Below, one piece after another: positions 1-64,000 of a DNA stretch of 64,000 nt. The stretch is taken from NCBI RefSeq assembly GCF_044324875.1, contig NZ_CP172185.1, one strand, 5' to 3'. The notes beneath the pieces were generated by a model. It was not told the origin of the DNA, did not search any database, and saw nothing but the letters and a program-made list of their open reading frames with translations. A program made the translations under genes and the position numbers. Positions within the stretch are counted from its first letter, which is position 1. Every line of letters starts with the position of its first letter. The DNA comes from Escherichia coli. Its GTDB lineage: Bacteria > Pseudomonadota > Gammaproteobacteria > Enterobacterales > Enterobacteriaceae.

Positions 1-894
<894 letters not shown>

Positions 895-1100
895 TTAACA
901 TATGTTGTTATTTTGCACGGTTTTTGTCGGGTATGGATTTGGCGATTGCTTCACAAATGCACACTTTCAGGGCAACAACTGCCTGATTTTTGGGCAAGAT
1001 AATTAACGTTTTCGTATAGTAACAGAGTGAAAGTATTTTAAATCAAGGGATTAGATTTATGCTTTAATCGCAAATTGCGATCTAAATCAAATTAATCAGT

Positions 1101-1127
1101 TAAAGATAACCGCAGCGGGGCCGACAT
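1101..1127 (+). promoter_or_regulatory. Sigma-28 (FliA)-type promoter upstream of aer: TAAAGATA-N11-GCCGACAT
   Basis: Close match to the FliA consensus TAAAGTTT-N11-GCCGATAA about 50 bp upstream of the aer ATG; aer is a known flagellar class III gene. Confidence 0.6.
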
Positions 1128-1176
1128 AAACTCTGACAAGAAGTTAACAACCATATAACCTGCACAGGACGCGAAC

Positions 1177-2697
1177 ATGTCTTCTCATCCGTATGTCACC
1201 CAGCAAAATACCCCGCTGGCGGACGATACCACTCTGATGTCCACTACCGATCTGCAAAGCTATATCACTCATGCTAATGACACTTTTGTGCAGGTGAGCG
1301 GCTTTACCTTGCAAGAGTTACAAGGGCAGCCGCACAACATGGTGCGTCACCCGGATATGCCAAAAGCGGCGTTTGCAGATATGTGGTTCACCCTGAAAAA
1401 AGGGGAGCCCTGGAGCGGCATCGTGAAAAATCGCCGCAAAAATGGCGACCATTATTGGGTGCGGGCCAATGCGGTACCGATGGTGCGCGAGGGAAAAATC
1501 AGTGGCTATATGTCGATTCGTACCCGGGCGACGGATGAAGAGATCGCGGCGGTGGAGCCGCTGTACAAAGCGTTGAACGCCGGACGTACCAGTAAGCGTA
1601 TTCATAAAGGCCTGGTGGTGCGTAAAGGCTGGCTGGGTAAACTGCCTTCATTACCGCTTCGCTGGCGGGCGCGTGGCGTGATGACCCTGATGTTTATCTT
1701 GCTGGCGGTCATGCTTTGGTTTGTTGCTGCCCCGGTGGTGACGTATATCCTCTGTGCGTTAGTGGTATTGTTGGCAAGCGCCTGTTTTGAATGGCAGATT
1801 GTCCGCCCGATAGAAAATGTCGCCCGTCAGGCACTGAAGGTGGCGACCGGAGAGCGTAATAGTGTTGAGCATCTGAATCGCAGCGATGAGCTGGGGCTGA
1901 CATTACGCGCGGTAGGGCAGCTTGGCCTGATGTGCCGTTGGCTAATTAACGATGTCTCAAGCCAGGTGTCCAGTGTCAGAAACGGCAGTGAGACGCTGGC
2001 GAAAGGCACCGATGAACTGAACGAACATACCCAGCAGACAGTTGATAACGTTCAGCAAACGGTGGCGACCATGAACCAAATGGCGGCGTCGGTGAAACAG
2101 AACTCTGCCACGGCGTCGGCTGCCGATAAACTTTCTATCACTGCCAGTAATGCGGCAGTGCAGGGCGGGGAGGCGATGACCACGGTGATCAAGACAATGG
2201 ACGATATCGCCGATAGTACCCAGCGCATTGGCACCATTACTTCGCTGATTAACGATATTGCGTTTCAGACCAATATTCTGGCCCTGAATGCGGCGGTGGA
2301 AGCGGCACGAGCCGGCGAACAAGGCAAAGGTTTTGCAGTGGTGGCAGGGGAAGTGCGTCATTTAGCCAGCCGCAGCGCCAATGCTGCCAACGATATTCGC
2401 AAGCTGATTGATGCCAGTGCTGATAAGGTGCAATCCGGTTCGCAGCAGGTACACGCAGCCGGACGGACGATGGAAGATATTGTGGCACAGGTGAAAAACG
2501 TCACCCAGTTGATCGCCCAGATTAGCCATTCAACGCTGGAACAGGCCGATGGGCTTTCCAGCCTGACCCGTGCAGTGGATGAGCTTAACCTCATCACCCA
2601 GAAAAATGCCGAGCTGGTGGAAGAGAGTGCGCAGGTGTCGGCGATGGTGAAACACCGCGCCAGCCGACTGGAAGACGCGGTGACGGTGCTGCATTAA
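1177..2697 (+). CDS. aer: Aerotaxis receptor Aer (PAS-FAD sensor plus methyl-accepting signalling domain)
   Basis: 506-aa ORF with N-terminal PAS region, membrane hairpin and C-terminal MCP signalling domain; SD AGGA upstream of ATG. Confidence 0.95.
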
Positions 2698-2731
2698 TCG
2701 ATATGCCGGATCCGGTGTTTGATACACGATG

Positions 2732-2793
2732 GCTGATGCGATGCTGGCGCATCTTATCTGGCCTACGGGGGGGTAGGGCACGCCACATCCGGC
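2732..2793. repeat. REP (repetitive extragenic palindromic) elements between the convergent aer and yqjI
   Basis: GCTGATGCGATGCTGGCGCATCTTATCTGGCCTAC matches the REP consensus, followed by a partial second REP-like unit. Confidence 0.55.
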
Positions 2794-2802
2794 AATCGGT
2801 GA

Positions 2803-3426
2803 TTAATCCAGTTGCGTAATATCAAAAGCGGCGCGGTCGATCACCGCAATGATCTTTTTTATCTGCGCATCAGTGATATCGCTCTGGTTGACGCGTAAAT
2901 CCAGCACCGCTTTAAAATTATCCAGTGCCCGCTTCATTTGCGGGTTCTGGCGGAGTGCAGCACCAACGCAACGCGCTTTGATGCGTTCTTCAATCATCTC
3001 TACCTGTTCGCGGTTTTCTTCCAGCCACTGCGCGCCTTGTTCGGTCAGCGCAATCTGCTTCTTACCACCTTCCTCTTCGCGGATGGTAATCAGAGACTGC
3101 TCCTGCAGAAAATCCAGCGTTGGGTAGATGACGCCCGGGCTTGGGGTGTAATTCCCCTGGGTCAGATTTTCAATCGCTTTAATCAACTCGTAACCGTGGC
3201 TGTCATCGCGCGAGAGAATATCCAGAATCACCAGACGCAATTCACCGTGACCAAAGAAACGCTGCCGACGACCGCCGCCGCGACCGTGGCGACCACCGCA
3301 GCATTGACCGTGTTCATGCTGGTGACCGTGTCCGCAGTGCTCATGTTCTGACTTCTCACCTTTGCAGCAGCCTTCATGGCGTGGCTGGCCTTCATGTTTA
3401 CAACACCCTTCGTGATGATGGCTCAT
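2803..3426 (-). CDS. yqjI: PadR-family transcriptional repressor with His/Cys-rich N-terminal metal-binding region
   Basis: 207-aa ORF; N-terminus MSHHHEGCCKHEG...HEHCGHGHQHEHGQCCGG followed by a PadR-like winged-helix region; divergent from yqjH. Confidence 0.9.
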   Translation of the reverse strand: MSHHHEGCCKHEGQPRHEGCCKGEKSEHEHCGHGHQHEHGQCCGGRHGRGGGRRQRFFGHGELRLVILDILSRDDSHGYELIKAIENLTQGNYTPSPGVIYPTLDFLQEQSLITIREEEGGKKQIALTEQGAQWLEENREQVEMIEERIKARCVGAALRQNPQMKRALDNFKAVLDLRVNQSDITDAQIKKIIAVIDRAAFDITQLD

Positions 3427-3444
3427 ATCAGCCTCCTTTTGCTT

Positions 3445-3462
3445 AATTAGATATATCTAATT
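3445..3462. promoter_or_regulatory. 18-bp perfect palindrome AATTAGATATATCTAATT (candidate YqjI operator) abutting the yqjI start
   Basis: Perfect dyad read directly; nested inside a larger 11-bp inverted repeat (GCTCATATCAG at 3421-3431 / CTGATATGAGC at 3468-3478) that spans the yqjI start codon. Confidence 0.6.
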
Positions 3463-3631
3463 TATATCTGATATGAGCGCTCTTGCAAGTATAAAAATGA
3501 TTTTTAAACGTGAATGCACCTCACATCCAGGCCGGATAATACGTTCACGCCGCATCCGCCAGCCTTTCTACGACGTTGAATGTCTTCTCATACCTCAGAT
3601 ATATCAGTTCTACAAATCGCTTGCATTTATC

Positions 3632-3650
3632 ATGATTAACAATCATTATC
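3632..3650 (+). promoter_or_regulatory. Fur-box-like site in the yqjH promoter region
   Basis: ATGATTAACAATCATTATC; the 3' ten bases AATCATTATC match the Fur consensus GATAATGATAATCATTATC exactly. Confidence 0.5.
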
Positions 3651-3663
3651 ATTTACGAAATTT

Positions 3664-3681
3664 ATTTAGATATATCTGATT
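3664..3681. promoter_or_regulatory. Second, imperfect copy of the TTAGATATATCT palindrome, just upstream of yqjH
   Basis: ATTTAGATATATCTGATT about 25 bp upstream of the yqjH ATG; one arm mismatch relative to the 3445-3462 dyad. Confidence 0.5.
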
Positions 3682-3702
3682 AATATCACGAAGGCGATAA
3701 CA

Positions 3703-4467
3703 ATGAATAACTCCCCCCGCTACCCGCAGCGCGTTCGCAATGATCTGCGCTTCCGTGAATTGACTGTGCTACGCGTTGAGCGTATTAGCGTCGGTTTTCA
3801 GCGCATTGTCCTTGGCGGCGAGGCGCTGGACGGTTTTACATCGCGCGGCTTTGACGATCACAGCAAACTCTTCTTTCCTCAATCTGATGCTCACTTTGTG
3901 CCGCCAACGGTAACGGAAGAGGGCATCGTCTGGCCGGAAGGACCACGCCCACCGTCGCGTGACTATACGCCGCTGTATGACGAACTACGCCATGAACTGG
4001 CGATTGATTTCTTTATTCACGAAGGTGGCGTCGCCAGCAGCTGGGCAATGCAGGCGCAACCGGGCGATAAACTCACGGTGGCAGGTCCGCGCGGTTCGCT
4101 GGTGGTGCCAGAGGATTACGCGTATCAGCTGTATGTCTGCGATGAATCCGGAATGCCCGCACTGCGCCGCCGCCTGGAAACGTTGAGCAAACTTGCCGTT
4201 AAACCGCAAGTTAGCGCGCTGGTTAGCGTGCGGGATAACGCCTGTCAGGATTATCTCGCGCACCTTGATGGTTTTAATATCGAATGGCTGGCACATGATG
4301 AGCAGGCAGTAGATGCGCGTCTGGCGCAGATGCAAATCCCTGCCGATGATTACTTCATCTGGATAACCGGCGAAGGCAAAGTCGTTAAGAATTTAAGCCG
4401 CCGCTTTGAAGCGGAACAGTATGACCCACAGCGGGTACGTGCAGCGGCTTACTGGCACGCAAAGTAA
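3703..4467 (+). CDS. yqjH: Siderophore-interacting ferric reductase (FAD-binding, NAD(P)H-dependent)
   Basis: 254-aa ORF with SD GAAGG; siderophore-interacting protein family features; divergent from yqjI with Fur-like and palindromic sites between them. Confidence 0.9.
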   Translation: MNNSPRYPQRVRNDLRFRELTVLRVERISVGFQRIVLGGEALDGFTSRGFDDHSKLFFPQSDAHFVPPTVTEEGIVWPEGPRPPSRDYTPLYDELRHELAIDFFIHEGGVASSWAMQAQPGDKLTVAGPRGSLVVPEDYAYQLYVCDESGMPALRRRLETLSKLAVKPQVSALVSVRDNACQDYLAHLDGFNIEWLAHDEQAVDARLAQMQIPADDYFIWITGEGKVVKNLSRRFEAEQYDPQRVRAAAYWHAK

Positions 4468-4480
4468 CTGATATATATAA

Positions 4481-4516
4481 AGAAAAAGGCTGACGATTTC
4501 TCGTCAGCCTTTGCTA
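4481..4516. terminator. Bidirectional rho-independent terminator between yqjH and ileX
   Basis: Perfect 10-bp stem AGGCTGACGA / TCGTCAGCCT with 4-nt loop, flanked by an A-run upstream and T-rich sequence downstream. Confidence 0.7.
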
Positions 4517-4520
4517 TATC

Positions 4521-4596
4521 TGGTGGCCCCTGCTGGACTTGAACCAGCGACCAAGCGATTATGAGTCGCCTGCTCTAACCACTGAGCTAAGGGGCC
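4521..4596 (-). tRNA. ileX: tRNA with anticodon CAT of the Ile2 (lysidine-modified) type
   Basis: Reverse complement GGCCCCTTAGCTCAGTGGTTAGAGCAGGCGACTCATAATCGCTTGGTCGCTGGTTCAAGTCCAGCAGGGGCCACCA: 76 nt, cloverleaf-compatible, anticodon loop CUCAUAA, encoded CCA end. Confidence 0.9.
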
Positions 4597-4720
4597 ATGG
4601 TAGCGGATTATAAAGTAACTCCGTGTCGCAATCCAGCCATTACCGCGCGCCTGCTGTTTTTATAAACAATGTATTTTCAATCCGTTATACTTTTCCTGGT
4701 GATGTTAGAAAGGAGTAAAT

Positions 4721-5227
4721 ATGGTTGAGGATATTTTGGCTCCAGGGTTACGGGTCGTGTTTTGCGGTATCAACCCTGGGCTTTCATCCGCCGGGACTGG
4801 TTTTCCCTTTGCTCATCCGGCAAATCGCTTCTGGAAGGTGATATATCAGGCCGGGTTTACCGACCGTCAGTTGAAGCCGCAGGAGGCACAGCATCTGCTG
4901 GATTATCGTTGTGGCGTCACCAAACTGGTAGACCGTCCAACGGTGCAAGCCAATGAAGTTTCAAAGCAGGAGCTACACGCAGGCGGGCGTAAGCTGATTG
5001 AAAAAATTGAAGATTATCAGCCGCAGGCGTTGGCGATTCTGGGCAAACAAGCATATGAACAGGGATTCAGCCAGCGCGGTGCACAGTGGGGGAAACAAAC
5101 GCTCACCATTGGTTCGACGCAGATTTGGGTGCTGCCAAATCCCAGCGGTTTAAGTCGCGTTTCACTGGAGAAACTGGTTGAAGCGTATCGCGAGCTGGAC
5201 CAGGCGCTGGTAGTGCGTGGGCGATAA
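4721..5227 (+). CDS. mug: G/U mismatch-specific DNA glycosylase
   Basis: 168-aa ORF with the N-terminal GINPGL motif typical of Mug/TDG; strong SD AAAGGAG. Confidence 0.93.
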
Positions 5228-5255
5228 AAAACGCCACCGAAAAGGTGGCGTTTGT
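5226..5255. terminator. Bidirectional rho-independent terminator between the convergent mug and rpoD
   Basis: Stem ACGCCACC / GGTGGCGT with GAAAA loop, A-run upstream and T-run downstream. Confidence 0.75.
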
Positions 5256-5305
5256 GCGGAGGGACTAGTGCCGGGTGCGGCGTAACACCTGATCCGGCCT
5301 ACCGA

Positions 5306-7147
5306 TTAATCGTCCAGGAAGCTACGCAGTACTTCAGAACGGCTCGGGTGACGCAGTTTGCGCAGCGCCTTCGCTTCGATCTGACGGATACGTTCGCGGG
5401 TAACGTCGAACTGTTTACCCACTTCTTCCAGCGTGTGGTCGGTGTTCATATCGATACCGAAGCGCATACGCAGAACTTTCGCTTCACGCGCGGTCAGGCC
5501 AGCCAGCACGTCGTGCGTTGCCGCACGCAGGCTTTCGGTGGTCGCAGAATCCAGCGGCAGCTCGAGGGTGGTATCCTCGATGAAATCCCCCAGATGCGAA
5601 TCTTCATCATCACCGATCGGCGTTTCCATGGAGATTGGCTCTTTGGCGATCTTCAGCACTTTGCGGATCTTATCTTCCGGCATAAGCATACGTTCAGCCA
5701 GTTCTTCCGGCGTCGGCTCGCGGCCCATCTCTTGCAGCATCTGGCGAGAAATACGGTTGAGTTTGTTGATAGTCTCAATCATATGCACCGGAATACGGAT
5801 GGTGCGCGCCTGATCCGCGATAGAACGGGTGATCGCCTGACGGATCCACCAGGTTGCGTAGGTGGAGAACTTGTAACCACGGCGGTATTCGAATTTATCA
5901 ACCGCTTTCATCAGGCCGATGTTACCTTCCTGAATCAGGTCAAGGAACTGCAAGCCACGGTTGGTGTATTTCTTGGCGATAGAAATAACCAGACGTAAGT
6001 TTGCTTCAACCATCTCTTTCTTCGCACGGCGGGCTTTCGCTTCACCGATGGACATACGACGGTTGATATCTTTAACCTGCTCGATGGTCAGGCCGGTTTC
6101 TTCTTCAATCTGCTGCAGTTTCTGCAGGGCGCGATGCACTTCTTCAGAGACATCGTGCAGTTTTTCCGACCACGGCTTGTTCATTGCAATTGCCGCGTTG
6201 AACCAGGTATCGCTGGTTTCGTTGCCGGTAAACAGGGTAATGAAGTTTTTCTTCGGCATTTTGCACTGCTCAACGCAGAGCTTCATGATCAGACGTTCTT
6301 GCGTACGAACGCGGTCCATCATGACGCGCATGCTGTTGACCAGGTAGTCAAACTGCTTCGGCACCAGGCGGAACTGTTTGAATACTTCAGACAGTTTCAG
6401 GATCTCTTCCTGAGCGGCAGCGTGACTGCGACCTTTCGCTTTGATGGTGTCACGCGTTACAACGTACTGAGCGCGCAGTTCCGCAAATTTTTCGCGAGCC
6501 AGTTCCGGGTCGATGCTGTTGTCATCATCGGCGCTGTCGTCATCGCCATCTTCTTCGTCTTCATCTTCGTCATCGTCCAGATCTTCCTGGGAAAGCTCAG
6601 AACCGACGTGAGTGGCGGTAGGTGCCAGATCTTCTTCTGCGTTCGGGTCAACAAAGCCGGTGATCAGATCGGACAGACGCGCTTCTTCTGCTTCAACACG
6701 ATCGTACTGTTCCAGCAGATAGGTGATCGCTTCCGGATATTCAGCAACGGAGCATTGAACCTGGTTGATCCCGTCTTCAATACGCTTAGCGATGTCAATT
6801 TCGCCTTCGCGGGTCAACAGTTCAACGGTGCCCATTTCACGCATGTACATGCGTACCGGGTCAGTCGTGCGCCCGATTTCAGATTCCACGCTGGAAAGCA
6901 CCTGCGCGGCGGCTTCGGCAGCATCTTCGTCCGCGGTGTTTTCAGCCAGCATCAGATCATCGGCATCCGGTGCTTCTTCCATCACCTGAATGCCCATGTC
7001 GTTGATCATTTGGATGATGTCTTCGATCTGATCTGAATCGACGATATCTTCCGGCAGATGGTCATTGACCTCGGCATAGGTCAGATAGCCTTGCTCCTTA
7101 CCACGGGTGACAAGAAGTTTCAGCTGTGACTGCGGGTTTTGCTCCAT
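5306..7147 (-). CDS. rpoD: RNA polymerase sigma-70 factor
   Basis: 613-aa ORF with sigma-70 regions 1.1-4.2 and the acidic non-conserved insertion ([17 protein letters not shown]). Confidence 0.98.
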
Positions 7148-7341
7148 AAGACGGTATCCACACTTATTTCATGAGGTTGGTGTTGGGCGATTGACCCGAT
7201 GTCCTTCAGCCGTTAACGCTGAAATCCAACGGTTGTTTACCGCCAACGATAATTACGAGGGCGTACTTATATATTTGCCGCTGCCTCTCAGTGCGGCTGT
7301 CGGGGGCTTCCCGATCGCTCTTCGGCACTTAAGCCGTTAAA

Positions 7342-9087
7342 TCACTTTTTCGCCAGCTCCTGGTTTAATGTCCAGAGCTCCAGGCGTTCTTCGTTGCTTA
7401 AACCATGCGTGCGCTCACGAGCGATTAACTCTTCCTGGCGCAGTTCAAGCAGCGAATCAAACATATGGTTGAGTGAGTCGGTGAAGGTTTGCTCAGCAAT
7501 ATTCTTATCTGCTATATCGTCCCACATCGACAGTTTTTCAAGGGTGGCAGCATTATTTGTACCACGATAGTGCTCTAAAAGTTGCCCGGTGGTCAGACCT
7601 GGCTGAGAGAGACAAGTGTTGACCAGTTCTCTGAATAAGCCAAGTCCAGGGAGCTTATTTTCATCCAGATTCTCAAGCGGCGGGACCAACGTCGCTAATT
7701 CTGGATTTTGCACCAGCAACCCTATAAGTATACGCATGGTCGTGCGTTTTAGCTGCGGAACAGGGCGAGAAACGCCGCTCTCTGCCGCTTTTGGCATTAA
7801 TCGTTCAAGCTGGCTGTCATCAAGTATGCCTAATTTGTTGCCTAATTCCTGACGAAGATATATTCGCAGCGTTTCGCCCGGCACTTGCGATATCAATGGC
7901 AGTGCCAGCGTACTCAAACGTGCGCGCCCGTCAGGGGTACTCAGATCAACTTGCGGTATCAGACTGTTAAACAGAAATGCGGAGAGTGGCATCGCCTGCT
8001 CCATCCGCGCTTCAAACGCTTCTTTACCTTCTTTTCGTACCAGCGTGTCAGGGTCTTCGCCATCCGGCAAAAACATAAAGCGTAGCTGACGACCGTCTGT
8101 CATGTAAGGCAGCGCCGTTTCCAGCGCTCGCCAGGCGGCATCGCGGCCTGCACGGTCGCCGTCATAACAGCAAATGACATTGTTGGTCGCGCGGAACAAC
8201 AGTTGTATGTGATCGGCGGTGGTTGACGTACCTAACGACGCAACGGCGTAATTAATGCCGTATTGCGCCAGCGCCACCACGTCCATATAGCCTTCGACCA
8301 CAAGCAGACGATTGGGTTCAGCGTTATCCTGCTGCGCTTCATAAAGACCGTAAAGCTGGCGGCCTTTATGGAAAATGTCCGTTTCCGGCGAGTTCAGGTA
8401 TTTGGGGGTATCGTTGCCCAGCACACGCCCGCCAAAACCAATCACCCGACCGCGTTTATCGCGAATGGGGAACATCACCCGCTCGCGGAAACGATCGTAA
8501 CTGCGTCCCTGATCGTTAGTGACCAACATCCCCGCATCAATCAATGACTGGCGATTTTCTGGATTGCCGCCAAACCGCTTCAGGACGTTGTCCCAGCCAG
8601 GGGGGGCAAAACCAATCGCAAAGCGGGCGATAACCTCGTGGCTTAATCCGCGTTTTTCCAGATACTGGCGCGCAGACGTGGCAACAGGTTGCTGTAAAGA
8701 TTGTTGGTAAAACGTATTCAGACCGTCCATCAACTGATAAAGCGTTTGTCGTTGATGGCGCTCGATCTGGCTGGGGCCGCTACCTGCTTCAAATGGCACT
8801 TCAAGATTGTGCATTGCTGCCAGCTCTTCGACCGTTTCGACGAACTCAAGCTTGTCGTAGTTCATCAGGAAGTCGATCGCGTTGCCGTGCGCGCCACATC
8901 CAAAGCAGTGGTAAAACTGTTTCTCACCGTTAACGGTGAATGACGGGGTTTTCTCGTTGTGGAATGGACAACACGCGTGGAAATTCTTGCCCTGCTTTTT
9001 CAGCTTCACACGGGCATCGATCAGATCGACGATGTCAGTGCGTGCCAGCAGATCATTAATGAATACGCGTGGGATTCGTCCAGCCAT
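7342..9087 (-). CDS. dnaG: DNA primase
   Basis: 581-aa ORF with zinc-ribbon (CHNEKTPSF...HCFGC), TOPRIM and C-terminal helicase-binding regions; sits between rpsU and rpoD. Confidence 0.97.
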   Translation of the reverse strand: MAGRIPRVFINDLLARTDIVDLIDARVKLKKQGKNFHACCPFHNEKTPSFTVNGEKQFYHCFGCGAHGNAIDFLMNYDKLEFVETVEELAAMHNLEVPFEAGSGPSQIERHQRQTLYQLMDGLNTFYQQSLQQPVATSARQYLEKRGLSHEVIARFAIGFAPPGWDNVLKRFGGNPENRQSLIDAGMLVTNDQGRSYDRFRERVMFPIRDKRGRVIGFGGRVLGNDTPKYLNSPETDIFHKGRQLYGLYEAQQDNAEPNRLLVVEGYMDVVALAQYGINYAVASLGTSTTADHIQLLFRATNNVICCYDGDRAGRDAAWRALETALPYMTDGRQLRFMFLPDGEDPDTLVRKEGKEAFEARMEQAMPLSAFLFNSLIPQVDLSTPDGRARLSTLALPLISQVPGETLRIYLRQELGNKLGILDDSQLERLMPKAAESGVSRPVPQLKRTTMRILIGLLVQNPELATLVPPLENLDENKLPGLGLFRELVNTCLSQPGLTTGQLLEHYRGTNNAATLEKLSMWDDIADKNIAEQTFTDSLNHMFDSLLELRQEELIARERTHGLSNEERLELWTLNQELAKK

Positions 9088-9109
9088 AGGCCCCGATTTT
9101 TAGCAATTC

Positions 9110-9150
9110 ATAAACGAAAATAAGCCGCGCATTCCTTTCGGAAGCACGGC
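9110..9150 (-). terminator. Internal partial terminator between rpsU and dnaG (T1-like)
   Basis: On the minus strand a bulged hairpin GCCGUGCUUCC-GAAA-GGAAUGCGCGGC is followed by a U-rich tract. Confidence 0.5.
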
Positions 9151-9197
9151 CTTACAACTACAACTCGGTCTGATCGGAGAGCAACGCTCTCGGGGAA

Positions 9198-9452
<255 letters not shown>

Positions 9453-9650
9453 TCAACGCCAGCTTATTTCAAAATGGTGCGGAATTTTACTGCAATTGCT
9501 GCTGCTTTGTAAAGCACCGCGGCCTTTTTTGAAAGGGACTTTTATAAGGGTGAGGAGTATACACGAGGCTTTCTCCAGGGGCGAACAAAGTTTTACATCA
9601 ACCCGCATTGGTCCTACACTGCGCGGTAATAAAGCGAGGTAAAACAAGTC

Positions 9651-10664
9651 ATGCGTGTACTGGGTATTGAAACTTCCTGCGATGAAACCGGCATCGCCAT
9701 TTACGACGATGAAAAAGGTTTGTTAGCCAACCAATTGTATAGTCAGGTGAAATTGCACGCTGACTACGGCGGCGTCGTGCCTGAACTGGCCTCCCGCGAT
9801 CACGTGCGTAAAACCGTACCGTTGATCCAGGCGGCGCTAAAGGAGTCTGGTTTAACGGCAAAAGACATTGATGCTGTGGCCTATACCGCAGGCCCTGGAT
9901 TAGTCGGCGCGCTGCTGGTTGGCGCGACCGTGGGGCGTTCTCTGGCGTTTGCCTGGGACGTTCCGGCGATCCCGGTACACCATATGGAAGGGCATCTGTT
10001 AGCGCCGATGCTGGAAGATAACCCACCGGAATTTCCGTTTGTGGCGCTACTGGTTTCCGGCGGTCATACGCAGTTAATCAGCGTCACTGGCATTGGTCAG
10101 TATGAGCTGCTCGGCGAGTCTATTGATGATGCCGCCGGGGAAGCGTTTGACAAAACCGCGAAGCTGCTGGGGCTGGATTATCCTGGCGGGCCATTACTGT
10201 CGAAAATGGCGGCTCAGGGTACTGCCGGGCGCTTTGTCTTCCCGCGCCCGATGACCGACCGTCCGGGGCTGGATTTCAGCTTTTCTGGTCTGAAAACCTT
10301 CGCGGCAAATACCATTCGTGATAACGGCACCGACGACCAGACGCGTGCTGATATCGCCCGCGCCTTTGAAGATGCGGTGGTCGATACGTTGATGATTAAG
10401 TGTAAGCGAGCGCTGGATCAGACGGGCTTTAAGCGACTGGTAATGGCAGGTGGCGTGAGTGCTAACCGCACGTTACGGGCGAAGCTGGCTGAAATGATGA
10501 AAAAACGCCGTGGCGAAGTGTTCTACGCGCGTCCGGAATTTTGTACTGATAACGGCGCGATGATCGCCTATGCCGGAATGGTGCGGTTTAAAGCAGGCGC
10601 GACGGCGGATCTTGGCGTTAGCGTGCGTCCGCGCTGGCCGCTGGCAGAGTTACCGGCCGCGTAA
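9651..10664 (+). CDS. tsaD: tRNA N6-adenosine threonylcarbamoyltransferase (Kae1/TsaD family)
   Basis: 337-aa ORF with the HMEGH metal-binding motif; divergent from rpsU. Confidence 0.95.
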
Positions 10665-10672
10665 AACTCTTA

Positions 10673-10698
10673 GGTGCCGGAGAGTCACTTCCGGCACC
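10673..10698. terminator. Hairpin between the convergent tsaD and ttdT
   Basis: GGTGCCGG / CCGGCACC 8-bp stem with 10-nt loop; flanking U-tracts are weak. Confidence 0.4.
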
Positions 10699-10706
10699 GT
10701 CCTCAC

Positions 10707-12170
10707 TTAAAGCAACACCACGGGCATCCACAGTAAGCCGGTAATCACCAGCAACACGAGGAATATCAGCCCAAAAATTGCCCCCAGTCGCCAGTAATCC
10801 ACCGTTGGCAGATAACCACTACCGTAGTAAATCGGACTGGGTCCGGTGGCGTATGGCGTAAGAATGCTCCCCAGACCAATTGCCGCGCCAACCATCAGGC
10901 AGAACACCGGCAGCGGGATTTCCGGCATCGCCAGCGCGGCGGCAATCATCATCGGCGCGAGAGCGGAGGTATACGCCGTGGCGCTGGCAAAGAAGTAGCG
11001 CAGCAGATAAAAGACCACAATCAACGCCACCATCACCATCGTCGGCGAATAACCGCTTAAGCTGCCTGCTAACAGTTTGCCAAACCAGCTAATAAAACCG
11101 GTGTTGTTGAGTCCGGTAGCGAGGGTGATAAGCGAGGCCAGCCAGAAGAAAACGTTCCACGCGGCTTTATTACTGACAATGTCGTCCCAACTGATAATGC
11201 GCAGAAGCAGCATCAGCGCCACCACGCTGTAACCGACCATCGCGGCATCGATATAATCACCGCCGAAAATCCACAGCACCAGCGCGCCTACCATCAGCCC
11301 CAGCATCCGTTTTTCACGCGAACAGAGCGGGCCCATTGCCTGCAGTTCCGTCTCTGCCCAGCGCGGCACTTGATCACCAGACTTCAGTACCGGCGGGTAC
11401 AGCACGTAAGCCAGCCAGGGAACCAGCAGAACCAGTAAAATGCTGAGCGGCAACATCCCGAGGAACCAGTCGCCCCAGCTCAGCGTGGCGTGAGATGCGC
11501 TTTTCATCAGGCCAATTAACAGCAAGTTAGGTGCCATCGCCGTCAGGAAAATGGCGCTGGTCACGCAGTCGGCAACAATCCCCATCCACATGATGTACGA
11601 GCCAATGCTGCGCGAACTGCTGTCGTTTGGTTGTGATTGATAGAGCGGTGGCAGGTTACGGATGATGGGATAGATAATCCCCGCACCACGCGCCGAGTTG
11701 GACGGTGTTACAGGCGCAAGTATCAGCTCGGAGAACATCACTGCATAGCCGAGAAACAGCGTACGATGCCCCATCTTTTTCACCAGAATCAGCGCGATGC
11801 GACGTCCAAGCCCGGTTTTTTCATAGCCCGTACCAAACATAAAGGCGGCGAAAATCAGCCAGATAACCGAATTAGAAAAACCAGAAACCGCCCAGGAGAG
11901 GGATTTGGCGGTGAACTTAAAACCTGGCTGGGCAAGCTGCTCCGGGCTAAACAGTAGCCACGGCGAGAGAATGGCGATAATGGAGATACCCACCATCGCC
12001 ACCACGGCACCCGGCACGGGTTCGAGGATCAGTCCAACGATCACGCCAGTAAAAACGGCAAAGTAGAGCCAGGTATGACTCTCCAGCCCTGCGGGAAGCG
12101 GAAGTAGAGCAATAATGGCGATGACCGCCAGCGGCGCAAGGTATCGCCACCATTCAGTGGAAGGTTTCAT
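10707..12170 (-). CDS. ttdT: L-tartrate/succinate antiporter (DASS family)
   Basis: 487-aa polytopic membrane ORF downstream of ttdAB on the same strand. Confidence 0.9.
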   Translation of the reverse strand: MKPSTEWWRYLAPLAVIAIIALLPLPAGLESHTWLYFAVFTGVIVGLILEPVPGAVVAMVGISIIAILSPWLLFSPEQLAQPGFKFTAKSLSWAVSGFSNSVIWLIFAAFMFGTGYEKTGLGRRIALILVKKMGHRTLFLGYAVMFSELILAPVTPSNSARGAGIIYPIIRNLPPLYQSQPNDSSSRSIGSYIMWMGIVADCVTSAIFLTAMAPNLLLIGLMKSASHATLSWGDWFLGMLPLSILLVLLVPWLAYVLYPPVLKSGDQVPRWAETELQAMGPLCSREKRMLGLMVGALVLWIFGGDYIDAAMVGYSVVALMLLLRIISWDDIVSNKAAWNVFFWLASLITLATGLNNTGFISWFGKLLAGSLSGYSPTMVMVALIVVFYLLRYFFASATAYTSALAPMMIAAALAMPEIPLPVFCLMVGAAIGLGSILTPYATGPSPIYYGSGYLPTVDYWRLGAIFGLIFLVLLVITGLLWMPVVLL

Positions 12171-12218
12171 CGTGTTATGCCTGCGAAAAAGGAGAGGGGG
12201 CGAGCCTCTCCATGAAGG

Positions 12219-12824
12219 TTATTTGATGTAGTGGACGTGCTCGCAGATCTCTTCCACGATGGGCTCGCGGCGTTCGGCGAACAGCTTTCTGTTTTCGGCT
12301 ATCAGGTTGTTGCCGTGGGTATCAATAGAGACAATCAGCGGGCCGAACTCTTTGACCCGGCAGACCCACAGCGACTCCGGCATCCCGAGCTCTGTCCAGT
12401 GCACTTCTTCAATCTCTTCCACCTGGGTTGCCGCCAGCACCGCGCAGCCAGCCGGGAAAATCACATGTAGCGCCTTGAATTTCTGGCAGCCTTCTTCGGT
12501 CAGCGGCCCCATTCCGCCTTTGCCGACCACCAGTTTCACGCCGGTCTGCTCGATAAATTCACGTTCAAAACTTTCCATACGCATACTGGTTGTCGGGCCG
12601 ACGGATACCATCTCCCATTTGTCGCCGTTTTTGCGCACGATGGGGCCAGCGTGGAAAATCGCTTTGCCGTTGAGATCGTAAGGGATCGGACGTTTGAGTT
12701 CGATCAAGCGACGGTGACAAACGTCACGGCAGGTCACCAGCGTACCGGTCAGGTAGATCACATCGCCGACGCGAATATCTTGCAGATCTTCAGCTTTGAT
12801 CGGGGTTGTCAGGATCTTTTTCAT
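12219..12824 (-). CDS. ttdB: L(+)-tartrate dehydratase beta subunit
   Basis: 201-aa ORF of the class I fumarate hydratase C-terminal-domain family; start overlaps the ttdA stop (ATGA at 12821-12824). Confidence 0.93.
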
Positions 12825-13732
12825 AACGCGCTCCGGGTGTGAGACAGATTTTCAAAGGTGAGATCGGCATGAACCAGCAGCGTGCCGCGACGATGCGCCC
12901 AGCAGCCTGTAGAAACAGCAACGCCGATGGTTGACGGATGGCGGGCGGCAGATTCGATATGTACGCCCATCACTGAACTGTTGCCAGTCAGCCCTTGTGG
13001 ACCAATCCCCAGACGGTTGAGTCCTTCTTCCAGGCGTAGCTCCAGCTCTGCCGCTTTCGGATTGGGGTGGCGGCTGCCAATTGGGCGCAAAATGGCTTTA
13101 CGTGAGAGCACAGCGGCGGTTTCCACCGAGGTGGCGATGCCCACGCCTACCAGTACCGGTGGACAGGCGTTTACGGCGAGGGTGGAGATATTTTCGAAGA
13201 CGAATTTCACTACGCCTTCGTAGCCTTCCGACGGCATTAACACTTTCGAACGACCAGGTAGTGTGCAGCCGCCGCCTGCCATGTAAACTTCGATTTCCGC
13301 ATCGTCACCGTCGGGGATGATATCCCAAGTGACCCACGGTACGCCGCTGCCGGTATTTTTGCCGGTATTTACTTCGTCAAAAATTTCCACCGCGTTGTGG
13401 CGCAGTGGCGCTTTGACGGTTGCCTCTTCCACGGCTTGCTTAAGAATGCTTTGCAGCTCGCCAAGCAGTGGGAAGCGGGAACCGACTTTAACGAAGAACA
13501 TAATCTCCCCGGTGTCCTGACAGGCAGGACGATTCAGGTCAATCGCTTTTTGCATGTTGTCGAACATCGTATGGTAGATAATTTTCCCCATCGACGACGT
13601 TTCGGCATTCTTTAGCTGTTTTAGTTTATCCACCACGTCATCAGGCATTCGGGTAGAAATCATGGCGGTAAAGTTAGCGACAATCTCTGTCAACTTATTC
13701 ACTGCCTGTTGCTTATTACTTTCGCTCATCAT
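12821..13732 (-). CDS. ttdA: L(+)-tartrate dehydratase alpha subunit (Fe-S hydro-lyase)
   Basis: 303-aa ORF of the class I fumarate hydratase N-terminal-domain family with conserved Cys residues. Confidence 0.93.
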
Positions 13733-13938
13733 GGCAACTCCAGTTTCTGTATTTGTCTGGAAAAATTAACCGTCACAAACTACCACTAAAAATGTGGTTT
13801 TATATTTTTTGCCACCGTGAATATGTAATTAACAGTTCGTGAATCAACGCGAAAATAAGAATGAATATTGCGCCAGAGCAGGGAATGGCAATGTTTTGCG
13901 AAATACACTGCGCTTATCACAACTGCGGATAATTAACG

Positions 13939-14871
13939 ATGCTGAATAGCTGGCCTTTAGCCAAAGACTTGCAGGTACTGGTAGAAATCGTCCACAGCGG
14001 GAGTTTTAGTGCTGCAGCGGCGACGCTTGGGCAAACGCCTGCATTTGTCACCAAGCGGATCCAAATCCTTGAAAATACGCTGGCAACAACGCTGCTGAAC
14101 CGCTCCGCCCGCGGCGTGGCGCTGACTGAAAGTGGCCAACGTTGTTACGAGCATGCGCTGGAAATCCTCACCCAATATCAGCGACTGGTCGATGACGTCA
14201 CGCAAATCAAAACGCGCCCGGAGGGGATGATTCGTATTGGCTGTAGTTTTGGTTTTGGGCGCAGCCATATTGCGCCAGCTATTACCGAACTGATGCGCAA
14301 TTATCCTGAGTTACAGGTGCATTTTGAATTGTTCGATCGGCAAATTGATTTAGTGCAGGATAATATTGATCTGGATATTCGGATTAATGACGAAATTCCT
14401 GATTATTATATTGCGCATCTTTTGACAAAAAATAAACGAATATTATGTGCAGCACCTGAGTATCTGCAAAAATATCCGCAGCCACAATCCTTGCAGGAAT
14501 TAAGTCGTCATGACTGTCTGGTGACCAAAGAGCGCGATATGACCCACGGAATATGGGAGTTGGGGAACGGTCAGGAGAAAAAATCGGTGAAGGTAAGCGG
14601 GCACCTTTCCTCCAATAGCGGTGAGATTGTGCTGCAATGGGCGCTGGAAGGAAAAGGAATTATGCTGCGTTCTGAGTGGGATGTTTTACCGTTTCTGGAG
14701 AGTGGCAAACTGGTGCGAGTATTGCCGGAGTATGCACAAAGCGCCAATATCTGGGCTGTTTACCGGGAGCCGCTCTATCGCAGCATGAAATTACGTGTCT
14801 GCGTGGAATTTCTGGCGGCATGGTGCCAGCAACGGCTGGGCAAGCCCGACGAAGGCTATCAGGTTATGTAG
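13939..14871 (+). CDS. ttdR: LysR-type transcriptional regulator of the ttd operon
   Basis: 310-aa ORF with N-terminal LysR HTH ([27 protein letters not shown]); divergent from ttdA. Confidence 0.9.
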
Positions 14872-14883
14872 ACTCGCGAAAAA

Positions 14884-15501
14884 TCACTCAGGATCCTTTT
14901 CGCGCTTTCTTTTGAATTTCGTCCAGATTTTTGTCTCTTGACGACGCCACAGACGCTGGATGTTGTCATGATGACGCAGCAGGATCAGGCATGAGAGCAT
15001 CGAAACCGGGAAGGTGAATTGTGGCTTAAACCACCAGACGTAAAATGGAGCAATCAGTGCGCTGACAATCGCTCCCAGCGACGAGTATCCGCTCAATAGC
15101 ACGGTCAGTAACCAGGTTCCCGCCATTACTCCGGTGAGATCCCAGCCAATTGGTGCGATGGCACCAAAAGCGGTAGCAACGCCTTTTCCTCCTTTAAAAC
15201 CGAAGAAAACGGGCCAGATGTGTCCAAGACAGGCGGCGATGGCAATTAAGCCTAGCCAGAAGGGGCTGACACCTAATTCATACGCGCCCCAGACAGGCAA
15301 CATTCCTTTCAGAACGTCGAAAATCAGTACTGCTACGGCTGCTCCCTTGCCACCGATACGTAACACATTGGTTGCGCCTGGATTGCCGGAGCCGCTGGTT
15401 CGCGGATCGGGCAGCCCACACAAGCGGCAAACCAGAATGGCACTGGAAATGGAGCCGCAGAGGTACGCGATGAGGATCATTCCAGGCGCGATTGCACTCA
15501 T
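14884..15501 (-). CDS. plsY: Glycerol-3-phosphate acyltransferase PlsY (acyl-phosphate dependent)
   Basis: 205-aa membrane ORF with the SGNPGATN motif. Confidence 0.93.
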
Positions 15502-15605
15502 AAGCTGTTCCGTTTTGAAAATTCGTGTTCAACGATGAATCTGTGGATAATACGCACATTTCGCCGGAAGTGGTATCCGGTTAGCCAAAAAGCAGGCAGG
15601 ACGTG

Positions 15606-15974
15606 ATGGATATTGTATTTATAGAGCAACTTTCGGTAATCACCACTATTGGTGTTTACGACTGGGAACAGACCATTGAACAGAAGTTAGTGTTCGATAT
15701 CGAAATGGCGTGGGATAACCGTAAAGCGGCGAAAAGTGATGATGTGGCGGATTGCCTCAGTTACGCTGACATTGCAGAAACGGTAGTCAGCCACGTCGAG
15801 GGGGCGCGTTTTGCGCTGGTGGAACGTGTGGCGGAAGAGGTGGCGGAGCTGCTGTTAGCACGCTTCAACTCGCCGTGGGTGCGTATCAAACTCAGCAAGC
15901 CAGGCGCAGTGGCGCGGGCGGCGAATGTTGGCGTCATCATTGAGCGTGGCAATAATCTGAAAGAAAATAATTAA
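15606..15974 (+). CDS. folB: Dihydroneopterin aldolase
   Basis: 122-aa protein from the ATG at 15606 (the track ORF begins at GTG 15603); MDIVFIEQLSVITTIGVYDWEQ... Confidence 0.9.
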   Translation: MDIVFIEQLSVITTIGVYDWEQTIEQKLVFDIEMAWDNRKAAKSDDVADCLSYADIAETVVSHVEGARFALVERVAEEVAELLLARFNSPWVRIKLSKPGAVARAANVGVIIERGNNLKENN

Positions 15975-16064
15975 TTTTACAGCTGTTAAACCAAACGGTT
16001 ATAACCTGGTCATACAGCAGTAGTTCGGACAAGCGTTACATTTTTATAATTTAGGGGTTTATTG

Positions 16065-16886
16065 ATGAGCGATATGCACTCGCTGCTGATAGCGGCAATA
16101 TTGGGTGTGGTCGAAGGATTGACAGAATTTCTGCCGGTATCCAGCACGGGCCATATGATTATTGTCGGTCACTTGTTGGGATTTGAGGGCGACACGGCGA
16201 AAACCTTTGAAGTGGTGATCCAGTTAGGATCAATTCTGGCGGTAGTAGTGATGTTCTGGCGGCGTCTGTTTGGCCTGATTGGCATCCACTTTGGCCGCCC
16301 GTTGCAGCACGAAGGAGAAAGCAAAGGCCGTTTAACGCTGATCCACATTTTGCTGGGGATGATTCCGGCGGTGGTACTGGGGCTGTTGTTCCACGACACG
16401 ATTAAGTCGTTGTTTAATCCAATAAATGTGATGTATGCGCTGGTCGTTGGCGGTCTGTTGCTGATTGCCGCTGAATGCCTGAAACCAAAAGAACCGCGTG
16501 CGCCGGGTCTCGATGATATGACCTATCGTCAGGCGTTTATGATTGGCTGCTTCCAGTGTCTGGCGCTGTGGCCGGGTTTCTCTCGCTCCGGGGCGACCAT
16601 TTCAGGTGGGATGCTGATGGGGGTGAGCCGTTACGCTGCTTCCGAGTTTTCGTTCCTGCTGGCGGTGCCGATGATGATGGGCGCAACGGCGCTCGATCTC
16701 TACAAAAGCTGGGGCTTCCTGACAACCGGCGATATCCCGATGTTTGCCGTTGGGTTTATCACCGCTTTTGTGGTGGCGCTGATAGCGATTAAAACCTTCC
16801 TGCAATTGATTAAGCGCATTTCGTTTATACCGTTCGCCATTTATCGCTTTATTGTGGCGGCTGCGGTGTATGTCGTGTTCTTTTGA
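16065..16886 (+). CDS. uppP: Undecaprenyl-diphosphatase (BacA/UppP)
   Basis: 273-aa membrane ORF from the ATG at 16065 (track ORF starts 3 nt upstream at TTG). Confidence 0.92.
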
Positions 16887-16904
16887 GGTAAAGAACAGTG
16901 TCGG

Positions 16905-17060
16905 ATGCGTGGAATTGTCAACGATTGCGTAGGCCGGATAAGGCGTTCACGCCGCATCCGGCAATCAACGCCTGATGCGACGCTCGCGCGTCTTATCAGG
17001 CCTACAACTGTCGTTGACATGTAGCCGGATAAGGCGTTTACGCCGCATCCGGCAAAATAT
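16905..17060. repeat. BIME: cluster of three REP palindromes between uppP and cca
   Basis: GCCGGATAAGGCGTTCACGCCGCATCCGGC (16934-16963), GCCTGATGCGACGCTCGCGCGTCTTATCAGGCCTAC (16971-17006) and a second GCCGGATAAGGCGTTTACGCCGCATCCGGC (17025-17054). Confidence 0.75.
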
Positions 17061-17067
17061 CCAACAC

Positions 17068-18306
17068 TCACTCAGGTTTTGGGCAACGCTGTTCCTTCCA
17101 GCTGGCTACCGCCGCAATCCGCCGTCGGGTCAGCTCCTCGCGAATCTCCACACCTTTAAATCCCGCTTCAACGACGGCTTTTGTCGGCACTGACTGTGCC
17201 ACTTCCCAGGCTTCGCGCAACCAGCGGCCTTGCGGGTAGTCCGCTGATTCAAAACCGGTTCTGCCGCGCACATCAGCCTCACTGGTCAGCGCCAGTTGCT
17301 CGACACGCTGCGGTTTACGCCAGGCGTCAATGGAATCAAACAATTTGACGATGGTTTTTGGGTTCAGCATTGGGAAGGTGTGGATGAGATCGTGAAACTC
17401 AGCCACCAGTCTGGCTAAATCGCGAATTTCATTTGGCACGCGCAGACGCTGACAGAGTTGTTCCACTAACTTAACACCCGCCGGGCCATGACCATGATGA
17501 CGCGGCCAAAGTTCTGGTGGCGTCAGTCCTTTACCGAGATCGTGGCATAACGTCGCAAAACGGACATCGACCTGCGGACTTAGCATCGCCGCCATGGAGA
17601 GCGTCATTAAGGTATGAATACCGGTGTCGATTTCCGGATGCCACCTGGCAGGGGCCGGAACGCCAAACAGGGCGTCAATTTCCGGGAATAAAACGCGCAG
17701 TGCGCCGCAATCGCGCAGTACCTGGAAGAACACCTGGGGATTGCGGGTAGTGAGGGCGCTTTCCGTCTCTTTCCACACCCGTTCAGGCGTCAGGTGTTCC
17801 AGTTCACCCGCGTGGGTCATCTCGCGCATCAGCGCCAGAGTTTCATCGGCAATACGAAAACCGAGGTGGGCATAACGCGCAGCAAAACGCGCCACGCGCA
17901 GTACGCGTAACGGATCTTCGCCAAAAGCGGGGGATACATGGCGCAACAGACGATTTTGCAGATCGCCCAGACCGTTGTACGGGTCGATAATCTCGCCGTT
18001 ATCGTCCTGGGCCAGCGCATTAATGGTCAGATCACGACGCTGAAGATCATCTTCCAGCGTGACATCCGGTGCGGCATAGCAGGTAAAACCGGTGTAACCG
18101 GAACCGGATTTCCGTTCGGTACGTGCCAGCGCATACTCTTCATGCGTTTGCGGATGCAGAAAAACAGGAAAATCGCGGCCTACCTGCTGGTAGCCCGCGT
18201 CGAGCATCTCCTGTGGCGTACTGCCGACCACCACCCAATCTCTGTCTTTGACCGGTAGCCCTAACAATGCATCCCGAACAGCACCACCGACCAGATAAAT
18301 CTTCAC
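17068..18306 (-). CDS. cca: CCA-adding tRNA nucleotidyltransferase with HD phosphohydrolase domain
   Basis: 412-aa ORF with the GGAVRD head motif and an HD domain. Confidence 0.95.
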
Positions 18307-18369
18307 GCCATCATCCCTTCGTCAAATACACAATTCCTAATAATAAGACAGTGCAACGAAGAAGGCGAT

Positions 18370-18990
18370 TTAGTTCATCCAGCGATCTTTGCGTTTGCGG
18401 CTTGGGATCAGGTGCGGCAGTACCAGACCGAGCAGCAAGCCAAGCCCCAGCACGCCACCGCCATACATAAACCATTGCATGATGATGGTGCGCTGTTTGT
18501 CATCCAGCTGTACGCTGGCGGCATCGACCTTTTTCTGTGCGACAATCAGCTCGTTTTTCAGTTTCTGATTTTCTTCTTTTAACCCGTTGATCACGCTGTC
18601 GCTCTGCGCCACTTTTTGCTGCATTTCTGCGGTGCGCTGATTCCAGGTGTTATCGATATTGGTGAGTTTATCGGTCAGGGTTTTGACCTGATTTTCCAGA
18701 TCTGGCACACGGGAGCGCAGGCTTGGCTCTGTGCTAAGTTGTTTCAACGGGATCCAGGCGGTACGGCCAGAGCTGTCTTTCACCTGGGCATAATTGGTGT
18801 TGGCGTCAGTTTGTAATAAGGTCACTTCCTCGCCGGCGTTAACCGTGCCCACGAGGCGATAATGGTCTCCCGGACCGCTACGGACCCAGGTATTCAGTTC
18901 GTCGGAAACATAGCGCGTTTCTTCAGCGTGTGAGACGGCAGTGGCGCTAAGTGCGAGTAAAGTTAATCCGATCAGGCGTAATTTTGGCAT
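18370..18990 (-). CDS. ygiM: SH3-domain protein with signal peptide and C-terminal membrane anchor
   Basis: 206-aa ORF: N-terminal signal peptide, SH3b-like region, coiled coil, C-terminal hydrophobic helix. Confidence 0.85.
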   Translation of the reverse strand: MPKLRLIGLTLLALSATAVSHAEETRYVSDELNTWVRSGPGDHYRLVGTVNAGEEVTLLQTDANTNYAQVKDSSGRTAWIPLKQLSTEPSLRSRVPDLENQVKTLTDKLTNIDNTWNQRTAEMQQKVAQSDSVINGLKEENQKLKNELIVAQKKVDAASVQLDDKQRTIIMQWFMYGGGVLGLGLLLGLVLPHLIPSRKRKDRWMN

Positions 18991-19231
18991 CAGGCTGTCG
19001 TTATTGTCATGGAAAGTGGAACGATAGTAGTGGCATCAGTGTCGCTACGCAAAGCATTCGACATCAATCGGAATCCTCTGTGTCAGGTCTTGCCACTGCT
19101 TCAAACTTTTACGCCCGTCAAATTGCCCGTTGCATGGCAATTTGGCGCAAAATACTATCTACTGACAAAAAAGATCGCATTAAGTTCGCCGTTCATCGTC
19201 ACTTATGTGACATAACCGATAAGTAAAGGCC

Positions 19232-20533
19232 ATGGCTCAGGAAATCGAATTAAAGTTTATTGTTAATCACAGTGCCGTTGAGGCGTTGCGTGACCATCTC
19301 AATACGCTGGGCGGCGAGCACCATGACCCCGTGCAGTTGTTGAATATTTACTACGAAACGCCGGATAACTGGCTGCGTGGGCACGACATGGGCTTGCGTA
19401 TTCGTGGCGAAAACGGTCGCTATGAGATGACCATGAAAGTTGCAGGAAGAGTGACAGGCGGCTTACACCAGCGCCCGGAATATAACGTGGCGTTGAGCGA
19501 ACCGACGCTCGACCTGGCGCAGTTACCGACGGAAGTCTGGCCGAACGGCGAATTGCCTGCCGATCTCGCTTCCCGCGTACAACCGCTGTTCAGCACCGAT
19601 TTTTATCGCGAAAAGTGGCTGGTAGAGGTTGATGGTAGCCAAATTGAAATCGCCCTCGACCAGGGGGAAGTGAAAGCAGGTGAATTTGCTGAACCTATCT
19701 GCGAGCTGGAACTGGAACTGCTTAGCGGCGACACGCGCGCGGTGCTGAAACTGGCGAACCAACTGGTATCGCAAACCGGATTACGCCAGGGCAGCCTGAG
19801 CAAAGCGGCGCGTGGCTATCATCTGGCGCAGGGCAATCCGGCGCGTGAAATCAAACCGACCACCATTTTGCATGTTGCGGCAAAAGCCGATGTGGAACAG
19901 GGGCTGGAAGCGGCGTTCGAGCTGGCGTTAGCGCAATGGCAGTATCATGAAGAACTGTGGGTACGCGGCAACGATGCGGCGAAAGAACAGGTGCTGGCAG
20001 CCATTAGCCTGGTCCGTCATACGCTGATGCTGTTCGGTGGTATTGTGCCGCGTAAAGCGAGCACTCACTTACGTGATTTGCTGACCCAATGCGAAGCGAC
20101 CATTGCTTCTGCGGTTTCTGCCGTGACGGCGGTCTACTCTACCGAAACGGCAATGGCGAAGCTGGCGTTGACCGAATGGTTGGTAAGCAAAGCATGGCAG
20201 CCATTTTTAGATGCCAAAGCGCAGGGCAAAATCAGCGATTCCTTCAAACGCTTTGCCGATATCCATCTTTCCCGCCATGCCGCGGAACTGAAAAGCGTTT
20301 TCTGCCAGCCGTTAGGCGATCGCTACCATGACCAGTTGCCACGCCTGACGCGTGATATTGATTCGATATTGTTGCTGGCGGGTTACTACGATCCTGTCGT
20401 GGCGCAAGCCTGGCTGGAGAACTGGCAGGGGCTGCGTCACGCTATTACGACTGGGCAACGCATTGAAATTGAACATTTCCGTAATGAGGCAAACAATCAG
20501 GAACCGTTCTGGTTGCACAGCGGAAAACGTTAA
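19232..20533 (+). CDS. ygiF: Inorganic triphosphatase (CYTH domain fused to CHAD domain)
   Basis: 433-aa ORF; N-terminal EIELKF CYTH signature. Confidence 0.9.
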
Positions 20534-20555
20534 TCAGGCAAGGATAAAATCGCTT

Positions 20556-23396
20556 ATGAAGCCGCTCTCTTCACCGTTACAGCAGTACTGGCAGACCGTT
20601 GTTGAGCGGCTGCCAGAGCCTTTAGCCGAGGAATCACTTAGCGCACAGGCGAAGTCAGTACTTACTTTCAGTGATTTTGTGCAGGACAGCGTGATTGCGC
20701 ATCCAGAGTGGCTGACGGAACTGGAAAGCCAACCGCCGCAGGCCGACGAATGGCAGCATTACTCTGCATGGTGGCAGGAGGCGCTCAGTAATGTGAGTGA
20801 CGAAGCCGGGTTAATGCGCGAGCTGCGGCTATTCCGGCGGCGCATTATGGTGCGCATCGCCTGGGCGCAAACGCTGGCATTGGTTACTGAAGAGAGCATT
20901 TTGCAGCAGCTCAGCCATCTGGCGGAGACGCTGATTGTTGCGGCGCGTGACTGGCTGTATGACGCCTGCTGCCGCGAATGGGGAACGCCGTGCAATGCGC
21001 AGGGCGAAGCGCAACCGCTGCTGATTTTAGGCATGGGTAAGCTGGGCGGAGGGGAACTGAATTTCTCCTCAGATATCGATCTGATTTTTGCCTGGCCGGA
21101 ACATGGTTGTACGCAGGGTGGACGCCGGGAACTGGATAACGCCCAGTTTTTTACCCGCATGGGGCAGCGGCTGATTAAAGTGCTGGATCAACCAACGCAG
21201 GATGGCTTCGTCTATCGCGTGGATATGCGACTGCGTCCGTTTGGCGAAAGTGGCCCGCTGGTGCTGAGCTTTGCGGCACTGGAAGATTATTACCAGGAGC
21301 AGGGGCGCGACTGGGAGCGTTACGCGATGGTCAAGGCGCGGATTATGGGCGATAGCGAAGGCGTCTATGCTAACGAGTTGCGTGCGATGCTGCGCCCGTT
21401 TGTTTTCCGTCGTTACATCGATTTCAGCGTGATTCAGTCGCTGCGCAACATGAAAGGGATGATTGCCCGTGAAGTGCGTCGGCGCGGTTTGACCGACAAT
21501 ATCAAACTTGGCGCGGGTGGCATTCGTGAAATTGAATTTATTGTCCAGGTATTCCAGCTCATTCGCGGCGGGCGCGAACCATCGCTGCAATCGCGCTCTT
21601 TACTGCCAACGCTCAGCGCCATTGCCGCGCTGCATCTGCTTTCTGAAAACGATGCTGAACAATTGCGAGTGGCGTATCTGTTCCTGCGGCGTCTGGAAAA
21701 CCTGCTGCAAAGTATTAACGACGAACAAACCCAGACGCTTCCTTCTGATGAGCTTAACTGTGCGCGGTTGGCGTGGGCGATGGACTTTGCTGACTGGCAG
21801 CAACTGACTGGGGCGCTGACCGGACATATGACCAATGTGCGCCGGGTGTTTAATGAATTGATTGGCGACGACGAAAGTGAAACTCAGGAAGAGTCGCTGT
21901 CGGAACAGTGGCGTGAGCTGTGGCAGGACGCGTTGCAGGAAGATGACACTACACCAGTGCTGGCGCATCTTAGCGAGGACGATCGCAAACAGGTGCTGAC
22001 GCTGATTGCCGATTTTCGCAAAGAGCTGGATAAGCGTACCATCGGGCCGCGCGGGCGTCAGGTGCTCGACCATCTGATGCCGCATCTGCTAAGTGATGTC
22101 TGTGCGCGTGAAGACGCTGCTGTCACGCTGTCGCGCATTACCGCCTTGCTGGTGGGGATTGTTACTCGCACCACTTATCTTGAGCTGCTTAGTGAATTCC
22201 CTGCGGCGCTTAAACATTTGATTTCTCTGTGTGCTGCATCGCCGATGATTGCCAGCCAGCTAGCGCGTTATCCATTATTGCTGGACGAACTGCTCGATCC
22301 AAATACCCTTTACCAACCAACGGCGACGGATGCCTACCGTGATGAACTGCGCCAGTATTTGCTGCGTGTGCCGGAAGATGACGAAGAACAACAGCTTGAG
22401 GCGCTGCGTCAGTTCAAACAGGCGCAACTGTTACGTATTGCGGCAGCGGATATCGCCGGTACGCTACCGGTAATGAAAGTGAGCGATCACTTAACCTGGC
22501 TGGCGGAGGCTATGATAGATGCCGTCGTTCAGCAGGCGTGGGTTCAAATGGTTGTCCGCTACGGTAAGCCAAATCACCTGAACGAACGCGAAGGGCGTGG
22601 TTTTGCGGTGGTCGGCTACGGCAAGCTGGGCGGCTGGGAGTTAGGCTACAGTTCCGATCTTGACCTGATCTTCCTCCATGATTGCCCAATGGATGCGATG
22701 ACTGACGGCGAGCGGGAAATCGACGGGCGACAGTTTTATCTGCGTCTGGCGCAACGCATTATGCATCTGTTCAGTACGCGAACCTCTTCCGGCATTTTGT
22801 ATGAAGTGGATGCTAGACTGCGTCCGTCCGGGGCGGCGGGAATGCTGGTTACCTCCGCAGAAGCGTTTGCCGATTATCAGAAAAACGAGGCCTGGACGTG
22901 GGAACATCAGGCGCTGGTGCGTGCGCGTGTAGTGTACGGCGATCCGCAGCTCACCGCGCACTTTGACGCAGTACGCCGGGAGATTATGACGCTGCCGCGC
23001 GAAGGCAAAACCCTGCAAACAGAAGTGCGGGAAATGCGCGAGAAAATGCGTGCCCATCTCGGCAATAAACATCGCGATCGCTTTGATATCAAAGCCGATG
23101 AAGGCGGAATTACCGATATCGAATTTATTACTCAATATCTGGTGTTGCGCTACGCTCATGAAAAACCGAAGTTAACGCGCTGGTCAGACAACGTGCGCAT
23201 TCTGGAACTACTGGCGCAAAACGACATTATGGAAGAGCAGGAAGCGATGGCGCTGACCCGTGCTTACACGACGCTGCGCGATGAACTTCATCATCTGGCA
23301 TTACAGGAATTGCCGGGCCATGTGTCGGAGGATTGCTTCACCGCAGAGCGTGAACTGGTGCGGGCAAGCTGGCAGAAGTGGCTGGTGGAAGAATGA
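20556..23396 (+). CDS. glnE: Glutamine synthetase adenylyltransferase / deadenylylase
   Basis: 946-aa protein from the ATG at 20556 ([12 protein letters not shown]...); two nucleotidyltransferase domains. The track ORF from 20352 is an upstream extension that overlaps ygiF. Confidence 0.95.
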
Positions 23397-23443
23397 AGTA
23401 TGGTATTATCGCGCGCAAATTTTGAATCTCTCAGGAGACAGGA

Positions 23444-24877
23444 ATGAAAGTAACGCTGCCAGAGTTTGAACGTGCAGGAGTGATGGTGGTTGGTGATGTG
23501 ATGCTGGATCGTTACTGGTACGGCCCCACCAGTCGTATCTCGCCGGAAGCGCCGGTGCCCGTGGTTAAAGTGAATACCATCGAAGAACGTCCGGGCGGCG
23601 CGGCTAACGTGGCGATGAATATCGCTTCTCTCGGTGCTAATGCACGCCTGGTCGGGTTGACGGGCATTGACGATGCAGCGCGCGCGCTGAGTAAATCTCT
23701 GGCCGACGTCAACGTCAAATGCGACTTCGTTTCTGTACCGACGCATCCGACCATCACCAAATTACGGGTACTTTCCCGCAACCAACAGCTGATCCGTCTG
23801 GATTTTGAAGAAGGTTTCGAAGGGGTTGATCCGCAGCCGCTGCACGAGCGGATTAATCAGGCGCTGAGTTCGATTGGCGCGCTGGTGCTCTCTGACTACG
23901 CGAAAGGTGCGCTGGCAAGCGTGCAGCAGATGATCCAACTGGCGCGTAAAGCGGGCGTTCCGGTGCTGATTGATCCAAAAGGCACCGATTTTGAGCGCTA
24001 CCGCGGCGCTACGCTGTTAACGCCGAATCTCTCGGAATTTGAAGCTGTTGTCGGTAAATGTAAGACCGAAGAAGAGATTGTTGAACGCGGCATGAAACTG
24101 ATTGCCGATTACGAACTCTCGGCTCTGTTAGTGACCCGTTCCGAACAGGGTATGTCGCTGCTGCAACCGGGCAAAACGCCGCTGCATATGCCAACTCAGG
24201 CGCAGGAAGTGTATGACGTTACCGGTGCGGGCGACACGGTGATTGGTGTCCTGGCGGCAACGCTGGCGGCGGGTAATTCGCTGGAAGAAGCCTGCTTCTT
24301 TGCTAATGCGGCGGCAGGCGTAGTGGTCGGCAAACTGGGGACATCCACGGTTTCGCCGATCGAGCTGGAAAACGCAGTACGTGGACGTGCAGATACCGGC
24401 TTTGGTGTGATGACCGAAGAGGAACTGAAGCTTGCTGTGGCGGCGGCGCGTAAACGCGGCGAAAAGGTGGTAATGACCAATGGCGTCTTTGACATCCTGC
24501 ACGCCGGGCACGTCTCTTATCTGGCAAATGCCCGTAAACTGGGTGACCGTTTGATTGTCGCCGTCAACAGCGATGCTTCCACCAAACGGCTGAAAGGGGA
24601 TTCCCGCCCCGTTAACCCTCTCGAGCAGCGTATGATTGTGCTGGGTGCACTGGAAGCGGTCGACTGGGTGGTGTCGTTTGAAGAAGACACGCCGCAGCGC
24701 CTGATCGCCGGGATCTTGCCAGACCTGCTGGTGAAAGGCGGCGACTATAAACCAGAAGAGATTGCCGGGAGTAAAGAAGTCTGGGCCAACGGTGGCGAAG
24801 TGTTGGTGCTCAACTTTGAAGACGGTTGCTCGACGACCAACATCATCAAGAAGATCCAACAGGATAAAAAAGGCTAA
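23444..24877 (+). CDS. hldE: Bifunctional D-glycero-beta-D-manno-heptose-7-phosphate kinase / heptose-1-phosphate adenylyltransferase
   Basis: 477-aa ORF with N-terminal ribokinase-like and C-terminal cytidylyltransferase-like domains; SD AGGAGA. Confidence 0.95.
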
Positions 24878-24921
24878 CCGGAAAGCGGTTCACAGATCTC
24901 GCTTCGAACCTGGCAGGCCTA

Positions 24922-24949
24922 TTGACGCTGTTTTTTTTCAACCTAAAGT
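24922..24949 (+). promoter_or_regulatory. Sigma-70-type promoter of the repeat-1 antisense RNA: TTGACG-N16-TAAAGT
   Basis: -35 TTGACG (24922-24927), 16-bp spacer, -10 TAAAGT (24944-24949); duplicated in repeat 2. Confidence 0.5.
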
Positions 24950-24956
24950 AAAGGAA

Positions 24957-25104
24957 CAAGGGTGAGGGAGGATTTCTCCCCCCTCTGATTGGCTGTTAAT
25001 AAGCTGCGAAACTTACGAGTAACAACACAATCAGTATGATGACCAGCTTCATCATAACCCTTTCCTTATACAAGGCCCCTTCTTCGGGAGGGGCTTTCCC
25101 GTTT
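24957..25104 (+). ncRNA. sibE: Sib-family antisense sRNA (antitoxin), repeat 1; ends are approximate
   Basis: Inferred transcript from the promoter to an intrinsic terminator (8-bp stem GCCCCUUC / GGAGGGGC with UUCG tetraloop at 25075-25094, then a U-rich tract); fully complementary to the 19-codon ORF on the opposite strand. The D versus E label rests on recalled K-12 gene order. Confidence 0.55.
24996..25055 (-). CDS. ibsE: Ibs-family type I toxin, 19-aa hydrophobic peptide MMKLVIILIVLLLVSFAAY
   Basis: Minus-strand ATG ATG AAG CTG GTC ATC ATA CTG ATT GTG TTG TTA CTC GTA AGT TTC GCA GCT TAT TAA, preceded by SD AAGGAAAGGG. Below the 60-aa cutoff of the ORF track. Confidence 0.7.
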   Translation of the reverse strand: MMKLVIILIVLLLVSFAAY

Positions 25105-25242
25105 CAGCCCCTTGCTGACTCCCCGATTGTTGATGAGCGCCAGACCCCGCGCAATGCTTTCCCTGATGCAGTTTTGCCTTCCCCGAGCCGTCACGCAAAA
25201 TGCTGCAACAGCCTGATCATTTGCACCTTTTAGCGGAACGCA

Positions 25243-25277
25243 GATATAAAAAATCCCCGGCTTTTTGGGCCAGGGAT
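25243..25277 (-). terminator. Minus-strand intrinsic terminator at the end of repeat unit 1
   Basis: On the minus strand CCCUGGC-CCAAAAA-GCCGGGG followed by a U-tract; duplicate of the 25621-25654 element. Confidence 0.55.
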
Positions 25278-25296
25278 GTGGGATAGAGAAACCTTC

Positions 25297-25325
25297 TTGA
25301 CGCTGATTTTTTTTCAACCTAAAGT
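25297..25325 (+). promoter_or_regulatory. Sigma-70-type promoter of the repeat-2 antisense RNA: TTGACG-N17-TAAAGT
   Basis: Same hexamers as repeat 1 with one extra base in the spacer. Confidence 0.5.
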
Positions 25326-25332
25326 AAAGGAA

Positions 25333-25481
25333 CAAGGGTAAGGGAGGATTTCTCCCCCCTCTGAATTGGTTGTTAATAAGCCTGGAAACTTACTAGTAAC
25401 AACACAATCAGTATGATGACGAGCTTCATCATAACCCTTTCCTTCTATAAGGCCCCTTCTTCGGGAGGGGCTTTCCCGTTT
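25333..25481 (+). ncRNA. sibD: Sib-family antisense sRNA (antitoxin), repeat 2; ends are approximate
   Basis: Promoter-to-terminator inference as for repeat 1 (hairpin at 25452-25471 with UUCG loop); complementary to the second 19-codon ORF. Confidence 0.55.
25373..25432 (-). CDS. ibsD: Ibs-family type I toxin, 19-aa hydrophobic peptide MMKLVIILIVLLLVSFQAY
   Basis: Minus-strand ATG ATG AAG CTC GTC ATC ATA CTG ATT GTG TTG TTA CTA GTA AGT TTC CAG GCT TAT TAA with the same SD as repeat 1. Confidence 0.7.
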   Translation of the reverse strand: MMKLVIILIVLLLVSFQAY

Positions 25482-25620
25482 CAGCCCCCTGCTGACTCCC
25501 CGATTGTTGATGAGCGCCAGACCCCGCGCAACGCTTTCCCAGAGGCAGTTTTCCCTTCCCCGAGCGGTCACGCAAAATGCTGCAACAGCCTGATCATTTG
25601 CACCTTTTAGCGGAACGCAG

Positions 25621-25654
25621 ATATAAAAAATCCCCGGCTTTTTGGGCCAGGGAT
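25621..25654 (-). terminator. Intrinsic terminator immediately downstream of yqiK
   Basis: Minus-strand hairpin CCCUGGC / GCCGGGG followed by UUUUUUAU, 18 bp after the yqiK stop. Confidence 0.6.
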
Positions 25655-25671
25655 TATTCATAGAAGAGGGT

Positions 25672-27333
25672 TTACTCTGTTTTTTCTTCGACGGGAGTTG
25701 TTGAGGTTAAGGGTGAAGTCAATGCCGCCAGCGAGCCGCCAGAAACACCGATTTCATTGAGCAAGGAGTCAATCAGTGGTGCCTGTGTGCGGTAAGAAAG
25801 GGCGGCAGACAATGCCTGTTCTGCCAGGTTTCCGCCACTAACGCTGCCTGATGCCGCATTCCCCGCAGCGCCACCTCGGTTTAATCCATCGACCTGAATA
25901 ATCTTGATGCCGTCAATGGACTTCATCGGCTCAACGGATTTCTCTATTACCGCAGGTAATGATTGTAATAGCGCCAGTTTGAATTTAAGGCTGGTTTGCT
26001 CGTCAGAAAGTACGTTGATAGCGTCGTTCAGCGCACGTTGCGCTTCTGCTTCCGCCAGACCCTTTTTACGCGTAGCTTCGGCTAACTCAACGATTGCCGC
26101 CGCCTGCATCTCTGCGGCTTCTTTTTCAGCTTTCGCCCGGACGGTCAGTTCGACTGCTTTGGTTTCCGCGTCCTGCGCGGCAGCGATTAGGGCAACTTGT
26201 TTAGCACGATCGGCTTCTGCGGTCTGGCGAGTGGTTTCAACGTTTTGCTGGGCGCTTACCGCTTCTGCAAGTGCAAGGTTGGCACGCGCTTCCGCTTGTG
26301 ACTGCTGTTCCGATTTGGCGGCAATAGCGATCGATTTCGTCTGGTTGGCGATTTCGGTGACCTGCTGCTGTTCGATCTCTTTAATGCGAACTTCACGTTC
26401 AGCTTCAACTTTTCTGGAACGGACGGCCTGTTCGCGGTCGATTTCCGTTTCCTGAATCTGTCGTTCAGCCAGAATTCGCGTCTGCTCTGCTTCCCGACGA
26501 CGCTCGGCCTCAAAAGCCGCAATTTTCGCATTCTGCTCAGCGGTACGGGTTTTAACCTGCTGCTCCTGCTCAAGCGTCATAAACGCTTCTTGTTGTTCAA
26601 TCTCCAGCTTGCGCGAAAGCGCATCACGGTTTTTCTCACGCACCGCAACTTCTACATCCTGTTCAACTTCGTTACGTTCGCGACGACGGCGCTCCGTCTC
26701 CTGCGTCAGCTTGGTTAAACCTTCGGCGTCAAAGGCGTTGTTAGGATTGAAATGTTCTTTCGACGTCTGGTTAAAGTTGGTAAGTGAAACGCTTTCCAGT
26801 TCCAGGCCGTTTTTCGACAGATCTTCAGCTACGGTATTTTGTACTCCCTGCACGAAGTTCTCGCGGGTATCCTGTAACTCATGCATGGTCATTTGTGCAG
26901 CTGTTGCACGGAGGGCATCGACAAATTTATCTTCAACCAACATACGTAAGTCTTCAGGCGACAGGGTGCGTTGTCCCAGCGTCTGGGCGGCGGTGGCAAT
27001 CCCTTCAACTGAAGGTTTTACCCGCACAAAGAAAGCGACCACGACATCGACGCGCATACGATCTTTCGTAATCAGGCTATCAATGGTTGAGCGGCTGACT
27101 TCCAGCTTCAGGGTATTCATATTGATGGGGATTATTTCATGAAAGATCGGCATCACGATTGCGCCACCGCTCATTACCACTTTTTGCCCACCTAAACCAG
27201 TACGAACAAAAGCTTGCTCTGCCGAAGCGCGACGATAGAGCCTGGCGAAAATAATTCCAATAATAAACAGAATGCATACGGCAATAATTGCGGTAAACAT
27301 CCAGGAGGGCACAGAATTAACAATATCATCCAT
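25672..27333 (-). CDS. yqiK: Flotillin-like SPFH (band 7) domain membrane protein
   Basis: 553-aa ORF: N-terminal TM helix, SPFH domain, long Glu/Ala/Arg/Gln-rich coiled coil. Confidence 0.9.
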   Translation of the reverse strand: MDDIVNSVPSWMFTAIIAVCILFIIGIIFARLYRRASAEQAFVRTGLGGQKVVMSGGAIVMPIFHEIIPINMNTLKLEVSRSTIDSLITKDRMRVDVVVAFFVRVKPSVEGIATAAQTLGQRTLSPEDLRMLVEDKFVDALRATAAQMTMHELQDTRENFVQGVQNTVAEDLSKNGLELESVSLTNFNQTSKEHFNPNNAFDAEGLTKLTQETERRRRERNEVEQDVEVAVREKNRDALSRKLEIEQQEAFMTLEQEQQVKTRTAEQNAKIAAFEAERRREAEQTRILAERQIQETEIDREQAVRSRKVEAEREVRIKEIEQQQVTEIANQTKSIAIAAKSEQQSQAEARANLALAEAVSAQQNVETTRQTAEADRAKQVALIAAAQDAETKAVELTVRAKAEKEAAEMQAAAIVELAEATRKKGLAEAEAQRALNDAINVLSDEQTSLKFKLALLQSLPAVIEKSVEPMKSIDGIKIIQVDGLNRGGAAGNAASGSVSGGNLAEQALSAALSYRTQAPLIDSLLNEIGVSGGSLAALTSPLTSTTPVEEKTE

Positions 27334-27359
27334 TATTAAATTTCCTTTTGATTAATAAA

Positions 27360-27989
27360 TTACAATATTTGGGGCCAGGGATTGTTATCCGCCAAATATC
27401 GCGTTGCAGAAAGTCGGCAAATAATTAACACTTTGTCTCCTTTAGTGAAAATTTTTCCTTCTTCAGGCTCCAGTAGTAAATAATGTATTTGGCCAAATTG
27501 ATCGGTGAGTTTTCCTTCGCAGGGATTACCTGAAGTCGCTTGATGTCCGGTAATTAACGCCATGCTACCAATATATTCTTCTTCTGTAATAGCTGAACTA
27601 TGGTCGCGTGGAATCCAGGGCGCAACTATTTTACCGGTATAATGCACCGCAATAATCGTAAACAGTAAACTGACAGGAACCACGAACAGGTTCGAGAGTG
27701 GTGATTGCCAGACCATGATGCAGGTATGCTGCAACAGGATGCCAATAAGACCAAAAAAACCAGCCAGTAAGCAGAGAACGACGAGAGCTGGCAATCTTCC
27801 GATATTGAGATAATGAAGTGCCTGGCTAATATGACCTGTGGTTATGGAATCATAATGGTCAAGATGTGCATCAAGAGCACCGGAGAGCATATGACCGCAG
27901 ATAAGCGCAAAAATTTCTAAAAGGCCGATCAACAGTACAAAGGAAATAGCGAAAAGATAAGGGGTGTTATAGTCGGCGAATAAAATCAT
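27360..27989 (-). CDS. yqiJ: Inner-membrane protein partner of YqiK (NfeD-like)
   Basis: 209-aa ORF with several TM helices and a C-terminal soluble region; 26 bp upstream of yqiK on the same strand. Confidence 0.85.
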
Positions 27990-28257
27990 ATGTCACTCCA
28001 ATGTCCATTTAGTGACGCAATATTTACTTTAGGATAGTTTCCTTGCTTACATTTATCTTTGTTAATAATAACACATGTTAGAGAAGTTCTGGAAGAGAAA
28101 GTCTTTTAATATGGTTTTTTATTTTTCACTAAAAAGTGTGATCGGGGACAATATATTTACGCACGTTATGTTTAAAGGCACTACACTGATTGGGGAATAC
28201 TGAAATCAGAAAAAGCATATGGCCTTAAAAGGTATGCGATAACCGGAGGATGTGCTT

Positions 28258-28458
28258 ATGGATCATAGTCTTAATTCTTTAAATAATTTCGATTTCCTGG
28301 CGCGTAGTTTTGCCAGAATGCACGCAGAAGGTCGCCCGGTCGATATTCTGGCCGTTACTGGTAACATGGATGAAGAACATAGAACCTGGTTTTGCGCACG
28401 TTATGCCTGGTATTGCCAACAGATGATGCAAACCAGAGAACTTGAATTAGAACACTGA
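28258..28458 (+). CDS. glgS: Small surface-composition regulator GlgS
   Basis: 66-aa protein [66 protein letters not shown]; SD GGAGGA 8 nt upstream of the ATG. Confidence 0.9.
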
Positions 28459-28461
28459 TAT

Positions 28462-28486
28462 TACGGGCCGTCTGGCCCGTTTTTGT
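28462..28486. terminator. Rho-independent terminator after glgS, shared with the convergent ubiK
   Basis: ACGGGCC-GTCT-GGCCCGT followed by TTTTTG. Confidence 0.7.
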
Positions 28487-28492
28487 GTTGCT

Positions 28493-28792
28493 TTATTCTG
28501 CTTTATCAATAGGCGGGATAGCCGGAGGAGATTGAAGATCTGCTACCGAATTATTGCGCGCTTCCAGTTCACTGATGCGCTGCTCCAGTAATGCCAGTTT
28601 CTCACGAGTCCGTAACAGGACTTGCGTCTGTACGTCGAATTCTTCGCGGCTCACCAGATCGAGACGCGTCAGCTGCGCTTGTAGGGTTTGGCGGATTTTT
28701 TTCTCCACATCTTCCCCGAACTCCCTGATTCCTTTAGGCATTGATTCGTGAACCTGGCGAGCGATTTGCTCAATTTTTTTCGGGTCAATCAT
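28493..28792 (-). CDS. ubiK: Ubiquinone biosynthesis accessory factor (BMFP coiled-coil family)
   Basis: 99-aa protein [28 protein letters not shown]... from the ATG at 28792, which has SD AGGGAA; the track ORF extends 20 codons further upstream without an SD. Confidence 0.85.
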
Positions 28793-28878
28793 TGTAGTTT
28801 CCCTGTACTGATAGGTGTTGAATGCCATTGTAGTGCGATAAGGGTAAGTCATAAACCAGAATTATGTGAAGCTATGCG

Positions 28879-28907
28879 TTGCTGCCGCTAATCATTAGCG
28901 TTATAGT
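28879..28907 (+). promoter_or_regulatory. ribB promoter: TTGCTG-N17-TATAGT
   Basis: -35 at 28879-28884 and -10 at 28902-28907, immediately upstream of the riboswitch aptamer. Confidence 0.55.
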
Positions 28908-28913
28908 GAACCC

Positions 28914-29160
28914 GCTTATTCTCAGGGCGGGGCGAAATTCCCCACCGGCGGTAAATCAACTCAGTTGAAAGCCCGCGAGCGCTTTGGGTGCGAACTCAAA
29001 GGACAGCAGATCCGGTGTAATTCCGGGGCCGACGGTTAGAGTCCGGATGGGAGAGAGTAACGATTCTGTCGGGCATGGACCCGCTCACGTTATTTTGGCT
29101 ATATGCCGCCACTCCTAAGACTGCCCTGATTCTGGTAACCATAATTTTAGTGAGGTTTTT
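28914..29160 (+). promoter_or_regulatory. sroG: FMN riboswitch (RFN element) in the ribB leader
   Basis: Conserved FMN-aptamer blocks present: CAGGGCGGGGCGAAAUUCCCCACCGGCGGUA, GCCCGCGAGCG, GCCGACGGUUAGAGUCCGGAUGGGAGA, followed by the expression platform and SD GAGG. Confidence 0.85.
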
Positions 29161-29165
29161 TTACC

Positions 29166-29819
29166 ATGAATCAGACGCTACTTTCCTCTTTTGGTACGCC
29201 TTTCGAACGTGTTGAAAATGCACTGGCTGCGCTGCGTGAAGGACGCGGTGTAATGGTGCTTGATGATGAAGACCGTGAAAACGAAGGCGATATGATCTTC
29301 CCGGCAGAAACCATGACCGTTGAGCAGATGGCGCTGACCATTCGCCACGGTAGCGGTATTGTTTGCCTGTGCATTACTGAAGATCGCCGTAAACAACTCG
29401 ATCTGCCAATGATGGTAGAAAATAACACCAGCGCCTATGGCACCGGTTTTACCGTGACCATTGAAGCGGCTGAAGGTGTGACTACCGGTGTTTCTGCCGC
29501 TGACCGTATTACGACCGTTCGCGCAGCGATTGCCGATGGCGCAAAACCTTCTGATCTGAATCGCCCGGGCCACGTTTTCCCACTTCGCGCGCAGGCAGGT
29601 GGAGTACTGACGCGTGGCGGTCATACTGAAGCAACTATTGATCTAATGACGCTGGCAGGCTTTAAACCGGCTGGTGTGCTGTGTGAGCTGACTAATGACG
29701 ATGGCACGATGGCGCGTGCACCAGAGTGCATTGAGTTTGCCAATAAACACAATATGGCGCTCGTGACTATTGAAGATCTGGTGGCATACCGTCAGGCACA
29801 TGAGCGTAAAGCCAGCTGA
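29166..29819 (+). CDS. ribB: 3,4-dihydroxy-2-butanone 4-phosphate synthase
   Basis: 217-aa ORF with the [10 protein letters not shown] motif. Confidence 0.95.
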
Positions 29820-29851
29820 AAACCGCTGCTTAATTTACTGCCTTAATCAAG

Positions 29852-29888
29852 AAACCGAAGTTGTAGCAGGCTTCGGTTTTTATTTTTC
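29852..29888 (+). terminator. Rho-independent terminator of ribB
   Basis: AAACCGAAG / CTTCGGTTT stem followed by TTTTATTTTT. Confidence 0.75.
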
Positions 29889-30080
29889 CCTGCTATGCAA
29901 GATGTTAATTCCGCTTCTCTTTCTATGAGAAAATTTCATTAATATCAGGCATTCTTTTTCATTATGATCAAAATCATATAATTGTTCCGTTATTATGCGA
30001 CCATATGAATATATCCGAAAAAGGATATGTGAAATTTATGCGCTAAATGTTTAGTATTGTTAAATATTAAGGGTAAAAGG

Positions 30081-30251
30081 ATGTTTATCGCCTGGTACTG
30101 GATTGTATTGATTGCTCTGGTTGTGGTGGGTTATTTCCTGCATTTAAAACGTTATTGTCGGGCGTTTCGCCAGGATAGAGACGCACTGCTTGAAGCGCGG
30201 AACAAATACTTAAACAGTACGAGAGAAGAGACAGCCGAAAAGGTAGAATAA
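30081..30251 (+). CDS. Small single-TM protein, 56 aa (MFIAWYWIVLIALVVVGYFLHLKRYCRAFRQDRDALLEARNKYLNSTREETAEKVE)
   Basis: ORF with SD AAAAGG 5 nt upstream of the ATG, one hydrophobic helix and a charged tail. I have a vague recollection of a small annotated gene at this position in E. coli but cannot confirm it. Confidence 0.45.
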   Translation: MFIAWYWIVLIALVVVGYFLHLKRYCRAFRQDRDALLEARNKYLNSTREETAEKVE

Positions 30252-30268
30252 GACTTTAGTGAAGCTGA

Positions 30269-30299
30269 CAGAAGTTGTCCATGCGCTGGACAACTTCTG
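30269..30299. terminator. Hairpin between the small ORF and the 3' end of zupT
   Basis: 13-bp perfect stem CAGAAGTTGTCCA / TGGACAACTTCTG with TGCGC loop. Confidence 0.6.
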
Positions 30300-30308
30300 A
30301 TGTTGCTT

Positions 30309-31082
30309 TTAACCAATTCCCGCCGTTTGTAGCAGCACTAAACTGAATCCCATCACTGACATTCCACATAGTACGCCATAGCTGGGGTTATTATTAGGGT
30401 CAATCTCTTTGGCGAGCGGCATTAATTCATCAACCGAGAGCGCCACCATAATTCCTGCAACCGCCGCCATGATTGCCGCCATGACCACCGGGGAAATCAT
30501 GCTACCGAGGATTAACCACGCCAGCACACCACCAAGAATTTCTGCCAGTCCAGAAATCCCCGCCCACAGAATCGCGGTACGTTTCGATCCTGTTGCAGCG
30601 TAAACCGGCCCTGCAACGGCCAGACCTTCAGGAATATTGTGCAACGCTACGGCCAGGGCGATACCAAATCCCAGCTCCAGGTTGCTGCTCGCCGTGACAA
30701 AGGTGGCAATCCCTTCCGGGAAGTTATGCAGACTGATACCGAGAGTGAGCAGAATGGCTGTGCGCTTGATCGATTTTGGCAACGGCTGCACCGATTTTTG
30801 CATTAAATCCTGCGGATGCGCATGTGGCAACATGCGGTCCAGGCCAAAATAGCCAAGCAGACCGAAGATAAACATTCCATAACCCAACACAGGCGACATT
30901 CCTTCAGCTGCTAGTGCGGCAGGAAGCATTTCCATTAATGAGATGAGCAACATGATCCCCGCCGCAAATCCTAGCGAAAACGCCAGTAAGCGGTTCGAGG
31001 GTTTTTGCCCGAGAACGCCGAGAAACGCGCCAATAAACGTGGCTGCCCCCGCCAGTATGGTCAGAATGAGAGGTACTGACAT
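30309..31082 (-). CDS. zupT: ZIP-family zinc transporter
   Basis: 257-aa protein [20 protein letters not shown]... from the ATG at 31082 (SD AAGGAG); conserved HNFPEG / HNIPEG motifs. Confidence 0.92.
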
Positions 31083-31197
31083 CGACAACTCCTTATAAAT
31101 CTTCACCTTCAGGCAGATCGTCAAAATAACTGATGATCATCATCATTGTTATCCGGGTTCTTACTCCGCCGAACAAGCGTATTGTGAGGATATCAAA

Positions 31198-32013
31198 ATG
31201 ACACCTTTAGTTAAGGATATCATCATGTCTTCAACACGTATGCCAGCATTGTTTTTAGGTCACGGTAGTCCGATGAACGTGCTGGAAGATAATTTGTATA
31301 CCCGCAGCTGGCAGAAGTTGGGGATGACATTGCCACGCCCGCAAGCGATTGTGGTGGTTTCGGCTCACTGGTTTACCCGTGGAACAGGAGTGACCGCGAT
31401 GGAGACGCCGCCCACGATTCATGACTTTGGTGGCTTCCCGCAGGCGCTGTACGACACGCATTATCCTGCTCCGGGTTCGCCTGCGCTGGCACAGCATCTG
31501 GTTGAGCTGTTAGCGCCGGTCCCGGTGACGCTGGATAAAGAAGCCTGGGGCTTTGACCACGGCTCGTGGGGCGTGCTGATTAAGATGTATCCTGACGCCG
31601 ATATCCCGATGGTGCAGTTGAGTATCGACAGTAGCAAACCTGCTGCCTGGCATTTCGAAATGGGGCGCAAACTGGCAGCGCTGCGAGATGAAGGAATAAT
31701 GTTGGTCGCCAGCGGTAACGTGGTGCATAACCTGCGCACAGTGAAGTGGCACGGTGATAGTTCACCGTATCCGTGGGCGACGTCGTTTAATGAGTATGTG
31801 AAAGCGAATCTGACGTGGCAAGGGCCGGTAGAGCAGCATCCTCTGGTGAATTATCTCGACCATGAAGGTGGCGCGTTATCGAACCCAACGCCAGAGCACT
31901 ATCTGCCGTTGTTGTATGTCTTAGGTGCGTGGGATGGGCAGGAGCCAATTACCATTCCGGTCGATGGTATAGAAATGGGCAGTTTAAGTATGTTGTCGGT
32001 GCAGATAGGCTAA
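31198..32013 (+). CDS. ygiD: 4,5-DOPA dioxygenase extradiol-like protein
   Basis: 271-aa ORF of the extradiol ring-cleavage dioxygenase class III family; an alternative in-frame ATG 9 codons downstream also has an SD. Confidence 0.85.
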   Translation: MTPLVKDIIMSSTRMPALFLGHGSPMNVLEDNLYTRSWQKLGMTLPRPQAIVVVSAHWFTRGTGVTAMETPPTIHDFGGFPQALYDTHYPAPGSPALAQHLVELLAPVPVTLDKEAWGFDHGSWGVLIKMYPDADIPMVQLSIDSSKPAAWHFEMGRKLAALRDEGIMLVASGNVVHNLRTVKWHGDSSPYPWATSFNEYVKANLTWQGPVEQHPLVNYLDHEGGALSNPTPEHYLPLLYVLGAWDGQEPITIPVDGIEMGSLSMLSVQIG

Positions 32014-32021
32014 TAAAAGAA

Positions 32022-32048
32022 CCCGAAGCCAGAACGACTGGCTTCGGG
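32022..32048. terminator. Bidirectional terminator between ygiD and dsbI
   Basis: 11-bp perfect stem CCCGAAGCCAG / CTGGCTTCGGG with AACGA loop; A/T-rich flank on the dsbI side. Confidence 0.65.
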
Positions 32049-32058
32049 TGTTGCTGAG

Positions 32059-32730
32059 TTAGCCTCTGACGATTTTAAGCGCCCATGCGCCACTCATAAT
32101 GACCAGCAGCACCAGACACATACCAAAAGCCAGCATACAAGCCTGAGCCATATTCATAAAATGCCATGGTGGTAGCAGATACCAGCCTTCAGATTGCTGA
32201 TACATTTCCACAAACCACTGTTGCGTGCTGCTCAGTGTGACGCCATCAGGAACGATTGGGGCGTCATAGCCGCAATCCCCGGTAGGCTTGAACCAATTTG
32301 GTGCCCACTGTGCCAGTGGCAGGTTAAAGGGAAAAGTTGGATCGGTAGAGCAACCCTGTACGCCAAACAGTGAATCGGGATCCGGATTATGTACTGCATG
32401 GTGGATATCGTTCAGTTTGAGCGAAAACTTCAGTCCCAAAATGCTGCCGTAAAATGCCATCACGCAGCCAATTAGCTTTAGGATGATGTTCTTTGGGTTG
32501 ATCGCTGCAACCAATCCTCCAATAACCATCACAAACATGGCGTAGCGAATGTATACACATTGCTCACAGGGTGCCATGTAGAGATAGATCTGGAAGAAAG
32601 AGTGCGCCAGGATAATTAACGCGCCCATCGCAATGGCCATTAACAACCACAAAAAACGTTGTTCTTGCCATCTTACCAGCGTATCCACCGGTGAAGTGCG
32701 AAGGTCTTTCCACATTCCCTTAATACCCAT
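32059..32730 (-). CDS. dsbI: DsbB-family membrane disulfide oxidoreductase, DsbL partner
   Basis: 223-aa membrane ORF with the CEQC motif; immediately downstream of dsbL. Confidence 0.85.
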
Positions 32731-32744
32731 AGCCTGTTTCCCTG

Positions 32745-33413
32745 TTATTTGCTTGCTAACTCGCGGATAAGGTCTGCCATTGAGTCAATAGATTTAATAC
32801 TCTTGGTGTAGATCAGGTATTTACCATTGACGACATACGCCGGAACGCCCTGGATTTTTGCAACTTCATAAGAGGCTTTCCATTTTTCCAGTGTTTCTTG
32901 AACCGCTGGTTCTTTCAGTGCCGCTTCAAAATCCGCCTGACTCATACCTGCGGCATCCAGACCGGTTTTGATAAAAGCAGCCGGATCTTTACCATCAGAC
33001 CAGCGTTCTTTTTTGTCATGATAAGCCGCGTAATAAGCAAACTTGGCTTTCTTAAACTGAGAGTTAGCATCAAATAAGGAAATGCCTGCTGCTTTATCTT
33101 TATTGATCAAGACCGCAAAGACTTCGCTTGCTTGTTTGCCGTATTCACCTTTTGTTTCCAGATGGAATGGAGTAAAAGCAACGATATCTTTCACTTTTTC
33201 CGATACCGGACCGGTAACCGCTTTGTCGTACTTGTAACAGAACGGGCAGGCGTAGCTAAATACCTTAATCAGCGTTTTGTCGGCATTCGGAATAGGTTTT
33301 TCCAGAACCATGTAATCCGTGCCTTCGGTAAATGCAGAAGCGGTAAATGAAACAGCCAAAGCTGCGGTAAGCAGTATGGTTTTAAATAGTGATGAGATCC
33401 CTAATTTCGACAT
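32745..33413 (-). CDS. dsbL: Periplasmic thiol:disulfide oxidoreductase, DsbA paralogue
   Basis: 222-aa ORF with signal peptide and the thioredoxin-fold active site CPFC. Confidence 0.85.
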
Positions 33414-33430
33414 TTTTATTCCCTTCTTAA

Positions 33431-35227
33431 TTATTTGAACATCTGTTGTGGACGGACTAACAGTGCACGATAGTGAGTCTGATTGGGTTTATCTGACAGC
33501 ACGTCGATTTCCACTTTCACTTCTTTGGTTTTGTAATCGATTTCGTTCAACTTACCGACGGTTGGCTGCCCGACATCGAACAAATGAATAGAACCACCGA
33601 AGCCAAACATGGTGTTACGGTCGGCTTGATATTCAATGATGGAGGTAATCGGGCTATAGAAATCGTAGCCACGTTCTTTACCGTATTCCCACACTTGCTG
33701 AACGGTGCCTTTCTTCTCATCAATCTTATATTCCACAAAGCGGGAGTATTTCATGGTTGGTAAGGCAGGTTGTTCCAGATGACGCCCATCGCCATTATCA
33801 AAAATGGTGAGCGTTCCTTTGCTGGAAATCCAGGCGGTATGCTGGGTGTAGGTAAAGTCGAAGTCTGAGTTTTCGCACAGGCCATTTTCGTTACAGGTAA
33901 TTGGCTTCCCGTTAGCATCAACCGGTTTCAGCAGCTTGCTGGCCAGCGGTTTTTCCCAACCTTTAGAGGGCGCAAGGATCCATTTCACTTGCTTATCACG
34001 ACCAATTTTCACAACACCCTGGTGGCGAGAGGAGAGGATGATTGAGTCATCTTTTGCGTCATAGGCGATTGAGTTAACGTGCGCCCAGTTACGACCTGGC
34101 CCTACACCCAGCGCGTCGCCGAACGGTGTATCTGGTTCCAGTTTTGCCTGTTGTCCTGCATGGGCAAGGTCAACGTTAACGCAAACTGCACCTGCATCCA
34201 GCGCGCCGAGCAGTGCATCGCGTTTCGGATCGAGGATCTTGGTCAGATCCCATACATCGACAACGCGACCAGATTTATCGACTTCGAGGATATGGTCACG
34301 AATGGTGGTGACGTGTACGCCGTCATCGCGACGGTAATTGCTCTTACCTACGCGCAACAATACTGTGCCATTAGGCGTCTCAATGGACTCATGAGTGGCG
34401 TCAGCAAATCCGCGCGGTAGTTTGTGATCTTCGAGCACCTGCCCCATCATGTCGAACTCGTACCAGTGCTGACCTTGTACAGCGGTAAAGGTGCCGCGTG
34501 GTGTTTCGCGGATACCCATCAGATAACCACGCTTGTTGATATCGCGGTCACGACCATCGTAGAAGGTGTTTTGATCCAACCACCAGCGGTATTCGCCTTC
34601 GGTATCGACGATAAAGGTGAATGGCGCGATATCAAAAGGGAGTGCGCCAGTTGCCGGACCCGCATCAAGGATACCGGCATTTTTATCTTTCTCACCATGC
34701 CAGTGGAGATCGGAACCTTGGGCGGTAAAGGTGTGGGTATTAACCAGATAGAGGCGATCTTCAAAACCCGGTGCGACTTTAATAACTTTGGTCTGTTGTA
34801 AATCGGAGATAGAGCGGTTATCCATGTAATTATTGACGATGGCCGAAGTGTGCACCACATAATCATCTTTCATGACCTTGCCGTTTTCTTTCCACTCAAC
34901 GGTCACTTTGTTAGCAAATTTCTGATAAAGACCAAAAATCGGTACACCATCATAAGTTTTTAGTGATTCCTGACCCACGGGATAGCTGATTTCTACGCCT
35001 TTTTCGCCCTTCCCATGGACGGTAACTTTGACATCAGAAATGACATGGCTATCTAAGTCAACCAAAGCGGTCAGTGGTGCATTGCCGTAGGGATCGACAA
35101 TGACCGCACCCAGTTGCCCGGCAGGTGGTGCGGGTTTAAAACCTGCTGCCATCACCCCCGGTGCTGACAAACCCAGAGTTATCGCCACAGCTCCGGCTAC
35201 CAGAGTTTTTCTATATTTATCAAACAT
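33431..35227 (-). CDS. assT: Periplasmic arylsulfate sulfotransferase
   Basis: 598-aa ORF with signal peptide and beta-propeller-like arylsulfotransferase sequence; first gene of the assT-dsbL-dsbI block. Confidence 0.88.
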   Translation of the reverse strand: MFDKYRKTLVAGAVAITLGLSAPGVMAAGFKPAPPAGQLGAVIVDPYGNAPLTALVDLDSHVISDVKVTVHGKGEKGVEISYPVGQESLKTYDGVPIFGLYQKFANKVTVEWKENGKVMKDDYVVHTSAIVNNYMDNRSISDLQQTKVIKVAPGFEDRLYLVNTHTFTAQGSDLHWHGEKDKNAGILDAGPATGALPFDIAPFTFIVDTEGEYRWWLDQNTFYDGRDRDINKRGYLMGIRETPRGTFTAVQGQHWYEFDMMGQVLEDHKLPRGFADATHESIETPNGTVLLRVGKSNYRRDDGVHVTTIRDHILEVDKSGRVVDVWDLTKILDPKRDALLGALDAGAVCVNVDLAHAGQQAKLEPDTPFGDALGVGPGRNWAHVNSIAYDAKDDSIILSSRHQGVVKIGRDKQVKWILAPSKGWEKPLASKLLKPVDANGKPITCNENGLCENSDFDFTYTQHTAWISSKGTLTIFDNGDGRHLEQPALPTMKYSRFVEYKIDEKKGTVQQVWEYGKERGYDFYSPITSIIEYQADRNTMFGFGGSIHLFDVGQPTVGKLNEIDYKTKEVKVEIDVLSDKPNQTHYRALLVRPQQMFK

Positions 35228-35677
35228 GGATATATCTCCTTATATAACGCAAATATATAATAATGATGAATATCGACTGTTGAGGTGGTGCTAATAAATT
35301 TGTTTTGTGAATTAAAATGTATTAATAATAATCGTTATGAATATTTTTACTGGTTTTAGATTTTTTGTATTTCTCTGTAACAAATATTTTCTTTTGGTCG
35401 ATACTAGGTGGGCAATATATCAATAACAATATTCAATATTGTGTAGTGTGATCCCAGCGACATTGTTTTTTAATTATTAAATCTATTTTTGATGCGGTGT
35501 TTGATATAAATAAACTTATAAAACAATAGGTTACAAAGTGATTTTATTGATTAATTTAATTACAGTATCGCTTACATATGACGATTTAATATTAAATTAG
35601 GAATTAATGTTAAATAAAAGTGATGGATGTGATTGATTATATATAGATGGGGGTGATGATTTGCGAAGTATAATAAA

Positions 35678-35698
35678 TTGCCCCGGTAAACGGGGCAA
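35678..35698 (-). terminator. Rho-independent terminator after ygiC
   Basis: TTGCCCCG-GTAAA-CGGGGCAA hairpin with a U-rich tract on the minus strand. Confidence 0.6.
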
Positions 35699-35710
35699 TA
35701 TTGAACAGTA

Positions 35711-36871
35711 TTACTCAACAAAAATATGCGGATAAAACCGAGACATATCCTGGGTGATCAACGCACGGTCTTCACGAATGCCAATTCCGGCAGGTTGATC
35801 GTTCACCAGCCAGCTACCAATCAGCATATAGCTGTCGCCGAATTTCGGTAACGGGTGGAATTGCTGAACAATCATCCCTTCTTCGCCATACGGACCTTCC
35901 GCTGCTTCAATGGTTTTGCCGTTCTCAATGATCGACACGTTTGCGCCTTCACGGGAGAAGAGCGGTTTAACCACATATTTTTCCATTTGCGGATGATCAT
36001 CTTCCGCAAAATAAGCGGGCAGCAGGTTCGGGTGATTCGGGAACATCTCCCACAACAGCGGTAGAAGCGCTTTGTTGGAGATAATGCTCTTCCACGCCGG
36101 TTCCAGCCAGCGTACGCCTGCATCCTCCAGCTTGGTGGAGAACATCTCACGCAGCATAAATTCCCACGGATACAGCTTGAACAGGTTAGAAATCACCTGA
36201 TCTTGTAAATCCGTGAACTGACCTTTTTCGCCTAAACCGATATCGTCGATGTAGAGGAATTCAGTAGCGATTTCAGCTTCTGTCGCGCAGTCCTGCAAAT
36301 ACTGGATGGTTCCGCGATCTTCCACCGTGTCGCGACAGCAGGTGAGATGCAGCAACTGGAAGCCATACTGTTCACGCAACTCGACAAAGCGATCGATTAG
36401 CTTTTCTTGCAGACTGTTAAACTGGTCGCTGCCTTCCGGCAGGTTACCGGCGTTAAGCTGATCTTCCAGCCAGATCCACTGAAAGAATGCGGCTTCATAC
36501 AGTGACGTTGGCGTATCGGCGTTATTTTCCAGAAGTTTAGGTTCGCCAGTACCATCCCACGCCAGATCAAGACGCGAATAAAGCGATGGCTGGTGAGTCA
36601 GCCATGACTGGCGCACAAAACTCCAGGTGTGTTTTGGAATGCGGAATTTGGTCATCAGCTCATCGCTGGCGATCACTTTTTCAACCACTTTCAGGCACAT
36701 CTGGTGCAGTTCGGCGGTGACTTCTTCCAGCTTTTCAACCTGGGCGAGGGTCAACTTGTAGTAAGCATCTTCACACCAGTACGGTTCGCCGTACATGGTG
36801 TGAAAATTGAAACCGTATTCGTGGGCTTTTTCGCGCCAGTCCGGGCGCTCGGTAATACTGACTCTTTCCAT
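35711..36871 (-). CDS. ygiC: ATP-grasp enzyme related to glutathionylspermidine synthetase
   Basis: 386-aa ORF with GspS-like synthetase-domain similarity; last gene of the tolC-ygiB-ygiC string. Confidence 0.9.
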
Positions 36872-36876
36872 CGGTA

Positions 36877-37548
36877 TCAGCCACCCATTGAACGAGAAGA
36901 GGTGCCGGTTGCGCTACGCTGCATAGTGCTTTGTTTGGCAACAGATTCACCAAAACCGCCACGAGTAACGGTGGTGGTGGTTGCCGGTTTTGGTGCCATT
37001 GCCGTCTTCGGTACGGTCATGGTGCGGCCTGGCTGGGCTGCGCCATAGTTTTTACCGGTCGCGTCGGTATATTTACCGTAAGCCGGGCTGGCCGGGTTTT
37101 TCGAGGAGAACAGCGGCTGCTGTGCAAATCCCGCGCCGCCGCCCATCAGACGACCCATCATGTAACCGGCCATCAGCGGCATCCAGAAACTCCCGCTGGA
37201 TTGCTGGGCCTGCGCCTGGTTTTCTGGTGCCATGCCAGCCTGGGCTGGTGCCTGCTGGCACTGACCTTCACCAAATTCAGCAACACAGTCTTCACGGGTG
37301 GCGTATTTCGGCGCAGTACGTTCGGCTTCTTTCAGCGCATTGTTGTACGCGGTGGTACATTCGGCGCTTTTGCCTGGGTTTGCAGCTGAACAGTCGTCAG
37401 CATTTTGATAGAGAGACACTGTTTCATCACTCTTTTCACAGCCAGCCAGCATAAAAACAGTGGCAACCGCGAGAGCGACTGGTGTCAGATGGCGTGCGCT
37501 CCAGTTTTTGCGGAACGATGCGTGGCGTATGGATTTTGTCCGTTTCAT
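36877..37548 (-). CDS. ygiB: DUF1190 lipoprotein
   Basis: 223-aa protein from the ATG at 37548 ([12 protein letters not shown]...) with a lipobox-like LAGC; the track ORF extends 11 codons further upstream. Confidence 0.85.
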
Positions 37549-37669
37549 TTTTGTCTTCCGGGACCAGTGGTAAATACCCATCAGAATAGAGGATGGCTGG
37601 TCGAAATTGAAGCGAGAAGGGGGAAGAATGCGGCAGATAACCCGTATCTTTACGTTGCCTTACGTTTAG

Positions 37670-37689
37670 ACGGGGCCGAAGCCCCGTCG
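37670..37689 (-). terminator. Hairpin between tolC and ygiB (probable partial terminator)
   Basis: GACGGGGC-TTCG-GCCCCGTC perfect stem immediately after the tolC stop. Confidence 0.45.
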
Positions 37690-37695
37690 TAGTCA

Positions 37696-39177
37696 TCAGT
37701 TACGGAAAGGGTTATGACCGTTACTGGTGGTAGTGCGTGCGGATGTTTGCTGAACGACGGGTGCCGGGCTATCAGGCGCATAACCATCAGCAATAGCATT
37801 CTGTTCCGGCGTTTGCGGGGCAACGTTTTCCGGATTAGTGGAAACCGGTTTGCTCAGCGCATTGTTCAGTGCCAGCAGATCCTGCTCGTTCAACGTACCC
37901 AGGGCTGACTTAATATTCAGCTGATTAATCAGGTAGTTATAACGCGCATTCGCCAGCTCTTGCTTGGCGTTGTACAGCGTGGTGGTCGCATCCAACACAT
38001 CAACAATGGTACGCGTACCGACCGAGTAGCCCGCTTCCATCGCATCTAATGAGCTTTGAGCGGAAACTACGGCTTGTTTGTAGGCGTTAATGCTACTGAT
38101 AGAAGCATTAATGTTGTTGAAGGAGGAACGTACGGTTTGCACGACGCTACGATGGGCGCTTTCCAGTTGCTCACTGGCACCAACAAAGTTGTACTGGGCC
38201 TGTTTCACCTGCGAGTTAACCATTCCGCCCTGATAAATCGGCAGCGAGAAGCTCAGGCCAACTTTGTTCTGGCCCATATTGCTATCGTCATACTGGGTAC
38301 CAGCGGCACCTCGGGTTTTCGAACCGCTATATGAGGTGTCAGAAATCCCGGTAGAAGCCGTTAAATCCAGAGTCGGTAAGTGACCATCCTGCGCCTGGCG
38401 AATTTGCTCGCGCGCCAGGTCCTGGCTCAAGCGCGCCTGTAACAACGACAGGTTGCGTTTTTCGGCTTCTTTCAGCAGCGCGTTAACCGGCTGTGGTTTG
38501 TCGGTTTTAAAGTTTTCGACATTCAGCGCCGCCAGTTCCGGATAGTAGTTACCGGTGATCTGGCGCAGCTGCTCTACCGCGTTATCAAGGTTATTACGTG
38601 CGGTCACTTCGTTCGCCAGCACGGTATCGTACTGTGCGCGGGCGTTCTGCACGTCAGTGATCGCTACCAGGCCCACGTTAAAACGTTGGGTGGTTTGATC
38701 TAATTGACGGTAGATCGCTTCTTTTTGCGCCTGTGTATAGGAAAGAACGTCAATAGCATTCAACACGTTGAAATAAGCGGTCGCGGTGTTGAGGATCAAG
38801 GTTTGTTGATCGGTCTGATACGTGACGTCCTGAATCCCAGCTGCTTTTTCCTGCAGCGTTAACGCACGCCATTTCGACATATCAAAAATGGATTGAGTTA
38901 ACTGCAGGGACGCACTGGTCGCGTTAGAGTTGATGCCGTTCGCGTCGCGGTAGCCGTTGCTATAGGTGTAATCTGCACCTAAACCTAGCTGTGGCAGTAA
39001 TGGACTGCGCGCTTCATTAATTTTTTCAAAGGCAGCATCACGATCGGCGGCAGACTTACGCAATTCCGGGTTACTAAGGCGTGCTTGCTGATAAACTTGC
39101 ATCAGGTTCTCGGCCTGGCTCAACGAACTGAACCCAGAGAGGCTCAGGCCGATAAGAATGGGGAGCAATTTCTTCAT
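37696..39177 (-). CDS. tolC: Outer-membrane efflux channel TolC
   Basis: 493-aa protein from the ATG at 39177 (MKKLLPILIGLSLSGFSSLSQA signal peptide); the track ORF has 13 extra upstream codons. Confidence 0.97.
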   Translation of the reverse strand: MKKLLPILIGLSLSGFSSLSQAENLMQVYQQARLSNPELRKSAADRDAAFEKINEARSPLLPQLGLGADYTYSNGYRDANGINSNATSASLQLTQSIFDMSKWRALTLQEKAAGIQDVTYQTDQQTLILNTATAYFNVLNAIDVLSYTQAQKEAIYRQLDQTTQRFNVGLVAITDVQNARAQYDTVLANEVTARNNLDNAVEQLRQITGNYYPELAALNVENFKTDKPQPVNALLKEAEKRNLSLLQARLSQDLAREQIRQAQDGHLPTLDLTASTGISDTSYSGSKTRGAAGTQYDDSNMGQNKVGLSFSLPIYQGGMVNSQVKQAQYNFVGASEQLESAHRSVVQTVRSSFNNINASISSINAYKQAVVSAQSSLDAMEAGYSVGTRTIVDVLDATTTLYNAKQELANARYNYLINQLNIKSALGTLNEQDLLALNNALSKPVSTNPENVAPQTPEQNAIADGYAPDSPAPVVQQTSARTTTSNGHNPFRN

Positions 39178-39249
39178 TTGCATTCCTTGTGGTGAAGCAG
39201 TATTTAGCGCGATCAAACTGTAAAATTATTGCGGATTCTAGCAGAAGCC

Positions 39250-39282
39250 GCTACCGCAAAAGGTTGGCGTTACGTGCCATAG
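39250..39282 (-). promoter_or_regulatory. mar/sox/rob box in the tolC promoter
   Basis: Minus-strand ATGGCACGTAACGCCAACCTTTTGCGGTAGCGG matches the tolC marbox as I recall it, about 80-110 bp upstream of the tolC ATG. Confidence 0.6.
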
Positions 39283-39381
39283 GGCGTTAATGTGCCTCAA
39301 TTTAACACATGACTGCTCAAACGGCAGTCAAACGTCGCTGAAATTCACATTTAATTCACTATTAGTGCCAGGACATTAACA

Positions 39382-40011
39382 ATGCTTAAGCCAGACAACC
39401 TGCCCGTTACATTTGGCAAAAACGATGTAGAAATTATTGCACGAGAAACACTTTATCGCGGCTTTTTTTCATTAGATCTTTATAGATTTCGTCATCGTCT
39501 ATTCAACGGGCAAATGAGTCATGAGGTACGGCGGGAAATTTTTGAGCGCGGTCACGCCGCAGTCTTGCTACCCTTTGACCCAGTGCGTGATGAAGTTGTG
39601 CTGATTGAGCAGATTCGGATTGCCGCGTACGACACCAGCGAAACCCCCTGGCTACTGGAGATGGTTGCCGGGATGATTGAAGAGGGTGAAAGTGTGGAAG
39701 ATGTTGCCCGTCGCGAAGCGATTGAAGAGGCGGGACTGATAGTCAAACGGACCAAACCGGTGTTAAGTTTCCTGGCAAGCCCGGGGGGCACCAGTGAGCG
39801 TTCGTCAATTATGGTGGGCGAAGTGGACGCCACGACCGCAAGCGGTATTCACGGTCTGGCTGATGAAAACGAAGATATTCGCGTTCATGTGGTAAGCCGG
39901 GAACAGGCATACCAGTGGGTAGAAGAGGGGAAAATCGACAACGCAGCGTCGGTCATCGCTTTGCAATGGCTGCAGCTGCATCATCAAGCGTTAAAAAATG
40001 AGTGGGCATAA
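39382..40011 (+). CDS. nudF: ADP-ribose pyrophosphatase (Nudix)
   Basis: 209-aa ORF with the Nudix box [22 protein letters not shown]. Confidence 0.93.
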
Positions 40012-40434
40012 ATGAAGCGTTACACACCTGACTTTCCTGAAATGATGCGCCTGTGCGAGATGAACTTTTCGCAATTGCGCCGTTTGTTGCCGCGCAATGA
40101 CGCACCCGGCGAAACTGTAAGCTATCAGGTGGCAAACGCACAATATCGGCTAACGATTGTGGAATCGACCCGATACACTACCCTGGTGACAATAGAACAG
40201 ACTGCGCCCGCGATCAGTTACTGGAGCCTTCCGTCAATGACGGTGCGTCTGTATCATGACGCGATGGTGGCTGAAGTGTGTTCAAGCCAGCAGATTTTTC
40301 GCTTCAAAGCGCGGTATGATTATCCTAATAAAAAGTTGCATCAACGCGACGAAAAGCATCAAATTAATCAGTTTCTAGCGGACTGGTTGCGATACTGTTT
40401 AGCACATGGAGCGATGGCGATTCCGGTTTACTAG
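40012..40434 (+). CDS. yqiB: DUF1249 protein
   Basis: 140-aa ORF starting one base after the nudF stop (TAAATG). Confidence 0.85.
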
Positions 40435-40458
40435 CGTCGTGAAACCTAAGGACACCAT

Positions 40459-41286
40459 TTGGAAAGCCTGTTAACCCTTCCTCTGGCTGGTGAGGCCAGA
40501 GTCAGGATTTTACAAATTACCGACACTCACCTGTTTGCGCAAAAGCACGAAGCCCTGTTAGGGGTAAACACCTGGGAAAGCTACCAGGCGGTGCTGGAGG
40601 CGATTCGGCCACACCAGCACGAATTCGACCTGATTGTCGCGACAGGTGATTTAGCGCAGGATCAATCCTCTGCGGCCTATCAGCATTTCGCTGAAGGCAT
40701 CGCAAGTTTTCGTGCGCCCTGCGTCTGGCTGCCGGGCAACCACGATTTCCAGCCCGCGATGTACAGCGCGTTACAGGATGCGGGTATCTCCCCGGCGAAG
40801 CGGGTGTTTATTGGTGAGCAATGGCAAATCCTGTTGCTGGATAGCCAGGTGTTTGGCGTGCCGCACGGTGAGCTGAGCGAGTTTCAGCTTGAGTGGCTGG
40901 AACGTAAACTGGCCGATGCGCCAGAACGCCATACGTTGCTGCTGCTGCATCATCATCCGCTACCTGCGGGTTGTAGTTGGCTTGATCAACACAGCCTGCG
41001 TAACGCGGGCGAACTGGATACCGTGCTGGCGAAGTTTCCGCACGTCAAATACTTGCTGTGCGGTCATATTCATCAGGAGCTGGATCTCGACTGGAACGGT
41101 CGCCGCCTGCTGGCAACGCCGTCGACCTGTGTGCAGTTTAAGCCGCACTGTTCCAACTTTACGCTGGACACCATCGCGCCCGGCTGGCGTACTCTCGAGT
41201 TACATGCTGATGGCACGCTGACCACCGAGGTGCATCGCCTGGCGGACACACGTTTCCAACCTGATACCGCTTCAGAAGGCTACTGA
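40459..41286 (+). CDS. cpdA: 3',5'-cyclic AMP phosphodiesterase (class III metallophosphoesterase)
   Basis: 275-aa ORF with GDLAQD and GNHD metallophosphatase motifs; start codon is TTG with SD AAGGA. Confidence 0.92.
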
Positions 41287-41867
41287 TGTCTACGCTTCTT
41301 TATTTACACGGTTTCAACAGCTCGCCGCGCTCTGCAAAAGCGAGCTTGTTAAAAAACTGGTTGGCGGAACATCACCCTGACGTAGAGATGATCATTCCGC
41401 AGTTGCCGCCGTATCCTTCCGATGCGGCAGAACTGCTGGAATCCATTGTCCTGGAACATGGCGGCGATTCGCTGGGTATTGTCGGTTCGTCACTGGGGGG
41501 ATATTACGCCACCTGGTTGTCGCAATGTTTTATGCTGCCCGCAGTGGTGGTCAACCCGGCGGTGCGCCCGTTTGAACTGCTGACGGACTATCTCGGTCAG
41601 AACGAGAACCCCTACACCGGGCAGCAATATGTGCTAGAGTCACGCCATATTTACGATCTCAAAGTCATGCAGATTGACCCGCTGGAAGCGCCGGATTTGA
41701 TCTGGCTGCTGCAACAGACGGGAGATGAAGTGCTGGATTACCGCCAGGCGGTGGCGTACTACGCTTCCTGCCGCCAGACTGTCATAGAAGGCGGCAACCA
41801 CGCATTCACGGGCTTCGAAGATTATTTCAACCCGATCGTCGATTTTCTTGGTCTGCACCATCTCTGA
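41286..41867 (+). CDS. yqiA: Esterase YqiA (alpha/beta hydrolase)
   Basis: 193-aa ORF with the GSSLGG nucleophile elbow; start overlaps the cpdA stop (TGATG). Confidence 0.9.
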
Positions 41868-41892
41868 CGATCAACTCGAATTGCTAACTTAA

Positions 41893-43788
<1,896 letters not shown>

Positions 43789-43816
43789 TAATCCTCCCGC
43801 CAGAAGAATAAAACAT

Positions 43817-43850
43817 AGCCCGGTATACAAGTGTATACCGGGCTTTTTTG
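43817..43850. terminator. Bidirectional rho-independent terminator between parE and the TonB-dependent receptor gene
   Basis: 12-bp perfect stem AGCCCGGTATAC / GTATACCGGGCT with 4-nt loop, then TTTTTT. Confidence 0.8.
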
Positions 43851-43851
43851 A

Positions 43852-45993
43852 TCAAAATTCCATTTTCACCGTGAATTGCACTTCACGCGGATCGCCAATC
43901 TGATTCCCCAGATTATTTGTGGCGATGGAAGAGGTGTAATACGTTTTATCAAACAGTTTTTTGACGTTTAATTGCAGTGTGACCGGATACTGCAATTTCA
44001 TTTTGTATGCGGCGAAGGCATCGGCAACGAAATAGCCTGGCAGATAATAGTCAGCCCCATTGGTTGCCGAACGACGGCTTACGCCATGTCCACCACCGCC
44101 AAACGTCAGTGTGTTATTGCCTGGCATGTTATGAATGTCATAGGTCAGGAATAGCGAACCGGTATGACGAGGAACATTCGGCAATGGTTTCCCTGCATAA
44201 TCAGGATCTTCCAGAACCTTAGCATCGGTATAGCCGTAGCTGGCAATGATATTAATGTTTTCAGTTAATGCTCCCGCAAGGTCGACTTCTACCCCTCTTG
44301 AACGAACGCGGCCTGCCGTTTTGGCGATGGTTTCATCACCAATACTTTCGGTATACAACACGTTACGTTTATGGATATCAAACAGCGCAATATCTGCGGT
44401 TATACCATCGAACAGCTCGAATTTTGCCCCGACTTCGTAAGCATTAGATGATTCCGGTGGAAGATCTCCGATGTAGCTGGCAATTGACGATTGCGGCATA
44501 AATGTTTGCGAATAATTAGCAAATAAGGATACCGATGGCGTCAGTTTGTAGACTAACCCCAGTTTGGGCGTCCATTGTTCATCGCGGCTGTCAGTATTGA
44601 CATTAAAAGGACGGCCTTTACCCGCATACTGCGTGTAATACTGATAGCGGATCCCGGCGACGGCAATCCAGTTATCGGTCAGATAGAGCGCGTCCTGTGC
44701 ATACGCTGAGTAGCTCTCCTGTTTGATCGTCTGATCGCTGTCCGACGCCGAGACAGTTGTGCATTTGCTGGTATTGCCGTAAACAGGGTTGTAGATATTG
44801 AAATCTTTAGCGTTTTTACAGCGAATCATATCTGTGCGCAGAAGATCATAATATTCATATGACACCCCACCCAGAATCTCATTATAGAACCCAGCAATAT
44901 CAACATTCCCTTGCAGATCCGCACGAGTAGCATGCATACGCTGGGTAGATCCCTGAGTTGCATCAACACGCCGTGTCAGCGTTCCTGTCGTTGCATCATA
45001 CGCGGTAACACGAGCCTGATTATCGCCGTATTTATCCTGGCTGTAGCTGTAATCAAAGCGCGCTGTCCACTGGCTATTGAGATGATATTCTGCGTTGAGT
45101 TGCGCCAGATCGGACTGACCATCTGTAATATTAAACGGTTCGTCAAAACGTATTTTTCGATCAACGTTTACGGGCTGTTTCGTCGTAAGGTCGAAAATCG
45201 TTCCACGATCGAACGGAGTTTTATAATCCCGATGGGAATAGAGCATGGTTACTGTTGCATTATCACCAAACCAGGTGAGTGATGGGGCAATAAATGTACT
45301 GCGCTCTTTACCAAAGTTTCGCCAGTAATCTTCATCCTGCACTTCCCCGGTAAGGCGATACGCCAGTTGAGTGCCTTCAATGGGGCCAGTGATATCAAGT
45401 TGCCCGGTGCCACCACCGAAACTGGAGGACGTGGCTGAGACAGAACCATGGAATGTTTTTTCCGGGCGTTTGGTCACGACGTTAATCAATCCACCAGGAT
45501 CGAGAATGCCATACAGCGTGGAGGCCGGGCCTTTTAGCACTTCCACACGTTCTGTGGCGGCGTTGAAACTGCGAGGAAGTACAGTTCGCAGGCCGTTGGT
45601 CATGATGGAGCCATCCCGGTTAGCACCAAACCCACGACGTACAAAGGCGTCCTGAGTTCCGCCTAATGTATTGGTCTGTACCACGTTACTGACGTTATAA
45701 AGCGCTTCATCCAGCGTCGTTGCATTCTGATTTTCCAGAACCTGATCGCTAACCGTATTGACCACCTGCGGGATATCCAGCATCGGCATATCGGTTAATG
45801 TCGCCGTGGAGGTGCTCAGAGGTTGATAACCATCGGTTGCTTCAGTTGCGGTATTTGCATCTGCTGTAACAGTGATTGTTTCGCCATCTTTGGTCGTTAC
45901 AGAGTCTGTTGCATGAATCATCGGTGCCGCAAAAAGCAGTGAAAAGAGCGCCCGACCTTTGAGTCCTGAGAATGAAGGTGTGAACATAGCCAT
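43852..45993 (-). CDS. TonB-dependent outer-membrane receptor (siderophore-type)
   Basis: 713-aa ORF with signal peptide, plug region and a beta-barrel ending in the aromatic C-terminal residue (...FTVKMEF). Confidence 0.85.
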   Translation of the reverse strand: MAMFTPSFSGLKGRALFSLLFAAPMIHATDSVTTKDGETITVTADANTATEATDGYQPLSTSTATLTDMPMLDIPQVVNTVSDQVLENQNATTLDEALYNVSNVVQTNTLGGTQDAFVRRGFGANRDGSIMTNGLRTVLPRSFNAATERVEVLKGPASTLYGILDPGGLINVVTKRPEKTFHGSVSATSSSFGGGTGQLDITGPIEGTQLAYRLTGEVQDEDYWRNFGKERSTFIAPSLTWFGDNATVTMLYSHRDYKTPFDRGTIFDLTTKQPVNVDRKIRFDEPFNITDGQSDLAQLNAEYHLNSQWTARFDYSYSQDKYGDNQARVTAYDATTGTLTRRVDATQGSTQRMHATRADLQGNVDIAGFYNEILGGVSYEYYDLLRTDMIRCKNAKDFNIYNPVYGNTSKCTTVSASDSDQTIKQESYSAYAQDALYLTDNWIAVAGIRYQYYTQYAGKGRPFNVNTDSRDEQWTPKLGLVYKLTPSVSLFANYSQTFMPQSSIASYIGDLPPESSNAYEVGAKFELFDGITADIALFDIHKRNVLYTESIGDETIAKTAGRVRSRGVEVDLAGALTENINIIASYGYTDAKVLEDPDYAGKPLPNVPRHTGSLFLTYDIHNMPGNNTLTFGGGGHGVSRRSATNGADYYLPGYFVADAFAAYKMKLQYPVTLQLNVKKLFDKTYYTSSIATNNLGNQIGDPREVQFTVKMEF

Positions 45994-46366
45994 TTAGTCT
46001 GTTATCCCAAAAACTCGCGGATTGTCGCGAGTGAAAATTGTTTCTTATTGCTCACTAAGCACTATCCGTTTGTTATTTCGCCATCGGATATGTAATTGAG
46101 AATCATTCAATCATGCGGTAATGTAGTAGTAAATGAGAAATAACAAAAAATTGCTACATGTGTTTTTATGAGAGGTTAATGCAATTCAATTGATGGTAAT
46201 TTATTAATATTTAATGATTTTATTTTTATCTTTAAAAAAATTTCACCTGTTATTTACCTTGTTTTTGTATGGCTTTTAACTTCTTGACTACTACATTTTG
46301 TGGCGTCAAACTCTCAAAGGAGAATGAGTTTTATTTTTGTTTGTCTTTGATTAAGTTGGCGTACAC

Positions 46367-47176
46367 GTGGCACATAACGCAAAAGGGCAGGGGCTGATCC
46401 TCGACAATGTTTCTGCCGGGTATCACAAGAAAATCATTGTTGATGGTGTTTCTTTCTCCGTTCCCACAGAAAAAATGACCGTTCTGGTTGGGGCAAACGG
46501 CTGTGGAAAGTCGACGTTGCTCAGCACCATTGCACGTATCTTGCAACCTATGGGCGGCTCGATATTGCTGGATGGTAAAGCGATTCACGAGCAACCAACG
46601 AAAGCGTTATCCCGTAGACTTGGGATCTTGCCGCAGTCGCCATTATTGCCGGAGGGCTTAACCGTTTATGAACTGGTGTCGCGTGGGCGTTTTCCCTGGC
46701 AGAATTTCATTCGTCAATGGAGCGACGCCGACGAGCAGGCGGTAGAAGAGGCCCTGAAATTAACCGGTACGCAGGAGTTTGCACATTTACCTGTTGAAAA
46801 ACTTTCTGGTGGGCAGCGCCAGCGTTGCTGGATTGCGATGGTGTTGGCGCAAAAGACGCCTTATATCCTACTGGATGAACCCACAACCTGGCTTGATTTA
46901 CGTTATCAGGTTGAAATTCTTGAGTTATTACATGATTTAACGCGTCATCACGGGCGTACAGTCGTCGTGGTGTTGCATGATCTGAATTTTGCCGTCAATT
47001 ATGGTGATACGTTGATATTTTTACGCCAGGGGAAAGTGGTGCGTGTGTTGAATGAGGGGGAGCATTGCACGCCTGAGCTGGTAAAAGCTGTCTTTGACGT
47101 TGATGTTCACGCATCAATAAATCCTCTGACGGGAAAGCCGTTCTTCATGCCGTTTCGTGGTGTAGAAAAAGTATGA
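46367..47176 (+). CDS. ABC transporter ATP-binding protein (iron-siderophore / FepC-FecE type)
   Basis: 269-aa ORF with Walker A GANGCGKST, signature LSGGQRQR and Walker B ILLDEPT; the start codon is GTG in the track and is uncertain. Confidence 0.85.
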   Translation: MAHNAKGQGLILDNVSAGYHKKIIVDGVSFSVPTEKMTVLVGANGCGKSTLLSTIARILQPMGGSILLDGKAIHEQPTKALSRRLGILPQSPLLPEGLTVYELVSRGRFPWQNFIRQWSDADEQAVEEALKLTGTQEFAHLPVEKLSGGQRQRCWIAMVLAQKTPYILLDEPTTWLDLRYQVEILELLHDLTRHHGRTVVVVLHDLNFAVNYGDTLIFLRQGKVVRVLNEGEHCTPELVKAVFDVDVHASINPLTGKPFFMPFRGVEKV

Positions 47177-48156
47177 TGCGCACAGGGCTGGTTACTGTAA
47201 TTTTCCTCGCCTTACTGCTGGTGGGATGCGTGGTATATCCAGGGATTGGTGCCCGATTTATTGCACCACAAACGGTGTTGCAGGCATTTCTTCATTTTGA
47301 TCCGCAAAACTTCGATCACAACGTAATTGTAAGACTCCGTTTGCCGCGTTTAGCGGCAGCATTGCTTACCGGTGCTTCTCTTGGAGTTGCTGGTGCTTTG
47401 TTGCAGGCTGTCATTCGTAACCCATTGGGGGAGCCACATATTTTAGGCTTAAATGCCGGAGCCGCTCTTGCTGTCGTTGCTGCCAGTGCGCTTGGGCTGG
47501 CCTTTCCGGTTGGACGCCCACTGCTGGCATCTACGGGCGGCGCGTTATTGTTCCTGTTGATATTGCTGCTTTCCTCCGCAGGGCGTTCAGGGTTAACGCC
47601 AATGAAAGTTACTTTATGCGGCGTGGCGCTATCGGCGTTCGTGTCCTCAATAACGGCTGCAATCCTGATTCTTGACGAACAAACACTGCTGGCGATGCGG
47701 ACATGGCTAGCAGGTGATTTAGCGGGGCAGGATTGGGCGACGCTGGGTACGTCCGCCTGGTTTTCTCTGGGGGGATTTGTGTTAGCCCTTTACCTTGCAC
47801 CCTCCCTTAACATGTTGGCACTGGGCGATCGCATGGCGCAGGGGCTGGGCGTCTCTGTACTCCGCACGCGAACATTCACCCTGCTTGCGATCGCGTTGCT
47901 CTGTGGCGCAGCCGTATCGATTGCTGGCCCCATTGGTTTTGTCGGCCTGCTAGTACCGCAGATTGTCCGGCGTCTGGTATCAGCGGATCTGCGCGTTCTG
48001 CTCCCTCTTTCAGCTTGTGTCGGCGCGCTTTTGTTATTACTGGCAGATATTATTGCCCGGACGCTTTTCACGCCCCATGAGTTAGCGACCGGTGTCATGA
48101 CGGCGTTAGTTGGTGCGCCTGTTTTTGTCATTATGGCGACGAGGATGTTCAAATGA
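47173..48156 (+). CDS. ABC transporter permease, FecCD family
   Basis: 327-aa polytopic membrane ORF with the FecCD-family signature; ATGA overlap with the upstream ATPase stop. Confidence 0.85.
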   Translation: MMRTGLVTVIFLALLLVGCVVYPGIGARFIAPQTVLQAFLHFDPQNFDHNVIVRLRLPRLAAALLTGASLGVAGALLQAVIRNPLGEPHILGLNAGAALAVVAASALGLAFPVGRPLLASTGGALLFLLILLLSSAGRSGLTPMKVTLCGVALSAFVSSITAAILILDEQTLLAMRTWLAGDLAGQDWATLGTSAWFSLGGFVLALYLAPSLNMLALGDRMAQGLGVSVLRTRTFTLLAIALLCGAAVSIAGPIGFVGLLVPQIVRRLVSADLRVLLPLSACVGALLLLLADIIARTLFTPHELATGVMTALVGAPVFVIMATRMFK

Positions 48157-49202
48157 GTCGGATAATGAACGTCGGGCTACGCCCACTACGTGTTGGTAAG
48201 TTTTCGACACTGGTACGCCCTAAAAATCTGGTGTTGCTTGGTGGGTTGTTTCTGTTTGCGGTTGGAATACTGATATTCGGTCTGATGCAGGGTTCTTTCT
48301 CCGTCCCGGCATCGGAAGTAGGACGAGCATTGTTCTCTCCAGAAAACGTAAGCACAGACGCACGTTATATTGTGCAGGATATTCGCTTGCCGAGAGTCAT
48401 CATGGCATTGCTATGCGGGGCCATGTTAGGTATGGCGGGGGCCGCGATGCAATCCATTGCGCGTAACGGCCTTGCCGATCCTGGTTTAATCGGCGTCAAA
48501 GAAGGATGTAGCGTGGCGGTGCTGTGGCTGATTTTCCAGTTTCCAATGCTGGGAATGTTCTGGCGTCCAGTGGCTGGTCTTGCTGGTGGCTTGTTGGTGG
48601 CTTTAATCGTGATTTTTTGTGCGCGCGATATTTCCCGCCCGCGATTTGTTCTGATTGGTATTGGTGTTTCCTGGTTTTTCGCCGCCGGTATCGGTGTATT
48701 TATGACCACTGCAGATGTTCGAGATGTACAAACTGCATTGATGTGGTTATCGGGAAGCCTGCATGCAGCTAACTGGATGTTAGTCGGTATTTCAGCCTGT
48801 TGGATGTTGCCAGCCGCTCTTTTATTGCTGTTCACCGCCAGGGCGGCGGATATCGCTCTGCTTGGTCATCAGGTTGCAACCGGGTTAGGGGTGAATAGTT
48901 CTCGTCTGGCGTTGTTACGTGTCGCCGCACCCATAATCCTGACAGCCGTCTGCGTTTCGTGTGTTGGTAACATCGGTTTTGTCGGATTGATAGCACCCCA
49001 TATATCACGTTTTATTCTACGTGGCGGGCAGACGACATTACTGCTGGGGAGCGCCGTATCGGGGGCGTTGTTAGTCATCCTGGCGGATAGCATTGGTCGT
49101 TTGGCTTTTTTGCCTTTGCAACTGCCTGCCGGAATCATTATTTCATTGATTGGTGGACCATTCTTTTTGCTACTGCTCTGGCAGCGCAGGAACAGTTTTT
49201 AA
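48153..49202 (+). CDS. ABC transporter permease, FecCD family (second copy)
   Basis: 349-aa polytopic membrane ORF; ATGA overlap with the first permease. Confidence 0.85.
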   Translation: MSRIMNVGLRPLRVGKFSTLVRPKNLVLLGGLFLFAVGILIFGLMQGSFSVPASEVGRALFSPENVSTDARYIVQDIRLPRVIMALLCGAMLGMAGAAMQSIARNGLADPGLIGVKEGCSVAVLWLIFQFPMLGMFWRPVAGLAGGLLVALIVIFCARDISRPRFVLIGIGVSWFFAAGIGVFMTTADVRDVQTALMWLSGSLHAANWMLVGISACWMLPAALLLLFTARAADIALLGHQVATGLGVNSSRLALLRVAAPIILTAVCVSCVGNIGFVGLIAPHISRFILRGGQTTLLLGSAVSGALLVILADSIGRLAFLPLQLPAGIIISLIGGPFFLLLLWQRRNSF

Positions 49203-49212
49203 TGGGAGTTAT

Positions 49213-50160
49213 ATGCGTTTATTTTTTTCTCTGCTGATACTGTTGTCATTCTTTGCCCGCGCGACAGAACCTGTTCAGGTCTTTACTGATGATTTAGGGC
49301 GCAAAGTCACTGTTCCTGCTCATCCAAAGAGAATTGTCTCTTTACACGATCTTGATATCACTATTCCTCTGATTGAGCTCGGTGTACCTCCTGTCGCCAG
49401 CCACGGGCGAACCCGGCCTGACGGTAGCCATTTCATTCGATCAGGCGCGTTATTGACAGGTGTCGACTTTGATAATTCATCGATCGCTTTTATTGGCACC
49501 GCTGATATTGATATTGAAGCGATTGTGGCGGCAAAACCTGACCTGATCATCACAGAACCGACCCGTAATACGCCCATTGAACAACTGGAAAAAATTGCGC
49601 CCACGGTGAGCATTGATCATCTCAAAGGAGGCGCGCCAGAAATCTACCGCAAGCTGGCAGAACTTACAGGAACGCAGTCGCAGCTGGCGATACTTGAACG
49701 CCGCTATCAGGCACAAATCAATGCGCTGAAGGCGACGCTGGACAGCCAAAAAATAACGGTATCGGTGATTCAGGCAAATCAGGGAAAAATTAATGTGATG
49801 CATAGCTATCATTCGCTGGGGCGGGTATTACGCGATGCTGGTTTTCGCTTTCCGCCGCTGATTGAGAGCATTCCTGAAGGTGGGCGAATGGATGTGAGCG
49901 CAGAGCGTTTACCTGAACTGGATGCCGATTTTGTTTTTGCAACCTGGCGCGGTGACACCGGTGGTAAACCTCAGGATGAGCTGGCAGCAATGGAAAAAGT
50001 CATGCCGGGATGGTGTCAGTTTCTGACGGCCTGTCGTTCCGGGCGCTATGTGCTGATTTCTCGTGAAGAGGCGATTTCTAACTCCTTTGCATCTCTGGGG
50101 CTGATGGCTGCGCAGATACAATCACAAATTGCGGGACGACCTCTACCGGAGGCTAAATGA
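49213..50160 (+). CDS. Periplasmic substrate-binding protein (FhuD/FecB-like)
   Basis: 315-aa protein from the ATG at 49213 with SD GGGAG and signal peptide MRLFFSLLILLSFFARA; the track ORF start at 49150 overlaps the permease. Confidence 0.8.
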   Translation: MRLFFSLLILLSFFARATEPVQVFTDDLGRKVTVPAHPKRIVSLHDLDITIPLIELGVPPVASHGRTRPDGSHFIRSGALLTGVDFDNSSIAFIGTADIDIEAIVAAKPDLIITEPTRNTPIEQLEKIAPTVSIDHLKGGAPEIYRKLAELTGTQSQLAILERRYQAQINALKATLDSQKITVSVIQANQGKINVMHSYHSLGRVLRDAGFRFPPLIESIPEGGRMDVSAERLPELDADFVFATWRGDTGGKPQDELAAMEKVMPGWCQFLTACRSGRYVLISREEAISNSFASLGLMAAQIQSQIAGRPLPEAK

Positions 50161-51044
50161 TCCAGAAAGACAAAACGCGGGTTGATATTTATGGTGAGCG
50201 TTTTCGCACTCGCGCGAGTCAGTTAACGCCTGGGTTAAGAACTGTCGCAAGCTACATTAATGAGCATCGTGAAGTGGTACTCGAGCAAACGGCGATGGAA
50301 ATTGCGGCCACGTTGAACACTTCCGATGCCACAGTTATCAGGGCTATACAGGCTCTGGGGTTTGCCGGGCTGCGTGATCTGAAACGCACTCTGGAACAGT
50401 GGCTTGGTCCAGCCCTTAGTTCCAGCGAAAAGATGTCTACGACGGTGAGTAACTTGACGAGCGATGTTAACACCGCAATCGACTTTGTTCTTGAAGGGCA
50501 TTTGTATACTTGTAATGTCCTGTCAGAGCCTGAAAACCGCCACGCGCTTGCGCAAGCTGTAGCGTTGTTGGTGCAGGCACGGCAAGTCGCTATTTTTGGC
50601 ATTGGCGCTTCGGGTATCCTGGCGGACTATACCGCACGACTATTCAACCGCATAGGTTTGCCTGCCACGGCACTAAACCGTACGGGTATTGGCCTTGCCG
50701 AGCAACTGATCGCGCTTCAACGTGGCGATGTTCTGATCATGATGGCGCAAAAATCTGCGCACCGGGAAGGGCTGACAACGCTTCGTGAGGCGAGGCGGCT
50801 GGGGATCCCTGTTATTTTGCTGACAAACGCGCTGGATTCACGTTTTAGCAAAGACGCCAGTATCGTGATTCATGTTCCGCGCGGGGATGAAAAGGGGAAA
50901 ACGCCACTACATGGTACGGTATTGTTGTGCCTGGAAATGATTGTTTGGTCGGTGGCTTCCGCGATGCCGCAGCGTGCGGTTAAAACCATTAAGCGAATTA
51001 ACGATTTCCATCGGGGTTTGAAAACGGGAAGAAAGAATGGCTAA
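50157..51044 (+). CDS. RpiR/MurR-family transcriptional regulator (HTH_6 plus SIS domain)
   Basis: 295-aa ORF with N-terminal RpiR-type HTH and a SIS sugar-phosphate-binding fold; ATGA overlap with the binding-protein stop. Confidence 0.8.
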   Translation: MIQKDKTRVDIYGERFRTRASQLTPGLRTVASYINEHREVVLEQTAMEIAATLNTSDATVIRAIQALGFAGLRDLKRTLEQWLGPALSSSEKMSTTVSNLTSDVNTAIDFVLEGHLYTCNVLSEPENRHALAQAVALLVQARQVAIFGIGASGILADYTARLFNRIGLPATALNRTGIGLAEQLIALQRGDVLIMMAQKSAHREGLTTLREARRLGIPVILLTNALDSRFSKDASIVIHVPRGDEKGKTPLHGTVLLCLEMIVWSVASAMPQRAVKTIKRINDFHRGLKTGRKNG

Positions 51045-51052
51045 TCTGACCT

Positions 51053-51080
51053 GAGGCCGGTAGCAACACCGGCCTCTTTT
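51053..51080. terminator. Bidirectional terminator between the RpiR-family gene and ygiN
   Basis: 9-bp stem GAGGCCGGT / ACCGGCCTC then TTTT. Confidence 0.7.
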
Positions 51081-51088
51081 CAGGAATG

Positions 51089-51403
51089 TTAAATCCCCGG
51101 TTGCAGAATACGGATATTCATCTCCAGCACGTCGCCTTTTACGGCTTCGCTGTACGCCTTCATGTGCGGGGTTTGCAGATGCGCTTCAAGATGCGCGATG
51201 CTTTCCCACTGCTCAATCATCACGATAGAATCCGGTGCCATAGACTGGAAACTCACGCCAGCAGCGCAATCCACCATTGGCGCATAGCCGTGGCAACCTT
51301 CTTCTTTCAGTACGGTTGGAACGATTTTAGCAAACTGATCCAATACCGCCTGACGGTGATGTTGACCAGGACGAGTACGGATTTCTGCGATTACGGTAAG
51401 CAT
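51089..51403 (-). CDS. ygiN: Quinol monooxygenase (ABM domain)
   Basis: 104-aa ORF 30 bp downstream of mdaB on the same strand. Confidence 0.9.
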   Translation of the reverse strand: MLTVIAEIRTRPGQHHRQAVLDQFAKIVPTVLKEEGCHGYAPMVDCAAGVSFQSMAPDSIVMIEQWESIAHLEAHLQTPHMKAYSEAVKGDVLEMNIRILQPGI

Positions 51404-51433
51404 GGTTAACTCCTTCTAAAGCCTAAGCTCTAG

Positions 51434-52015
51434 TTAACCAAAAATTTCCACAAGATGCTTGCGATATTCTTCAGTATAGCGGGGAACATCAGGCATTTTT
51501 ATCACGTCATTAGCGATAAATGTCGGCAGCGGTTCCATGCCAAGGAATTGGTTTGCTTTATGGAACGGCAGATACACACCGTCAACGCCAACGCCGTGGA
51601 AGAACTGATCTTTTTCGGTGAAGGCTTCCATTGGTGCGTTCCAGGTCAGAGAAAGCATATATTTTTTGCCCTGTACCAGGCCGCCGGAACCGTATTTTTT
51701 CGACGGATCTTTGCGGGTACGACCATCGCTGGCATACAGCGTCCCGTGACCTTCGGTGAATACATCATCAATGTATTTTTTCACTGTCCACGGCGCGCCC
51801 ATCCACCAGCCTGGCATCTGCCAAATCACCACATCAGCCCAGAGAAAGTTTTGTACTTCCGCTTTGACATCGTAGTCGCTGTCGGCGCGAACGATGCGGA
51901 CATCATGCCCGAGGTCGCGCAGTGTGCCATCCGCGACTTCGGTCAGGGTGTCGTTCAGTTGACCATTGGAGTGGGCGAATTTTTTCGCGCCGTTGATAAT
52001 TAGGATGTTGCTCAT
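51434..52015 (-). CDS. mdaB: NADPH:quinone oxidoreductase MdaB
   Basis: 193-aa flavodoxin-like ORF MSNILIINGAKKFAHSNGQLN... Confidence 0.93.
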   Translation of the reverse strand: MSNILIINGAKKFAHSNGQLNDTLTEVADGTLRDLGHDVRIVRADSDYDVKAEVQNFLWADVVIWQMPGWWMGAPWTVKKYIDDVFTEGHGTLYASDGRTRKDPSKKYGSGGLVQGKKYMLSLTWNAPMEAFTEKDQFFHGVGVDGVYLPFHKANQFLGMEPLPTFIANDVIKMPDVPRYTEEYRKHLVEIFG

Positions 52016-52074
52016 TTTTTAACCTCAAGGTGAGACGTTTGTCGACTATAGTACGTCACAGAGCGGTACGGTGA

Positions 52075-52118
52075 AATTAGCAAAATGTGCAAAGTCTTTT
52101 GCTAATTTAGCAAAAGTC
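52075..52118. repeat. Palindrome array built from the 9-mer TTAGCAAAA in the qseC-mdaB spacer
   Basis: AATTAGCAAAA (52075-52085), its exact complement TTTTGCTAATT (52097-52107), and a 19-bp perfect palindrome TTTTGCTAATTTAGCAAAA (52097-52115). Confidence 0.6.
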
Positions 52119-52124
52119 TTACCC

Positions 52125-53474
52125 TTACCAGCTCACCTTCGCCTCAAATCCACGTTGTTCCGCATTCCCAAACTCAACATTCATGCCATGCAATTTGGCG
52201 ATTCGCTGGACAATCGATAGCCCAAGTCCACTGCCGGTAGCGGTTTGTCCGGGTGGGCGATAGAAGCGTTCGCCAATTCTCGCCAGTGCCTCTGGCGTCA
52301 CACCGGGGCCGTTATCCCTCACGATGAAACTATCGGCATTCAGCGTGACGTCCACCACGCTGCCCTGTGGACTGTAGCGCACGGCGTTATCCAGAAGGTT
52401 TCGTACCAACAAACTTAGCAACAGCGGTTGTCCGGTGCGTTTGATGCCGTGGGCATTGAGTGTCAGTCGCACGTCAATTTTCGCCTGCTGCGCCGTGTGG
52501 TAAATATCCATCACCGATGATTGCAGGAGATCTTCAAGCGGGATCTCCGCGACGTCCTGAAGGTTATCCAGTGAGTCCAGCCGCGATAGCGTGAGCAGTT
52601 GATCAACCAGACGAGTAGCACGATCGATTCCGGAATGTAATTGAAGCAGCGCTTTTTTCCGCGCCTGCGGATCATCGTCAGAGAGCTGCGCAACTTCGGT
52701 TTGCACTTTCAGCGCCGTTAACGGGCTACGAAGTTCGTGAGCTGCGTCGGAGGTAAAGCGTCGTTCTCGAACCATCATCGCATGTGTGCGGGCGAACAGT
52801 TGATTCAACGACTCAACCAGTGGACGCACTTCGCTGGGTACGCCCGTCGCGTTTAGTGGTTTTTCCGAGTCAGGGTCACGCATACGTAGTGCCAGCGCCA
52901 GTTTGTTCAGCGGCGCGAGTTCACGACCCAGTAGTACCATCATGATGATTAACATAATCGGCAGTGCGACAAGCCACGGGATCAATTGCCCTGCAACAAT
53001 CGCCAGCGCCATGTCTTCGCGGTATTCCCATTCCTGACCAACAACGATGCGATATTTGCCATCAGGTGAGGTCATCCAGACAAAACGCCAGGGATCGTCT
53101 TCACCGACCAGTTGCCCGTCAGCAAAACCTTCCCGTTGATAGCTATAGGGAATATCTTCTCCGTTATCGCCATCGTTAAGGACCATTCTGCCGTCGTGGG
53201 TAAAGATGGCAAAGGTTAGCGCATCGTCATCAACATGACCGTGTTTTAATTTATTTGGCGTCTGTGCCATGCGATCTGCCGCGTTGATTTCGTTGAGATC
53301 GAGCGTACTTAACCGCTTGGCAAACAGCATCAGTTGGGTGTCGAACAACTCATCGACGTTATCCGTTGTTTGTTTCCAGGCGACAAAGCTGGAAAGCAGC
53401 CAGGTCACTGAGGCCAGAATTAAAAAGATTAGCGTCAGCCTGACTCGCAGACTAAGACGTTGGGTAAATTTCAT
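52125..53474 (-). CDS. qseC: Two-component sensor histidine kinase QseC
   Basis: 449-aa ORF with two TM helices, HAMP, HisKA (HELRSPL) and HATPase_c domains; start overlaps the qseB stop. Confidence 0.93.
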
Positions 53475-54130
53475 TTCTCACCTAATGTGTAGCCAATACC
53501 ATGAACGGTACGAATAAAATCACTGCCGAGTTTGCGTCGCAGATGATGCACATGCACTTCAACGGCATTACTGGTGACCTCTTCGTCCCAGGTATACAGT
53601 TTCTCTTCAATCAGTTTGCGCGGCAGTACCCGACCAGCGTTACGCATCAGTAATTCCAGCAGGGCAAATTCTTTTGGTTTCAGAGTTAAGGGTTCGCCAG
53701 CCAGCGTGGCGATACGTTTGCCGGGGTCGAGCATGACGTTACCGTGGCGCAGTTCGTTGCTGGCCTGGCCGTTGGTTCGGCGCATCAGAGCTTCCAGCCT
53801 GGCGGCGACTTCTATCAACGCAAAAGGTTTACACAGATAATCGTCAGCTCCCAGACGCAGCCCCTCTACACGTTCCGCTAACGCATCGCGCGCGGTCAGG
53901 ATCAGTACCGGCTCACGCTGACCTTTTTCTCGCCATTCGCGCAAAATATCGCGACCATCCATGCCTGGTAAGGTTAAATCCAGGATCACCGCATCATAAG
54001 GCGCACTATATAGCGCCTCTTTTCCCTGACGACCTTGTGTAAACCAGTCGACGCTAAAACCCATTTTACTAAGGCCCGTTTTGATGCCGTCGCCAATCAG
54101 CATGTCATCTTCTATCAGTAAAATTCGCAT
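53471..54130 (-). CDS. qseB: Two-component response regulator QseB (OmpR/PmrA family)
   Basis: 219-aa ORF with a receiver domain and winged-helix DNA-binding domain. Confidence 0.93.
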
Positions 54131-54215
54131 TTTTTCATCCCTGCGATAACCGTATTTGCTGCCAGTAAACCGTGTTGTAACGAGCTCTGTACAGCATTAA
54201 ATTTTATTTTTTTCC

Positions 54216-54247
54216 CTTAAGAAGTTGTTAAGGACTATCTTGTTAAA
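54216..54247 (+). promoter_or_regulatory. Direct repeats CTTAAG-N5-GTTAAG, plus a third GTTAA half-site, upstream of ygiW (PmrA/QseB-box-like)
   Basis: Hexamers at 54216 and 54227 are spaced one helical turn apart and resemble the PmrA-family box CTTAAT-N5-CTTAAT; they lie 35-65 bp upstream of the ygiW ATG in the qseB-ygiW divergent region. Confidence 0.45.
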
Positions 54248-54281
54248 TGCTCGGAAACAGACATTAAAGGGAGTAATAAAC

Positions 54282-54674
54282 ATGAAAAAATTCGCAGCAG
54301 TAATCGCAGTAATGGCCCTGTGCAGCGCACCGGTGATGGCAGCAGAGCAGGGCGGTTTTTCTGGCCCATCGGCAACGCAAAGTCAGGCCGGAGGATTCCA
54401 GGGGCCGAACGGCAGCGTAACGACCGTAGAAAGCGCAAAATCCCTGCGTGACGACACCTGGGTAACCCTGCGCGGCAATATCGTTGAACGCATCTCTGAC
54501 GATCTCTACGTGTTCAAAGATGCCAGCGGTACTATCAATGTTGATATCGACCACAAACGCTGGAACGGCGTGACGGTGACGCCGAAAGATACGGTTGAGA
54601 TTCAGGGTGAAGTCGATAAAGACTGGAATTCTGTTGAAATTGACGTCAAACAGATCCGCAAAGTAAATCCGTAA
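54282..54674 (+). CDS. ygiW: Periplasmic OB-fold (BOF family) stress protein
   Basis: 130-aa protein from the ATG at 54282 (SD AAAGGGAG) with signal peptide MKKFAAVIAVMALCSAPVMA. Confidence 0.88.
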   Translation: MKKFAAVIAVMALCSAPVMAAEQGGFSGPSATQSQAGGFQGPNGSVTTVESAKSLRDDTWVTLRGNIVERISDDLYVFKDASGTINVDIDHKRWNGVTVTPKDTVEIQGEVDKDWNSVEIDVKQIRKVNP

Positions 54675-54726
54675 TTGTTACCGCTCCCGGGACACATTCC
54701 CGGGAATAATTTCGCAGGGAGGCAAA

Positions 54727-55209
54727 ATGACAAACCTGACACTGGATGTAAATATTATCGATTTCCCATCAATCCCTGTGGCGATGTTGCCGCACCGCTG
54801 TAGCCCTGAGTTGCTCAACTACAGCGTGGCGAAATTTATCATGTGGCGTAAAGAGACGGGGCTTTCTCCTGTTAACCAAAGCCAGACTTTTGGCGTCGCC
54901 TGGGATGACCCTGCCACCACCGCACCGGAAGCGTTTCGCTTTGATATCTGCGGCAGCGTTAGCGAACCGATCCCCGATAATCGTTATGGTGTGAGTAATG
55001 GTGAACTTACCGGTGGACGTTATGCTGTGGCCCGCCATGTTGGCGAGCTGGACGATATTTCACACACGATATGGGGCATCATTCGCCACTGGCTACCTGC
55101 AAGCGGCGAGAAAATGCGTAAAGCACCGATTCTGTTTCACTACACCAATCTTGCCGAAGGGATGACAGAGCAGCGACTGGAAACAGATGTTTATGTGCCG
55201 TTGGCGTGA
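54727..55209 (+). CDS. ygiV: GyrI-like small-molecule-binding domain protein (AraC effector-domain type)
   Basis: 160-aa ORF with SD GGGAGG. Confidence 0.85.
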   Translation: MTNLTLDVNIIDFPSIPVAMLPHRCSPELLNYSVAKFIMWRKETGLSPVNQSQTFGVAWDDPATTAPEAFRFDICGSVSEPIPDNRYGVSNGELTGGRYAVARHVGELDDISHTIWGIIRHWLPASGEKMRKAPILFHYTNLAEGMTEQRLETDVYVPLA

Positions 55210-55754
55210 TGAAGAATCTTTACCGGAGTGTGAGCCAAATCACTCGCGATAAGTTTGAGCGAATAATGCCACAGGCGTATTGTTGTTGGGCTTATAATTT
55301 CTCCGGTAAGGAATACCATGTATACGCGAAATTTATTATCCGGTGCGCCGTAAGCCGTCTCGAGGGTACCCATGAGCAGGCCGCACTTATGGCAGGAGGC
55401 GCGGGGCACAGGTGGAGACACTGCTAAGCTGGGCTGAACCGTATACTTACAGACGACTACTTTGATGCTTTAGGCTTCCCTGGACTCGCATAACCTCAAC
55501 TTCTCGAATCGCCCGGTGCGGACCCGCATGCCGAGTGGTGTGGCATGGGCGCAACCTTGTGTTGCCCCCTATGCCGATCAAGTCTACAGCAAAGAGTTGT
55601 ATATCAAGACACATTGATGTCTTTATCGCCGTCGGAGCACGTCCGGCGGCGCTATTCACGCTGATCTCCTGTGACTCGACGCGGCAGATAATGTAGTATC
55701 TCCGGCAATATTGCCCCTTTGAAGGCTGGCGAATAAGTTGAGGAATCAGAATTA

Positions 55755-58013
55755 ATGAGCGATATGGCAGAGCGCCTTGCGCTACATGAATTTACGGAAA
55801 ACGCCTACTTAAACTACTCCATGTACGTGATCATGGACCGCGCGTTGCCGTTTATTGGTGATGGTCTGAAACCTGTTCAGCGCCGCATTGTGTATGCGAT
55901 GTCTGAGCTGGGCCTGAATGCCAGCGCCAAATTTAAAAAATCGGCCCGTACCGTCGGTGACGTACTGGGTAAATACCATCCGCACGGCGATAGCGCTTGT
56001 TATGAAGCGATGGTCCTGATGGCGCAGCCGTTCTCTTACCGTTATCCGCTGGTTGATGGTCAGGGGAACTGGGGCGCGCCGGACGATCCGAAATCGTTCG
56101 CAGCAATGCGTTACACCGAATCCCGGTTGTCGAAATATTCCGAGCTGCTATTGAGCGAGCTGGGGCAGGGGACGGCTGACTGGGTGCCAAACTTCGACGG
56201 CACTTTGCAGGAGCCGAAAATGCTACCTGCCCGTCTGCCAAACATTTTGCTTAACGGCACCACCGGTATTGCCGTCGGCATGGCGACCGATATTCCACCG
56301 CATAACCTGCGTGAAGTGGCTCAGGCGGCAATCGCATTAATCGACCAGCCGAAAACCACGCTCGACCAGCTGCTGGATATCGTGCAGGGGCCGGATTATC
56401 CGACTGAAGCGGAAATTATCACTTCGCGCGCCGAGATCCGTAAAATCTACGAGAACGGACGTGGTTCAGTGCGTATGCGCGCGGTTTGGAAGAAAGAAGA
56501 TGGCGCGGTGGTTATCAGCGCATTGCCGCATCAGGTTTCAGGTGCGCGCGTACTGGAGCAAATTGCTGCGCAAATGCGCAACAAAAAGCTGCCGATGGTT
56601 GACGATCTGCGCGATGAATCTGACCACGAGAACCCGACCCGTCTGGTGATTGTGCCGCGTTCCAACCGCGTGGATATGGATCAGGTGATGAACCACCTCT
56701 TCGCAACCACCGATCTGGAAAAGAGCTATCGTATTAACCTCAATATGATCGGTCTGGATGGTCGTCCGGCGGTGAAAAACCTGCTGGAAATCCTCTCCGA
56801 ATGGCTGGTGTTCCGCCGCGATACCGTGCGCCGCCGACTGAACTATCGTCTGGAGAAAGTCCTCAAGCGCCTGCATATCCTCGAAGGTTTGCTGGTGGCG
56901 TTTCTCAATATCGACGAAGTGATTGAGATCATTCGTAATGAAGATGAACCGAAACCGGCGCTGATGTCGCGGTTTGGCCTTACGGAAACCCAGGCGGAAG
57001 CGATCCTCGAACTGAAACTGCGTCATCTTGCCAAACTGGAAGAGATGAAGATTCGCGGTGAGCAGAGTGAGCTGGAAAAAGAGCGCGACCAGTTGCAGGG
57101 CATTTTGGCTTCCGAGCGTAAAATGAATAACCTGCTGAAGAAAGAACTGCAGGCAGACGCGCAAGCCTACGGTGACGAACGTCGTTCGCCGTTGCAGGAA
57201 CGCGAAGAAGCGAAAGCGATGAGCGAGCACGACATGCTGCCGTCTGAACCTGTCACCATTGTGCTGTCGCAGATGGGCTGGGTACGCAGCGCTAAAGGCC
57301 ATGATATCGACGCGCCGGGCCTGAATTATAAAGCGGGCGATAGCTTCAAAGCGGCGGTGAAAGGTAAGAGCAACCAACCGGTAGTGTTTGTTGATTCCAC
57401 CGGTCGTAGCTATGCCATCGACCCGATTACGCTGCCGTCGGCGCGTGGTCAGGGCGAGCCGCTCACCGGCAAATTAACGTTGCCGCCTGGAGCGACCGTT
57501 GACCATATGCTGATGGAAAGCGACGATCAGAAACTGCTGATGGCTTCCGATGCGGGTTACGGTTTCGTCTGCACCTTTAACGATCTGGTAGCGCGTAACC
57601 GTGCAGGTAAGGCTTTGATCACCTTACCGGAAAATGCCCATGTTATGCCGCCGGTGGTGATTGAAGATGCTTCCGATATGCTGCTGGCAATCACTCAGGT
57701 AGGCCGTATGTTGATGTTCCCGGTAAGCGATCTGCCGCAGCTGTCGAAGGGCAAAGGCAACAAGATTATCAACATTCCATCGGCAGAAGCCGCGCGTGGA
57801 GAAGATGGTCTGGCGCAACTGTACGTTCTGCCGCCGCAAAGCACGCTGACCATTCATGTTGGGAAACGCAAAATTAAACTGCGTCCGGAAGAGCTACAGA
57901 AAGTCACTGGCGAACGTGGACGCCGCGGTACGTTGATGCGCGGTTTGCAGCGTATCGATCGTGTTGAGATCGACTCTCCTCGCCGTGCCAGCAGCGGTGA
58001 TAGCGAAGAGTAA
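55755..58013 (+). CDS. parC: DNA topoisomerase IV subunit A
   Basis: 752-aa ORF with the active-site region ...AAMRYTE... Confidence 0.97.
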
Positions 58014-58246
58014 TATGCCGGGGAGGGCGCTGTTTCCTCCCGCTTGCAAGGAACGCCGGATGAAACGTTAAGTCGTCATCCGGCAGCGTATTCAACCCCC
58101 GGAAACGATAAAAATTCCCTTGAAACCGTTGTTTATTCATGCGTTGCGATTAACAATACGCTTTTCCAGAGAGCGGCTTTTAACAATGCCCTAACCTGAT
58201 TTCAGGTGACGTACAATGCCAGTCTCTCAGACCTTCAGAGGGTGTT

Positions 58247-58984
58247 ATGCTATATATCTTTCGTCTTATTATTACCGTGATTTACAGCATCTTAGTCTGT
58301 GTATTCGGCTCCATTTACTGCCTTTTCAGCCCGCGTAACCCGAAACATGTGGCCACCTTTGGGCATATGTTTGGCCGTCTTGCGCCGCTTTTCGGCCTGA
58401 AAGTGGAGTGCCGCAAACCTGCAGACGCTGAAAGCTACGGCAATGCTATCTATATCGCTAACCACCAGAACAACTATGACATGGTGACAGCATCGAACAT
58501 TGTGCAACCGCCGACGGTGACGGTGGGGAAAAAGAGCTTGCTGTGGATCCCCTTCTTCGGGCAGTTGTACTGGTTAACCGGCAACCTATTGATCGACAGA
58601 AACAATCGCACTAAAGCTCACGGCACTATTGCGGAAGTCGTGAATCACTTCAAAAAACGCCGTATTTCCATCTGGATGTTCCCGGAAGGTACCCGCAGCC
58701 GTGGTCGCGGCCTGCTACCGTTCAAGACCGGGGCATTTCACGCGGCAATTGCGGCGGGCGTCCCGATTATTCCCGTGTGCGTCTCTACAACTTCGAATAA
58801 GATTAATCTTAATCGACTGCACAACGGTCTGGTGATTGTCGAAATGTTGCCGCCAATTGACGTCAGTCAGTATGGCAAAGATCAGGTTCGCGAGTTGGCT
58901 GCCCATTGTCGTTCGATAATGGAACAAAAAATCGCTGAGCTCGATAAAGAAGTCGCAGAGCGCGAAGCCGCCGGAAAAGTTTAA
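58247..58984 (+). CDS. plsC: 1-acyl-sn-glycerol-3-phosphate acyltransferase
   Basis: 245-aa ORF with the NHQN acyltransferase motif (HX4D type) and FPEGTR. Confidence 0.93.
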   Translation: MLYIFRLIITVIYSILVCVFGSIYCLFSPRNPKHVATFGHMFGRLAPLFGLKVECRKPADAESYGNAIYIANHQNNYDMVTASNIVQPPTVTVGKKSLLWIPFFGQLYWLTGNLLIDRNNRTKAHGTIAEVVNHFKKRRISIWMFPEGTRSRGRGLLPFKTGAFHAAIAAGVPIIPVCVSTTSNKINLNRLHNGLVIVEMLPPIDVSQYGKDQVRELAAHCRSIMEQKIAELDKEVAEREAAGKV

Positions 58985-59058
58985 GTCGGCAATCTGTATT
59001 TTTGCGGGGAACACTTTCCTGCACGGTATTACTTTAGCCAGTTTTACATGGAGCAAAT

Positions 59059-60471
59059 ATGTCACTCAGTCGGCGTCAGTTCATTCAGGCATCGGGGATT
59101 GCACTTTGTGCAGGCGCTGTTCCCCTGAAGGCCAGCGCAGCCGGGCAACAGCAACCGCTACCCGTTCCGCCGCTGCTTGAATCTCGCCGTGGGCAACCGC
59201 TGTTTATGACTGTACAACGTGCGCACTGGTCATTTACGCCAGGGACACGCGCGTCGGTTTGGGGAATCAATGGTCGTTACCTGGGGCCGACTATCCGCGT
59301 CTGGAAGGGCGACGATGTTAAGCTTATTTACAGCAACCGCCTGACAGAAAATGTCTCAATGACGGTGGCCGGGCTACAGGTACCTGGCCCGCTGATGGGC
59401 GGTCCGGCACGGATGATGTCGCCAAACGCTGACTGGGCACCCGTACTGCCTATTCGCCAGAACGCAGCTACTCTGTGGTATCACGCCAATACTCCCAACC
59501 GCACGGCTCAGCAGGTCTATAACGGCCTTGCCGGAATGTGGCTGGTGGAAGATGAAGTCAGCAAGTCGCTGCCTATCCCCAACCATTATGGTGTGGATGA
59601 TTTTCCGGTCATTATTCAGGATAAACGGCTGGATAACTTTGGTACGCCAGAATACAACGAACCGGGAAGCGGCGGCTTTGTTGGTGATACGCTGCTGGTT
59701 AACGGTGTACAAAGCCCGTACGTTGAAGTCTCGCGTGGCTGGGTGCGCTTGCGTCTGTTGAACGCGTCGAACTCTCGTCGCTATCAACTACAGATGAGCG
59801 ATGGTCGCCCGTTACATGTGATTTCTGGCGATCAGGGATTCCTGCCCGCTCCTGTATCGGTGAAGCAACTTTCGCTGGCACCGGGCGAGCGTCGTGAGAT
59901 TCTGGTGGATATGAGCAACGGTGATGAAGTGTCGATCACCTGTGGCGAAGCGGCGAGCATTGTTGATCGTATTCGTGGCTTCTTTGAGCCATCCAGCATT
60001 CTGGTTTCTACGCTGGTGCTAACGCTGCGCCCAACCGGCCTTCTGCCGCTGGTCACAGACAGTCTTCCGATGCGCTTGCTGCCAACTGAAATCATGGCTG
60101 GTTCGCCGATTCGCAGTCGTGATATCAGTCTGGGTGATGACCCGGGTATTAATGGACAACTGTGGGACGTTAACCGTATTGATGTCACCGCGCAGCAAGG
60201 AACGTGGGAACGCTGGACGGTACGCGCGGACGAGCCGCAAGCGTTCCATATTGAAGGTGTGATGTTCCAGATCCGTAACGTGAATGGCGCGATGCCGTTC
60301 CCGGAAGACAGAGGCTGGAAAGATACCGTTTGGGTTGACGGACAAGTGGAGCTGCTTGTTTATTTCGGTCAGCCTTCCTGGGCGCACTTCCCGTTCTACT
60401 TCAACAGTCAGACGCTGGAAATGGCGGACCGTGGCTCGATAGGGCAACTGTTGGTCAATCCGGTACCGTAA
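59059..60471 (+). CDS. ftsP: Tat-exported cell-division protein FtsP (multicopper-oxidase fold)
   Basis: 470-aa ORF with twin-arginine signal MSLSRRQFIQASGIALCAGAVPLKASA. Confidence 0.93.
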   Translation: MSLSRRQFIQASGIALCAGAVPLKASAAGQQQPLPVPPLLESRRGQPLFMTVQRAHWSFTPGTRASVWGINGRYLGPTIRVWKGDDVKLIYSNRLTENVSMTVAGLQVPGPLMGGPARMMSPNADWAPVLPIRQNAATLWYHANTPNRTAQQVYNGLAGMWLVEDEVSKSLPIPNHYGVDDFPVIIQDKRLDNFGTPEYNEPGSGGFVGDTLLVNGVQSPYVEVSRGWVRLRLLNASNSRRYQLQMSDGRPLHVISGDQGFLPAPVSVKQLSLAPGERREILVDMSNGDEVSITCGEAASIVDRIRGFFEPSSILVSTLVLTLRPTGLLPLVTDSLPMRLLPTEIMAGSPIRSRDISLGDDPGINGQLWDVNRIDVTAQQGTWERWTVRADEPQAFHIEGVMFQIRNVNGAMPFPEDRGWKDTVWVDGQVELLVYFGQPSWAHFPFYFNSQTLEMADRGSIGQLLVNPVP

Positions 60472-60581
60472 TCTTCATACTCGCCCGAGGAGGGCGAGTA
60501 TGGAATACCTTTCGATTTCTCTTTCGTTCCGGCTTATAATCCCCGGCCTTTGATTATTTTTTTATCATTTCTGGAAGCAAA

Positions 60582-62801
60582 ATGAGCTCTATCTCCCTGA
60601 TCCAACCGGATCGCGACCTGTTCTCCTGGCCGCAGTACTGGGCCGCCTGTTTTGGACCGGCACCGTTTTTGCCGATGTCTCGTGAAGAGATGGATCAACT
60701 TGGCTGGGATAGCTGCGACATCATTTTGGTTACTGGCGACGCGTATGTCGATCACCCAAGCTTCGGGATGGCGATTTGCGGTCGTATGCTGGAAGCGCAG
60801 GGCTTTCGTGTCGGGATCATTGCCCAACCGGACTGGAGCAGCAAAGACGACTTTATGCGTCTGGGTAAACCGAATCTGTTTTTCGGTGTTACTGCTGGCA
60901 ACATGGACTCGATGATCAACCGCTATACCGCCGATCGCCGTTTACGTCATGACGATGCCTACACACCGGATAACGTCGCGGGTAAGCGCCCGGATCGCGC
61001 CACGCTAGTTTATACCCAGCGTTGTAAAGAGGCGTGGAAAGATGTGCCGGTGATCCTCGGCGGTATTGAGGCTAGTCTGCGCCGTACCGCGCATTATGAT
61101 TACTGGTCCGATACCGTGCGCCGTTCCGTGCTGGTGGATTCGAAAGCCGACATGCTGATGTTCGGTAACGGTGAGCGTCCGCTGGTGGAAGTGGCGCATC
61201 GTCTGGCGATGGGCGAGCCGATTAGTGAAATCCGCGATGTGCGTAATACCGCGATTATCGTAAAAGAGGCGTTGCCAGGCTGGAGCGGTGTGGATTCCAC
61301 CCGTCTTGATACCCCAGGGAAAATCGACCCAATCCCGCATCCGTATGGCGAAGATTTGCCCTGTGCGGATAACAAACCGGTGGCCCCGAAAAAGCAGGAA
61401 GCCAAAGCCGTAACCGTGCAGCCGCCGCGCCCGAAACCGTGGGAAAAAACCTACGTATTGCTGCCTTCTTTCGAGAAAGTGAAGGGCGATAAAGTGCTGT
61501 ACGCCCATGCTTCGCGTATTCTGCACCACGAAACCAACCCTGGCTGCGCCCGCGCATTGATGCAAAAACACGGCGACCGCTATGTGTGGATCAACCCGCC
61601 TGCTATCCCGCTTTCTACCGAAGAGATGGACAGCGTTTTTGCGCTGCCGTACAAGCGCGTGCCGCATCCGGCCTATGGCAATGCTCGTATTCCGGCTTAC
61701 GAAATGATCCGTTTCTCGGTCAACATTATGCGTGGCTGCTTTGGTGGCTGTTCTTTCTGTTCTATTACCGAGCATGAAGGGCGCATTATTCAGAGCCGTT
61801 CGGAAGATTCGATCATCAATGAGATCGAAGCGATCCGCGACACCGTTCCAGGTTTTACGGGCGTAATTTCCGATCTCGGTGGGCCAACTGCCAACATGTA
61901 TATGTTGCGCTGCAAATCGCCACGCGCTGAGCAAACCTGCCGTCGTTTGTCGTGCGTTTATCCGGATATTTGTCCGCACATGGACACGAACCACGAACCA
62001 ACGATCAACCTCTATCGCCGTGCGCGTGATCTGAAAGGCATTAAAAAGATCCTGATTGCCTCTGGTGTGCGTTATGACATCGCCGTGGAAGATCCGCGCT
62101 ATATCAAAGAACTGGCGACCCATCACGTCGGCGGTTATCTGAAGATTGCCCCGGAACATACCGAAGAAGGGCCGTTATCGAAGATGATGAAGCCGGGCAT
62201 GGGCAGCTATGATCGCTTTAAAGAGCTGTTCGATACCTACTCGAAACAGGCAGGTAAAGAGCAGTATTTGATCCCGTATTTCATCTCGGCACACCCCGGT
62301 ACGCGCGATGAAGATATGGTGAATCTGGCGCTGTGGCTGAAAAAGCACCGCTTCCGCCTCGACCAGGTACAGAACTTCTACCCGTCGCCGCTGGCTAACT
62401 CGACCACTATGTATTACACCGGCAAAAACCCGCTGGCGAAGATTGGTTATAAAAGTGAAGACGTCTTTGTACCGAAGGGCGACAAGCAGCGTCGCCTGCA
62501 TAAAGCGTTGTTGCGTTACCACGATCCGGCAAACTGGCCGTTAATCCGCCAGGCGCTAGAAGCGATGGGCAAAAAGCATCTGATTGGCAGCCGTCGCGAT
62601 TGCTTAGTGCCTGCGCCAACCATTGAAGAGATGCGTGAGGCTCGTCGCCAGAACCGCAATACCCGTCCGGCGTTGACTAAACATACGCCGATGGCGACCC
62701 AGCGTCAGACGCCTGCTACGGCAAAAAAAGCGTCGTCTACGCAATCTCGTCCGGTGAATGCTGGTGTGAAGAAACGCCCTAAAGCGGCGGTTGGACGTTA
62801 A
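60582..62801 (+). CDS. ygiQ: Radical SAM superfamily protein (UPF0313)
   Basis: 739-aa ORF with the Cys-rich radical SAM region CFGGCSFCS and a basic C-terminal tail. Confidence 0.9.
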
Positions 62802-62804
62802 AAA

Positions 62805-62842
62805 ATATCCCCGGTAACAGAATGCTACCGGGAATTTTTTTA
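62805..62842. terminator. Bidirectional rho-independent terminator between ygiQ and yqhH
   Basis: CCCGGTA / TACCGGG stem then AATTTTTTT. Confidence 0.8.
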
Positions 62843-63100
62843 TCATTCTGCGTACATACGCAAGCAGCGCAGGCAATCAAAATAGTCCTGAGCATCAAGA
62901 CGCGTATTGGCTCTGTTAGCGTCGGATTTGGCAGCATAGATTTGTGGGCGTAATGCTTTCATATCCTGCTCAAGCCGGGCGATTTTGGCATTTAATGTTT
63001 GCACATTGCTCGCCAGCTGATTGACCTTTTGCTCATTGACGCAGCCACTGAGCAAGCAGGTTGCCAGAACAACAGCTCCCACGGTGAAAATCGTTTTCAT
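62843..63100 (-). CDS. yqhH: Lpp-paralogue lipoprotein
   Basis: 85-aa ORF with signal peptide and lipobox LSGC followed by a coiled coil ([24 protein letters not shown]...). Confidence 0.85.
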
Positions 63101-63150
63101 ATAGTGTTCCCTTTTATTTATTGTTCCGGCTAATTGTTATTTAATTCAGC

Positions 63151-64000
63151 TCATTGCTTTAATCTGGCGGCGGTTTTTGCCTCAATTTGCTTAAGTAGGC
63201 TGCCGCTGTTCGGGCGGATAAAATCAGCGATTTCCCACTTACCTTCGCGCCGCTGTAAAATCAGTTCTTGCTCTTCGTTGTTGCCATTGGTCAGCGTAAA
63301 ACGAACATGAATGCGGGCGGAATCGGCGGTTTTCTCCAGGACACGGATTTCATCAACGCGTGAAAATAGCGACTCTTCGCCAAAACAGATCGGATTGTCG
63401 TAAATAAATTGCCGTTCTATTTGCATATCTTCATCGGGATTGTTGGCAGTCTTGAAGGTGGTTTTATAGAAGGCATTGACCGCCTGGCGGTAAGAGTCGG
63501 AAACCACCCACGTCCACGGCCAGCTATAATCAGCAATATGTTCAAAGAGTTCGGCAACAAAGGCTTCCGGCTGTTCTTTTTGCAACGAAGCTATAGCGGC
63601 CAGCGTTTTTTCATTCTCGCTATTAACTGCTTGTAAGACGCTGCCATGATTGCTGACAATATCGTCAATGACCCAACGACCATTTTCCGCCACCATTTTC
63701 AGTGTCTGTGTGGTCTTTTCTTTATCGTCTTTAAAGATACGAAAGCGCACAACGGCATCGGCATGATCGGCGTCAGGTTGGGTTATCGCTACGCTTTCTA
63801 ACACCAGATCGCCAAAATCCTGACAATCACAAACCGGATCATAATCCAGCCAGCCAATATTGCCCGGTAGTGTAAGATTATCGTTCAGGGTAAGCGCCTG
63901 TTGAATACGCGCTGAAGTTATCGCCCGCTCTCCGGTTTCACCGAAATAAGGCGTACTGGCATCTGATTTATAGTTCTGATAAATCTGCCGGACTGTTTGT
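63151..64000 (-). CDS. yqhG: DUF3828 protein, 5' end outside the window
   Basis: Minus-strand frame is open from the stop at 63151 to the window edge; the track ORF (63151-63804) starts at an internal GTG. Gene symbol from recalled synteny, upstream of yqhH. Confidence 0.7.
   Translation of the reverse strand, partial: QTVRQIYQNYKSDASTPYFGETGERAITSARIQQALTLNDNLTLPGNIGWLDYDPVCDCQDFGDLVLESVAITQPDADHADAVVRFRIFKDDKEKTTQTLKMVAENGRWVIDDIVSNHGSVLQAVNSENEKTLAAIASLQKEQPEAFVAELFEHIADYSWPWTWVVSDSYRQAVNAFYKTTFKTANNPDEDMQIERQFIYDNPICFGEESLFSRVDEIRVLEKTADSARIHVRFTLTNGNNEEQELILQRREGKWEIADFIRPNSGSLLKQIEAKTAARLKQ

Follow-up and report, generated by a model that had tools for sequence, protein, structure and literature searches.

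Among the small bitopic membrane proteins of Escherichia coli, AcrZ acts with AcrB, MgtS with MgtA and PitA, MntS with MntP, and MgrB with PhoQ. Proteins of the ZapG/YhcB type consist of an N-terminal transmembrane (TM) anchor and a cytoplasmic helical domain, and YhcB has a defined family, DUF1043. Here we report a computational analysis of a 56-codon open reading frame between ribB and zupT in a stretch of 64,000 nucleotides of E. coli DNA (contig NZ_CP172185.1), the whole of which is termed the window. An earlier note on this DNA, made from the letters alone, had proposed that the frame is a gene for a small single-TM protein of a kind often missed in annotation. The frame is indeed a genuine gene of this type and lies where the note had placed it (30081–30251, plus strand). 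It is yqiD (b4756), which is already named, annotated and experimentally validated in K-12.

YqiD is like AcrZ, MgtS, MntS and MgrB in its size class (∼30–60 residues), single predicted TM helix, narrow taxonomic range and apparent possession of its own transcription unit, and the same kinds of tagging and ribosome-profiling work brought all of them to light. With 56 residues and one predicted helix it falls within the size and single-TM definition of the small bitopic regulators. However, YqiD has no sequence similarity to these four proteins, and its cytoplasmic helix motif is longer and strongly conserved. The predicted layout, in which an N-out TM anchor leads into a charged cytoplasmic helix, is also shared with the ZapG/YhcB type, but YhcB is more than twice as long as YqiD and DUF1043 is not matched by it. 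YqiD is one among many confirmed E. coli small membrane proteins. Taken as a whole, the explanation that we favour, with high confidence, is that the frame is yqiD, that it is translated and under selection, that its product is very probably a bitopic membrane protein, and that this protein may, by analogy, be an adaptor.

The reading frame between ribB and zupT is yqiD

The frame extends from an ATG at 30081–30083 to a TAA at 30249–30251 on the plus strand and comprises 56 codons followed by the stop. The encoded protein (MFIAWYW...EKVE) is identical to K-12 YqiD (WP_000469266.1) at 56/56 residues, by comparison with the sequence in Table 1 of PMC6001520 and with the K-12 locus (L001), and the two genes differ at two nucleotides, both synonymous. 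When the region 29820–30320 was compared by megablast with 5,426 complete E. coli genomes, the RefSeq/PGAP feature beneath the match was ‘protein YqiD', and the label ‘yqiD: protein YqiD' was present in 24/24 of the K-12-type genomes sampled. The RefSeq coding sequence in K-12 and in the closest strain corresponds exactly to 30081–30251 (positions 1762–1932 in L001 and L002), and the gene is thus not one that annotation has missed, contrary to what the note had implied.

The window is E. coli chromosome, which also holds ubiK and ygiD. The neighbours of yqiD are ribB (29166–29819, plus strand) and zupT (30309–31082, minus strand). An FMN riboswitch lies upstream of ribB (28914–29062, 120.9 bits), and a scan of the region for RNA families gave nothing else of significance. 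In the mechanically generated list of open reading frames, zupT runs to a TTG at 31124 (271 residues); annotated ZupT begins at the ATG at 31082 and has 257 residues (MSVPLILT...).

Both experimental approaches that the earlier note had suggested as checks, ribosome profiling and chromosomal epitope tagging, have given positive results for this gene in K-12. It is listed in Table 1 of VanOrsdel 2018 (PMC6001520) as flanking zupT/rib, at 3183381–3183551, with 56 residues and the sequence found here, and is among the 36 small proteins detected in that study by chromosomal SPA-tagging and immunoblotting. The same paper mentions yqiD as positive in a tetracycline ribosome-profiling screen, and the tagged protein accumulates during normal growth in LB (PMC6001520). 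A translation initiation peak on the same ATG was recorded by tetracycline ribosome profiling (TetRP) as the sORF M_ECK3031_3032_3181573, of 56 residues, in Table S5 of Nakahigashi 2016 (PMC4909307), and the DNA and protein sequences of this entry are the same as those of yqiD. The gene has surfaced more recently as well. GFP reporter fusions were used to test the upstream regions of 18 genes including yqiD, which was also one of four genes for which the effect of variants agreed across GWAS, a promoter model and the reporter (bioRxiv 10.1101/2025.06.10.658842). The identifier b4756 also appears in a 2026 paper on NAD capping, as the last locus on a plot axis. The searchable literature yielded no functional study of E. 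coli YqiD and no experiment on its localisation, topology, partner or phenotype. Most matches to ‘yqiD' concern the ispA-like yqiD of Bacillus subtilis, an unrelated enzyme gene that has the name alone in common with the E. coli gene.

Coding potential and translation start

Open reading frames of the size of yqiD are common in the window by chance. Conservation of the frame, the third check proposed in the earlier note, was assessed here in a species-level genome scan. The 27 loci obtained belong to Escherichia, Citrobacter, Salmonella, Intestinirhabdus and one ‘Enterobacter sp.' An intact ATG-initiated frame of 56–60 codons was present in 27/27 of these loci. Over codons 1–42, pS was 0.662 and pN was 0.074 for all pairs (pN/pS 0.11), and the variable columns numbered 20, 15 and 37 of 42 at the first, second and third codon positions, respectively. 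By these sequence comparisons the YqiD protein is under strong purifying selection, with synonymous sites near saturation. The combination of a frame intact in all 27 loci, a pN far below pS and the TetRP initiation peak excludes a spurious open reading frame.

The ribosome-binding site is probably the AAGGG at 30069–30073 (plus strand), which lies 7 nt before the ATG, or 8 nt in relatives with an extra A, and is kept in nearly all loci, with a calculated duplex with the anti-Shine–Dalgarno sequence of about −5 kcal/mol. The AAAAGG previously put forward in this role with a 5-nt spacing (30075–30080) in fact touches the ATG. It was rejected as a Shine–Dalgarno sequence because of this 0-nt spacing and because its GG is not conserved, many Citrobacter having AAAAGA in its place and Intestinirhabdus having AAATA.

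A 64-residue form of the protein, initiated at the in-frame codon at −24, is used in many database entries. This codon is TTG in the window and ATG in many Citrobacter. The longer form was rejected, since it is lost through a 1-nt indel or in-frame stops in 13/34 sequences and since TetRP maps initiation to the ATG at 30081. The indel that removes the −24 start sits in a run of A.

Predicted architecture of YqiD and its conserved residues

Three segments can be distinguished in the protein. A predicted TM helix containing the MFIAWYW motif occupies codons 2–22 (30084–30146), as judged from hydropathy, AlphaFold2 and conservation. It is followed by a near-invariant juxtamembrane block, KRYCRAFRQDRDAL, at codons 23–36 (30147–30188), which is predicted to be cytoplasmic, and by a charged tail at codons 37–56 (30189–30248), in which conservation fades after K42. 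All three are encoded on the plus strand. The single hydrophobic helix described previously is borne out by a mean Kyte–Doolittle value of 2.43 over residues 2–20 and by the AlphaFold2 model, in which one helix spans residues 2–55. The charged C-terminal tail is likewise evident, as residues 21–56 include 16 K, R, D or E residues in addition to His21. The model was built from a 21-sequence alignment and has a mean pLDDT of 73.5, with values of 84–87 over the TM segment and 55–74 beyond it (63–74 in the segment of residues 23–36). The cytoplasmic part would probably be a continuation of the TM helix.

On the basis of these features, YqiD is in all probability a bitopic inner-membrane protein with a TM helix at residues 2–22, an N-out/C-in orientation and the remainder of the chain in the cytoplasm. 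The orientation is suggested by the positive-inside rule, as the sequence is uncharged before the TM segment and K23, R24, R27, R30 and R33 come directly after it. The net charge of residues 23–33 is +4.

Among 23 family members with identities down to 30%, two blocks are conserved, MFIAWYW (residues 1–7) and KRYCRAFRQDRDAL (residues 23–36). A28 and R30 do not vary at all, and conservation reaches at least 90% at R24, R33 and A35. The mid-TM positions are constrained only to be hydrophobic, and beyond ∼K42 the tail varies freely, in its sequence as well as its length, with family proteins ranging from 52 to 74 residues. Of the 23 members, 20 have Cys26, 22 have a Cys somewhere in residues 20–29 and 19 have a His in residues 17–31, and the arrangement in Citrobacter and Salmonella is C20-H21-M22...C26. 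The KRYCRAFRQDRDAL block is likely to be the functional surface of YqiD. Constraint is thereby mapped to MFIAWYW and KRYCRAFRQDRDAL, including the interfacial Cys, and these are the residues to mutate.

A conserved face on one side of the helix was sought and was not found, as shuffled sequences equalled the observed moment 1,085 and 1,917 times out of 5,000. This candidate was rejected as not significant. Within residues 23–36, conservation is spread over all faces of the helix, which does not indicate a simple one-sided helix–helix interface.

The putative yqiD transcription unit

The gene appears to have its own transcription unit, delimited by the terminator of ribB, an upstream palindrome with a −10-like element and a 3′ hairpin. 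The terminator-like hairpin of ribB is at 29850–29881. In Rfam, the surrounding segment 29818–29888 matched STnc240, an sRNA candidate of Salmonella, below threshold (29.1 bits versus a gathering cut-off of 55, E=0.08), and this segment could be an RNA derived from the 3′-UTR of ribB.

On its left, the conserved yqiD unit is bounded by an invariant 6-4-6 palindrome, TATGAT-CAAA-ATCATA, at 29963–29978, about 105–118 nt upstream of yqiD. In a comparison of 13 taxa, the inter-genus alignment starts abruptly at this palindrome, and the sequence 5′ to it is unalignable. The 14-mer ATGATCRAAATCAT, which precedes the ATG, keeps a constant distance from it in 30/38 loci and occurs once in the window, compared with 0.01 occurrences expected by chance. 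A promoter scan picked the TATGAT within the palindrome as a −10 element, and the palindrome also contains a TGA-N6-TCA core, which we take to resemble the sites of the CRP/FNR family. The palindrome at 29963–29978 is therefore a candidate promoter −10 element and/or CRP/FNR-type operator. A search for literature on FNR, Fur or CRP regulation at the ribB–zupT intergenic region found none. The ‘Enterobacter sp.' kpr-6 keeps ATGATCGGGGTCAT, which represents the arms of the palindrome without its centre. The palindrome is absent from the Kosakonia and Phytobacter loci (L031–L033), which share another motif, CTACTTATAAAGTGGTA, ∼75–110 nt upstream of the gene. The YqiD family thus appears to have two promoter/operator types.

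Between the palindrome and the ATG is a conserved AT-rich leader or upstream region (29979–30080, plus strand) that includes TGTTAAAT(A/T)TTAAGGGTAAAAGG; the GC content of the stretch 29963–30080 is 27%. The idea that the leader forms a conserved RNA structure, or acts as a riboswitch or thermosensor, was considered and rejected, as RNAalifold gave −3.8 kcal/mol with no compensatory pairs and the z-score of the E. coli sequence was −1.1. A local leader hairpin at 30009–30030, AUAUAUCC-GAAAAA-GGAUAUGU, is no more than suggestive, with 82% of cells paired across 11 taxa and two pairs showing compensatory changes; its covariation score was reached by 34 of 500 shuffles.

The 13-bp-stem hairpin that had been described at the end of the gene is found at 30269–30299 (plus strand), 18 nt past the stop codon and between the convergent stops of yqiD and zupT. 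This terminator-like stem-loop has six G–C pairs and a 5-nt loop and is followed by ATGTTGCTTT, and a folding energy of −22.5 kcal/mol was calculated for its 51-nt context. A stem-loop is present in most loci in which the yqiD–zupT gap is 54–74 nt, and its sequence differs between loci, which looks like structural turnover. No hairpin is found where the two stops are 8–21 nt apart (Kosakonia, C. amalonaticus, C. sedlakii, Intestinirhabdus and Enterobacter sp. kpr-6). The same holds for overlapping genes, as in Phytobacter, where the coding regions share 18 nt convergently (L033 4208–4225). In these loci the 3′ ends of the yqiD and zupT transcripts must overlap. Within the hairpin in the window, the minus strand carries a weak promoter-like site (TGGACA-17-TAAAGT, 9/12, from 30281 to 30253) that would point antisense into yqiD. 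Promoter-like sites in the region number two, compared with 1.6 expected, which is the level of chance.

Distribution and genomic neighbourhood of the family

An exhaustive profile search of 1.84 billion cluster representatives returned 25 proteins only at E≤1e-3. The named members are from Escherichia, Citrobacter, Salmonella, Phytobacter/Metakosakonia, Kosakonia, Atlantibacter and unclassified Enterobacter, and the YqiD family thus appears from these searches to be tiny and confined to the Enterobacteriaceae. Searches of Pfam, NCBIfam, PDB, PADLOC and PHROG gave no above-threshold match for YqiD, and no significant similarity was found between YqiD and any characterised small protein. The best scores relative to cut-offs were 19.8/27.7, 14.7/27.2, 14.4/23.7 and 18.2/50 bits (Pfam DUF2621, DUF4381, DUF6526 and ResB; NCBIfam NF038143), and these are compositional matches of the TM segment and the charged helix. 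Homologues in Citrobacter, Salmonella, Kosakonia and Phytobacter, which have 30–80% identity and belong to the same length class and locus, carry the legacy label ‘DUF4051'. No DUF4051 model was returned for 21 members from the copy of Pfam-A searched, and since that copy is without this model the label is now without functional or curated information.

The convergent downstream neighbour is zupT in 27/27 species loci and also in the Kosakonia and Phytobacter loci. In contrast, ribB lies within 3 kb upstream, at variable distance, in 15/25 informative loci only, and not within that range in 10/25. The only stable genomic association of yqiD is therefore with zupT, and the yqiD–zupT link never breaks in the loci examined. 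Each genome has a single chromosomal place for yqiD (median 1), and the locus is fixed across genera. A mobile or plasmid origin was considered and rejected, as the ‘plasmid' matches are chromosome-sized or large non-mobilizable records; of the five records filed as plasmids, three are 4.8–4.9 Mb and the others are 354 kb and 728 kb. One predicted metagenomic protein, P0123 (125 residues), joins the N-terminus of ZupT (∼70 residues) in frame to a C-terminus that resembles YqiD (...CLKRNCRAYRQDRDALQEGYQRAL...). As yqiD and zupT are convergent, this chimera is probably an assembly artefact.

Proposed mode of action and alternatives

We propose, tentatively and at slightly less than even odds, that YqiD is a membrane-anchored adaptor or modulator that would bind a larger inner-membrane protein or complex, by analogy with the small bitopic regulators. 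A single helix of 56 residues would have no catalytic capacity and could be neither an enzyme nor a transporter. In such a mechanism the TM helix with MFIAWYW would provide anchoring and lateral contact, the cytoplasmic block KRYCRAFRQDRDAL would form a specific recognition surface, and the variable acidic and basic tail would act as a spacer. Binding would then alter the activity, stability or assembly of the partner. The contiguous conservation of residues 23–36 on all faces, at the cytoplasmic surface of the membrane, would suit an element by which YqiD recognises and docks on such a partner. AcrZ, MgtS, MntS and MgrB work in this way.

The sole partner candidate to which the data point, weakly, is ZupT, and we consider it unlikely, as its candidacy comes from inherited synteny alone. 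YqiD might modulate this neighbouring ZIP-family importer in the way that MntS is paired with MntP or MgtS with MgtA, and Cys26 and His21 may sense or bind metal, a reading to which we give an equally low probability. The gene is convergent with zupT at every locus examined, in at least six genera, adjacency to ribB is lost in 10/25 informative loci, and the two genes either have the inter-stop hairpin in common or overlap at their 3′ ends. The frequencies of Cys26 (20/23), of Cys in residues 20–29 (22/23) and of His in residues 17–31 (19/23) would also suit a metal-related role. However, the synteny reflects one ancestral position between core genes, kept by descent, and not independent co-occurrence. 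In addition, the convergent genes are not co-transcribed, neither Cys nor His is present in the family member P0117, and ZupT is widespread where YqiD is absent. A more specific version, in which YqiD would be a lineage-specific accessory subunit or regulator of ZupT whose Cys/His residues and RAFRQDRDAL helix tune the uptake of Zn, Fe, Mn or Co, is slightly less probable still. If true, YqiD would be the first small protein described as regulating a ZIP transporter in bacteria. The sole stable association, with zupT, provides a concrete hypothesis that is cheap to test. The conservation of all faces of residues 23–36 is also what would be seen for a helix buried in a bundle, and YqiD could act by itself as a homo-oligomer, for instance as a Cys/His site that responds to redox state or metal, as a scaffold or as a small pore, with no heterologous partner. 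Hydrophobic or small residues that recur in a rough heptad (L22, F29, L36 and Y43, with A28 and A35) fit this arrangement. Yet the AlphaFold2 monomer is only moderately confident in this segment (pLDDT 63–74) and the hydrophobic moment is modest (0.41–0.45), and we regard self-association as improbable, to about the same degree as modulation of ZupT.

Two further explanations were considered. YqiD is a peptide both small and hydrophobic, its gene has a leader that is long and AT-rich, and the weak minus-strand promoter-like site (30281 to 30253) would point antisense into the 3′ end of the gene. In these respects it bears some resemblance to a membrane-damaging peptide of the type I toxin kind held in check by an antisense RNA. 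This is very improbable, as the gene is single-copy at a fixed locus across genera with none on true plasmids, the tagged protein accumulates in normal LB growth, no Rfam sRNA matches over the gene and PADLOC gave no match, and the count of promoter-like sites is that expected by chance (2 versus 1.6). Slighter still is the prospect that the role is mainly at the level of RNA or transcription, through convergent transcription into zupT or translation per se, with the peptide incidental. The close (8–21 nt) or overlapping (by 18 nt) 3′ ends in several genera, and the unusually high DNA conservation of the 3′ part of the leader and the first 12 codons, would be compatible with such a role, but the amino acids are strongly constrained and the synonymous sites near saturation (pN/pS 0.11) and no conserved RNA structure was found in the leader.

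Allelic variation in E. coli

The K-12-type 501-nt region was matched in 4,432 of the 5,426 genomes. A divergent yqiD allele, detected at ≥90% identity, is present in ∼870 genomes, or roughly 16% of E. coli, and its protein, MFIAWYWIVLIVLLAGGYFLHLKRYCKAFRHDRDALLAARSKLDKRSDKEVFEKHQ, is roughly 69% identical to the K-12 type. The two are annotated inconsistently, as PGAP names the K-12-type allele ‘protein YqiD' and calls the divergent one ‘hypothetical protein' (WP_001296421.1 and WP_338928550.1; L003 4119–4289, L037 3754–3924 and L038 4047–4217). The alleles form a sharp mosaic (window 30027–30319 compared with L003 4065–4361). They are 100% identical over 30027–30116, which covers the 3′ part of the leader and codons 1–12, and 57–77% identical per 30-nt block over 30117–30319, which takes in the remainder of yqiD together with the hairpin and the zupT end, and they are identical again further inside zupT. 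Recombinant forms of the alleles exist, for example P0013.

Upstream of yqiD, 4/4 of the genomes inspected with the divergent allele have either a chaperone-usher fimbrial operon or what is left of one after truncation (L003 1–3549, L037 5–3175, L038 1–3466 and L036 963–2722). Together with the lack of ribB within 3 kb of yqiD in 10/25 informative species loci, this makes the ribB–yqiD junction look like an insertion hotspot. In E. coli FCI23, an IS1-truncated remnant of the fimbrial operon is visible between ribB and yqiD. The IS1 insertion/deletion in this strain (L036 2788–3646) took roughly codons 1–28 of yqiD and part of the fimbrial operon, leaving only ...FRHDRDALLAARSKLDKRSDKEVFEKHQ of the gene, and yqiD is thus dispensable in at least one clinical isolate.

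Follow-up and report, generated by a model that had tools for sequence, protein, structure and literature searches.

Alternative in-frame translation starts are classically known from infB and clpB, where the conserved isoforms are set apart by a functional domain. Ribo-RET, from the 2019 work of Meydan, reportedly identifies such starts by initiation-site profiling. The gene ygiD of Escherichia coli resembles alternative-start genes in having two in-frame AUGs, an SD-like motif for each and ribosome signal at both. Unlike those of infB and clpB, the two forms of YgiD differ by nine probably disordered residues, and the upstream start is lineage-specific. The locus also recalls gene models that are over-extended towards the longest ORF or the strongest SD: the 271-aa model of YgiD begins at the first ATG, and the orthologues favour the downstream start. 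Over-extension is clearer in Salmonella, where a 276-aa start lies inside the -10 hexamer, than in ygiD of E. coli. Unlike a pure over-extension artefact, the E. coli upstream ATG is probably on the mRNA (at a predicted +7) and has profiling signal.

The region upstream of ygiD invites two further comparisons. LysR-type boxes are classically centred at -65, and activator-dependent promoters typically have a poor -35. Leaderless mRNAs start about 0-3 nt from the AUG, and their efficiency drops with added nucleotides. With yqjF, yhaK and ybiJ of the YhaJ regulon, ygiD shares a T-N11-A box, a 46-nt spacing, a TAnnnT -10 and a poor -35, whereas the regulon member yhhW, unlike ygiD, lacks the 46-nt spacing. 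If transcription starts where predicted, the upstream ATG would be preceded by just 6 nt on an RNA that lacks an SD for it, which is reminiscent of leaderless or short-leader initiation, but that predicted distance also sets it apart from true leaderless mRNAs (about 0-3 nt).

Two start contexts at the head of ygiD

The window, the whole 64-kb stretch of E. coli DNA that was analysed, contains, on the plus strand where ygiD begins, two ATGs that share a frame, spaced by 27 nt (9 codons) and without an intervening stop. The original prediction had described two SD-ATG-like contexts nine codons apart at this 5' end, and both strings are indeed present there and in frame:

31186-31200, plus strand: GAGGATATCAAAATG, the upstream 15-mer, ending in ATG1
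31186-31190, plus strand: SD1, GAGGA, upstream SD look-alike (-7.9 kcal/mol; predicted promoter positions -6 to -2)
31187-31195, plus strand: 9-mer AGGATATCA, upstream copy, common to both 15-mers
31198-31200, plus strand: ATG1, opening the 271-aa form; start in the 2006 and the current K-12 annotation
31213-31227, plus strand: AAGGATATCATCATG, the downstream 15-mer, ending in ATG2
31213-31217, plus strand: SD2, AAGGA, serving ATG2 (duplex -5.9 kcal/mol; conserved)
31214-31222, plus strand: 9-mer AGGATATCA, downstream copy, common to both 15-mers
31225-32013, plus strand: ygiD CDS from ATG2, 262 aa, LigB-family 4,5-DOPA extradiol dioxygenase

Across both starts, the plus strand of the window reads ...GCGTATTGTGAGGATATCAAAATGACACCTTTAGTTAAGGATATCATCATGTCTTCAACACGTATGCC..., and the ORF closes with TAA at 32011-32013, so that its product has 271 aa if read from ATG1 and 262 aa if read from ATG2. 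The gene is annotated as ygiD in 5,425 of 5,426 complete E. coli genomes. Its product matches Pfam LigB (PF02900, E=3e-19, residues 46-248 of the 271-aa form), is near-identical to PDB 2PW6 and matches plant DODA structures at E ~1e-43. The neighbours are the divergent zupT (start at 31082, minus strand) and a dsbI-dsbL-sulfotransferase island.

Both ATGs are preceded by an SD-complementary motif at proper spacing, the distance from motif to ATG being 8 nt in each case. The predicted duplex with the 3' end of 16S rRNA reaches -7.9 kcal/mol before ATG1 (pairing GAGG...AUC) and -5.9 kcal/mol before ATG2 (pairing UAAGGA with UCCUUA). About 9-16% of the ATGs in the window score as well as or better than ATG1, and about 24% do so relative to ATG2. 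A third ATG (31240) was considered as a start and rejected: it is without an SD (-1.3 kcal/mol) and its Met is an invariant internal residue.

The 9-mer AGGATATCA occurs twice in the 64-kb window and nowhere else in it, against an expectation of 0.24, and at least two copies were found in 2 of 100 shuffles. Nearby 9-mer direct repeats are common in the window (37 exact repeats no more than 60 nt apart, versus 14.8 ± 4.6 in simulated sequence), so the repeat taken alone is unremarkable. What is unusual is a pair of SD-like motifs joined to a pair of in-frame ATGs, which was found at ygiD only, among the window's 81 ORFs of 100 aa or more. The sole other case among these ORFs is an adjacent ATG pair on the minus strand (13732/13729). 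The upstream 9-mer is replaced in other genera by GGTGATATCA, GATGGTATCA or AGACCCATCA. Tandem duplication as the source of the repeat was rejected because these genera differ in the GAGGA part; given this difference in the upstream copy, only (T/C)ATCA is ancestral, and GAGGA came about through point changes in E. coli.

Annotation history and initiation profiling

Current records disagree on where YgiD begins. The K-12 MG1655 reference (NC_000913.3) uses ATG1 (816 nt, NP_417511.3), and the crystallised construct in PDB 2PW6 is the 271-aa form, while every inspected NCBI-pipeline annotation of E. coli uses ATG2 (789 nt, 262 aa). The disagreement has a history: the 2006 K-12 record placed the start at ATG1 and the 2014 record at ATG2 (3181619..3182407), a shift of 27 nt (Nakahigashi 2016, PMC4909307, Table S3). 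Curators returned the K-12 record to ATG1 after 2014.

Tetracycline ribosome profiling (TetRP) has been applied to this start. The automatic call for ygiD was 'no change' from 2006, i.e., ATG1, whereas the manual call was '4. multiple', with signal at both the 2006 and the 2014 sites (PMC4909307). This places ygiD among the six genes of the both-sites class, for which the authors state that 'alternative start sites function' (PMC4909307). The TetRP libraries were size-selected mainly to 25-50 nt, and poly-A tailing blurs read 3' ends on A, which limits resolution there (PMC4909307). The positions about 15 nt past ATG1 (31213-14) are AA.

The original prediction had offered initiation-site profiling as its check, with a single peak as the outcome that would speak against two starts. 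No such single peak is seen in the published TetRP data, which have signal at both sites. Its claim that the N-terminus is ambiguous holds, as annotations conflict and TetRP reads multiple, but its view of the two contexts as equivalent functional starts finds no support, because only AAGGA-ATG2 is conserved across Enterobacterales and the promoter layout puts GAGGA upstream of the predicted transcription start. The ambiguity is on record already, in the successive annotations and in a published table of initiation profiling, and nothing about it reveals a new mechanism. The text of the N-terminomics supplements that we searched, including TRAINSPOTTER, does not mention ygiD, and the ygiD literature that we found does not address two YgiD proteoforms or a functional difference between them. 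The case matters mainly for annotation hygiene, with ygiD at 271 aa in the K-12 reference and 2PW6 and at 262 aa in the inspected NCBI-pipeline records. The choice of N-terminus matters for YgiD expression (betalain production) and for ygiD reporter fusions.

Conservation of the two starts across Enterobacterales

We examined the DNA upstream of 80 loci encoding YgiD relatives. An ATG aligned to ATG2 (tblastn) in 61 of the 63 Enterobacterales loci, the remaining two starting within 3 codons of it, and the N-terminus in these loci follows the pattern M-x-x-x-R-M-P-A-L-F. A motif of the AAGGA/GAGGA type stands at the SD2 distance in most Enterobacterales loci, though some Erwinia and Pantoea have a weaker motif of the GGAG/GGGA type. 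For ATG2, both the start codon and its SD are therefore conserved in the orthologues.

ATG1 lacks such conservation: E. coli and E. fergusonii alone have it in frame. Outside Escherichia, its position is occupied by TTG, CTG or another triplet, or is absent, in many genera. Where an ATG does occur at this position (Citrobacter, Enterobacter asburiae, 'Escherichia' sp. ESNIH1 and Salmonella), it is out of frame, the interval to ATG2 being 26 nt, or 25 nt in Salmonella. The start annotated in Salmonella, which gives 276 aa, is an ATG inside the -10 hexamer and clearly an artefact. E. fergusonii (locus L091) has the 27-nt in-frame interval and encodes MTPLVKDII as E. coli does, a single synonymous change aside, and its upstream motif is GAAGAC versus GAGGAT in E. 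coli. The SD1 motif GAGGA is specific to E. coli, its counterparts being GAAGA in E. fergusonii, GGTGA/GATGG in Citrobacter and AGAAC/AGACC in Enterobacter. By this orthologue pattern, the in-frame ATG1 is a novelty of Escherichia that arose by a 1-nt insertion, and GAGGA a novelty of E. coli. In one genome named E. coli (L004), the sequence reads ATG ACA CCT TAA, with an in-frame stop between ATG1 and ATG2; its 262-aa ORF is intact and its YgiD is 97% identical.

Within E. coli, positions 31176-31235 are identical in 5,087 of 5,424 genomes, and one sampled variant, found in three O157:H7-type genomes, changes the -10 from TATTGT to TATCGT. Polymorphism within the species is uninformative on selection for the extension, as the segment is near-invariant and the sampled variant falls in the -10. 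E. fergusonii departs from E. coli at 1 of 27 positions in the interval between the ATGs (3.7%) versus 22.5% in the CDS. Such low divergence would agree with selection on the extension, but the universally conserved ribosome-binding site takes up 12 of the 27 nt.

A predicted YhaJ-dependent promoter reaching the upstream motif

A ygiD promoter fusion is no longer induced by hydroquinone once yhaJ is deleted, the purified regulator retards a ygiD promoter fragment in EMSA, and mutations in the TCA-N7-TGA motif reduce ygiD induction (Palevsky 2016, PMC5031710). The DNA between zupT and ygiD offers the following elements:

31121-31133, plus strand: YhaJ (LysR-type) box TCAAAATAACTGA, TCA-N7-TGA, of the T-N11-A type
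31134-31160, plus strand: block TGATCATCATCATTGTTATCCGGGTTC between box and promoter, nearly invariant and gap-free
31158-31163, plus strand: -35-like hexamer TTCTTA, weak (3/6), 16 nt from the -10
31180-31185, plus strand: -10 hexamer TATTGT (TATCGT in O157:H7), at a fixed offset from the box
31192, plus strand: predicted transcription start A, 7 nt past the -10, deduced from promoter layout

TCAAAATAACTGA is the sole TCA-N7-TGA of the zupT-ygiD intergenic region, and a YhaJ recognition box is present in about 55-60 of the 80 orthologue loci. The published ygiD positions (C50T, T42C/T41C) fit TCAAAATAACTGA only if the count begins at the zupT ATG and runs along the minus strand; the motif positions published for yhaK, yhhW and ybiJ fit their own ATGs exactly. 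In 40 aligned Enterobacterales upstream regions, the box and the next 27 nt are nearly invariant, TGATCATCATCATTGTTATCCGGGTTC aligning without gaps. Judged by its position alone, this block is probably the second (activation) contact of YhaJ.

The spacing between box and hexamer is fixed in most loci. A TAnnnT lies 46 nt past the box in 55 of the 65 box-bearing loci, 45 nt past it in 6 and 51 nt past it in 4, and the other offsets tested (36-57 nt) yielded 0-1 locus each. The same 46 nt separate box and hexamer in E. coli yqjF (TATGAT), yhaK (TACCAT) and ybiJ (GATACT), and hence in four of the five E. coli YhaJ-regulated promoters, yhhW being the exception. Past the hexamer, orthologue sequence varies in make-up and length up to the AAGGA-ATG, and the start lies 32-66 nt from the -10. 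Position seven past the hexamer holds a conserved A with a pyrimidine before it (pyrimidine-A-T in most orthologues).

With standard sigma-70 geometry, the conserved -10 predicts A31192 as the transcription start; in K-12 numbering this is about 3182440 (minus strand), with ATG1 at 3182434 and ATG2 at 3182407. Starting there, the transcript would have the box centred at -65, GAGGA at -6 to -2 and ATG1 at +7 to +9, with a 33-nt leader to ATG2. A search for a ygiD transcription start found no match in the Tjaden 2023 transcript compendium or in Romero 2014, and Kim 2012 has ygiD as an orthologue table row only, with no start. The yqjF start site is not given in the NAR 2026 DNT-sensor paper. A simple sigma-70 scan missed the conserved promoter and flagged only ATGACA-17-CATCAT across the start region.

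ATG2 as the probable principal start

The explanation that we favour, and that we regard as moderately probable, is that ATG2 is the ancestral and principal start, ATG1 a recent one of at most minor use, and SD1 a stretch of promoter. Transcription would proceed from a YhaJ-activated promoter comprising the box (31121-33), the contact block, a weak -35 and the -10 (31180-85), and would begin at A31192. On this transcript, ATG2 (31225), placed behind AAGGA, would yield the 262-aa enzyme as the principal product. The insertion of 1 nt, extending the interval from 26 to 27 nt, would have created the Escherichia-specific in-frame ATG1, only 6 nt from the predicted 5' end of the mRNA. SD1 would fall between the -10 and the start site, and so would probably be missing from the YhaJ-dependent transcript; lying upstream of the predicted start, it would be a look-alike there. 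ATG1 may then give at most a minor 271-aa form, through SD-independent 5'-proximal initiation or from rarer longer transcripts. The conservation pattern, the promoter layout and the annotation conflict are observed, and YhaJ dependence and TetRP signal at both sites are published; where exactly transcription begins, that the mRNA lacks SD1 and how much each ATG is used are inferred.

Several observations speak for this explanation. ATG2 is conserved together with an AAGGA-type SD while the upstream segment varies in length, and the homology-guided NCBI pipeline chooses it in all sampled genomes. ATG1 is missing or out of frame outside Escherichia, the in-frame stop of L004 leaves the 262-aa ORF intact, and E. 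fergusonii, which has ATG1 in frame, has GAAGAC and not GAGGAT. The promoter part is backed by the conserved 46-nt spacing and the conserved A, and by the published YhaJ dependence and binding. The nine residues that distinguish the 271-aa form, MTPLVKDII, are probably a disordered tail without demonstrated function: in the AlphaFold2 model, residues 1-11 have a pLDDT below 50 and the first strand begins at residue 17. The invariant alignment columns all begin at M15. The importance of ATG1 is doubtful.

Several observations stand against this explanation. TetRP has signal at both sites and its automatic call stayed at ATG1. Furthermore, if the mRNA began at 31192, a ribosome positioned at ATG1 would shield only ~22 nt, versus the 25-50 nt that were mainly selected; a real TetRP signal at ATG1 therefore suggests that some RNA reaches upstream of 31192 and carries SD1. 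The TetRP result and its read lengths form the strongest counter-evidence. In addition, K-12 curators went back to ATG1 after 2014, SD1 is the stronger predicted SD, and the 27-nt interval between E. coli and E. fergusonii is nearly unchanged relative to the CDS, its single difference being synonymous in the ATG1 frame. The AlphaFold2 model is mediocre (mean pLDDT 66.5). If our explanation is right, ygiD offers a case of a promoter segment that mimics a ribosome-binding site. What the analysis adds is a dating of ATG1 and SD1 by comparison of orthologues, together with a promoter model for a YhaJ-regulated gene that lends itself to testing.

Alternative readings of the upstream start

A true dual start, in which both contexts are transcribed and used and the 271- and 262-aa forms are both normal products, comes next; we consider it rather unlikely. 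It corresponds to the second option of the original prediction. TetRP (PMC4909307) speaks for it, through the signal at both sites and through read lengths of 25-50 nt, which imply RNA upstream of 31192. It would also agree with two motifs that both pair well with the 16S 3' end at an equal 8-nt spacing, with an ATG1 that stays in frame in E. fergusonii despite a (synonymous) change, and with a 271-aa form that folds and crystallises (2PW6). Yet the TetRP signal is blurred at A, and the bases ~15 nt past ATG1 are AA; at the protein level, the searched N-terminomics supplements gave no match. The only conserved promoter has SD1 in the stretch from its -10 to its predicted start. The comparative data also argue against a dual start, GAGGA being confined to E. 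coli, ATG1 being out of frame or absent outside Escherichia, and one lineage (L004) having a stop in frame. No conserved column falls within the extension, for which disorder is predicted.

A promoter-dependent N-terminus is a further reading, which we think improbable. The YhaJ-induced RNA, begun at A31192 and lacking the upstream SD, would yield essentially the 262-aa protein, and a rarer, basal RNA started further upstream and carrying GAGGA-ATG1 would add the 271-aa protein. Were this so, the ratio of isoforms would read out the induction state, and the Escherichia-specific 1-nt insertion would have given the enzyme a new conditional N-terminal tail.

Still less probable is that ATG1 is the main start in E. 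coli, with ATG2 an internal Met whose SD-like context is an ancestral leftover. The current curated K-12 annotation and the automatic TetRP call both place the start at ATG1, and ATG1 has the stronger predicted SD and gives the longest ORF. Against this, AAGGA-ATG2 is undamaged and exactly matches the context of species for which ATG2 is the sole possible start, and it too has TetRP signal. SD1, moreover, is probably untranscribed from the YhaJ promoter, and L004 keeps an intact gene despite the stop after ATG1.

Folding of the leader bears on a last reading. In a single-sequence fold of the predicted short mRNA, AGGAUAU of SD2 pairs with AUGUCUU, which comprises ATG2 and the bases after it; opening would cost ~6.5 kcal/mol at ATG2 versus 2.8 at ATG1. 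A regulatory ATG1, whereby ribosome loading opens this SD2-ATG2 hairpin or the paired GGAs bind an RNA-binding regulator, could draw on that difference in opening cost, but is highly improbable, since RNAalifold finds neither conserved structure nor covariation in 22 Enterobacteriaceae, the locus matches no Rfam family, the mRNA probably lacks the first GGA and the arrangement is E. coli-specific. A structured RNA in the leader was rejected on the same RNAalifold and Rfam results; the hairpin of the single-sequence fold is not conserved, and the RNAalifold consensus for the leader of these 22 Enterobacteriaceae amounts to -1.76 kcal/mol.

A conserved block between zupT and ygiD

The zupT-ygiD intergenic region contains a block of about 40 nt that is retained with almost no change from Escherichia as far as Serratia, Yersinia and Erwinia, and its conservation far exceeds that of the adjoining coding DNA. 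The block also forms part of the zupT upstream region, encloses a short palindrome, and probably includes both contact sites of the LysR-type regulator YhaJ:

31119-31160, + strand, near-invariant block (TTCAAA..CTGA followed by TGATCATCATCATTGTTATCCGGGTTC)
31131-31142, palindrome TGATGATCATCA, inside the block

Two sets of ygiD promoter mutations, 'C50T' and 'T42C,T41C', have been published with positions given as upstream of the gene's ATG (PMC5031710, Table 1). These positions fit window 31121-31133 only if they are numbered from the zupT ATG (31082), on the opposite strand. Relative to ATG1, the upstream ygiD start candidate, the mutated C of 'C50T' lies at -76. In the same intergenic region, a mechanical ORF list extended zupT (30309-31124, minus strand) to a TTG start at 31124 (271 aa), as against the annotated ATG at 31082 (257 aa), making TTG 31124 a further upstream in-frame start candidate.

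Sequence elements over the ygiD starts

The motif ATCAAAnTGACAC, at the predicted 5' end of the ygiD mRNA, is kept across Enterobacteriaceae. A consensus scan found only one sigma-70-like site, which spans ATG1 to the downstream candidate ATG2:

31198-31226, + strand, ATGACA-17 nt-CATCAT

Its first hexamer is a perfect TTGACA in several other genera. If active, the site would yield transcripts from about 31233, 3' of ATG2, leaving only ATG3 (31240) as a start.

ygiD starts and 5' ends in other genomes

The Salmonella orthologue is frequently annotated at 276 aa (MVMLTKCLS.KDNIMSL...; Salmonella enterica, GCA_011588065.1, locus 601). This form is almost certainly an over-extension, because its start ATG falls within the conserved -10 hexamer (TATGGT); other annotations of this gene give 262 aa.

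Two natural insertion-sequence events have struck the ygiD 5' end. In E. coli SCPM-O-B-12142 an IS3-family element lies shortly 3' of ATG1 (about 31202/3), and in E. coli fS54a, where zupT is missing from the annotation of the locus, IS903B sequence adjoins ygiD within SD2 (the AAGGA ahead of ATG2), between AAG and GATATC. Despite these insertions, the NCBI-pipeline annotations of both genomes retain the 262-aa ORF.

Between E. coli and the E. fergusonii locus, 22.5% of the nucleotides in the ygiD coding sequence (window 31225-32010) differ and the proteins are 86% identical, while the 27 nt 5' of ATG2 differ at a single position. Together, these values may reflect an old allelic replacement or a recombination boundary near the start. 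The coding divergence is well above expectation for this species pair.

Neighbouring genes and RNAs

An island (window 32059-about 35250) separates ygiD from ygiC; K-12 lacks the island and carries ygiC directly after ygiD. The island comprises:

32059-32730, - strand, dsbI
32745-33413, - strand, dsbA/dsbL-like gene
within 32059-about 35250, - strand, aryl-sulfate sulfotransferase gene (from the matching genome CP026723)

Rfam matches at gathering score in the window, none surprising in this E. coli region, were:

4524-4596, - strand, one tRNA
16932-17002, + strand, naRNA4
24922-25070, + strand, Sib antitoxin RNA opposite an ibs toxin gene
25297-25447, + strand, Sib antitoxin RNA opposite an ibs toxin gene
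28914-29062, + strand, FMN riboswitch 5' of ribB

Follow-up and report, generated by a model that had tools for sequence, protein, structure and literature searches.

The strain-variable block between ygiD and ygiC in the Escherichia coli DNA analysed here (a stretch of 64,000 nucleotides, hereafter the window) is very probably the operon known from CFT073 and Salmonella, a non-mobile old resident of the tolC-ribB neighbourhood that was replaced once by a 37-bp hairpin in one sub-lineage of the species. By its matches to characterised proteins, the block is the already well-studied assT-dsbL-dsbI operon, and its identity is known and not new. The operon of uropathogenic CFT073 is reportedly the subject of Grimshaw et al. 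(2008, J Mol Biol 380:667) and Malojcic et al. (2014, Biochemistry 53:1870). Our analysis adds nothing new to the function of the operon, which is already textbook knowledge in Dsb research. What goes beyond the accessible literature is modest, and consists of a chromosomal slot different from that used in Salmonella and Citrobacter, a duplicated terminator, and two sharply different alleles of the spacer upstream of assT.

Genes and proteins of the operon

The ORF listing of the window contains three intact frames in the block, all on the minus strand and all full length, with lengths equal to the RefSeq annotations. The assT gene (33431..35227, 598 aa) encodes a PAPS-independent periplasmic aryl-sulfate sulfotransferase, as identified by Pfam and PDB matches, dsbL (32745..33413, 222 aa) a DsbA-like periplasmic dithiol oxidase with CPFC in the context YACPFCYK, and dsbI (32059..32730, 223 aa) a DsbB-like inner-membrane oxidoreductase with CEQC in the context APCEQCVY. 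The genes are separated by gaps of 14 and 17 bp, each containing a Shine-Dalgarno-like sequence, and are flanked by ygiD (31198-32013, plus strand; NCBIfam equivalog, 534 bits) and ygiC (35711-36871, minus strand). The first-pass annotation had placed three minus-strand genes between ygiD and ygiC, an arrangement recovered at the same coordinates in the ORF listing, and had read them as an arylsulfotransferase accompanied by a DsbA-like CPFC protein and a DsbB-like CEQC protein, a reading borne out by the Pfam, PDB and NCBIfam matches.

AssT carries a signal peptide (residues 1-27), an N-terminal Ig-like domain (Arylsulfotran_N, PF17425, residues 42-127, E 2.6e-28) and a beta-propeller domain (Arylsulfotrans, PF05935, residues 146-587, E 1.4e-135). 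Its mature part (residues 28-598) is identical at 570 of 571 positions (1336 bits) to PDB 3ELQ, the crystallised AssT of CFT073. The NCBIfam profile search returned no model matching AssT, and the identification rests on Pfam and PDB. Compared with the CFT073 protein, 4 of the 598 positions differ, one of them owing to an ambiguous base in the CFT073 record. The catalytic His436 and the Cys418-Cys424 pair (mature numbering; the two cysteines are precursor positions 445 and 451) are kept in the window protein, and the alignment to 3ELQ shows 'ITCNENGLCENSDFDFTYTQHTAW'; the roles of these residues are taken from PMC13426309 and PMC8405906. Near-identity to the characterised CFT073 enzyme suggests that the window protein would transfer a sulfuryl group from a phenolic donor to an acceptor without PAPS.

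The Pfam family DSBA (PF01323) matches DsbL, whose active-site CPFC occupies residues 56-59 (Cys56/Cys59). Residues 28-222 match PDB 3C7M, the DsbL of E. coli, with 422.8 bits, and PDB 3L9U, the DsbL of Salmonella, is matched with 407 bits. The protein scores 78.3 bits against the canonical DsbA equivalog NF008198, below the cut-off of 279, and as judged by its profile matches is a DsbA paralogue and not DsbA itself. DsbI is matched by Pfam DsbB (PF02600) and scores above the cut-off of the NCBIfam DsbI equivalog NF003304 (418.8 bits against 212) and below that of the DsbB equivalog (83 bits against 157). It contains two cysteine pairs, CEQC (Cys55/Cys58) and Cys127/Cys153, the second of which is probably periplasmic by analogy with DsbB. 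Differences from the CFT073 counterparts are limited to 2 of 222 residues in DsbL and 3 of 223 in DsbI. The pair shares its folds and electron path with the canonical DsbA/DsbB pair of K-12, a periplasmic thioredoxin-fold CXXC oxidase being re-oxidised by a DsbB-type membrane protein, but differs from it in the CPFC and CEQC active sites. Unlike DsbA/DsbB, DsbL and DsbI are dedicated to one substrate and are co-transcribed with its gene (PMC8405906, PMC13426309).

The operon biochemistry of the window strain can be projected from near-identity to the characterised proteins. AssT would be exported to the periplasm and work there by a ping-pong mechanism, in which His436 is transiently sulfated and the sulfuryl group of a phenolic sulfate ester is passed on to a phenolic acceptor. 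Its Cys418-Cys424 bond, the sole intrachain disulfide that AssT needs, would be introduced by the CPFC site of the co-transcribed DsbL, and DsbL would be re-oxidised by DsbI, a membrane protein and DsbB paralogue, with the operon having its own AT-rich regulatory region and its own terminator. The ping-pong reaction through His436, the need for one disulfide and the co-expression with DsbL/DsbI are described in PMC13426309, the position of the disulfide (418-424) and a DsbL potential of -95 mV in PMC8405906, and PMC6067686 is an additional source on AssT/DsbL/DsbI biochemistry. Screens for DsbA inhibitors use the assT system as a read-out (PMC7810732, PMC6067686).

The CFT073 operon matches that of the window in its three genes, their order and orientation, the chromosomal slot and the catalytic and redox residues; it differs in its 483-bp spacer, only ~76-78% identical, and in its coding DNA, 2.4-3.6% different. 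These coding differences are mostly synonymous and change only 2-4 amino acids per protein, a disparity that indicates purifying selection on the operon.

Boundaries of the block

The strain-variable segment in fact spans 32014-35710 (3,697 bp), wider than the three genes because it takes in the 483-bp AT-rich assT spacer and both hairpin spacers. Its G+C content is 44.9%, with 43% in dsbL and 26.5% in the spacer (35228-35710), against 51.5% for the window. The block had been said to sit between two hairpin terminators, and both are real by stem, folding energy and z. The terminator of dsbI, and of the operon (32021..32049, minus strand), has a 12-bp perfect stem followed by the T-tract TCTTTTATT (-23.5 kcal/mol, z -7.4). 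The ygiC terminator (35677..35699, minus strand) has a 9-bp stem and a T-rich tail (-15.1 kcal/mol, z -4.5), and insulates assT from ygiC read-through. The dsbI terminator has homologues in the terminator that dsbI and ribB share in Salmonella and Citrobacter and in the ribB terminator of E. coli, and the family is present twice in the window, 3' of dsbI and 3' of ribB (29853..29878, plus strand). On sequence comparison, this second copy of the family marks the slot that the block uses in Salmonella and Citrobacter.

No transposase, integrase or tRNA was found within the block or flanking it, the nearest tRNA lying at 4524-4596; the block boundaries yielded no direct or inverted repeats, and an Rfam scan no RNA family inside the block. 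The ORF list, the annotation and the boundary-repeat comparison agree with the earlier remark that mobility genes do not flank it. Plasmid carriage was considered and rejected, the only 'plasmid' matches being records of 4.9 Mb and 0.73 Mb that are mislabelled chromosomes. The block is not a mobile genomic island, and it illustrates cleanly that a segment can vary between strains with no mobility machinery of its own.

Distribution and origin of the block

Among 5,426 complete E. coli genomes, the block is present in 1,508 (~28%) and the K-12-type empty junction in 3,917, which together make 5,425; no third state of the ygiC-ygiD site was seen in this sample. The block is an accessory chromosomal segment, showing presence/absence polymorphism at a fixed site. 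The absence from K-12 given in the first-pass annotation proved correct: the ygiC-ygiD gap of MG1655 measures only 37 bp and is occupied by a hairpin. Equal frequency in K-12-like commensals, the finding that the first-pass annotation had named as telling against its claim, did not emerge from the counts of occupied and K-12-type empty sites. Among the genomes sampled with an empty site are K-12 derivatives, ATCC 8739, O157:H7 and O91:H21. The carriers include the uropathogens CFT073, UTI89 and ST131, Nissle 1917, an O127:H6 strain and the ST69 Shiga-toxin strain M7424, in which the block is 100% identical to that of the window and the flanks are colinear and 98.6-98.9% identical. The proposed tie to extraintestinal pathogenic E. 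coli thus stands in part: uropathogens are among the carriers, but so are Nissle 1917, the O127:H6 strain and M7424, and carriage goes with lineage, not with extraintestinal pathogenicity in itself.

The arpA gene is absent in ~1,190 carriers and present in ~315; following the Clermont scheme, we take the arpA-lacking carriers to be phylogroups B2, F and G and the arpA-positive carriers to be D-like. Presence of the block cannot be assigned to one clean branch, because ~143 genomes without arpA are also without the block. The window allele belongs to a minority group of 58 genomes with at least 99% identity over the block, and co-occurs with arpA. The block can serve as a quick marker of the non-K-12 lineage of the window, close to phylogroup D and ST69.

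Outside E. coli, the ygiC-ygiD slot is also occupied in E. albertii, E. whittamii and Escherichia sp. MOD1-EC7003, and in Salmonella arizonae, at least six Citrobacter and Intestinirhabdus the block lies ~2 kb away, between yqiD and ribB. The Salmonella and Citrobacter block is in the same 6-kb neighbourhood and the same orientation as in Escherichia. The Salmonella cluster has the same operon architecture, with AssT, DsbL and DsbI of S. arizonae 86%, 88% and 85% identical to those of the window, a conserved regulatory core and Shine-Dalgarno region, and a homologous terminator; it differs in occupying the yqiD-ribB slot and not ygiC-ygiD, and in having no counterpart of the distal half of the E. 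coli spacer. On many contigs of Campylobacter, AssT homologues (40-47% identity) adjoin DsbL-like (45-63%) and DsbI-like (51-57%) genes, and the linkage of the enzyme with a dedicated oxidase therefore recurs outside Enterobacterales, although these clusters differ in gene order and orientation, often contain two assT paralogues and have low identity. The occupied slot in other Escherichia and the nearby slot in Salmonella and Citrobacter suggest that the block is an old resident of the neighbourhood and that its absence from K-12 is most likely a secondary loss, the direction of change being read from this comparison.

All five of the sampled empty sites (5/5) have one homologous 37-bp spacer, which argues for a single origin of the empty allele. 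The block would have been replaced once by this REP-like hairpin in the sub-lineage that is now phylogroups A, B1, C and E, K-12 included; these labels are presumed from the Clermont scheme, of which arpA alone was tested. Neither end of the block has any sequence in common with the hairpin, which therefore cannot be the scar of a simple deletion. A REP-like hairpin between ygiC and ygiD of Salmonella arizonae (TGCCGGATGGC) is similar to it, a likeness that leaves room for an old empty configuration or for re-import by recombination. Carriers and non-carriers have the same zupT-ribB spacer, with 98.6% identity between the window and K-12. The divergence of the ygiD 3' end (7-8% against K-12) was considered as an old haplotype linked to insertion or deletion of the block, and was ruled out by O157:H7. 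In this region O157:H7, which has an empty site, differs from the window at 3 of 200 positions, and K-12 at 15 of 200; the divergence is therefore a property of the K-12/789-type ygiD allele and not of an occupied or empty site.

A contrary explanation treats the K-12 state as ancestral: extraintestinal pathogenic lineages would have gained the block by horizontal transfer, as a virulence or fitness islet entering a ygiC-ygiD junction that was empty at first. Such a gain would fit the lower G+C of 32014-35710 relative to its surroundings, the unrelatedness of the 37-bp spacer to the block ends and its resemblance to the S. arizonae spacer, and the description of the operon as absent from commensal and enteric pathotypes (PMC6067686). 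However, non-ExPEC strains are found among the carriers, the block fills the slot in three further Escherichia species or lineages, and the neighbourhood and orientation are shared with Salmonella and Citrobacter. Carriers and non-carriers have a yqiD-ribB scar in common, and mobility genes, att-like repeats and genuine plasmid copies are missing. Islet gain therefore appears unlikely, and secondary loss of an old resident is the reading we prefer. Far less probable still is that the operon in the window is a decaying remnant with non-functional genes. Most E. coli have lost the block, but the window ORFs are full length and mostly synonymous in their differences from CFT073, the catalytic His, active-site cysteines, signal peptide, ribosome-binding sites and terminator are all intact, and at least 80% of the block is covered in all 1,508 carriers.

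Spacer alleles upstream of assT

The regulatory spacer of assT (35228..35676, minus strand) consists of conserved islands between hypervariable stretches. Its proximal ~240 bp are recognisably conserved with Salmonella and Citrobacter, and a core at 35400..35471 (minus strand), with an imperfect inverted repeat (AACAATGTC ... AATATTGTT), is kept in Escherichia, Salmonella and most Citrobacter. A consensus promoter scan of the spacer gave nothing convincing (5 sites against 7.8 expected). The sequence TTGTTA-17-TAGTAT (35401-35429, minus strand), which matches 8 of 12 consensus positions and falls below the threshold of the scan, is a candidate sigma-70 promoter by virtue of its conservation. 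According to PMC4264507, citing Gallego-Hernandez et al. 2012, the assT operon of Salmonella Typhi is regulated negatively by H-NS and positively by LeuO. By analogy with Salmonella, the AT-rich region of the window operon would likewise be subject to H-NS repression and LeuO activation.

The spacers of the carriers form two alleles, one in 261 genomes with at least 95% identity to the window and the other in 1,247 genomes at ~76-78%, with none between. The arpA-positive, ST69-like group has the window-type allele, whereas CFT073, ST131, ST95 and Nissle-type strains have the other. Compared with CFT073, the spacer accumulates 17-39 differences per 100 bp, against 0-11 elsewhere in the locus, and divergence between the alleles reaches ~23%, against 2-4% in coding DNA and 0-2% in neighbouring spacers. 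E. whittamii has a window-type spacer (89% identity, against 76% for CFT073).

These distributions raise the possibility that the window-type spacer did not diverge in place but came in from another Escherichia lineage by short-tract homologous recombination, serving as a regulatory switch. The bimodal identities, a divergence ~10 times that of the flanking DNA and the window-type allele of E. whittamii all point in this direction. Yet spacers evolve fast across the genus, identity to E. albertii and Escherichia sp. MOD1-EC7003 being only 50-60%, so the two alleles could be simply old lineage-specific variants, and the coding block differs between the groups as well, by 2.4-4%. We consider import conceivable but lean against it. 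Slightly more tentative is the suggestion that the spacer alleles represent regulatory switching with no change in gene content, the two differing in H-NS/LeuO control or promoter use; we did not find such allele-based switching of assT described in the accessible literature. If this is true, the two main ExPEC-rich lineages would differ in the conditions under which they express the operon.

Gene content and products of the assT-dsbL-dsbI block

The block consists of three intact minus-strand reading frames, assT (33431-35227, 598 amino acids), dsbL (32745-33413, 222 amino acids, containing YACPFCYK) and dsbI (32059-32730, 223 amino acids, containing APCEQCVY). It is bordered on the dsbI side by ygiD on the plus strand (31198-32013) and upstream of assT by ygiC on the minus strand (35711-36871). 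Intergenic gaps of 14 and 17 bp, each with a Shine-Dalgarno-like sequence, fit a single tricistronic assT-dsbL-dsbI operon. One hairpin follows dsbI (32049..32021; 12-bp perfect stem, then a T-tract; -23.5 kcal/mol, z -7.4) and another follows ygiC (35699..35677; 9-bp stem; -15.1 kcal/mol, z -4.5). The genes of the block region include no mobility genes, the block edges carry no boundary repeats, and no Rfam family matches inside the block. The first-pass annotation had described three minus-strand genes at 32059-35227 with CPFC (DsbL) and CEQC (DsbI) motifs, two flanking hairpins and no flanking mobility genes; all of this is borne out, as are the proposed identities of an arylsulfotransferase and its DsbA-like and DsbB-like pair.

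AssT contains the Pfam domains Arylsulfotrans and Arylsulfotran_N, and its residues 28-598 are identical at 570 of 571 positions to the enzyme of uropathogenic strain CFT073 (PDB 3ELQ), the match covering His436 and the Cys418-Cys424 pair (mature numbering). DsbL matches E. coli DsbL (PDB 3C7M, 422.8 bits) and Salmonella DsbL (3L9U), and scores 78 bits against the canonical DsbA equivalog with its cut-off of 279. DsbI has a DsbB domain and passes the NCBI DsbI equivalog model (418.8 bits, cut-off 212). The coding DNA differs from CFT073 by 2.4-3.6% and yields only 2-4 residue differences per protein, which indicates purifying selection.

The operon is already known and has been characterised structurally and biochemically. 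AssT, a periplasmic homodimer with one essential disulfide, works by a ping-pong mechanism via sulfo-His436 in which phenolic sulfate esters donate sulfuryl groups and phenolic acceptors receive them (PMC13426309); the disulfide is given as 418-424 (PMC8405906). DsbL, with CPFC and a potential of -95 mV, is the dedicated oxidase of AssT, and DsbL and DsbI are co-expressed from the same operon (PMC8405906, PMC13426309, PMC6067686). In Salmonella Typhi, H-NS acts as repressor and LeuO as activator of the cluster (PMC4264507). Biochemistry and regulation are carried over to the window allele by near-identity: its AssT would transfer sulfuryl groups from donor to acceptor through sulfo-His436, with DsbL forming the AssT disulfide and DsbL and DsbI made from the same operon.

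Distribution in E. coli and relatives of the window

In K-12 MG1655 the stop codons of ygiC and ygiD are just 37 bp apart, and these 37 bp form a perfect hairpin, so that the variable segment of the window is 32014-35710 (3,697 bp). The block's absence from K-12, which the first-pass annotation stated, is thereby confirmed. Comparison of the interval across 5,426 complete E. coli genomes supports its interpretation with refinements: 1,508 genomes carry the block, with at least 80% covered in every one, and 3,917 have the K-12-type junction (together 5,425). The 1,508 carriers hold 1,510 block places, at most two per genome, so some have two copies. As to plasmid carriage, the sole matches labelled 'plasmid' are megabase-sized records.

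A chimeric arpA and assT query matches 5,600 places in 5,283 genomes, at most two in each, and therefore both markers in about 315 genomes; by the same query arpA is absent from about 1,190 carriers, and about 143 genomes lack both arpA and the block. Under the Clermont scheme arpA-negative genomes are phylogroups B2, F and G; arpA-positive carriers would presumably be D-like. Carriers include CFT073, UTI89, ST131 and O18 strains, together with Nissle 1917, an O127:H6 strain and animal and environmental isolates, while empty sites occur in K-12 derivatives, ATCC 8739, O157:H7, O91:H21 and turkey septicaemia strain 789. Rather than following pathotype as such, the block is associated with lineage, which refines the extraintestinal association proposed in the first-pass annotation.

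The block is 100% identical to that of M7424, an O77g:H18, ST69, stx2d-positive clinical isolate (PMC13188871). The window is colinear with M7424 but, with its patchy mismatches, belongs to a different strain; its 23-39 kb part matches at least 25 genomes, ST69 strains among them, at ~100.0% identity. ST69 belongs to phylogroup D, which fits the occurrence of the closest assT alleles in arpA-positive genomes. The best complete E. coli genome reaches 98.6% over 1-22 kb and 99.3% over 40-64 kb; relative to its closest complete genomes, the window (1-64000) is a mosaic. Divergence from M7424 peaks locally at ~56000-57000, in the 5' part of parC (80 mismatches/kb; 32/kb in the preceding bin), which suggests a recombinant allele of the parC/ygiV region.

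Between ygiN and parE (~43853-51045), the colinear M7424 annotation places a siderophore-type cluster made up of a MurR/RpiR regulator, a substrate-binding protein, two FecCD permeases, an ATPase and a TonB-dependent receptor. It may be another strain-variable segment, since coverage of 40-64 kb reaches 80% or more in just 1,866 of 5,425 genomes. At ~28258-28792 glgS directly follows ubiK, as in M7424, whereas in K-12 ubiK is followed by ygiL and the IS2-disrupted yqiG fimbrial genes. The parC-ygiV gap (~55211-55755) is just 545 bp in the colinear annotation; in K-12 it is presumably occupied by ygiS-mqsA-mqsR. Rfam matches are two SIB RNAs (24922-25070, 25297-25447; Ibs toxin genes are annotated nearby in M7424), an FMN riboswitch upstream of ribB (28914-29062), naRNA4 (16932-17002) and one tRNA (4524-4596).

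The spacer upstream of assT

The 1,508 carriers split bimodally at the ygiC-assT regulatory spacer (35228-35710; 483 bp, 26.5% G+C): 261 are at least 95% identical to the window and 1,247 about 76-78%, with none between. The latter group includes CFT073, Nissle 1917, ST131 and the O127:H6 strain. Differences between the window and CFT073 number 17-39 per 100 bp in this spacer, 0-11 in the remaining locus and 0-2 in other intergenic spacers; the spacer is roughly ten times as divergent as the surrounding DNA. E. whittamii has the window-type allele (89%). Identity to E. albertii and Escherichia sp. MOD1-EC7003 is just 50-60%, pointing to rapid spacer evolution throughout the genus. A core at 35400-35471, with an imperfect inverted repeat and a candidate promoter (TTGTTA-17-TAGTAT), is conserved out to Salmonella, as is the Shine-Dalgarno region just ahead of the assT ATG; within Escherichia, conservation extends over the final ~70 bp ahead of the start codon. 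The two regulatory alleles may differ functionally.

Slots and history of the block

The history draws on species-representative genomes, which were scanned and compared for synteny by tblastn, with E. fergusonii outside the sample. The order ygiC / assT dsbL dsbI / ygiD is found in E. coli, E. whittamii, MOD1-EC7003 and Pseudocitrobacter, and both the ygiC-side and ygiD-side junctions are seen in E. albertii. Salmonella arizonae, at least six Citrobacter and Intestinirhabdus have ygiC ygiD zupT yqiD / assT dsbL dsbI / ribB, with the same neighbourhood and orientation but in the adjacent slot. The proximal ~240 bp upstream of assT move with the genes across both arrangements. The dsbI terminator of the window (CCCGAAGCCAG...CTGGCTTCGGG, 32021-32049) is homologous to the shared dsbI/ribB terminator of Salmonella and Citrobacter, and the E. 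coli ribB terminator (29853-29878) is homologous to it in turn. These two copies of what is a single terminator in Salmonella and Citrobacter suggest that, in passing from one slot to the adjacent one, the block took a copy of the terminator along. Window and K-12 share 98.6% identity over the zupT-ribB spacer, so the slot was already vacated before carriers and non-carriers diverged.

The 37-bp spacer is homologous in all five empty sites sampled (K-12, O157:H7, 789, KSC1031 and JNEC-KY179), which indicates that the empty allele arose once. We consider it fairly probable that absence of the block is a secondary loss, although the hairpin is unrelated to both block ends and resembles the REP-like ygiC-ygiD spacer of Salmonella. 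The most economical reading is that the block changed slots in an ancestor within Escherichia, and that a REP-like hairpin would then have taken its place, a single time, in a sub-lineage of E. coli.

In many genomes of oral and gut Campylobacter, one or two assT homologues (40-47% identity) adjoin DsbL-like and DsbI-like genes. Judged by this gene adjacency, the linkage of the enzyme to a dedicated oxidase recurs far beyond Enterobacterales.

Follow-up and report, generated by a model that had tools for sequence, protein, structure and literature searches.

An AT-rich, dimorphic and putatively regulatory region with a conserved promoter-like core upstream of the aryl-sulfate sulfotransferase gene of Escherichia coli

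The 483 bp separating the aryl-sulfate sulfotransferase gene assT from ygiC (positions 35228-35710 of the 64-kb stretch of E. coli DNA analyzed here, termed "the window") form the lowest-GC block of that window and enclose a 74-bp core that is conserved at fixed spacing across five genera, while much of the remainder occurs in E. coli as two discrete alleles. We consider it probable that this gap is a cis-regulatory region that travels with an accessory islet and that would be silenced by H-NS, relieved by LeuO or by particular growth conditions, and assisted by cAMP-CRP. As an AT-rich control region it is largely ordinary; the conserved core and the two alleles are the features worth noting.

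A preliminary description of this DNA had called the ~480 bp upstream of assT far more AT-rich than its surroundings, allowing that a GC content within about 5 points of the window average would speak against this. Sliding-window analysis puts the gap 25 points below that average (26.5%, or 0.265, vs 51.5%, or 0.515). Among 483-bp windows (GC standard deviation, 0.047), 0.13% are equally low and every one of them overlaps 35228-35710; the lowest 200-bp GC in the 64 kb (0.22) also falls here, at 35462-35661. The borders are exact, with the assT ATG at 35227 and the ygiC stop ending at 35711, both on the minus strand, and the hairpin of the ygiC terminator occupies 35699-35677. The surrounding gene order is ygiD (plus strand), then dsbI, dsbL and the aryl-sulfate sulfotransferase gene (minus), followed by ygiC, ygiB and tolC (minus), with names taken from the RefSeq annotation of near-identical loci (E. 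coli C4 and ATCC 25922) and from Pfam, which confirmed Arylsulfotrans, DSBA, DsbB and GSP_synth domains in the four proteins tested.

As previously noted, no ORF of at least 60 codons lies inside 35228-35710, and no small ORF or uORF within it is conserved between the two E. coli alleles. A 64-codon ATG ORF that extends across the left edge of the gap (35100-35294, plus strand) runs antisense to the assT start and is probably spurious. Rfam covariance models gave a single match in the gap, to the rimP leader, whose 23.9 bits fall short of the gathering score of 47 (E=0.25). Two structural impressions in the preliminary description did not withstand comparison with base composition. The "long A/T runs" amount to 12 runs of at least 4 nt against 10.5-11.2 expected (P=0.34-0.46), the longest homopolymer being 6 nt, and the "curved-DNA-like phasing" corresponds to an AA/TT periodicity peak at 10.4 bp (range 10-11.2 bp) with P=0.19 overall and, in the best 120-bp sub-window, P=0.047 uncorrected for 10 tests. 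As both counts and periodicity are within the expectation from composition, we discarded curvature and A-tract phasing as a structural argument. TpA steps in the gap are likewise at the level expected from composition (ratio 1.03), compared with a depletion in the window as a whole (0.75).

Homology to K-12 MG1655 breaks exactly at the ygiD stop (32013) and at the ygiC stop (35711), and the window thus carries a 3.7-kb islet (32014..35710) where K-12 has a 37-bp spacer between ygiC and ygiD. The islet consists of a hairpin at its left border, dsbI, dsbL, assT and the AT-rich gap with its ygiC terminator. The K-12 spacer has its own hairpin, and the terminator that comes with the islet differs from it. 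Recovered in a terminator scan (35677..35699, minus strand; ATTGCCCCG-TTTAC-CGGGGCAAT then TTTATTAT), the islet terminator has a GC-rich 9-bp stem directly after the ygiC stop, followed by the T-rich tract. Of these 9 base pairs, 4 have changed on both sides among six Escherichia sequences and are still paired, and such compensatory changes indicate that the hairpin is a real terminator. At the other border, a hairpin at 32021-32049 (within 32014-32058) with perfect 12-bp arms, ACCCGAAGCCAG and CTGGCTTCGGGT, and a 5-nt loop sits between the convergent genes ygiD and dsbI, where 1 of 45 positions differs from ATCC 25922. This hairpin probably terminates transcription in both directions.

Of 5426 complete E. 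coli genomes, 1508 carry the gap, in each case as one chromosomal copy, and assT was found in an equal number (1508), leaving K-12 and 72% of complete genomes without the islet. Two matches in PLSDB (NZ_CP141089.1 and NZ_CP134663.1), which would have been plasmid copies, are evidently 4.9-Mb chromosomes filed as plasmids; a search for flanking repeats at the islet found none and, with mobile-element copies likewise missing, a mobile-element origin was set aside. The ygiC/ygiD site also houses the islet in E. albertii, E. whittamii, a cryptic-clade Escherichia and Pseudocitrobacter, and its presence at one site in these Escherichia lineages implies that it is old in the genus rather than recent. 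The earlier characterization of the region as "horizontally acquired" therefore holds insofar as the islet is accessory, but not if recent arrival is meant. In Citrobacter, Salmonella and Intestinirhabdus, ygiC and ygiD adjoin each other and the assT cluster lies further on: in the C. youngae and S. arizonae loci it follows zupT and yqiD, divergent from yqiD, with ribB after dsbI in S. arizonae.

Within the gap, the core (35472-35399; 74 bp) shares 68% identity with 11 non-Escherichia sequences over an alignment with 1 gap column, compared with 16-40% identity and many indels in its flanks, and it was found in 17 loci from Escherichia, Pseudocitrobacter, Citrobacter, Salmonella and Intestinirhabdus. 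Its elements follow in the order AAACAATGTCG-CTGG-GATCACA, CAATA-N5-TATTG, TTGTTA, a 17-nt spacer and TAGTAT. The last of these make up a sigma-70 promoter-like element (35401..35429, minus strand), with a -35 hexamer TTGTTA at 35429-35424, a 17-bp spacer and a -10 hexamer TAGTAT at 35406-35401. Using an approximate weight matrix, this element scored 10.7, second-best among sigma-70 candidates on the minus strand; the best-scoring candidate overlaps the ygiC terminator, and genera that lack this terminator lack the candidate too. The -35 hexamer is weak, matching at 4/6 positions. The palindrome CAATA-N5-TATTG (35427..35441, minus strand), an inverted pair that overlaps the -35 hexamer, is operator-like, and further upstream there is a CRP-like site, TGTCGCTGGGATCACA (35447..35462, minus strand), which agrees with the consensus at 8/10 positions and has one perfect half-site and a GATC inside; the string GATCACA is invariant in the core alignment. 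In all 17 Enterobacteriaceae loci the distance from the -10 hexamer, TA(C/G)TAT, to TCACA is exactly 40 nt, without indels. If transcription starts 7 nt past the -10 hexamer, at the A at ~35394, the CRP-like dyad is centered at -60.5/-61.5, again with identical spacing in 17/17 loci.

This conserved, indel-free geometry makes a promoter with an upstream site for a dimeric activator the best reading of the core, and on the strength of the alignments we regard it as likely that the core is a promoter. Judged by these comparisons, the core is under purifying selection while the rest of the gap diverges freely. The preliminary suggestion that the region may hold the control region of the sulfotransferase operon thus gains support from a promoter-like core and a ribosome-binding block that are conserved across five genera amid otherwise diverging sequence. 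A palindromic octamer, CAATATTG, occurs in the core over the -35 hexamer and, 254 bp farther upstream, at the base of the ygiC terminator (35696-35705); the two copies may be due to chance in AT-rich DNA or may be a site pair for a looping regulator. By-eye comparison with the consensus sites of FNR, TyrR, IHF, ArcA, OmpR and SlyA gave none that convincingly fits a conserved block.

Class I CRP promoters have their site centered near -61.5, -72.5 or -92.5, as in lacP1 at -61.5. The assT core may resemble them, with a CRP-like dyad of the form TGTGA-N6-TCACA centered ~60.5-61.5 bp upstream of the inferred start and a weak -35 (4/6), as expected of an activator-dependent promoter; it differs from them in its left half-site, TGTCG, and in being embedded in ~450 bp of 25%-GC DNA. 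Matches to the CRP consensus with at most 2 mismatches occur in the window at the rate of chance (22 vs 25 expected), so that the case for CRP is one of conservation and position. That CRP is the factor at the conserved dyad is accordingly a possibility to which we assign somewhat less than an even chance. A slightly less favored reading is that AATGTCG-N4-GATCACA binds another regulator, such as a dedicated sensor of phenolic or sulfated substrates, or is a Dam-sensitive site: one half-site is poor, consensus matches occur at the chance rate, the GATC within the dyad is invariant, and a flanking AAACAA that the CRP consensus does not require is also conserved. However, the perfect TCACA half-site, the 6-bp spacer and the position of the center together reproduce class I CRP geometry, and the islet is without a regulator gene.

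Downstream of the inferred start, an AT-rich leader of 167 nt (35228..35394, minus strand) is hypervariable at 35301-35398 and conserved over its last ~70 nt, which include a strong ribosome-binding site, AAGGAG (35241-35236, minus strand). The ribosome-binding block TTATATAAGGAGATATATCC-ATG is 90% identical across genera, and the leader RNA shows no significant structure (z=+0.92). Such a long leader, with its last ~70 nt conserved in Escherichia, Citrobacter and Salmonella, suggests that a proximal promoter may exist, and the core could then be either an upstream regulatory module or a second, condition-specific (e.g., LeuO-dependent) promoter, with the working assT promoter located within 35228-35300. 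That interval is 96-100% identical across the Escherichia alleles compared and is partly conserved in Citrobacter and Salmonella, and work on S. Typhi is reported to have found several assT start sites. Nonetheless, we judge a proximal working promoter to be rather unlikely: the best proximal sigma-70 candidate scores 5.5 vs 10.7 for the distal one, Pseudocitrobacter keeps the distal core without the proximal block except for the ribosome-binding site, and the fixed geometry of the -10 and -35 hexamers relative to the dyad is what a promoter at the core predicts. The distance from the core to the ATG is itself variable, measuring 364-380 bp in C. amalonaticus and Intestinirhabdus vs 197-238 bp elsewhere. 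Both have large insertions in the leader, that of C. amalonaticus (~140 bp) containing a GC-rich, REP-like hairpin (GCTGGCCCCGAAGGGG...GGCCAGG).

AT-rich DNA precedes assT in all 23 of the Enterobacterales loci that we fetched, with a GC content of 23-43% over 500 bp compared with 45-60% for the respective loci. In Salmonella, binding of H-NS tracks AT content far better than curvature (PMC1550270), and in S. Typhi H-NS represses the assT-dsbL-dsbI operon and LeuO activates it, both in a growth-condition-dependent way (PMC4264507, citing Gallego-Hernandez 2012). The chromosomal assT/astA of uropathogenic E. coli CFT073 is not expressed under standard culture conditions, and chromosomal assT of uropathogenic strains has been reported to be upregulated in the urine of infected mice (PMC7810732). 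Of the traits associated with H-NS targets, the E. coli gap displays an AT content well above average and residence in accessory DNA; it gives no signal of curvature, a non-essential correlate. Matches to the H-NS 10-mer TCGATAAATT with at most 2 mismatches number 75 in the window vs 63 expected, which does not discriminate, and the searchable literature, including the supplementary tables of hns transcriptome and ChIP papers, yielded no H-NS, LeuO or CRP data for the E. coli assT locus. By analogy, H-NS silencing of the E. coli gap is plausible, with the actions of both H-NS and LeuO extrapolated here from the S. Typhi orthologue.

Under the arrangement that we propose, H-NS would polymerize over the ~450 bp of 25%-GC DNA that flank the core promoter, and would keep the assT operon silent during ordinary growth in culture. 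Silencing would be lifted by LeuO, by particular conditions (minimal medium, urine or high cAMP, for example) or by both, and cAMP-CRP would help to recruit RNA polymerase at the core promoter. Expression of S. Typhi assT has reportedly been seen in minimal medium, which would fit a promoter assisted by cAMP-CRP. It is also conceivable, if improbable, that the AT-richness is passive, a product of relaxed constraint and AT-biased mutation with no specific role for H-NS, and that assT is silent for want of an activator. Outside the core, the gap is indeed mostly very fast-evolving and rich in indels, and neither a curvature signal nor H-NS motifs in excess of what composition predicts were seen. 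However, low GC has been kept in 23/23 loci, including those of hosts with 57-60% GC, the orthologous S. Typhi region is repressed by H-NS (PMC4264507), and AT content is the main determinant of H-NS binding (PMC1550270). Silencing by H-NS remains the reading that we prefer.

E. coli carries the gap in two forms. The 1508 genomes returned by a megablast of the gap fell into 261 with at least 95% identity and 1247 with 78-79%, none lying between, and a query specific to allele 1 recovered exactly the same 261. The dimorphic segment comprises 35301..35676, over which allele 1 (the window type; n=261 genomes) and allele 2 (the B2 type; n=1247) are 70-72% identical when the window, C4 and MS1050 are compared with ATCC 25922, R6, 2014C-3075 and CU42ET-1, and at least 97% identical within either allele. 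The alleles diverge immediately past the ygiC stop codon and become similar again near 35300. Between the window and allele-2 strains, ygiC, the whole of assT, dsbL and dsbI are 96-99% identical (93-95% for the 5' half of assT in R6 and 2014C-3075), and the neighboring intergenic regions show 0-2 differences each from ATCC 25922. The core promoter, the dyad and the ribosome-binding site are common to both alleles, whose differences lie mainly in the leader and the far-upstream DNA.

The Jukes-Cantor (JC) distance between the gaps of the window and ATCC 25922 is 0.315, in addition to 15 gap columns, vs a dS of 0.05-0.14 in the flanking genes; between the window and E. whittamii the gap distance is 0.159 vs an assT dS of 0.29-0.37. 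Allele 1 is thus closer to E. whittamii than to E. coli B2 in the gap, and the flanking genes say the opposite; over 35340-35499, the window is 95-97% identical to E. whittamii and 64-88% identical to ATCC 25922. Because these gap and flank distances fit no single substitution rate, the sequences point to allelic exchange or to an old polymorphism. That the 71% identity between alleles arose in place, by accelerated divergence of unconstrained AT-rich DNA between phylogroups, is very improbable: the alleles do appear lineage-associated, with all placeable allele-2 strains (ATCC 25922, ST131) in phylogroup B2, and the flanking dS is itself fairly high, but the rate ratios from ATCC 25922 and E. 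whittamii are incongruent, 35340-35499 lies nearer to E. whittamii, neighboring intergenic regions differ at 0-2 sites only, and the onset of the divergence at the ygiC stop codon is abrupt.

We offer only tentatively the view that the two alleles are regulatory haplotypes of long standing, exchanged between Escherichia species or maintained in them, and that, since they differ mainly where H-NS and LeuO are most likely to bind, they would set different silencing thresholds or induction conditions; if so, they would amount to a regulatory rewiring of assT between B2 ExPEC and other lineages. The neighboring coding sequence has a history of its own: in ~549 genomes, including that of R6, identity to the window is only 90-95% over the 5' 928 bp of assT, and in R6 the first 450 nt of the gene (R6 3979-4428, equivalent to window 34778-35227) are 88% identical, with a dS of 0.585, next to a gap of allele 2. 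This divergence of the R6 assT 5' end despite its allele-2 gap indicates that recombination has made the locus a mosaic, with a breakpoint close to the start of assT.

Horizontal regulatory switching was reportedly described by Oren et al. in 2014, and switched intergenic regions have been described with Piggy (PMC5890482). The assT gap shares with such regions its discrete alleles (two, at 71% identity, with no intermediates among 1508 genomes), its conserved flanks (96-99%) and relationships that disagree with those of the flanks. It differs from them in that the core promoter is retained in both alleles, and the replacement was therefore partial, affecting the leader and the far-upstream DNA without swapping the promoter.

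The closest known system is the assT regulatory region of S. Typhi. Its operon is orthologous (E. coli AssT is 86% identical to the S. arizonae protein), and in Salmonella, too, the AT-rich upstream DNA contains the 74-bp core, with equally spaced dyad, -35 and -10, and the ribosome-binding block. The two differ in location, since the Salmonella and Citrobacter clusters lie between yqiD and ribB, divergent from yqiD, and that of E. coli lies between ygiC and ygiD after a terminator; in sequence, identity outside the core being only ~16-40%; and in that control by H-NS and LeuO is known for the S. Typhi version and predicted for that of E. coli. Among quiescent loci that are silenced by H-NS and antagonized by LeuO (ompS1, bgl, the CRISPR-cas operon), the assT gap would be at home as accessory, AT-rich DNA upstream of a gene silent in standard culture (PMC7810732) whose orthologue responds to LeuO (PMC4264507). 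The gap is unlike those loci in being without an intrinsic curvature signal, and its H-NS and LeuO sites are candidates only. Nothing is overturned by these comparisons, which would extend the H-NS/LeuO paradigm of Salmonella to E. coli by analogy.

AssT, a periplasmic enzyme encoded by an accessory gene in gut and urinary E. coli, transfers sulfate between phenolic compounds and re-sulfates host phenolic metabolites. With a likely promoter and likely control sites in hand, the question of how assT is silenced and induced becomes experimentally simple, and the two discrete alleles provide a natural experiment on the re-tuning of silenced accessory genes between lineages.

The far-upstream AT-rich DNA (35473..35676, minus strand; ~200 bp) contains repeated dyads. 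The dyads of one block, termed here block A (35618-35584, minus strand; TTTATTTAACATTAAT..ATTTAAT|ATTAAAT), show 0 gap columns and 52% identity to non-Escherichia sequences, compared with 16-32% for neighboring blocks, and in Citrobacter and Salmonella the dyad reads TTTAAC|GTTAAA. A related, inverted copy, ATTTAATAATTAA, is found at 35487-35470 (minus strand). The block A dyads and this copy may be sites of H-NS nucleation or of LeuO binding. Block A is ~30 nt away from the start of the divergent yqiD in Citrobacter and Salmonella; E. coli has its own yqiD at 30081-30251, and upstream of it a similar block, whose pairwise similarity to block A is weak (z=0 to 2.7). At two Pseudocitrobacter loci, a yqiD-like small membrane ORF (MYIAWHWMALIAVLAGY...) lies divergent from assT inside the ygiC/ygiD islet; it is 45% identical to E. 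coli YqiD (E=4e-9), and there is no Escherichia copy at that place. One scenario, which we think possible without favoring it, is that the Escherichia islet began as a divergent yqiD-assT unit and subsequently lost its copy of yqiD, and the distal part of the gap may be a relic of the divergent yqiD promoter region. A tblastn search for a yqiD pseudogene in the gap found none, its single match being the antisense strand of the 3' end of ygiC.

Upstream of yqiD, a palindrome at 29963-29978, TATGATCAAAATCATA, resembles an FNR or CRP site. Citrobacter and Salmonella conserve its element TATGATTTCGATCATA between yqiD and assT, and the assT gap of E. albertii has a related one, CTATGATTTATCATAG. 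Beyond yqiD, the window (29227-30290) and ATCC 25922 contain unrelated DNA (24-58% "identity"), with a fimbrial-like gene in ATCC 25922 where the window has ribB-proximal DNA, which constitutes a second variable site. This site adjoins an AT-rich block (29879-30078; 27.5% GC) that corresponds to the position of the assT cluster in those Salmonella and Citrobacter loci that were analyzed. Second only to the assT gap in AT content within the window, the block at 45815-46357 (34% GC over 483 bp; 23.5% over 46088-46287) overlaps the 5' end of an ORF on the minus strand (43852-45993) and the gap before a divergent ORF on the plus strand (46367-47176), and may be another control region of the H-NS type.

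Follow-up and report, generated by a model that had tools for sequence, protein, structure and literature searches.

The region of Escherichia coli containing tolC, ygiB and ygiC is best explained, with a probability that we put at about 85%, by a tightly coupled two-gene module, ygiB-ygiC, that would receive two transcriptional inputs. One would come from the tolC promoters, by read-through to some presumed extent across a stable hairpin without a U-tract. The other would be a putative promoter between this hairpin and ygiB (a CpxR-type box, followed by TTCAAT, 17 nt and TATTCT), through which envelope stress (Cpx) would control ygiBC without involving tolC. YgiC is a cytoplasmic ATP-grasp ligase that, by published work, joins peptides to spermidine in vitro and does not produce glutathionylspermidine; YgiB is an exported DUF1190 lipoprotein, presumably cooperating with it in one of the ways weighed below. 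This is the well-known E. coli tolC-ygiB-ygiC locus, which has already been described, and the finding is mostly ordinary, given that the pair has a putative promoter of its own, that the enzyme has been crystallised and that the joining of spermidine in vitro has been shown; the locus, the operon claim, the enzyme fold and the in vitro activity have all been published already.

Locus and gene boundaries

The following features were located in the window (the whole 64-kb stretch of E. coli DNA analysed):

37699..39183, minus strand: tolC, outer-membrane channel gene (Pfam OEP, E 5.4e-62; RefSeq annotation)
36877..37548 (including the stop codon), minus strand: ygiB, DUF1190 lipoprotein (Pfam, E 2.9e-55)
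35711..36871, minus strand: ygiC, GSP_synth (Pfam, E 3.6e-164), ATP-grasp peptide--spermidine ligase
35677..35699, minus strand: terminator-like hairpin and T-rich tail at the 3' end of the ygiBC unit (ATTGCCCCGTTTACCGGGGCAAT then TTATTATACT, terminator scan)
37123..37139, minus strand: published sigma-54 binding site IS37, intragenic in ygiB, 258 bp upstream from ygiC (GCGGCGCGGGATTTGCA, the site described in PMC4591121)

The TGA stop codon of ygiB is followed in the sequence by five nucleotides (taccg) and then by the ATG of ygiC, so the first-pass annotation, which had placed the two genes 5 bp apart downstream from tolC, was correct for these three minus-strand genes. Its identification of a DUF1190 lipoprotein and a glutathionylspermidine-synthetase-like enzyme was likewise confirmed by the Pfam DUF1190 and GSP_synth matches and by a lipobox, LAGC. 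Of 5426 complete E. coli genomes, 5421 contain the same DNA, annotated tolC / ygiB / ygiC, and the pair, described in the first-pass annotation as conserved, is also found far outside Enterobacteriaceae. Gene order, spacing and intergenic sequence are the same as in E. coli K-12 (b3035, b3037, b3038), with YgiB 100% identical and YgiC 99.7% identical across the 360 residues that were compared; there is no essential difference, assT-dsbL lying here downstream from ygiC, beyond an AT-rich spacer.

The annotated start of ygiB, at 37548, is supported by a conserved Shine-Dalgarno sequence, GGAAGA, together with ATGAAACGGAC. An extension to the upstream ATG at 37581, proposed by the ORF lister, was ruled out by indels and by a lack of frame conservation between genera. 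The old “ygiA” ORF (37436..37696) was discarded for the same reasons, and b3036 is missing from the current K-12 annotation.

Conservation of the ygiB-ygiC pair

Among the enterobacterial orthologue pairs, all 74 that were scored had a gap of 2 or 5 nt between ygiB and ygiC (an N in the assembly disrupted one further locus), and wherever an enterobacterial locus had enough flanking sequence, tolC lay upstream from ygiB. At a greater phylogenetic distance, a DUF1190 gene was followed directly by a GSP_synth gene, with gaps of 0-21 nt, in all five distinct loci with an identifiable downstream gene (seven contigs, among them two pairs of near-duplicates; identity to YgiB, 25-38%), and tolC was adjacent to none of these pairs. 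A sixth distant locus (L085) contained a DUF1190 gene without a ligase gene. Ravi et al. 2024 also remarked on the linkage of DUF1190 with GSP_synth. The comparative evidence shows that the conserved unit is ygiB-ygiC without tolC, the linkage to tolC being an enterobacterial accident of position.

E. coli has a second, paralogous pair of this type, yjfM-yjfC, at the end of yjfIJKLMC, in which a DUF1190 gene precedes a peptide-spermidine ligase gene with a 2-nt gap. YjfC is 50% identical to YgiC, and YjfM has an RGGYG motif and ends in HWGG. This pair differs from ygiB-ygiC in lying within an operon of PspA-like, DUF2170, DUF2491 and DUF350 genes rather than behind tolC, and in having no CpxR-type box context.

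A CpxR-type box and a putative promoter upstream from ygiB

Two elements lie in the spacer between tolC and ygiB:

37649..37663, minus strand: CpxR-type direct repeat GTAAG-N5-GTAAA, GTAAGnCAACGTAAA (GTAAGGCAACGTAAA)
37583..37611, minus strand: putative ygiB promoter, with a -35 element TTCAAT (37611..37606), a 17-nt spacer and a -10 element TATTCT (37588..37583)

The box was invariant in all Enterobacteriaceae loci that included the spacer (75/75). The pattern GTAARN5GTAAA had a single match in the 64-kb window, at 37663..37649, with 0.14 expected by chance; as at least one match was also obtained in 13 of 100 shuffles of the window, the lone match is weak evidence by itself, and the argument rests on conservation. 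The promoter block GCTTCAwTTTCrACCAsyCATCCtCTATyCTGA was conserved across all loci, and the -10 element was TATCCT or TATTCT in 65 of the 65 loci scored. The distance from the box to the -10 element fell into three classes (37/39, 48/50 and 59/60 nt, or about 38, 49 and 60 nt), corresponding to helical-turn steps. Relative to the predicted ygiB transcription start, near 37576, the centre of the box would fall at about -80 in E. coli and, in the other genera, at about -70 or -59.

The E. coli box differs by one base from the GTAAA-N5-GTAAA consensus of Cpx promoters (cpxP, degP, yebE and others), which it resembles in being a direct repeat upstream from a weak sigma-70-like promoter, and it is presumably bound by CpxR. 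The putative ygiB promoter was not called by a simple sigma-70 scan (7 of 12 consensus positions, threshold 9); a low score of this kind would be expected for an activator-dependent promoter, but the match is still weak. A sigma-E reading of TCTGA was dropped, the corresponding sequence being CCTGA in most genera.

In Citrobacter rodentium, a ygiB-lux fusion was Cpx-dependent and regulated in the opposite direction to tolC-lux, and a putative CpxR site was reported at the equivalent position (bioRxiv 10.1101/2021.12.13.472529). Cpx dependence is thus known from a reporter for the C. rodentium orthologue, the E. coli site being a candidate identified by sequence. BaeR overproduction in E. coli increased tolC expression 1.9-fold but did not raise that of ygiA, ygiB or ygiC; in this microarray study, ygiB was missing from the Cpx-regulated genes, its sole mention being in the BaeR table (PMC2731931). 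Overall, the comparative evidence argues that ygiBC form an envelope-stress unit driven from a phased CpxR-type promoter of their own. Such a promoter should alter the reading of tolC polar effects and of “operon” annotations.

The hairpin after tolC and the operon model

A stable hairpin separates tolC from these elements:

37669..37688, minus strand: post-tolC hairpin GACGGGGC-TTCG-GCCCCGTC (-15.7 kcal/mol; no U-tract), beginning 8 nt past the tolC stop codon

The hairpin is the one noticed in the first-pass annotation, with a difference of 1 nt (37670-37689 there). Its tail, CTAAACG, contains no T-run (CUAAACGU, two T in eight), and for this reason no call was made by the terminator scan at 37688..37669, where the stem of an intrinsic terminator is present and the U-tract absent. 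A canonical terminator was thereby ruled out. The earlier description of a partial terminator agrees with a stable hairpin devoid of a U-tract, and we consider the structure to be a putative weak or partial terminator or a stabiliser of the RNA 3' end. The lack of a U-tract in E. coli makes read-through from tolC plausible. At the equivalent place, Kosakonia, Kluyvera and Phytobacter have a hairpin followed by a run of five or six T, classified as a terminator in Kosakonia and Kluyvera, and Salmonella and Enterobacter have REP-like hairpins; in the 75 Enterobacteriaceae loci, the 40-100 nt from the tolC stop codon to the CpxR-type box were unrelated between genera. A search of 35400..39500 against Rfam gave no match at E values up to 1, and the whole tolC-ygiB spacer folded no better than its shuffles (z = -1.25); a structured RNA in this spacer was ruled out on these grounds.

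An operon is the standard statement in the literature (review PMC11762307), under the names tolC-ygiBC or tolC-ygiABC, and tolC-ygiBC was reported as an operon in 2010 (Dhamdhere & Zgurskaya 2010, as cited in later papers). Were this the whole explanation, ygiBC would lack a promoter of their own and be expressed solely from the end of the tolC message, the hairpin attenuating that expression by partial termination. The absence of a U-tract and the gene order kept throughout Enterobacteriaceae are consistent with this model, which we nonetheless consider very unlikely: the stretch from the hairpin to ygiB holds an invariant CpxR-type box and a promoter block, both retained even in the several genera with a full hairpin and T-run terminator after tolC; the C. 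rodentium ygiB-lux fusion is active and Cpx-dependent, with tolC-lux behaving oppositely; BaeR raises tolC and not ygiABC; and the distant DUF1190/GSP_synth pairs have no tolC nearby. The earlier claim of cotranscription with tolC is therefore retained in part, as read-through is plausible and an operon is described in the literature, but is set against a conserved putative promoter of ygiBC. An independent ygiBC promoter was one half of what the first-pass annotation had named as contrary evidence, and this half is indicated by the box and -35/-10 elements in 75/75 loci, the C. rodentium reporter and the BaeR data.

The YgiC enzyme

YgiC matched GSP_synth (PF03738) over residues 12-384 of 386, with 546.8 bits (cut-off 29.3), and is cytoplasmic, with no signal peptide. 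It differs by one residue (L304I) over 386 aa from the chain of PDB 7UK8/7UKA, to which its AF2 model is superimposable (TM 0.94-0.95), upholding the ATP-grasp assignment of the first-pass annotation. Against the GspSA equivalog NF007801, it scored 165.9 bits (cut-off 882), the C-terminal part of the profile alone being matched; YgiC has 386 aa versus 619 for GspSA, and the amidase domain is absent. The ATP-grasp fold is like those of the GspS C-terminal domain and trypanothione synthetase (Foldseek E 1e-29, TM ~0.74; E 2e-29 for 2IO8), as is the class of chemistry, in which a carboxylate is activated and then amidated with spermidine. YgiC differs from GspS in having no CHAP amidase domain and in reportedly not using glutathione (Sui 2012). 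According to the papers citing that study, neither YgiC nor YjfC has glutathionylspermidine synthetase activity (Sui et al. 2012, cited in PMC11762307 and PMC12506659). Both have in vitro peptide-spermidine ligase activity, as reported by Pederick 2023 and cited in PMC11762307, and structures of the two enzymes have been solved (PDB 7UK8, 7UKA, 7UK6 and 7UK7, of which 7UK8 and 7UKA are YgiC). In RefSeq, the K-12 protein carries the product name “peptide--spermidine ligase YgiC”. The earlier remark that the substrate is unknown thus holds for the physiological substrate only, in vitro ligation having been published in 2023. In TolC reviews, the roles of YgiB and YgiC are still given as a gap.

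YgiB and the DUF1190 family

YgiB scored 187.4 bits against Pfam DUF1190 (cut-off 22) and 404 bits against the NCBIfam equivalog (cut-off 223). Family diversity was obtained from a search of a representative library, as a plain homologue search with YgiB gave close relatives alone. The lipobox cysteine (Cys37 in YgiB) was found in 108 of 109 representatives of the family (DUF1190/UPF0441). It is preceded in YgiB by a basic conserved N-terminus and followed by an acidic four-cysteine domain, a Met/Gly-rich segment of 12 residues and a basic Ser-rich tail. Residues C53, C64, C88 and C97 were invariant or nearly so in the 109 representatives, and an unchanged RGGFG motif was present in 107-109 of these 109 aligned sequences. 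The 7-48 residues after this motif are 32% Ser. In the YgiB orthologues, the C-terminus was RSMGG-COOH in 74/74, with variable S/T-rich residues just before it. Among the 106 representatives scored (≤50% mutual identity), the last residue was always tiny (G in 88, S in 16, A in one and T in one), with a GG ending in 86, and the usual tail end was [W/F/M]-G-G-COOH. A C-terminal GG restricted to loci in which a ligase gene adjoins was ruled out: a subfamily with ...SS or ...AS tails is also ligase-paired, so GG is not obligatory.

The tail was net positive and the N-domain net negative in 81/81 members. A second transmembrane helix, which would have placed the YgiB tail in the cytoplasm, was ruled out by hydropathy, although this charge pattern would have fitted: none was detected in any of the 101 DUF1190 members (highest 19-residue Kyte-Doolittle mean, 1.38). 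Given this result and the lipoprotein signal peptide, the mature YgiB tail should lie outside the cytoplasm.

Relationship between YgiB and YgiC

YgiB may be the partner or substrate of YgiC. In AlphaFold models, the RGGFG segment of YgiB is ordered beside YgiC and a shuffled control is disordered: when YgiC, a linker and the tail were fused for AF2, a 10-residue block of the tail had a pLDDT of 81 and formed a beta-strand (linker <50), and the ordering was repeated with an 84-residue tether, whereas a column-shuffled tail carried on that same chain had a pLDDT of 22-27. YgiC might accordingly dock on TVT-RGGFG of YgiB and amidate the carboxylate at the tail end with spermidine, before or during Sec export, a model that we regard as rather unlikely. 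The near-invariance of RGGFG and of a tiny last residue, the constancy of the RSMGG end despite the variable residues preceding it, the HWGG end of YjfM encoded 2 nt before yjfC, and the adjoining of DUF1190 and GSP_synth genes across distant taxa all favour it, and the chemistry would parallel that of GspS on the Gly carboxylate of glutathione. It is opposed by the canonical lipoprotein signal peptide and single membrane segment, which would leave the tail outside and YgiC in the cytoplasm, by disorder of the extreme C-terminus in AF2 (pLDDT ~30) and by the ligase-paired subfamily with ...SS or ...AS tails. Its fullest form, in which YgiB and YjfM would be the physiological partners of YgiC and YjfC, with RGGFG recognised and spermidine placed on the terminal Gly carboxylate as a Cpx-stress product, is more doubtful still.

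Alternatively, the product of YgiC could be a soluble conjugate of a polyamine with a peptide, such as one related to the cell wall or to glutathione; YgiB would then deal with that metabolite, or with a metal, in the envelope, without any contact between the two proteins. This model, which we hold tentatively and short of probable, fits the reported in vitro activity, the different compartments of the two proteins, and the four invariant Cys and Met-rich motif of YgiB, which has been called a “metal-chelating lipoprotein”; a ygiB deletion also conferred peroxide sensitivity and slight copper sensitivity in simulated colonic fluid (bioRxiv 10.1101/2021.12.13.472529). It leaves RGGFG, the always-tiny last residue and the AF2 ordering of the tail over its shuffled control unexplained, and its metabolite is hypothetical.

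If YgiB were a substrate, a C-terminally polyaminated envelope lipoprotein would constitute a bacterial protein C-terminal polyamination system, and the conserved DUF1190 tail and AlphaFold docking signal make the question of in vivo ligation by YgiC and YjfC experimentally accessible. RimK acting on ribosomal protein S6, PafA/Pup and the conjugation of SUMO or ubiquitin to spermidine are alike in involving carboxylate-amine ligation and a flexible C-terminal tail, as an analogy only. In the RimK and Pup cases, the substrate gene adjoins the ligase gene. YgiB differs from all these proteins in being an exported lipoprotein, and its modification is hypothetical. A precedent exists in the joining of spermidine to the C-terminal diglycine of SUMO and ubiquitin (PMC12270671).

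Organization of the locus

ORFs, sequence and Pfam matches confirmed the first-pass annotation of ygiB and ygiC as genes lying 5 bp apart downstream of tolC, the five bases 'taccg' separating the ygiC ATG from the stop codon of ygiB. Of 5426 complete E. coli genomes, 5421 have the 3.9-kb stretch at 95-100% identity, with all three genes annotated. The arrangement is thus real, yet already known; the only new elements are the comparative promoter evidence and the hypothesis concerning the DUF1190 tail.

Features of the tolC-ygiB-ygiC locus (window coordinates)
39183..37699, minus strand, tolC (Pfam OEP)
37611..37606 and 37588..37583, minus strand, putative ygiB promoter: -35 TTCAAT, 17 nt, -10 TATTCT (E. 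coli reading of a conserved block)
37548..36877, minus strand, ygiB (Pfam DUF1190, E 2.9e-55)
36871..35711, minus strand, ygiC (Pfam GSP_synth, E 3.6e-164)
35699..35677, minus strand, hairpin and T-rich tail 3' of ygiC, called by the terminator scan

A mechanical ORF call adds 11 codons to ygiB (37549..37581, minus strand), but the upstream ATG lacks conservation (E. coli has GATGG, elsewhere the bases are GAGCA), and the annotated start at 37548 was therefore kept. The 86-aa 'ygiA' ORF (b3036; 37436..37696, minus strand), which crosses the tolC-ygiB spacer, overlaps the CpxR-type box and promoter, and takes its name from the 'tolC-ygiABC' literature, was also rejected as a gene: indels disrupt its frame in other genera, and it is missing from the current K-12 annotation. 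Downstream of ygiC, the window strain carries assT (arylsulfotransferase AssT, 35227..33431) and a DsbA-like gene (33413..32745); the spacer before assT (35200..35700) has a G+C content of 26-32% and looks like an island junction.

The ygiB-ygiC pair as the conserved unit

Eighty Enterobacteriaceae loci were fetched with YgiC as the query. The order tolC-ygiB-ygiC was kept at every locus with a long enough flank, and the ygiB-ygiC gap was 2 or 5 nt in all 74 scored orthologue pairs. Beyond this family, a GSP_synth gene lay directly 3' of the DUF1190 gene, with a gap of 0-21 nt, at 5/5 distinct distant loci with an identifiable downstream gene (7 contigs, including two near-duplicate pairs). 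The DUF1190 proteins at these loci were 25-38% identical to YgiB. tolC adjoined the pair at none of the five, the typical neighbours being K+ channel and DUF350 genes. The E. coli paralogues yjfM-yjfC, separated by 2 nt, end the yjfIJKLMC operon, and linkage of the pair with PspA-type genes was noted earlier by Ravi et al. 2024. Judged from gene order, the ancient unit is the ygiB-ygiC pair, not its linkage to tolC. One further contig (L085:98-1490) has no GSP_synth gene after its DUF1190 gene, P0225, the product of which ends in ...SVGG; the next ORF encodes 148 aa and has no Pfam match. This contig is just 1.5 kb long, and a ligase gene may lie beyond its end.

Proposed transcriptional inputs to ygiBC

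The tolC-ygiB spacer is 64-217 nt long in the fetched loci, other than one Enterobacter locus (626 nt), and has two contrasting halves, the ygiB side being highly conserved and the tolC-stop side unconserved between genera. The latter contains a hairpin lacking a U-tract in most Citrobacter as in E. coli, a canonical terminator (hairpin plus T5-6) in Kosakonia, Kluyvera and Phytobacter, and REP-like palindromes in Salmonella and many Enterobacter. The hairpin previously described as a possible partial terminator is present in the window, one base from its reported position (37688..37669; GACGGGGC-TTCG-GCCCCGTC, -15.7 kcal/mol), but is followed by CTAAACG, with no T-run, and was not called by the terminator scan of the window. 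It resembles a terminator that has decayed by loss of the U-tract. The 626-nt spacer, in Enterobacter hormaechei (L044:4066-4590), is due to an insert of ~470 nt between tolC and the CpxR-type box, with an imperfect 37-nt inverted repeat (CCCTCACCCCAGCCCTCTCCC / GGGAGAGGGTTAGGGTGAGGGG); this is probably a repetitive intergenic element, and the box and promoter are still intact 3' of it.

On the ygiB side, the direct repeat GTAAGnCAACGTAAAGAT (37663..37649 in the window) was found in 75/75 loci. It differs by one base from the CpxR consensus, GTAAA-N5-GTAAA. The repeat matched once in the 64-kb window, against 0.14 matches expected by chance, but at least one match occurred in 13/100 shuffles, making this count alone weak evidence. 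Downstream of the box lie the conserved block GCTTCAwTTTCrACCAsyCATCCtCTATyCTGA, containing the putative promoter, then a conserved Shine-Dalgarno sequence, GGAAGA, and ATGAAACGGAC. Three classes of spacing between box and -10 element were seen, 37/39 nt (9 loci), 48/50 nt (32) and 59/60 nt (24); the spacing is thus quantised across genera in one-helical-turn steps (~38, 49 and 60 nt), as expected if an activator must keep to one DNA face relative to RNA polymerase. For an activator site, this amounts to a natural 'phasing experiment' of unusual clarity.

Co-transcription with tolC, as claimed in the first-pass annotation, accords with the operon attributed to Dhamdhere & Zgurskaya 2010 in a 2025 TolC review (PMC11762307), but falls short as a whole account, given the putative internal Cpx-type promoter conserved in 75/75 loci. 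In C. rodentium, ygiB-lux was Cpx-dependent and tolC-lux behaved in the opposite manner; a putative CpxR site was placed 91 bp upstream of ygiB, and the authors concluded that ygiB has its own promoter (bioRxiv 10.1101/2021.12.13.472529). BaeR overproduction in E. coli increased tolC expression 1.9-fold, with no significant change for ygiA/B/C (PMC2731931). These experiments agree with the comparative promoter reading. We conclude that ygiBC is probably driven in two ways, by a stress promoter of its own and by a lineage-dependent read-through from tolC. A published intragenic sigma-54 ChIP-seq site within ygiB (IS37, GCGGCGCGGGATTTGCA, 37123..37139, minus strand; PMC4591121), 258 bp upstream of ygiC, might be a third, internal input to ygiC.

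The DUF1190 tail and the YgiC ligase

Family anatomy was derived from 109 representatives with no more than 50% mutual identity. A lipobox L[SAT][GA]C (Cys in 108/109) precedes an acidic domain (net negative in 81/81 members) bearing four invariant Cys, then F-M-P-x-M-A-G-[YF]-M-x-G, a motif rich in Met and Gly, and a basic tail (net positive in 81/81; median K/R 12 versus D/E 2). Within the tail, an invariant R-G-G-F-G is followed by 7-48 residues, 32% of them Ser. The last residue of 106 scored representatives was G (88), S (16), A (1) or T (1), and 86 ended in GG, usually [W/F/M]GG. All 74 enterobacterial orthologues end in RSMGG, the residues immediately preceding being variable, and YjfM ends in HWGG.

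The substrate of YgiC had been described as unknown, which is only partly current, because structures are available for YgiC (7UK8, 7UKA), as for YjfC (7UK6, 7UK7), and RefSeq now names both K-12 proteins 'peptide--spermidine ligase'. Relative to the 7UK8 chain, the window YgiC has a single substitution (L304I). An always-tiny last residue after a variable spacer, encoded beside a ligase amidating peptide carboxylates, suggests that the tail may be the target of the neighbouring enzyme, a hypothesis that is cheap to test.

AlphaFold2 was run on a fusion in which a Gly-Ser linker of 30 residues joins YgiC to the 34 C-terminal residues of YgiB, with rows paired from 24 further loci (alignment A1). 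The fusion reproduced the crystal structure (TM 0.94 to 7UK8). A 10-residue tail block had a pLDDT of 81, with a beta-strand at TVTR, versus <50 for the linker and ~33 for the last ten residues. A second construct (alignment A2) placed a column-shuffled tail copy and a further linker ahead of the native tail. Here pLDDT was 22-27 for the shuffled copy and again 81 for the native block, in which the strand reappeared; the extreme C-terminus remained at ~30. The native block was ordered twice and the shuffled copy was not, so the model supports the view that the RGGFG segment associates with YgiC in a sequence-specific way, the C-terminus not being placed.

Spermidine attached to the C-terminal diglycine of a protein has a eukaryotic precedent, in SUMO and ubiquitin (PMC12270671). 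The main objection to the YgiB tail as a substrate or partner of YgiC is topological: YgiC lacks a signal peptide, YgiB is a lipoprotein, and mature-region windows fell below transmembrane hydropathy in 101/101 members, so any contact would have to precede export. We consider this substrate/partner reading rather unlikely (a probability of 0.25-0.3), and about equally likely as the alternative that YgiC acts on a small molecule and the two proteins never touch.

The Met-rich motif (YgiB residues 121-135; ~37188..37144, minus strand) resembles Cu(I)-binding 'Mets' motifs. In combination with the four invariant Cys residues, regulation by Cpx and the report that a delta-ygiB mutant is slightly sensitive to copper (bioRxiv 10.1101/2021.12.13.472529), it hints at a metal-related role. 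The basic N-terminus, MKR[ST]xx[IV]xLxx[MF]RK (YgiB residues 1-14), is conserved throughout the 109-representative alignment; cleaved signal peptides do not usually show such conservation of the n-region, and this segment could be a cytoplasmic recognition element.

Follow-up and report, generated by a model that had tools for sequence, protein, structure and literature searches.

The mar/sox/rob box of the Escherichia coli tolC promoter region: identity, promoter geometry and conservation

The 20-bp segment at 39280..39261 on the minus strand of the 64,000-nucleotide stretch of Escherichia coli DNA analysed here (the window) is almost certainly the tolC marbox, the activator site that drives the tolC promoters p3 and p4. 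The initial annotation, made from the sequence alone, had placed a mar/sox/rob box on the minus strand at 39250-39282, and this placement holds: the 27-mer that it quoted, ATGGCACGTAACGCCAACCTTTTGCGG, lies inside that interval at 39254-39280 (-), and its first 20 nt form the marbox proper. The same annotation proposed MarA/SoxS/Rob-dependent promoters at this place, a proposal supported by our own observations on sequence identity, on the orientation and spacing of the box and on its conservation, as well as by the literature, from which come the binding of MarA, the binding of RamA to the orthologous site and the activation of p3 and p4 by MarA, SoxS and Rob. The 27-mer has a single exact occurrence in the window, within which no second match with up to two mismatches was found, and 100 shuffles likewise gave none. 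The site is already known and appears to be an ordinary E. coli allele, with nothing new about it. It serves as a positive control, in that a published regulatory site was recognised correctly from raw sequence and placed to within a few bases. AcrAB-TolC and other efflux pumps use TolC as their exit duct in the outer membrane, and the tolC box is the route by which the mar/sox/rob regulons raise tolC in multidrug-resistant E. coli.

The assignment of the site to the region between the divergent tolC and nudF genes is likewise correct, the gene starts being borne out by RefSeq annotation. The start codons, ATG 39177 (-) for tolC and ATG 39382 (+) for nudF, are identical in the RefSeq annotation of a 99.9% identical E. 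coli genome, which places the site in a 204-bp divergent intergenic region, with the marbox 84-103 bp 5' of the tolC start codon. Of 5426 complete E. coli genomes, 5425 match a 1.4-kb stretch around the site, which carries the annotations tolC, nudF and yqiB. Two in-frame ATGs, ATGCAAATGAAG, stand at 39175-39183 (-) ahead of the TolC signal peptide; the RefSeq start of TolC is the second of these (MKK..., 493 aa), and the aligned start reads ATGAAGAAA in 80 of 80 related loci. Coordinates of the features are collected in Table 1.

Table 1. Features of the tolC-nudF region, in window coordinates and in the order in which they follow one another from tolC to nudF.
Feature	Position	Strand	Basis
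tolC coding sequence, 493 codons + stop, first gene of tolC-ygiB-ygiC	37696..39177	-	ORF listing; RefSeq annotation of a 99.9% identical genome
Leader to the tolC ATG, 47 bp	39224..39178	-	sequence
-10 hexamer AATAAT, 30 bp from the box, putative p4	39225..39230	-	read from sequence
tolC transcription start (TSS), approximate; U00096.2 3176084, 40 bp 3' of the marbox centre	39230	-	PMC12052159 S2 Table, converted
CCGC, 4 bp between the hexamers	39234..39231	-	sequence
-10 hexamer TAGAAT, 20 bp from the box, putative p3 (class II)	39235..39240	-	position, conservation, TSS
Spacer TTTGCGGTAGCGGCTTCTGC, 20 bp, from marbox to p3 -10 hexamer	39241..39260	-	sequence variable, length fixed
Marbox ATGGCACGTAACGCCAACCT, MarA/SoxS/Rob binding site, 20 bp, forward relative to tolC	39261..39280	-	consensus, published core, conservation
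Extended -10 TGTTAAATT, upstream marbox-independent tolC promoter	39299..39307	-	conservation and published TSS
Direct repeat CGTTTGA-N4-CGTTTGA, 11-bp period	39317..39334	-	read from sequence
nudF (ADP-ribose diphosphatase), divergent neighbour	39382..40011	+	ORF listing; RefSeq annotation

Agreement of the box with the consensus and with published sites

The box has the asymmetric 20-bp organization of a marbox, with GCAC and YYAAA elements one helical turn apart, and agrees with the consensus AYNGCACNNWNNRYYAAAYN at 13 of the 14 specified positions, the sole mismatch being C for A at position 18. For the tolC site, however, a match to the consensus or to a position weight matrix (PWM) is by itself no better than chance. 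Scanning the window with the consensus AYNGCACNNWNNRYYAAAY and allowing at most one mismatch gave three matches versus 1.39 expected, a number reached by 17 of 100 shuffles. A PWM scan, proposed as a check in the initial annotation, was carried out with a matrix built from the 32 other MarA sites listed in Table 1 of PMC5684230 (Sharma et al., 2017), the tolC site being left out. The tolC site scores 11.98 bits, more than 12 of the 32 verified sites behind the matrix, and ranks 11th among the 127,972 window positions. The three best PWM matches, GCACATAACGCAAAA at 46370-46384 (+), GCACGTTATGTTTAA at 28161-28175 (+) and GCACATTTTGCTAAT at 52076-52090 (-), all score above the genuine tolC site; GCACATAACGCAAAA is found at the start of an ORF (46367-47176, +) that lies 3' of a TonB-dependent receptor gene, and most high-scoring window matches of this kind are expected to be due to chance.

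Such figures, with ten window positions outscoring the site and about as many consensus matches as shuffling can produce, would fit a fortuitous match to a low-information consensus, with no function, all the more as marbox-like sequences number about 10,000 per genome and are mostly non-functional, the motif having a low information content (PMC5684230). Since the motif is statistically unremarkable, the functional case must rest on other evidence, and the tolC box is distinguished by three features: exact identity to an experimentally bound sequence, the geometry of the promoter, and conservation.

With regard to the first of these, the box is indeed the tolC marbox that the initial annotation had named: its 15-bp core, GCACGTAACGCCAAC, is letter for letter the published MarA site, and differences from the characterized marbox at conserved positions, which the initial annotation gave as grounds for refutation, do not occur. 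The MarA ChIP-seq site gcacgtaacgccaac, entered as nudF<>tolC, is identical to window positions 39277..39263 (-), and this sequence between nudF and tolC bound purified MarA in vitro at 1.0 uM (PMC5684230 Table 1). That entry carries no assigned target gene, and a supplement of the same paper makes no mention of tolC. The same 15-mer is assigned to tolC in the S2 Table of PMC12052159, and tolC<>nudF appears as a known MarA target, recovered by the screen and by ChIP-seq, in the S3 Table of that paper.

A second line of published evidence comes from Salmonella, where deletions tested by EMSA located the RamA site, ATGGCACGTAACGCCAACTT, at -99..-80 of tolC and showed it to be needed for binding (PMC2527123). 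This Salmonella Typhimurium site (Nikaido et al., 2008) has 19 of its 20 bases, and its orientation, in common with the window box; the difference, T versus C in the window, is at position 19, where the consensus Y allows both. The window box occupies the orthologous position, at -103..-84 when numbered from the MKK start codon and at -97..-78 when the in-frame ATG upstream of it is used. The Salmonella site was tested with RamA, which is absent from E. coli. For the SoxS peak at nudF<>tolC, the Salmonella ChIP-seq table gives another 15-mer, GCAATAATGATTAAA, which we take to reflect the choice of the motif finder, the EMSA-mapped Salmonella site being the orthologue of the window box.

The identity of the window box to a site verified by both ChIP-seq and EMSA, together with the binding of RamA to its Salmonella orthologue, argues against a fortuitous match, which published binding effectively refutes and whose probability we put at next to nil. 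A 2025 review of TolC describes four tolC promoters, situates the marbox between p2 and p3 and, with reference to Zhang, Rosner and Martin 2008, names it as the site from which p3 and p4 are activated by MarA, SoxS and Rob (PMC11762307). Between the E. coli tolC marbox with its p3 and p4 promoters and the site analysed here, locus, sequence, core and position between the upstream promoters and p3/p4 are the same, and no difference was found.

Promoter arrangement downstream of the box

The -10 hexamers of promoters p3 and p4 are reportedly located 20 and 30 bp from the marbox (Zhang et al., 2008), and the distances of the two -10 hexamers from the box (Table 1) fit these figures exactly. On these figures we take AATAAT to be the putative p4 element. 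A published tolC start could be converted to window coordinates via the position of the marbox, given that the S2 Table of PMC12052159 lists the start at 3176084+ and the marbox centre at 3176044+. So converted, the start lies about 5 nt 3' of TAGAAT, a short discriminator, and the assignment of the hexamer or of the start may thus be off by a base or two.

On the tolC strand the box points forward, with its centre near -40, which falls within the window of -36 to -55 given for forward-orientation class II sites (PMC12052159). The -35 positions read CCTTTT and TAGCGG, the former in the spacer and without resemblance to TTGACA, consistent with the weak or absent -35 hexamer of a class II promoter. 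Scanning 39100-39450 for sigma-70 consensus promoters and terminators revealed none, and the scan was uninformative as a locator. The lack of a sigma-70 promoter match in this segment and the poor -35 positions are, together, as expected for activator-dependent promoters.

The arrangement suggests how the box could operate. MarA, SoxS and Rob, activators of the AraC family, bind the asymmetric 20-bp site as monomers in E. coli, and in genera possessing RamA this protein binds the same site. The 3' end of the marbox would cover the would-be -35 position of p3 (TAGAAT), where the bound monomer may replace the -35 contact with RNA polymerase in class II activation, whereas at p4 (AATAAT) the same box, one helical turn further off, would act in a forward-orientation upstream arrangement. 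We infer this polymerase contact, as well as the assignment of each hexamer to its promoter, from the layout of the region: since neither p3 nor p4 has a usable -35 element, the bound activator would substitute for it by contacting RNA polymerase, and the structure of a RamA-RNA polymerase class II complex is offered for comparison (PMC8811837). Derepression of MarA, induction of SoxS or activation of Rob would then raise tolC, ygiB and ygiC in step with acrAB. The class II promoters micF, lpxC P2, lpxL P1 and rfaY P1 resemble tolC in having a forward box over the -35 position, with the activator replacing the -35 contact, but differ from it in that at tolC one box would serve two promoters that overlap with an offset of 10 bp, and in that position 18 of the tolC box is a conserved C that departs from the consensus.

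Seen from nudF, the box runs in reverse, its centre lying 111.5 bp from the nudF ATG, and a transcription start 27-56 bp 5' of this ATG would put it in the class I window of -56 to -85 (PMC12052159). The box might then be bifunctional, acting also as a reverse-orientation class I site for nudF-yqiB-cpdA-yqiA-parE, a possibility that would link the turnover of ADP-ribose and of cAMP, along with the expression of topoisomerase IV, to the mar/sox/rob response and with which the naming of both genes, and of neither as the target, in the ChIP-seq table is compatible. Nevertheless, we consider it very unlikely, as neither a promoter nor a start for nudF was found in the scan of 39100-39450, no nudF start is listed in the consulted part of the S2 Table of PMC12052159, and our literature search found no report of MarA, SoxS or Rob control of nudF. 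Moreover, the spacing that is fixed (see below) is that to the -10 element on the tolC side, and not to any element on the nudF side.

Conservation of the box and of its spacing to p3

To follow the tolC box across genera, 80 Enterobacteriaceae loci were collected by a search with the TolC N-terminus, in which the marbox was not used, and the 230 bp 5' of the start codon were aligned. These loci, from Escherichia, Salmonella, Citrobacter, Enterobacter, Kluyvera, Raoultella, Buttiauxella, Atlantibacter, Franconibacter and other genera, comprise 77 distinct sequences. A box with at most two consensus mismatches was present in all 77, with exactly one mismatch in 68 of them. Positions 1, 4-7, 13 and 15-17 of the marbox were invariant, and variation occurred mostly at N8 and N9, which are free, at W10, where only A or T was found, and at Y19, which was only C or T. 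The 77 distinct sequences thus bear the mark of purifying selection at the specified positions, with the N positions left free, and mean column entropy was 0.24 at specified positions versus 0.74 for the intergenic region as a whole.

The distance from the box to the -10 hexamer of p3 was 20 bp in 74 of the 77 sequences and 19 bp in the remaining 3, while the sequence of the spacer varied freely. Across genera the p3 hexamer reads TAGAAT (48 sequences), TACAAT (23), TAAAAT (5) or TAGTAT (1). The p4 hexamer is more variable; A at position 2 and T at position 6 are retained in most of its listed common variants. In E. coli itself, a 60-bp segment with the box and both -10 hexamers was 100% identical in 5300 of 5424 genomes. 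Substitutions that mirror the consensus, combined with a spacer of fixed length, are as expected from selection on a class II activator site, and conservation across genera that tracks the consensus position by position, at a fixed spacing to the -10 element, speaks further against a match due to chance. Real marboxes can thus be told from chance ones by the geometry of the promoter and by conservation across genera, but not by a consensus or PWM match alone.

At marbox position 18 (39263), 67 of the 77 sequences have the non-consensus C; G is found in 7 and T in 3. Judged from the alignment, the conserved C suggests selection for a sub-consensus site, perhaps one that may tune affinity or activator preference.

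Elements upstream of the box

All 77 distinct Enterobacteriaceae sequences retain the extended -10 element upstream of the box in the form TGnTA[A/G]ATT. A start at U00096.2 3176023+ in the S2 Table of PMC12052159 maps about 8 nt 3' of TGTTAAATT, near window position 39291 and hence 5' of the marbox, and the promoter to which this element belongs is probably p2 (or p1). With a start near 39291, upstream of the box, the box itself is transcribed early from that promoter. The mapped start, 21 bp 5' of the marbox centre and preceded by the conserved extended -10, might accordingly be taken to mean that the box is also a negative element, with the activator bound at about +11 to +30 blocking read-through from p1/p2, such that induction would switch promoters instead of only adding transcription. 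We regard this as extremely unlikely, given that p1 and p2 were reportedly unaffected by MarA, SoxS or Rob (Zhang et al., 2008), and that no monomeric activator of this family is known to be a strong roadblock. The description of p1 and p2 as being under other regulons points the same way (PMC11762307).

Two further marbox-like sequences were noted in the intergenic region. One of these, GGCACATTAACGCC, at 39282-39295 (-) and directly 5' of the marbox, is a near-duplicate of the marbox segment GGCACGTAACGCC, longer by one base. Highly conserved, it spans the region in which the upstream promoter starts transcription. It is without the YYAAA half, and we read it as that start region instead of as a marbox. 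The other, the 15-mer GCACTAATAGTGAAT at 39354-39368 (-), has PWM rank 20 and is also predicted in the S2 Table of PMC12052159. It adjoins a published tolC start (at about 39363), and 14 bp separate it from the start codon of nudF. We set it aside as a second functional box, since it has three mismatches to the 20-bp consensus and no conservation across genera, and it is probably a chance match.

Just 5' of the extended -10 element, the direct repeat CGTTTGA-N4-CGTTTGA resembles the PhoP box, (T/G)GTTTA-N5-(T/G)GTTTA, and the GTTT cores of the repeat are kept in its commonest variants across genera. From this resemblance, the repeat is a candidate PhoP box, which would fit the reported PhoPQ/EvgAS control of tolC p2. 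Our literature search for a description of a PhoP box at tolC yielded an indirect statement only. Eguchi, in 2003, is said to have described a box at tolC, and this would be the candidate counterpart of the repeat at 39317-39334.
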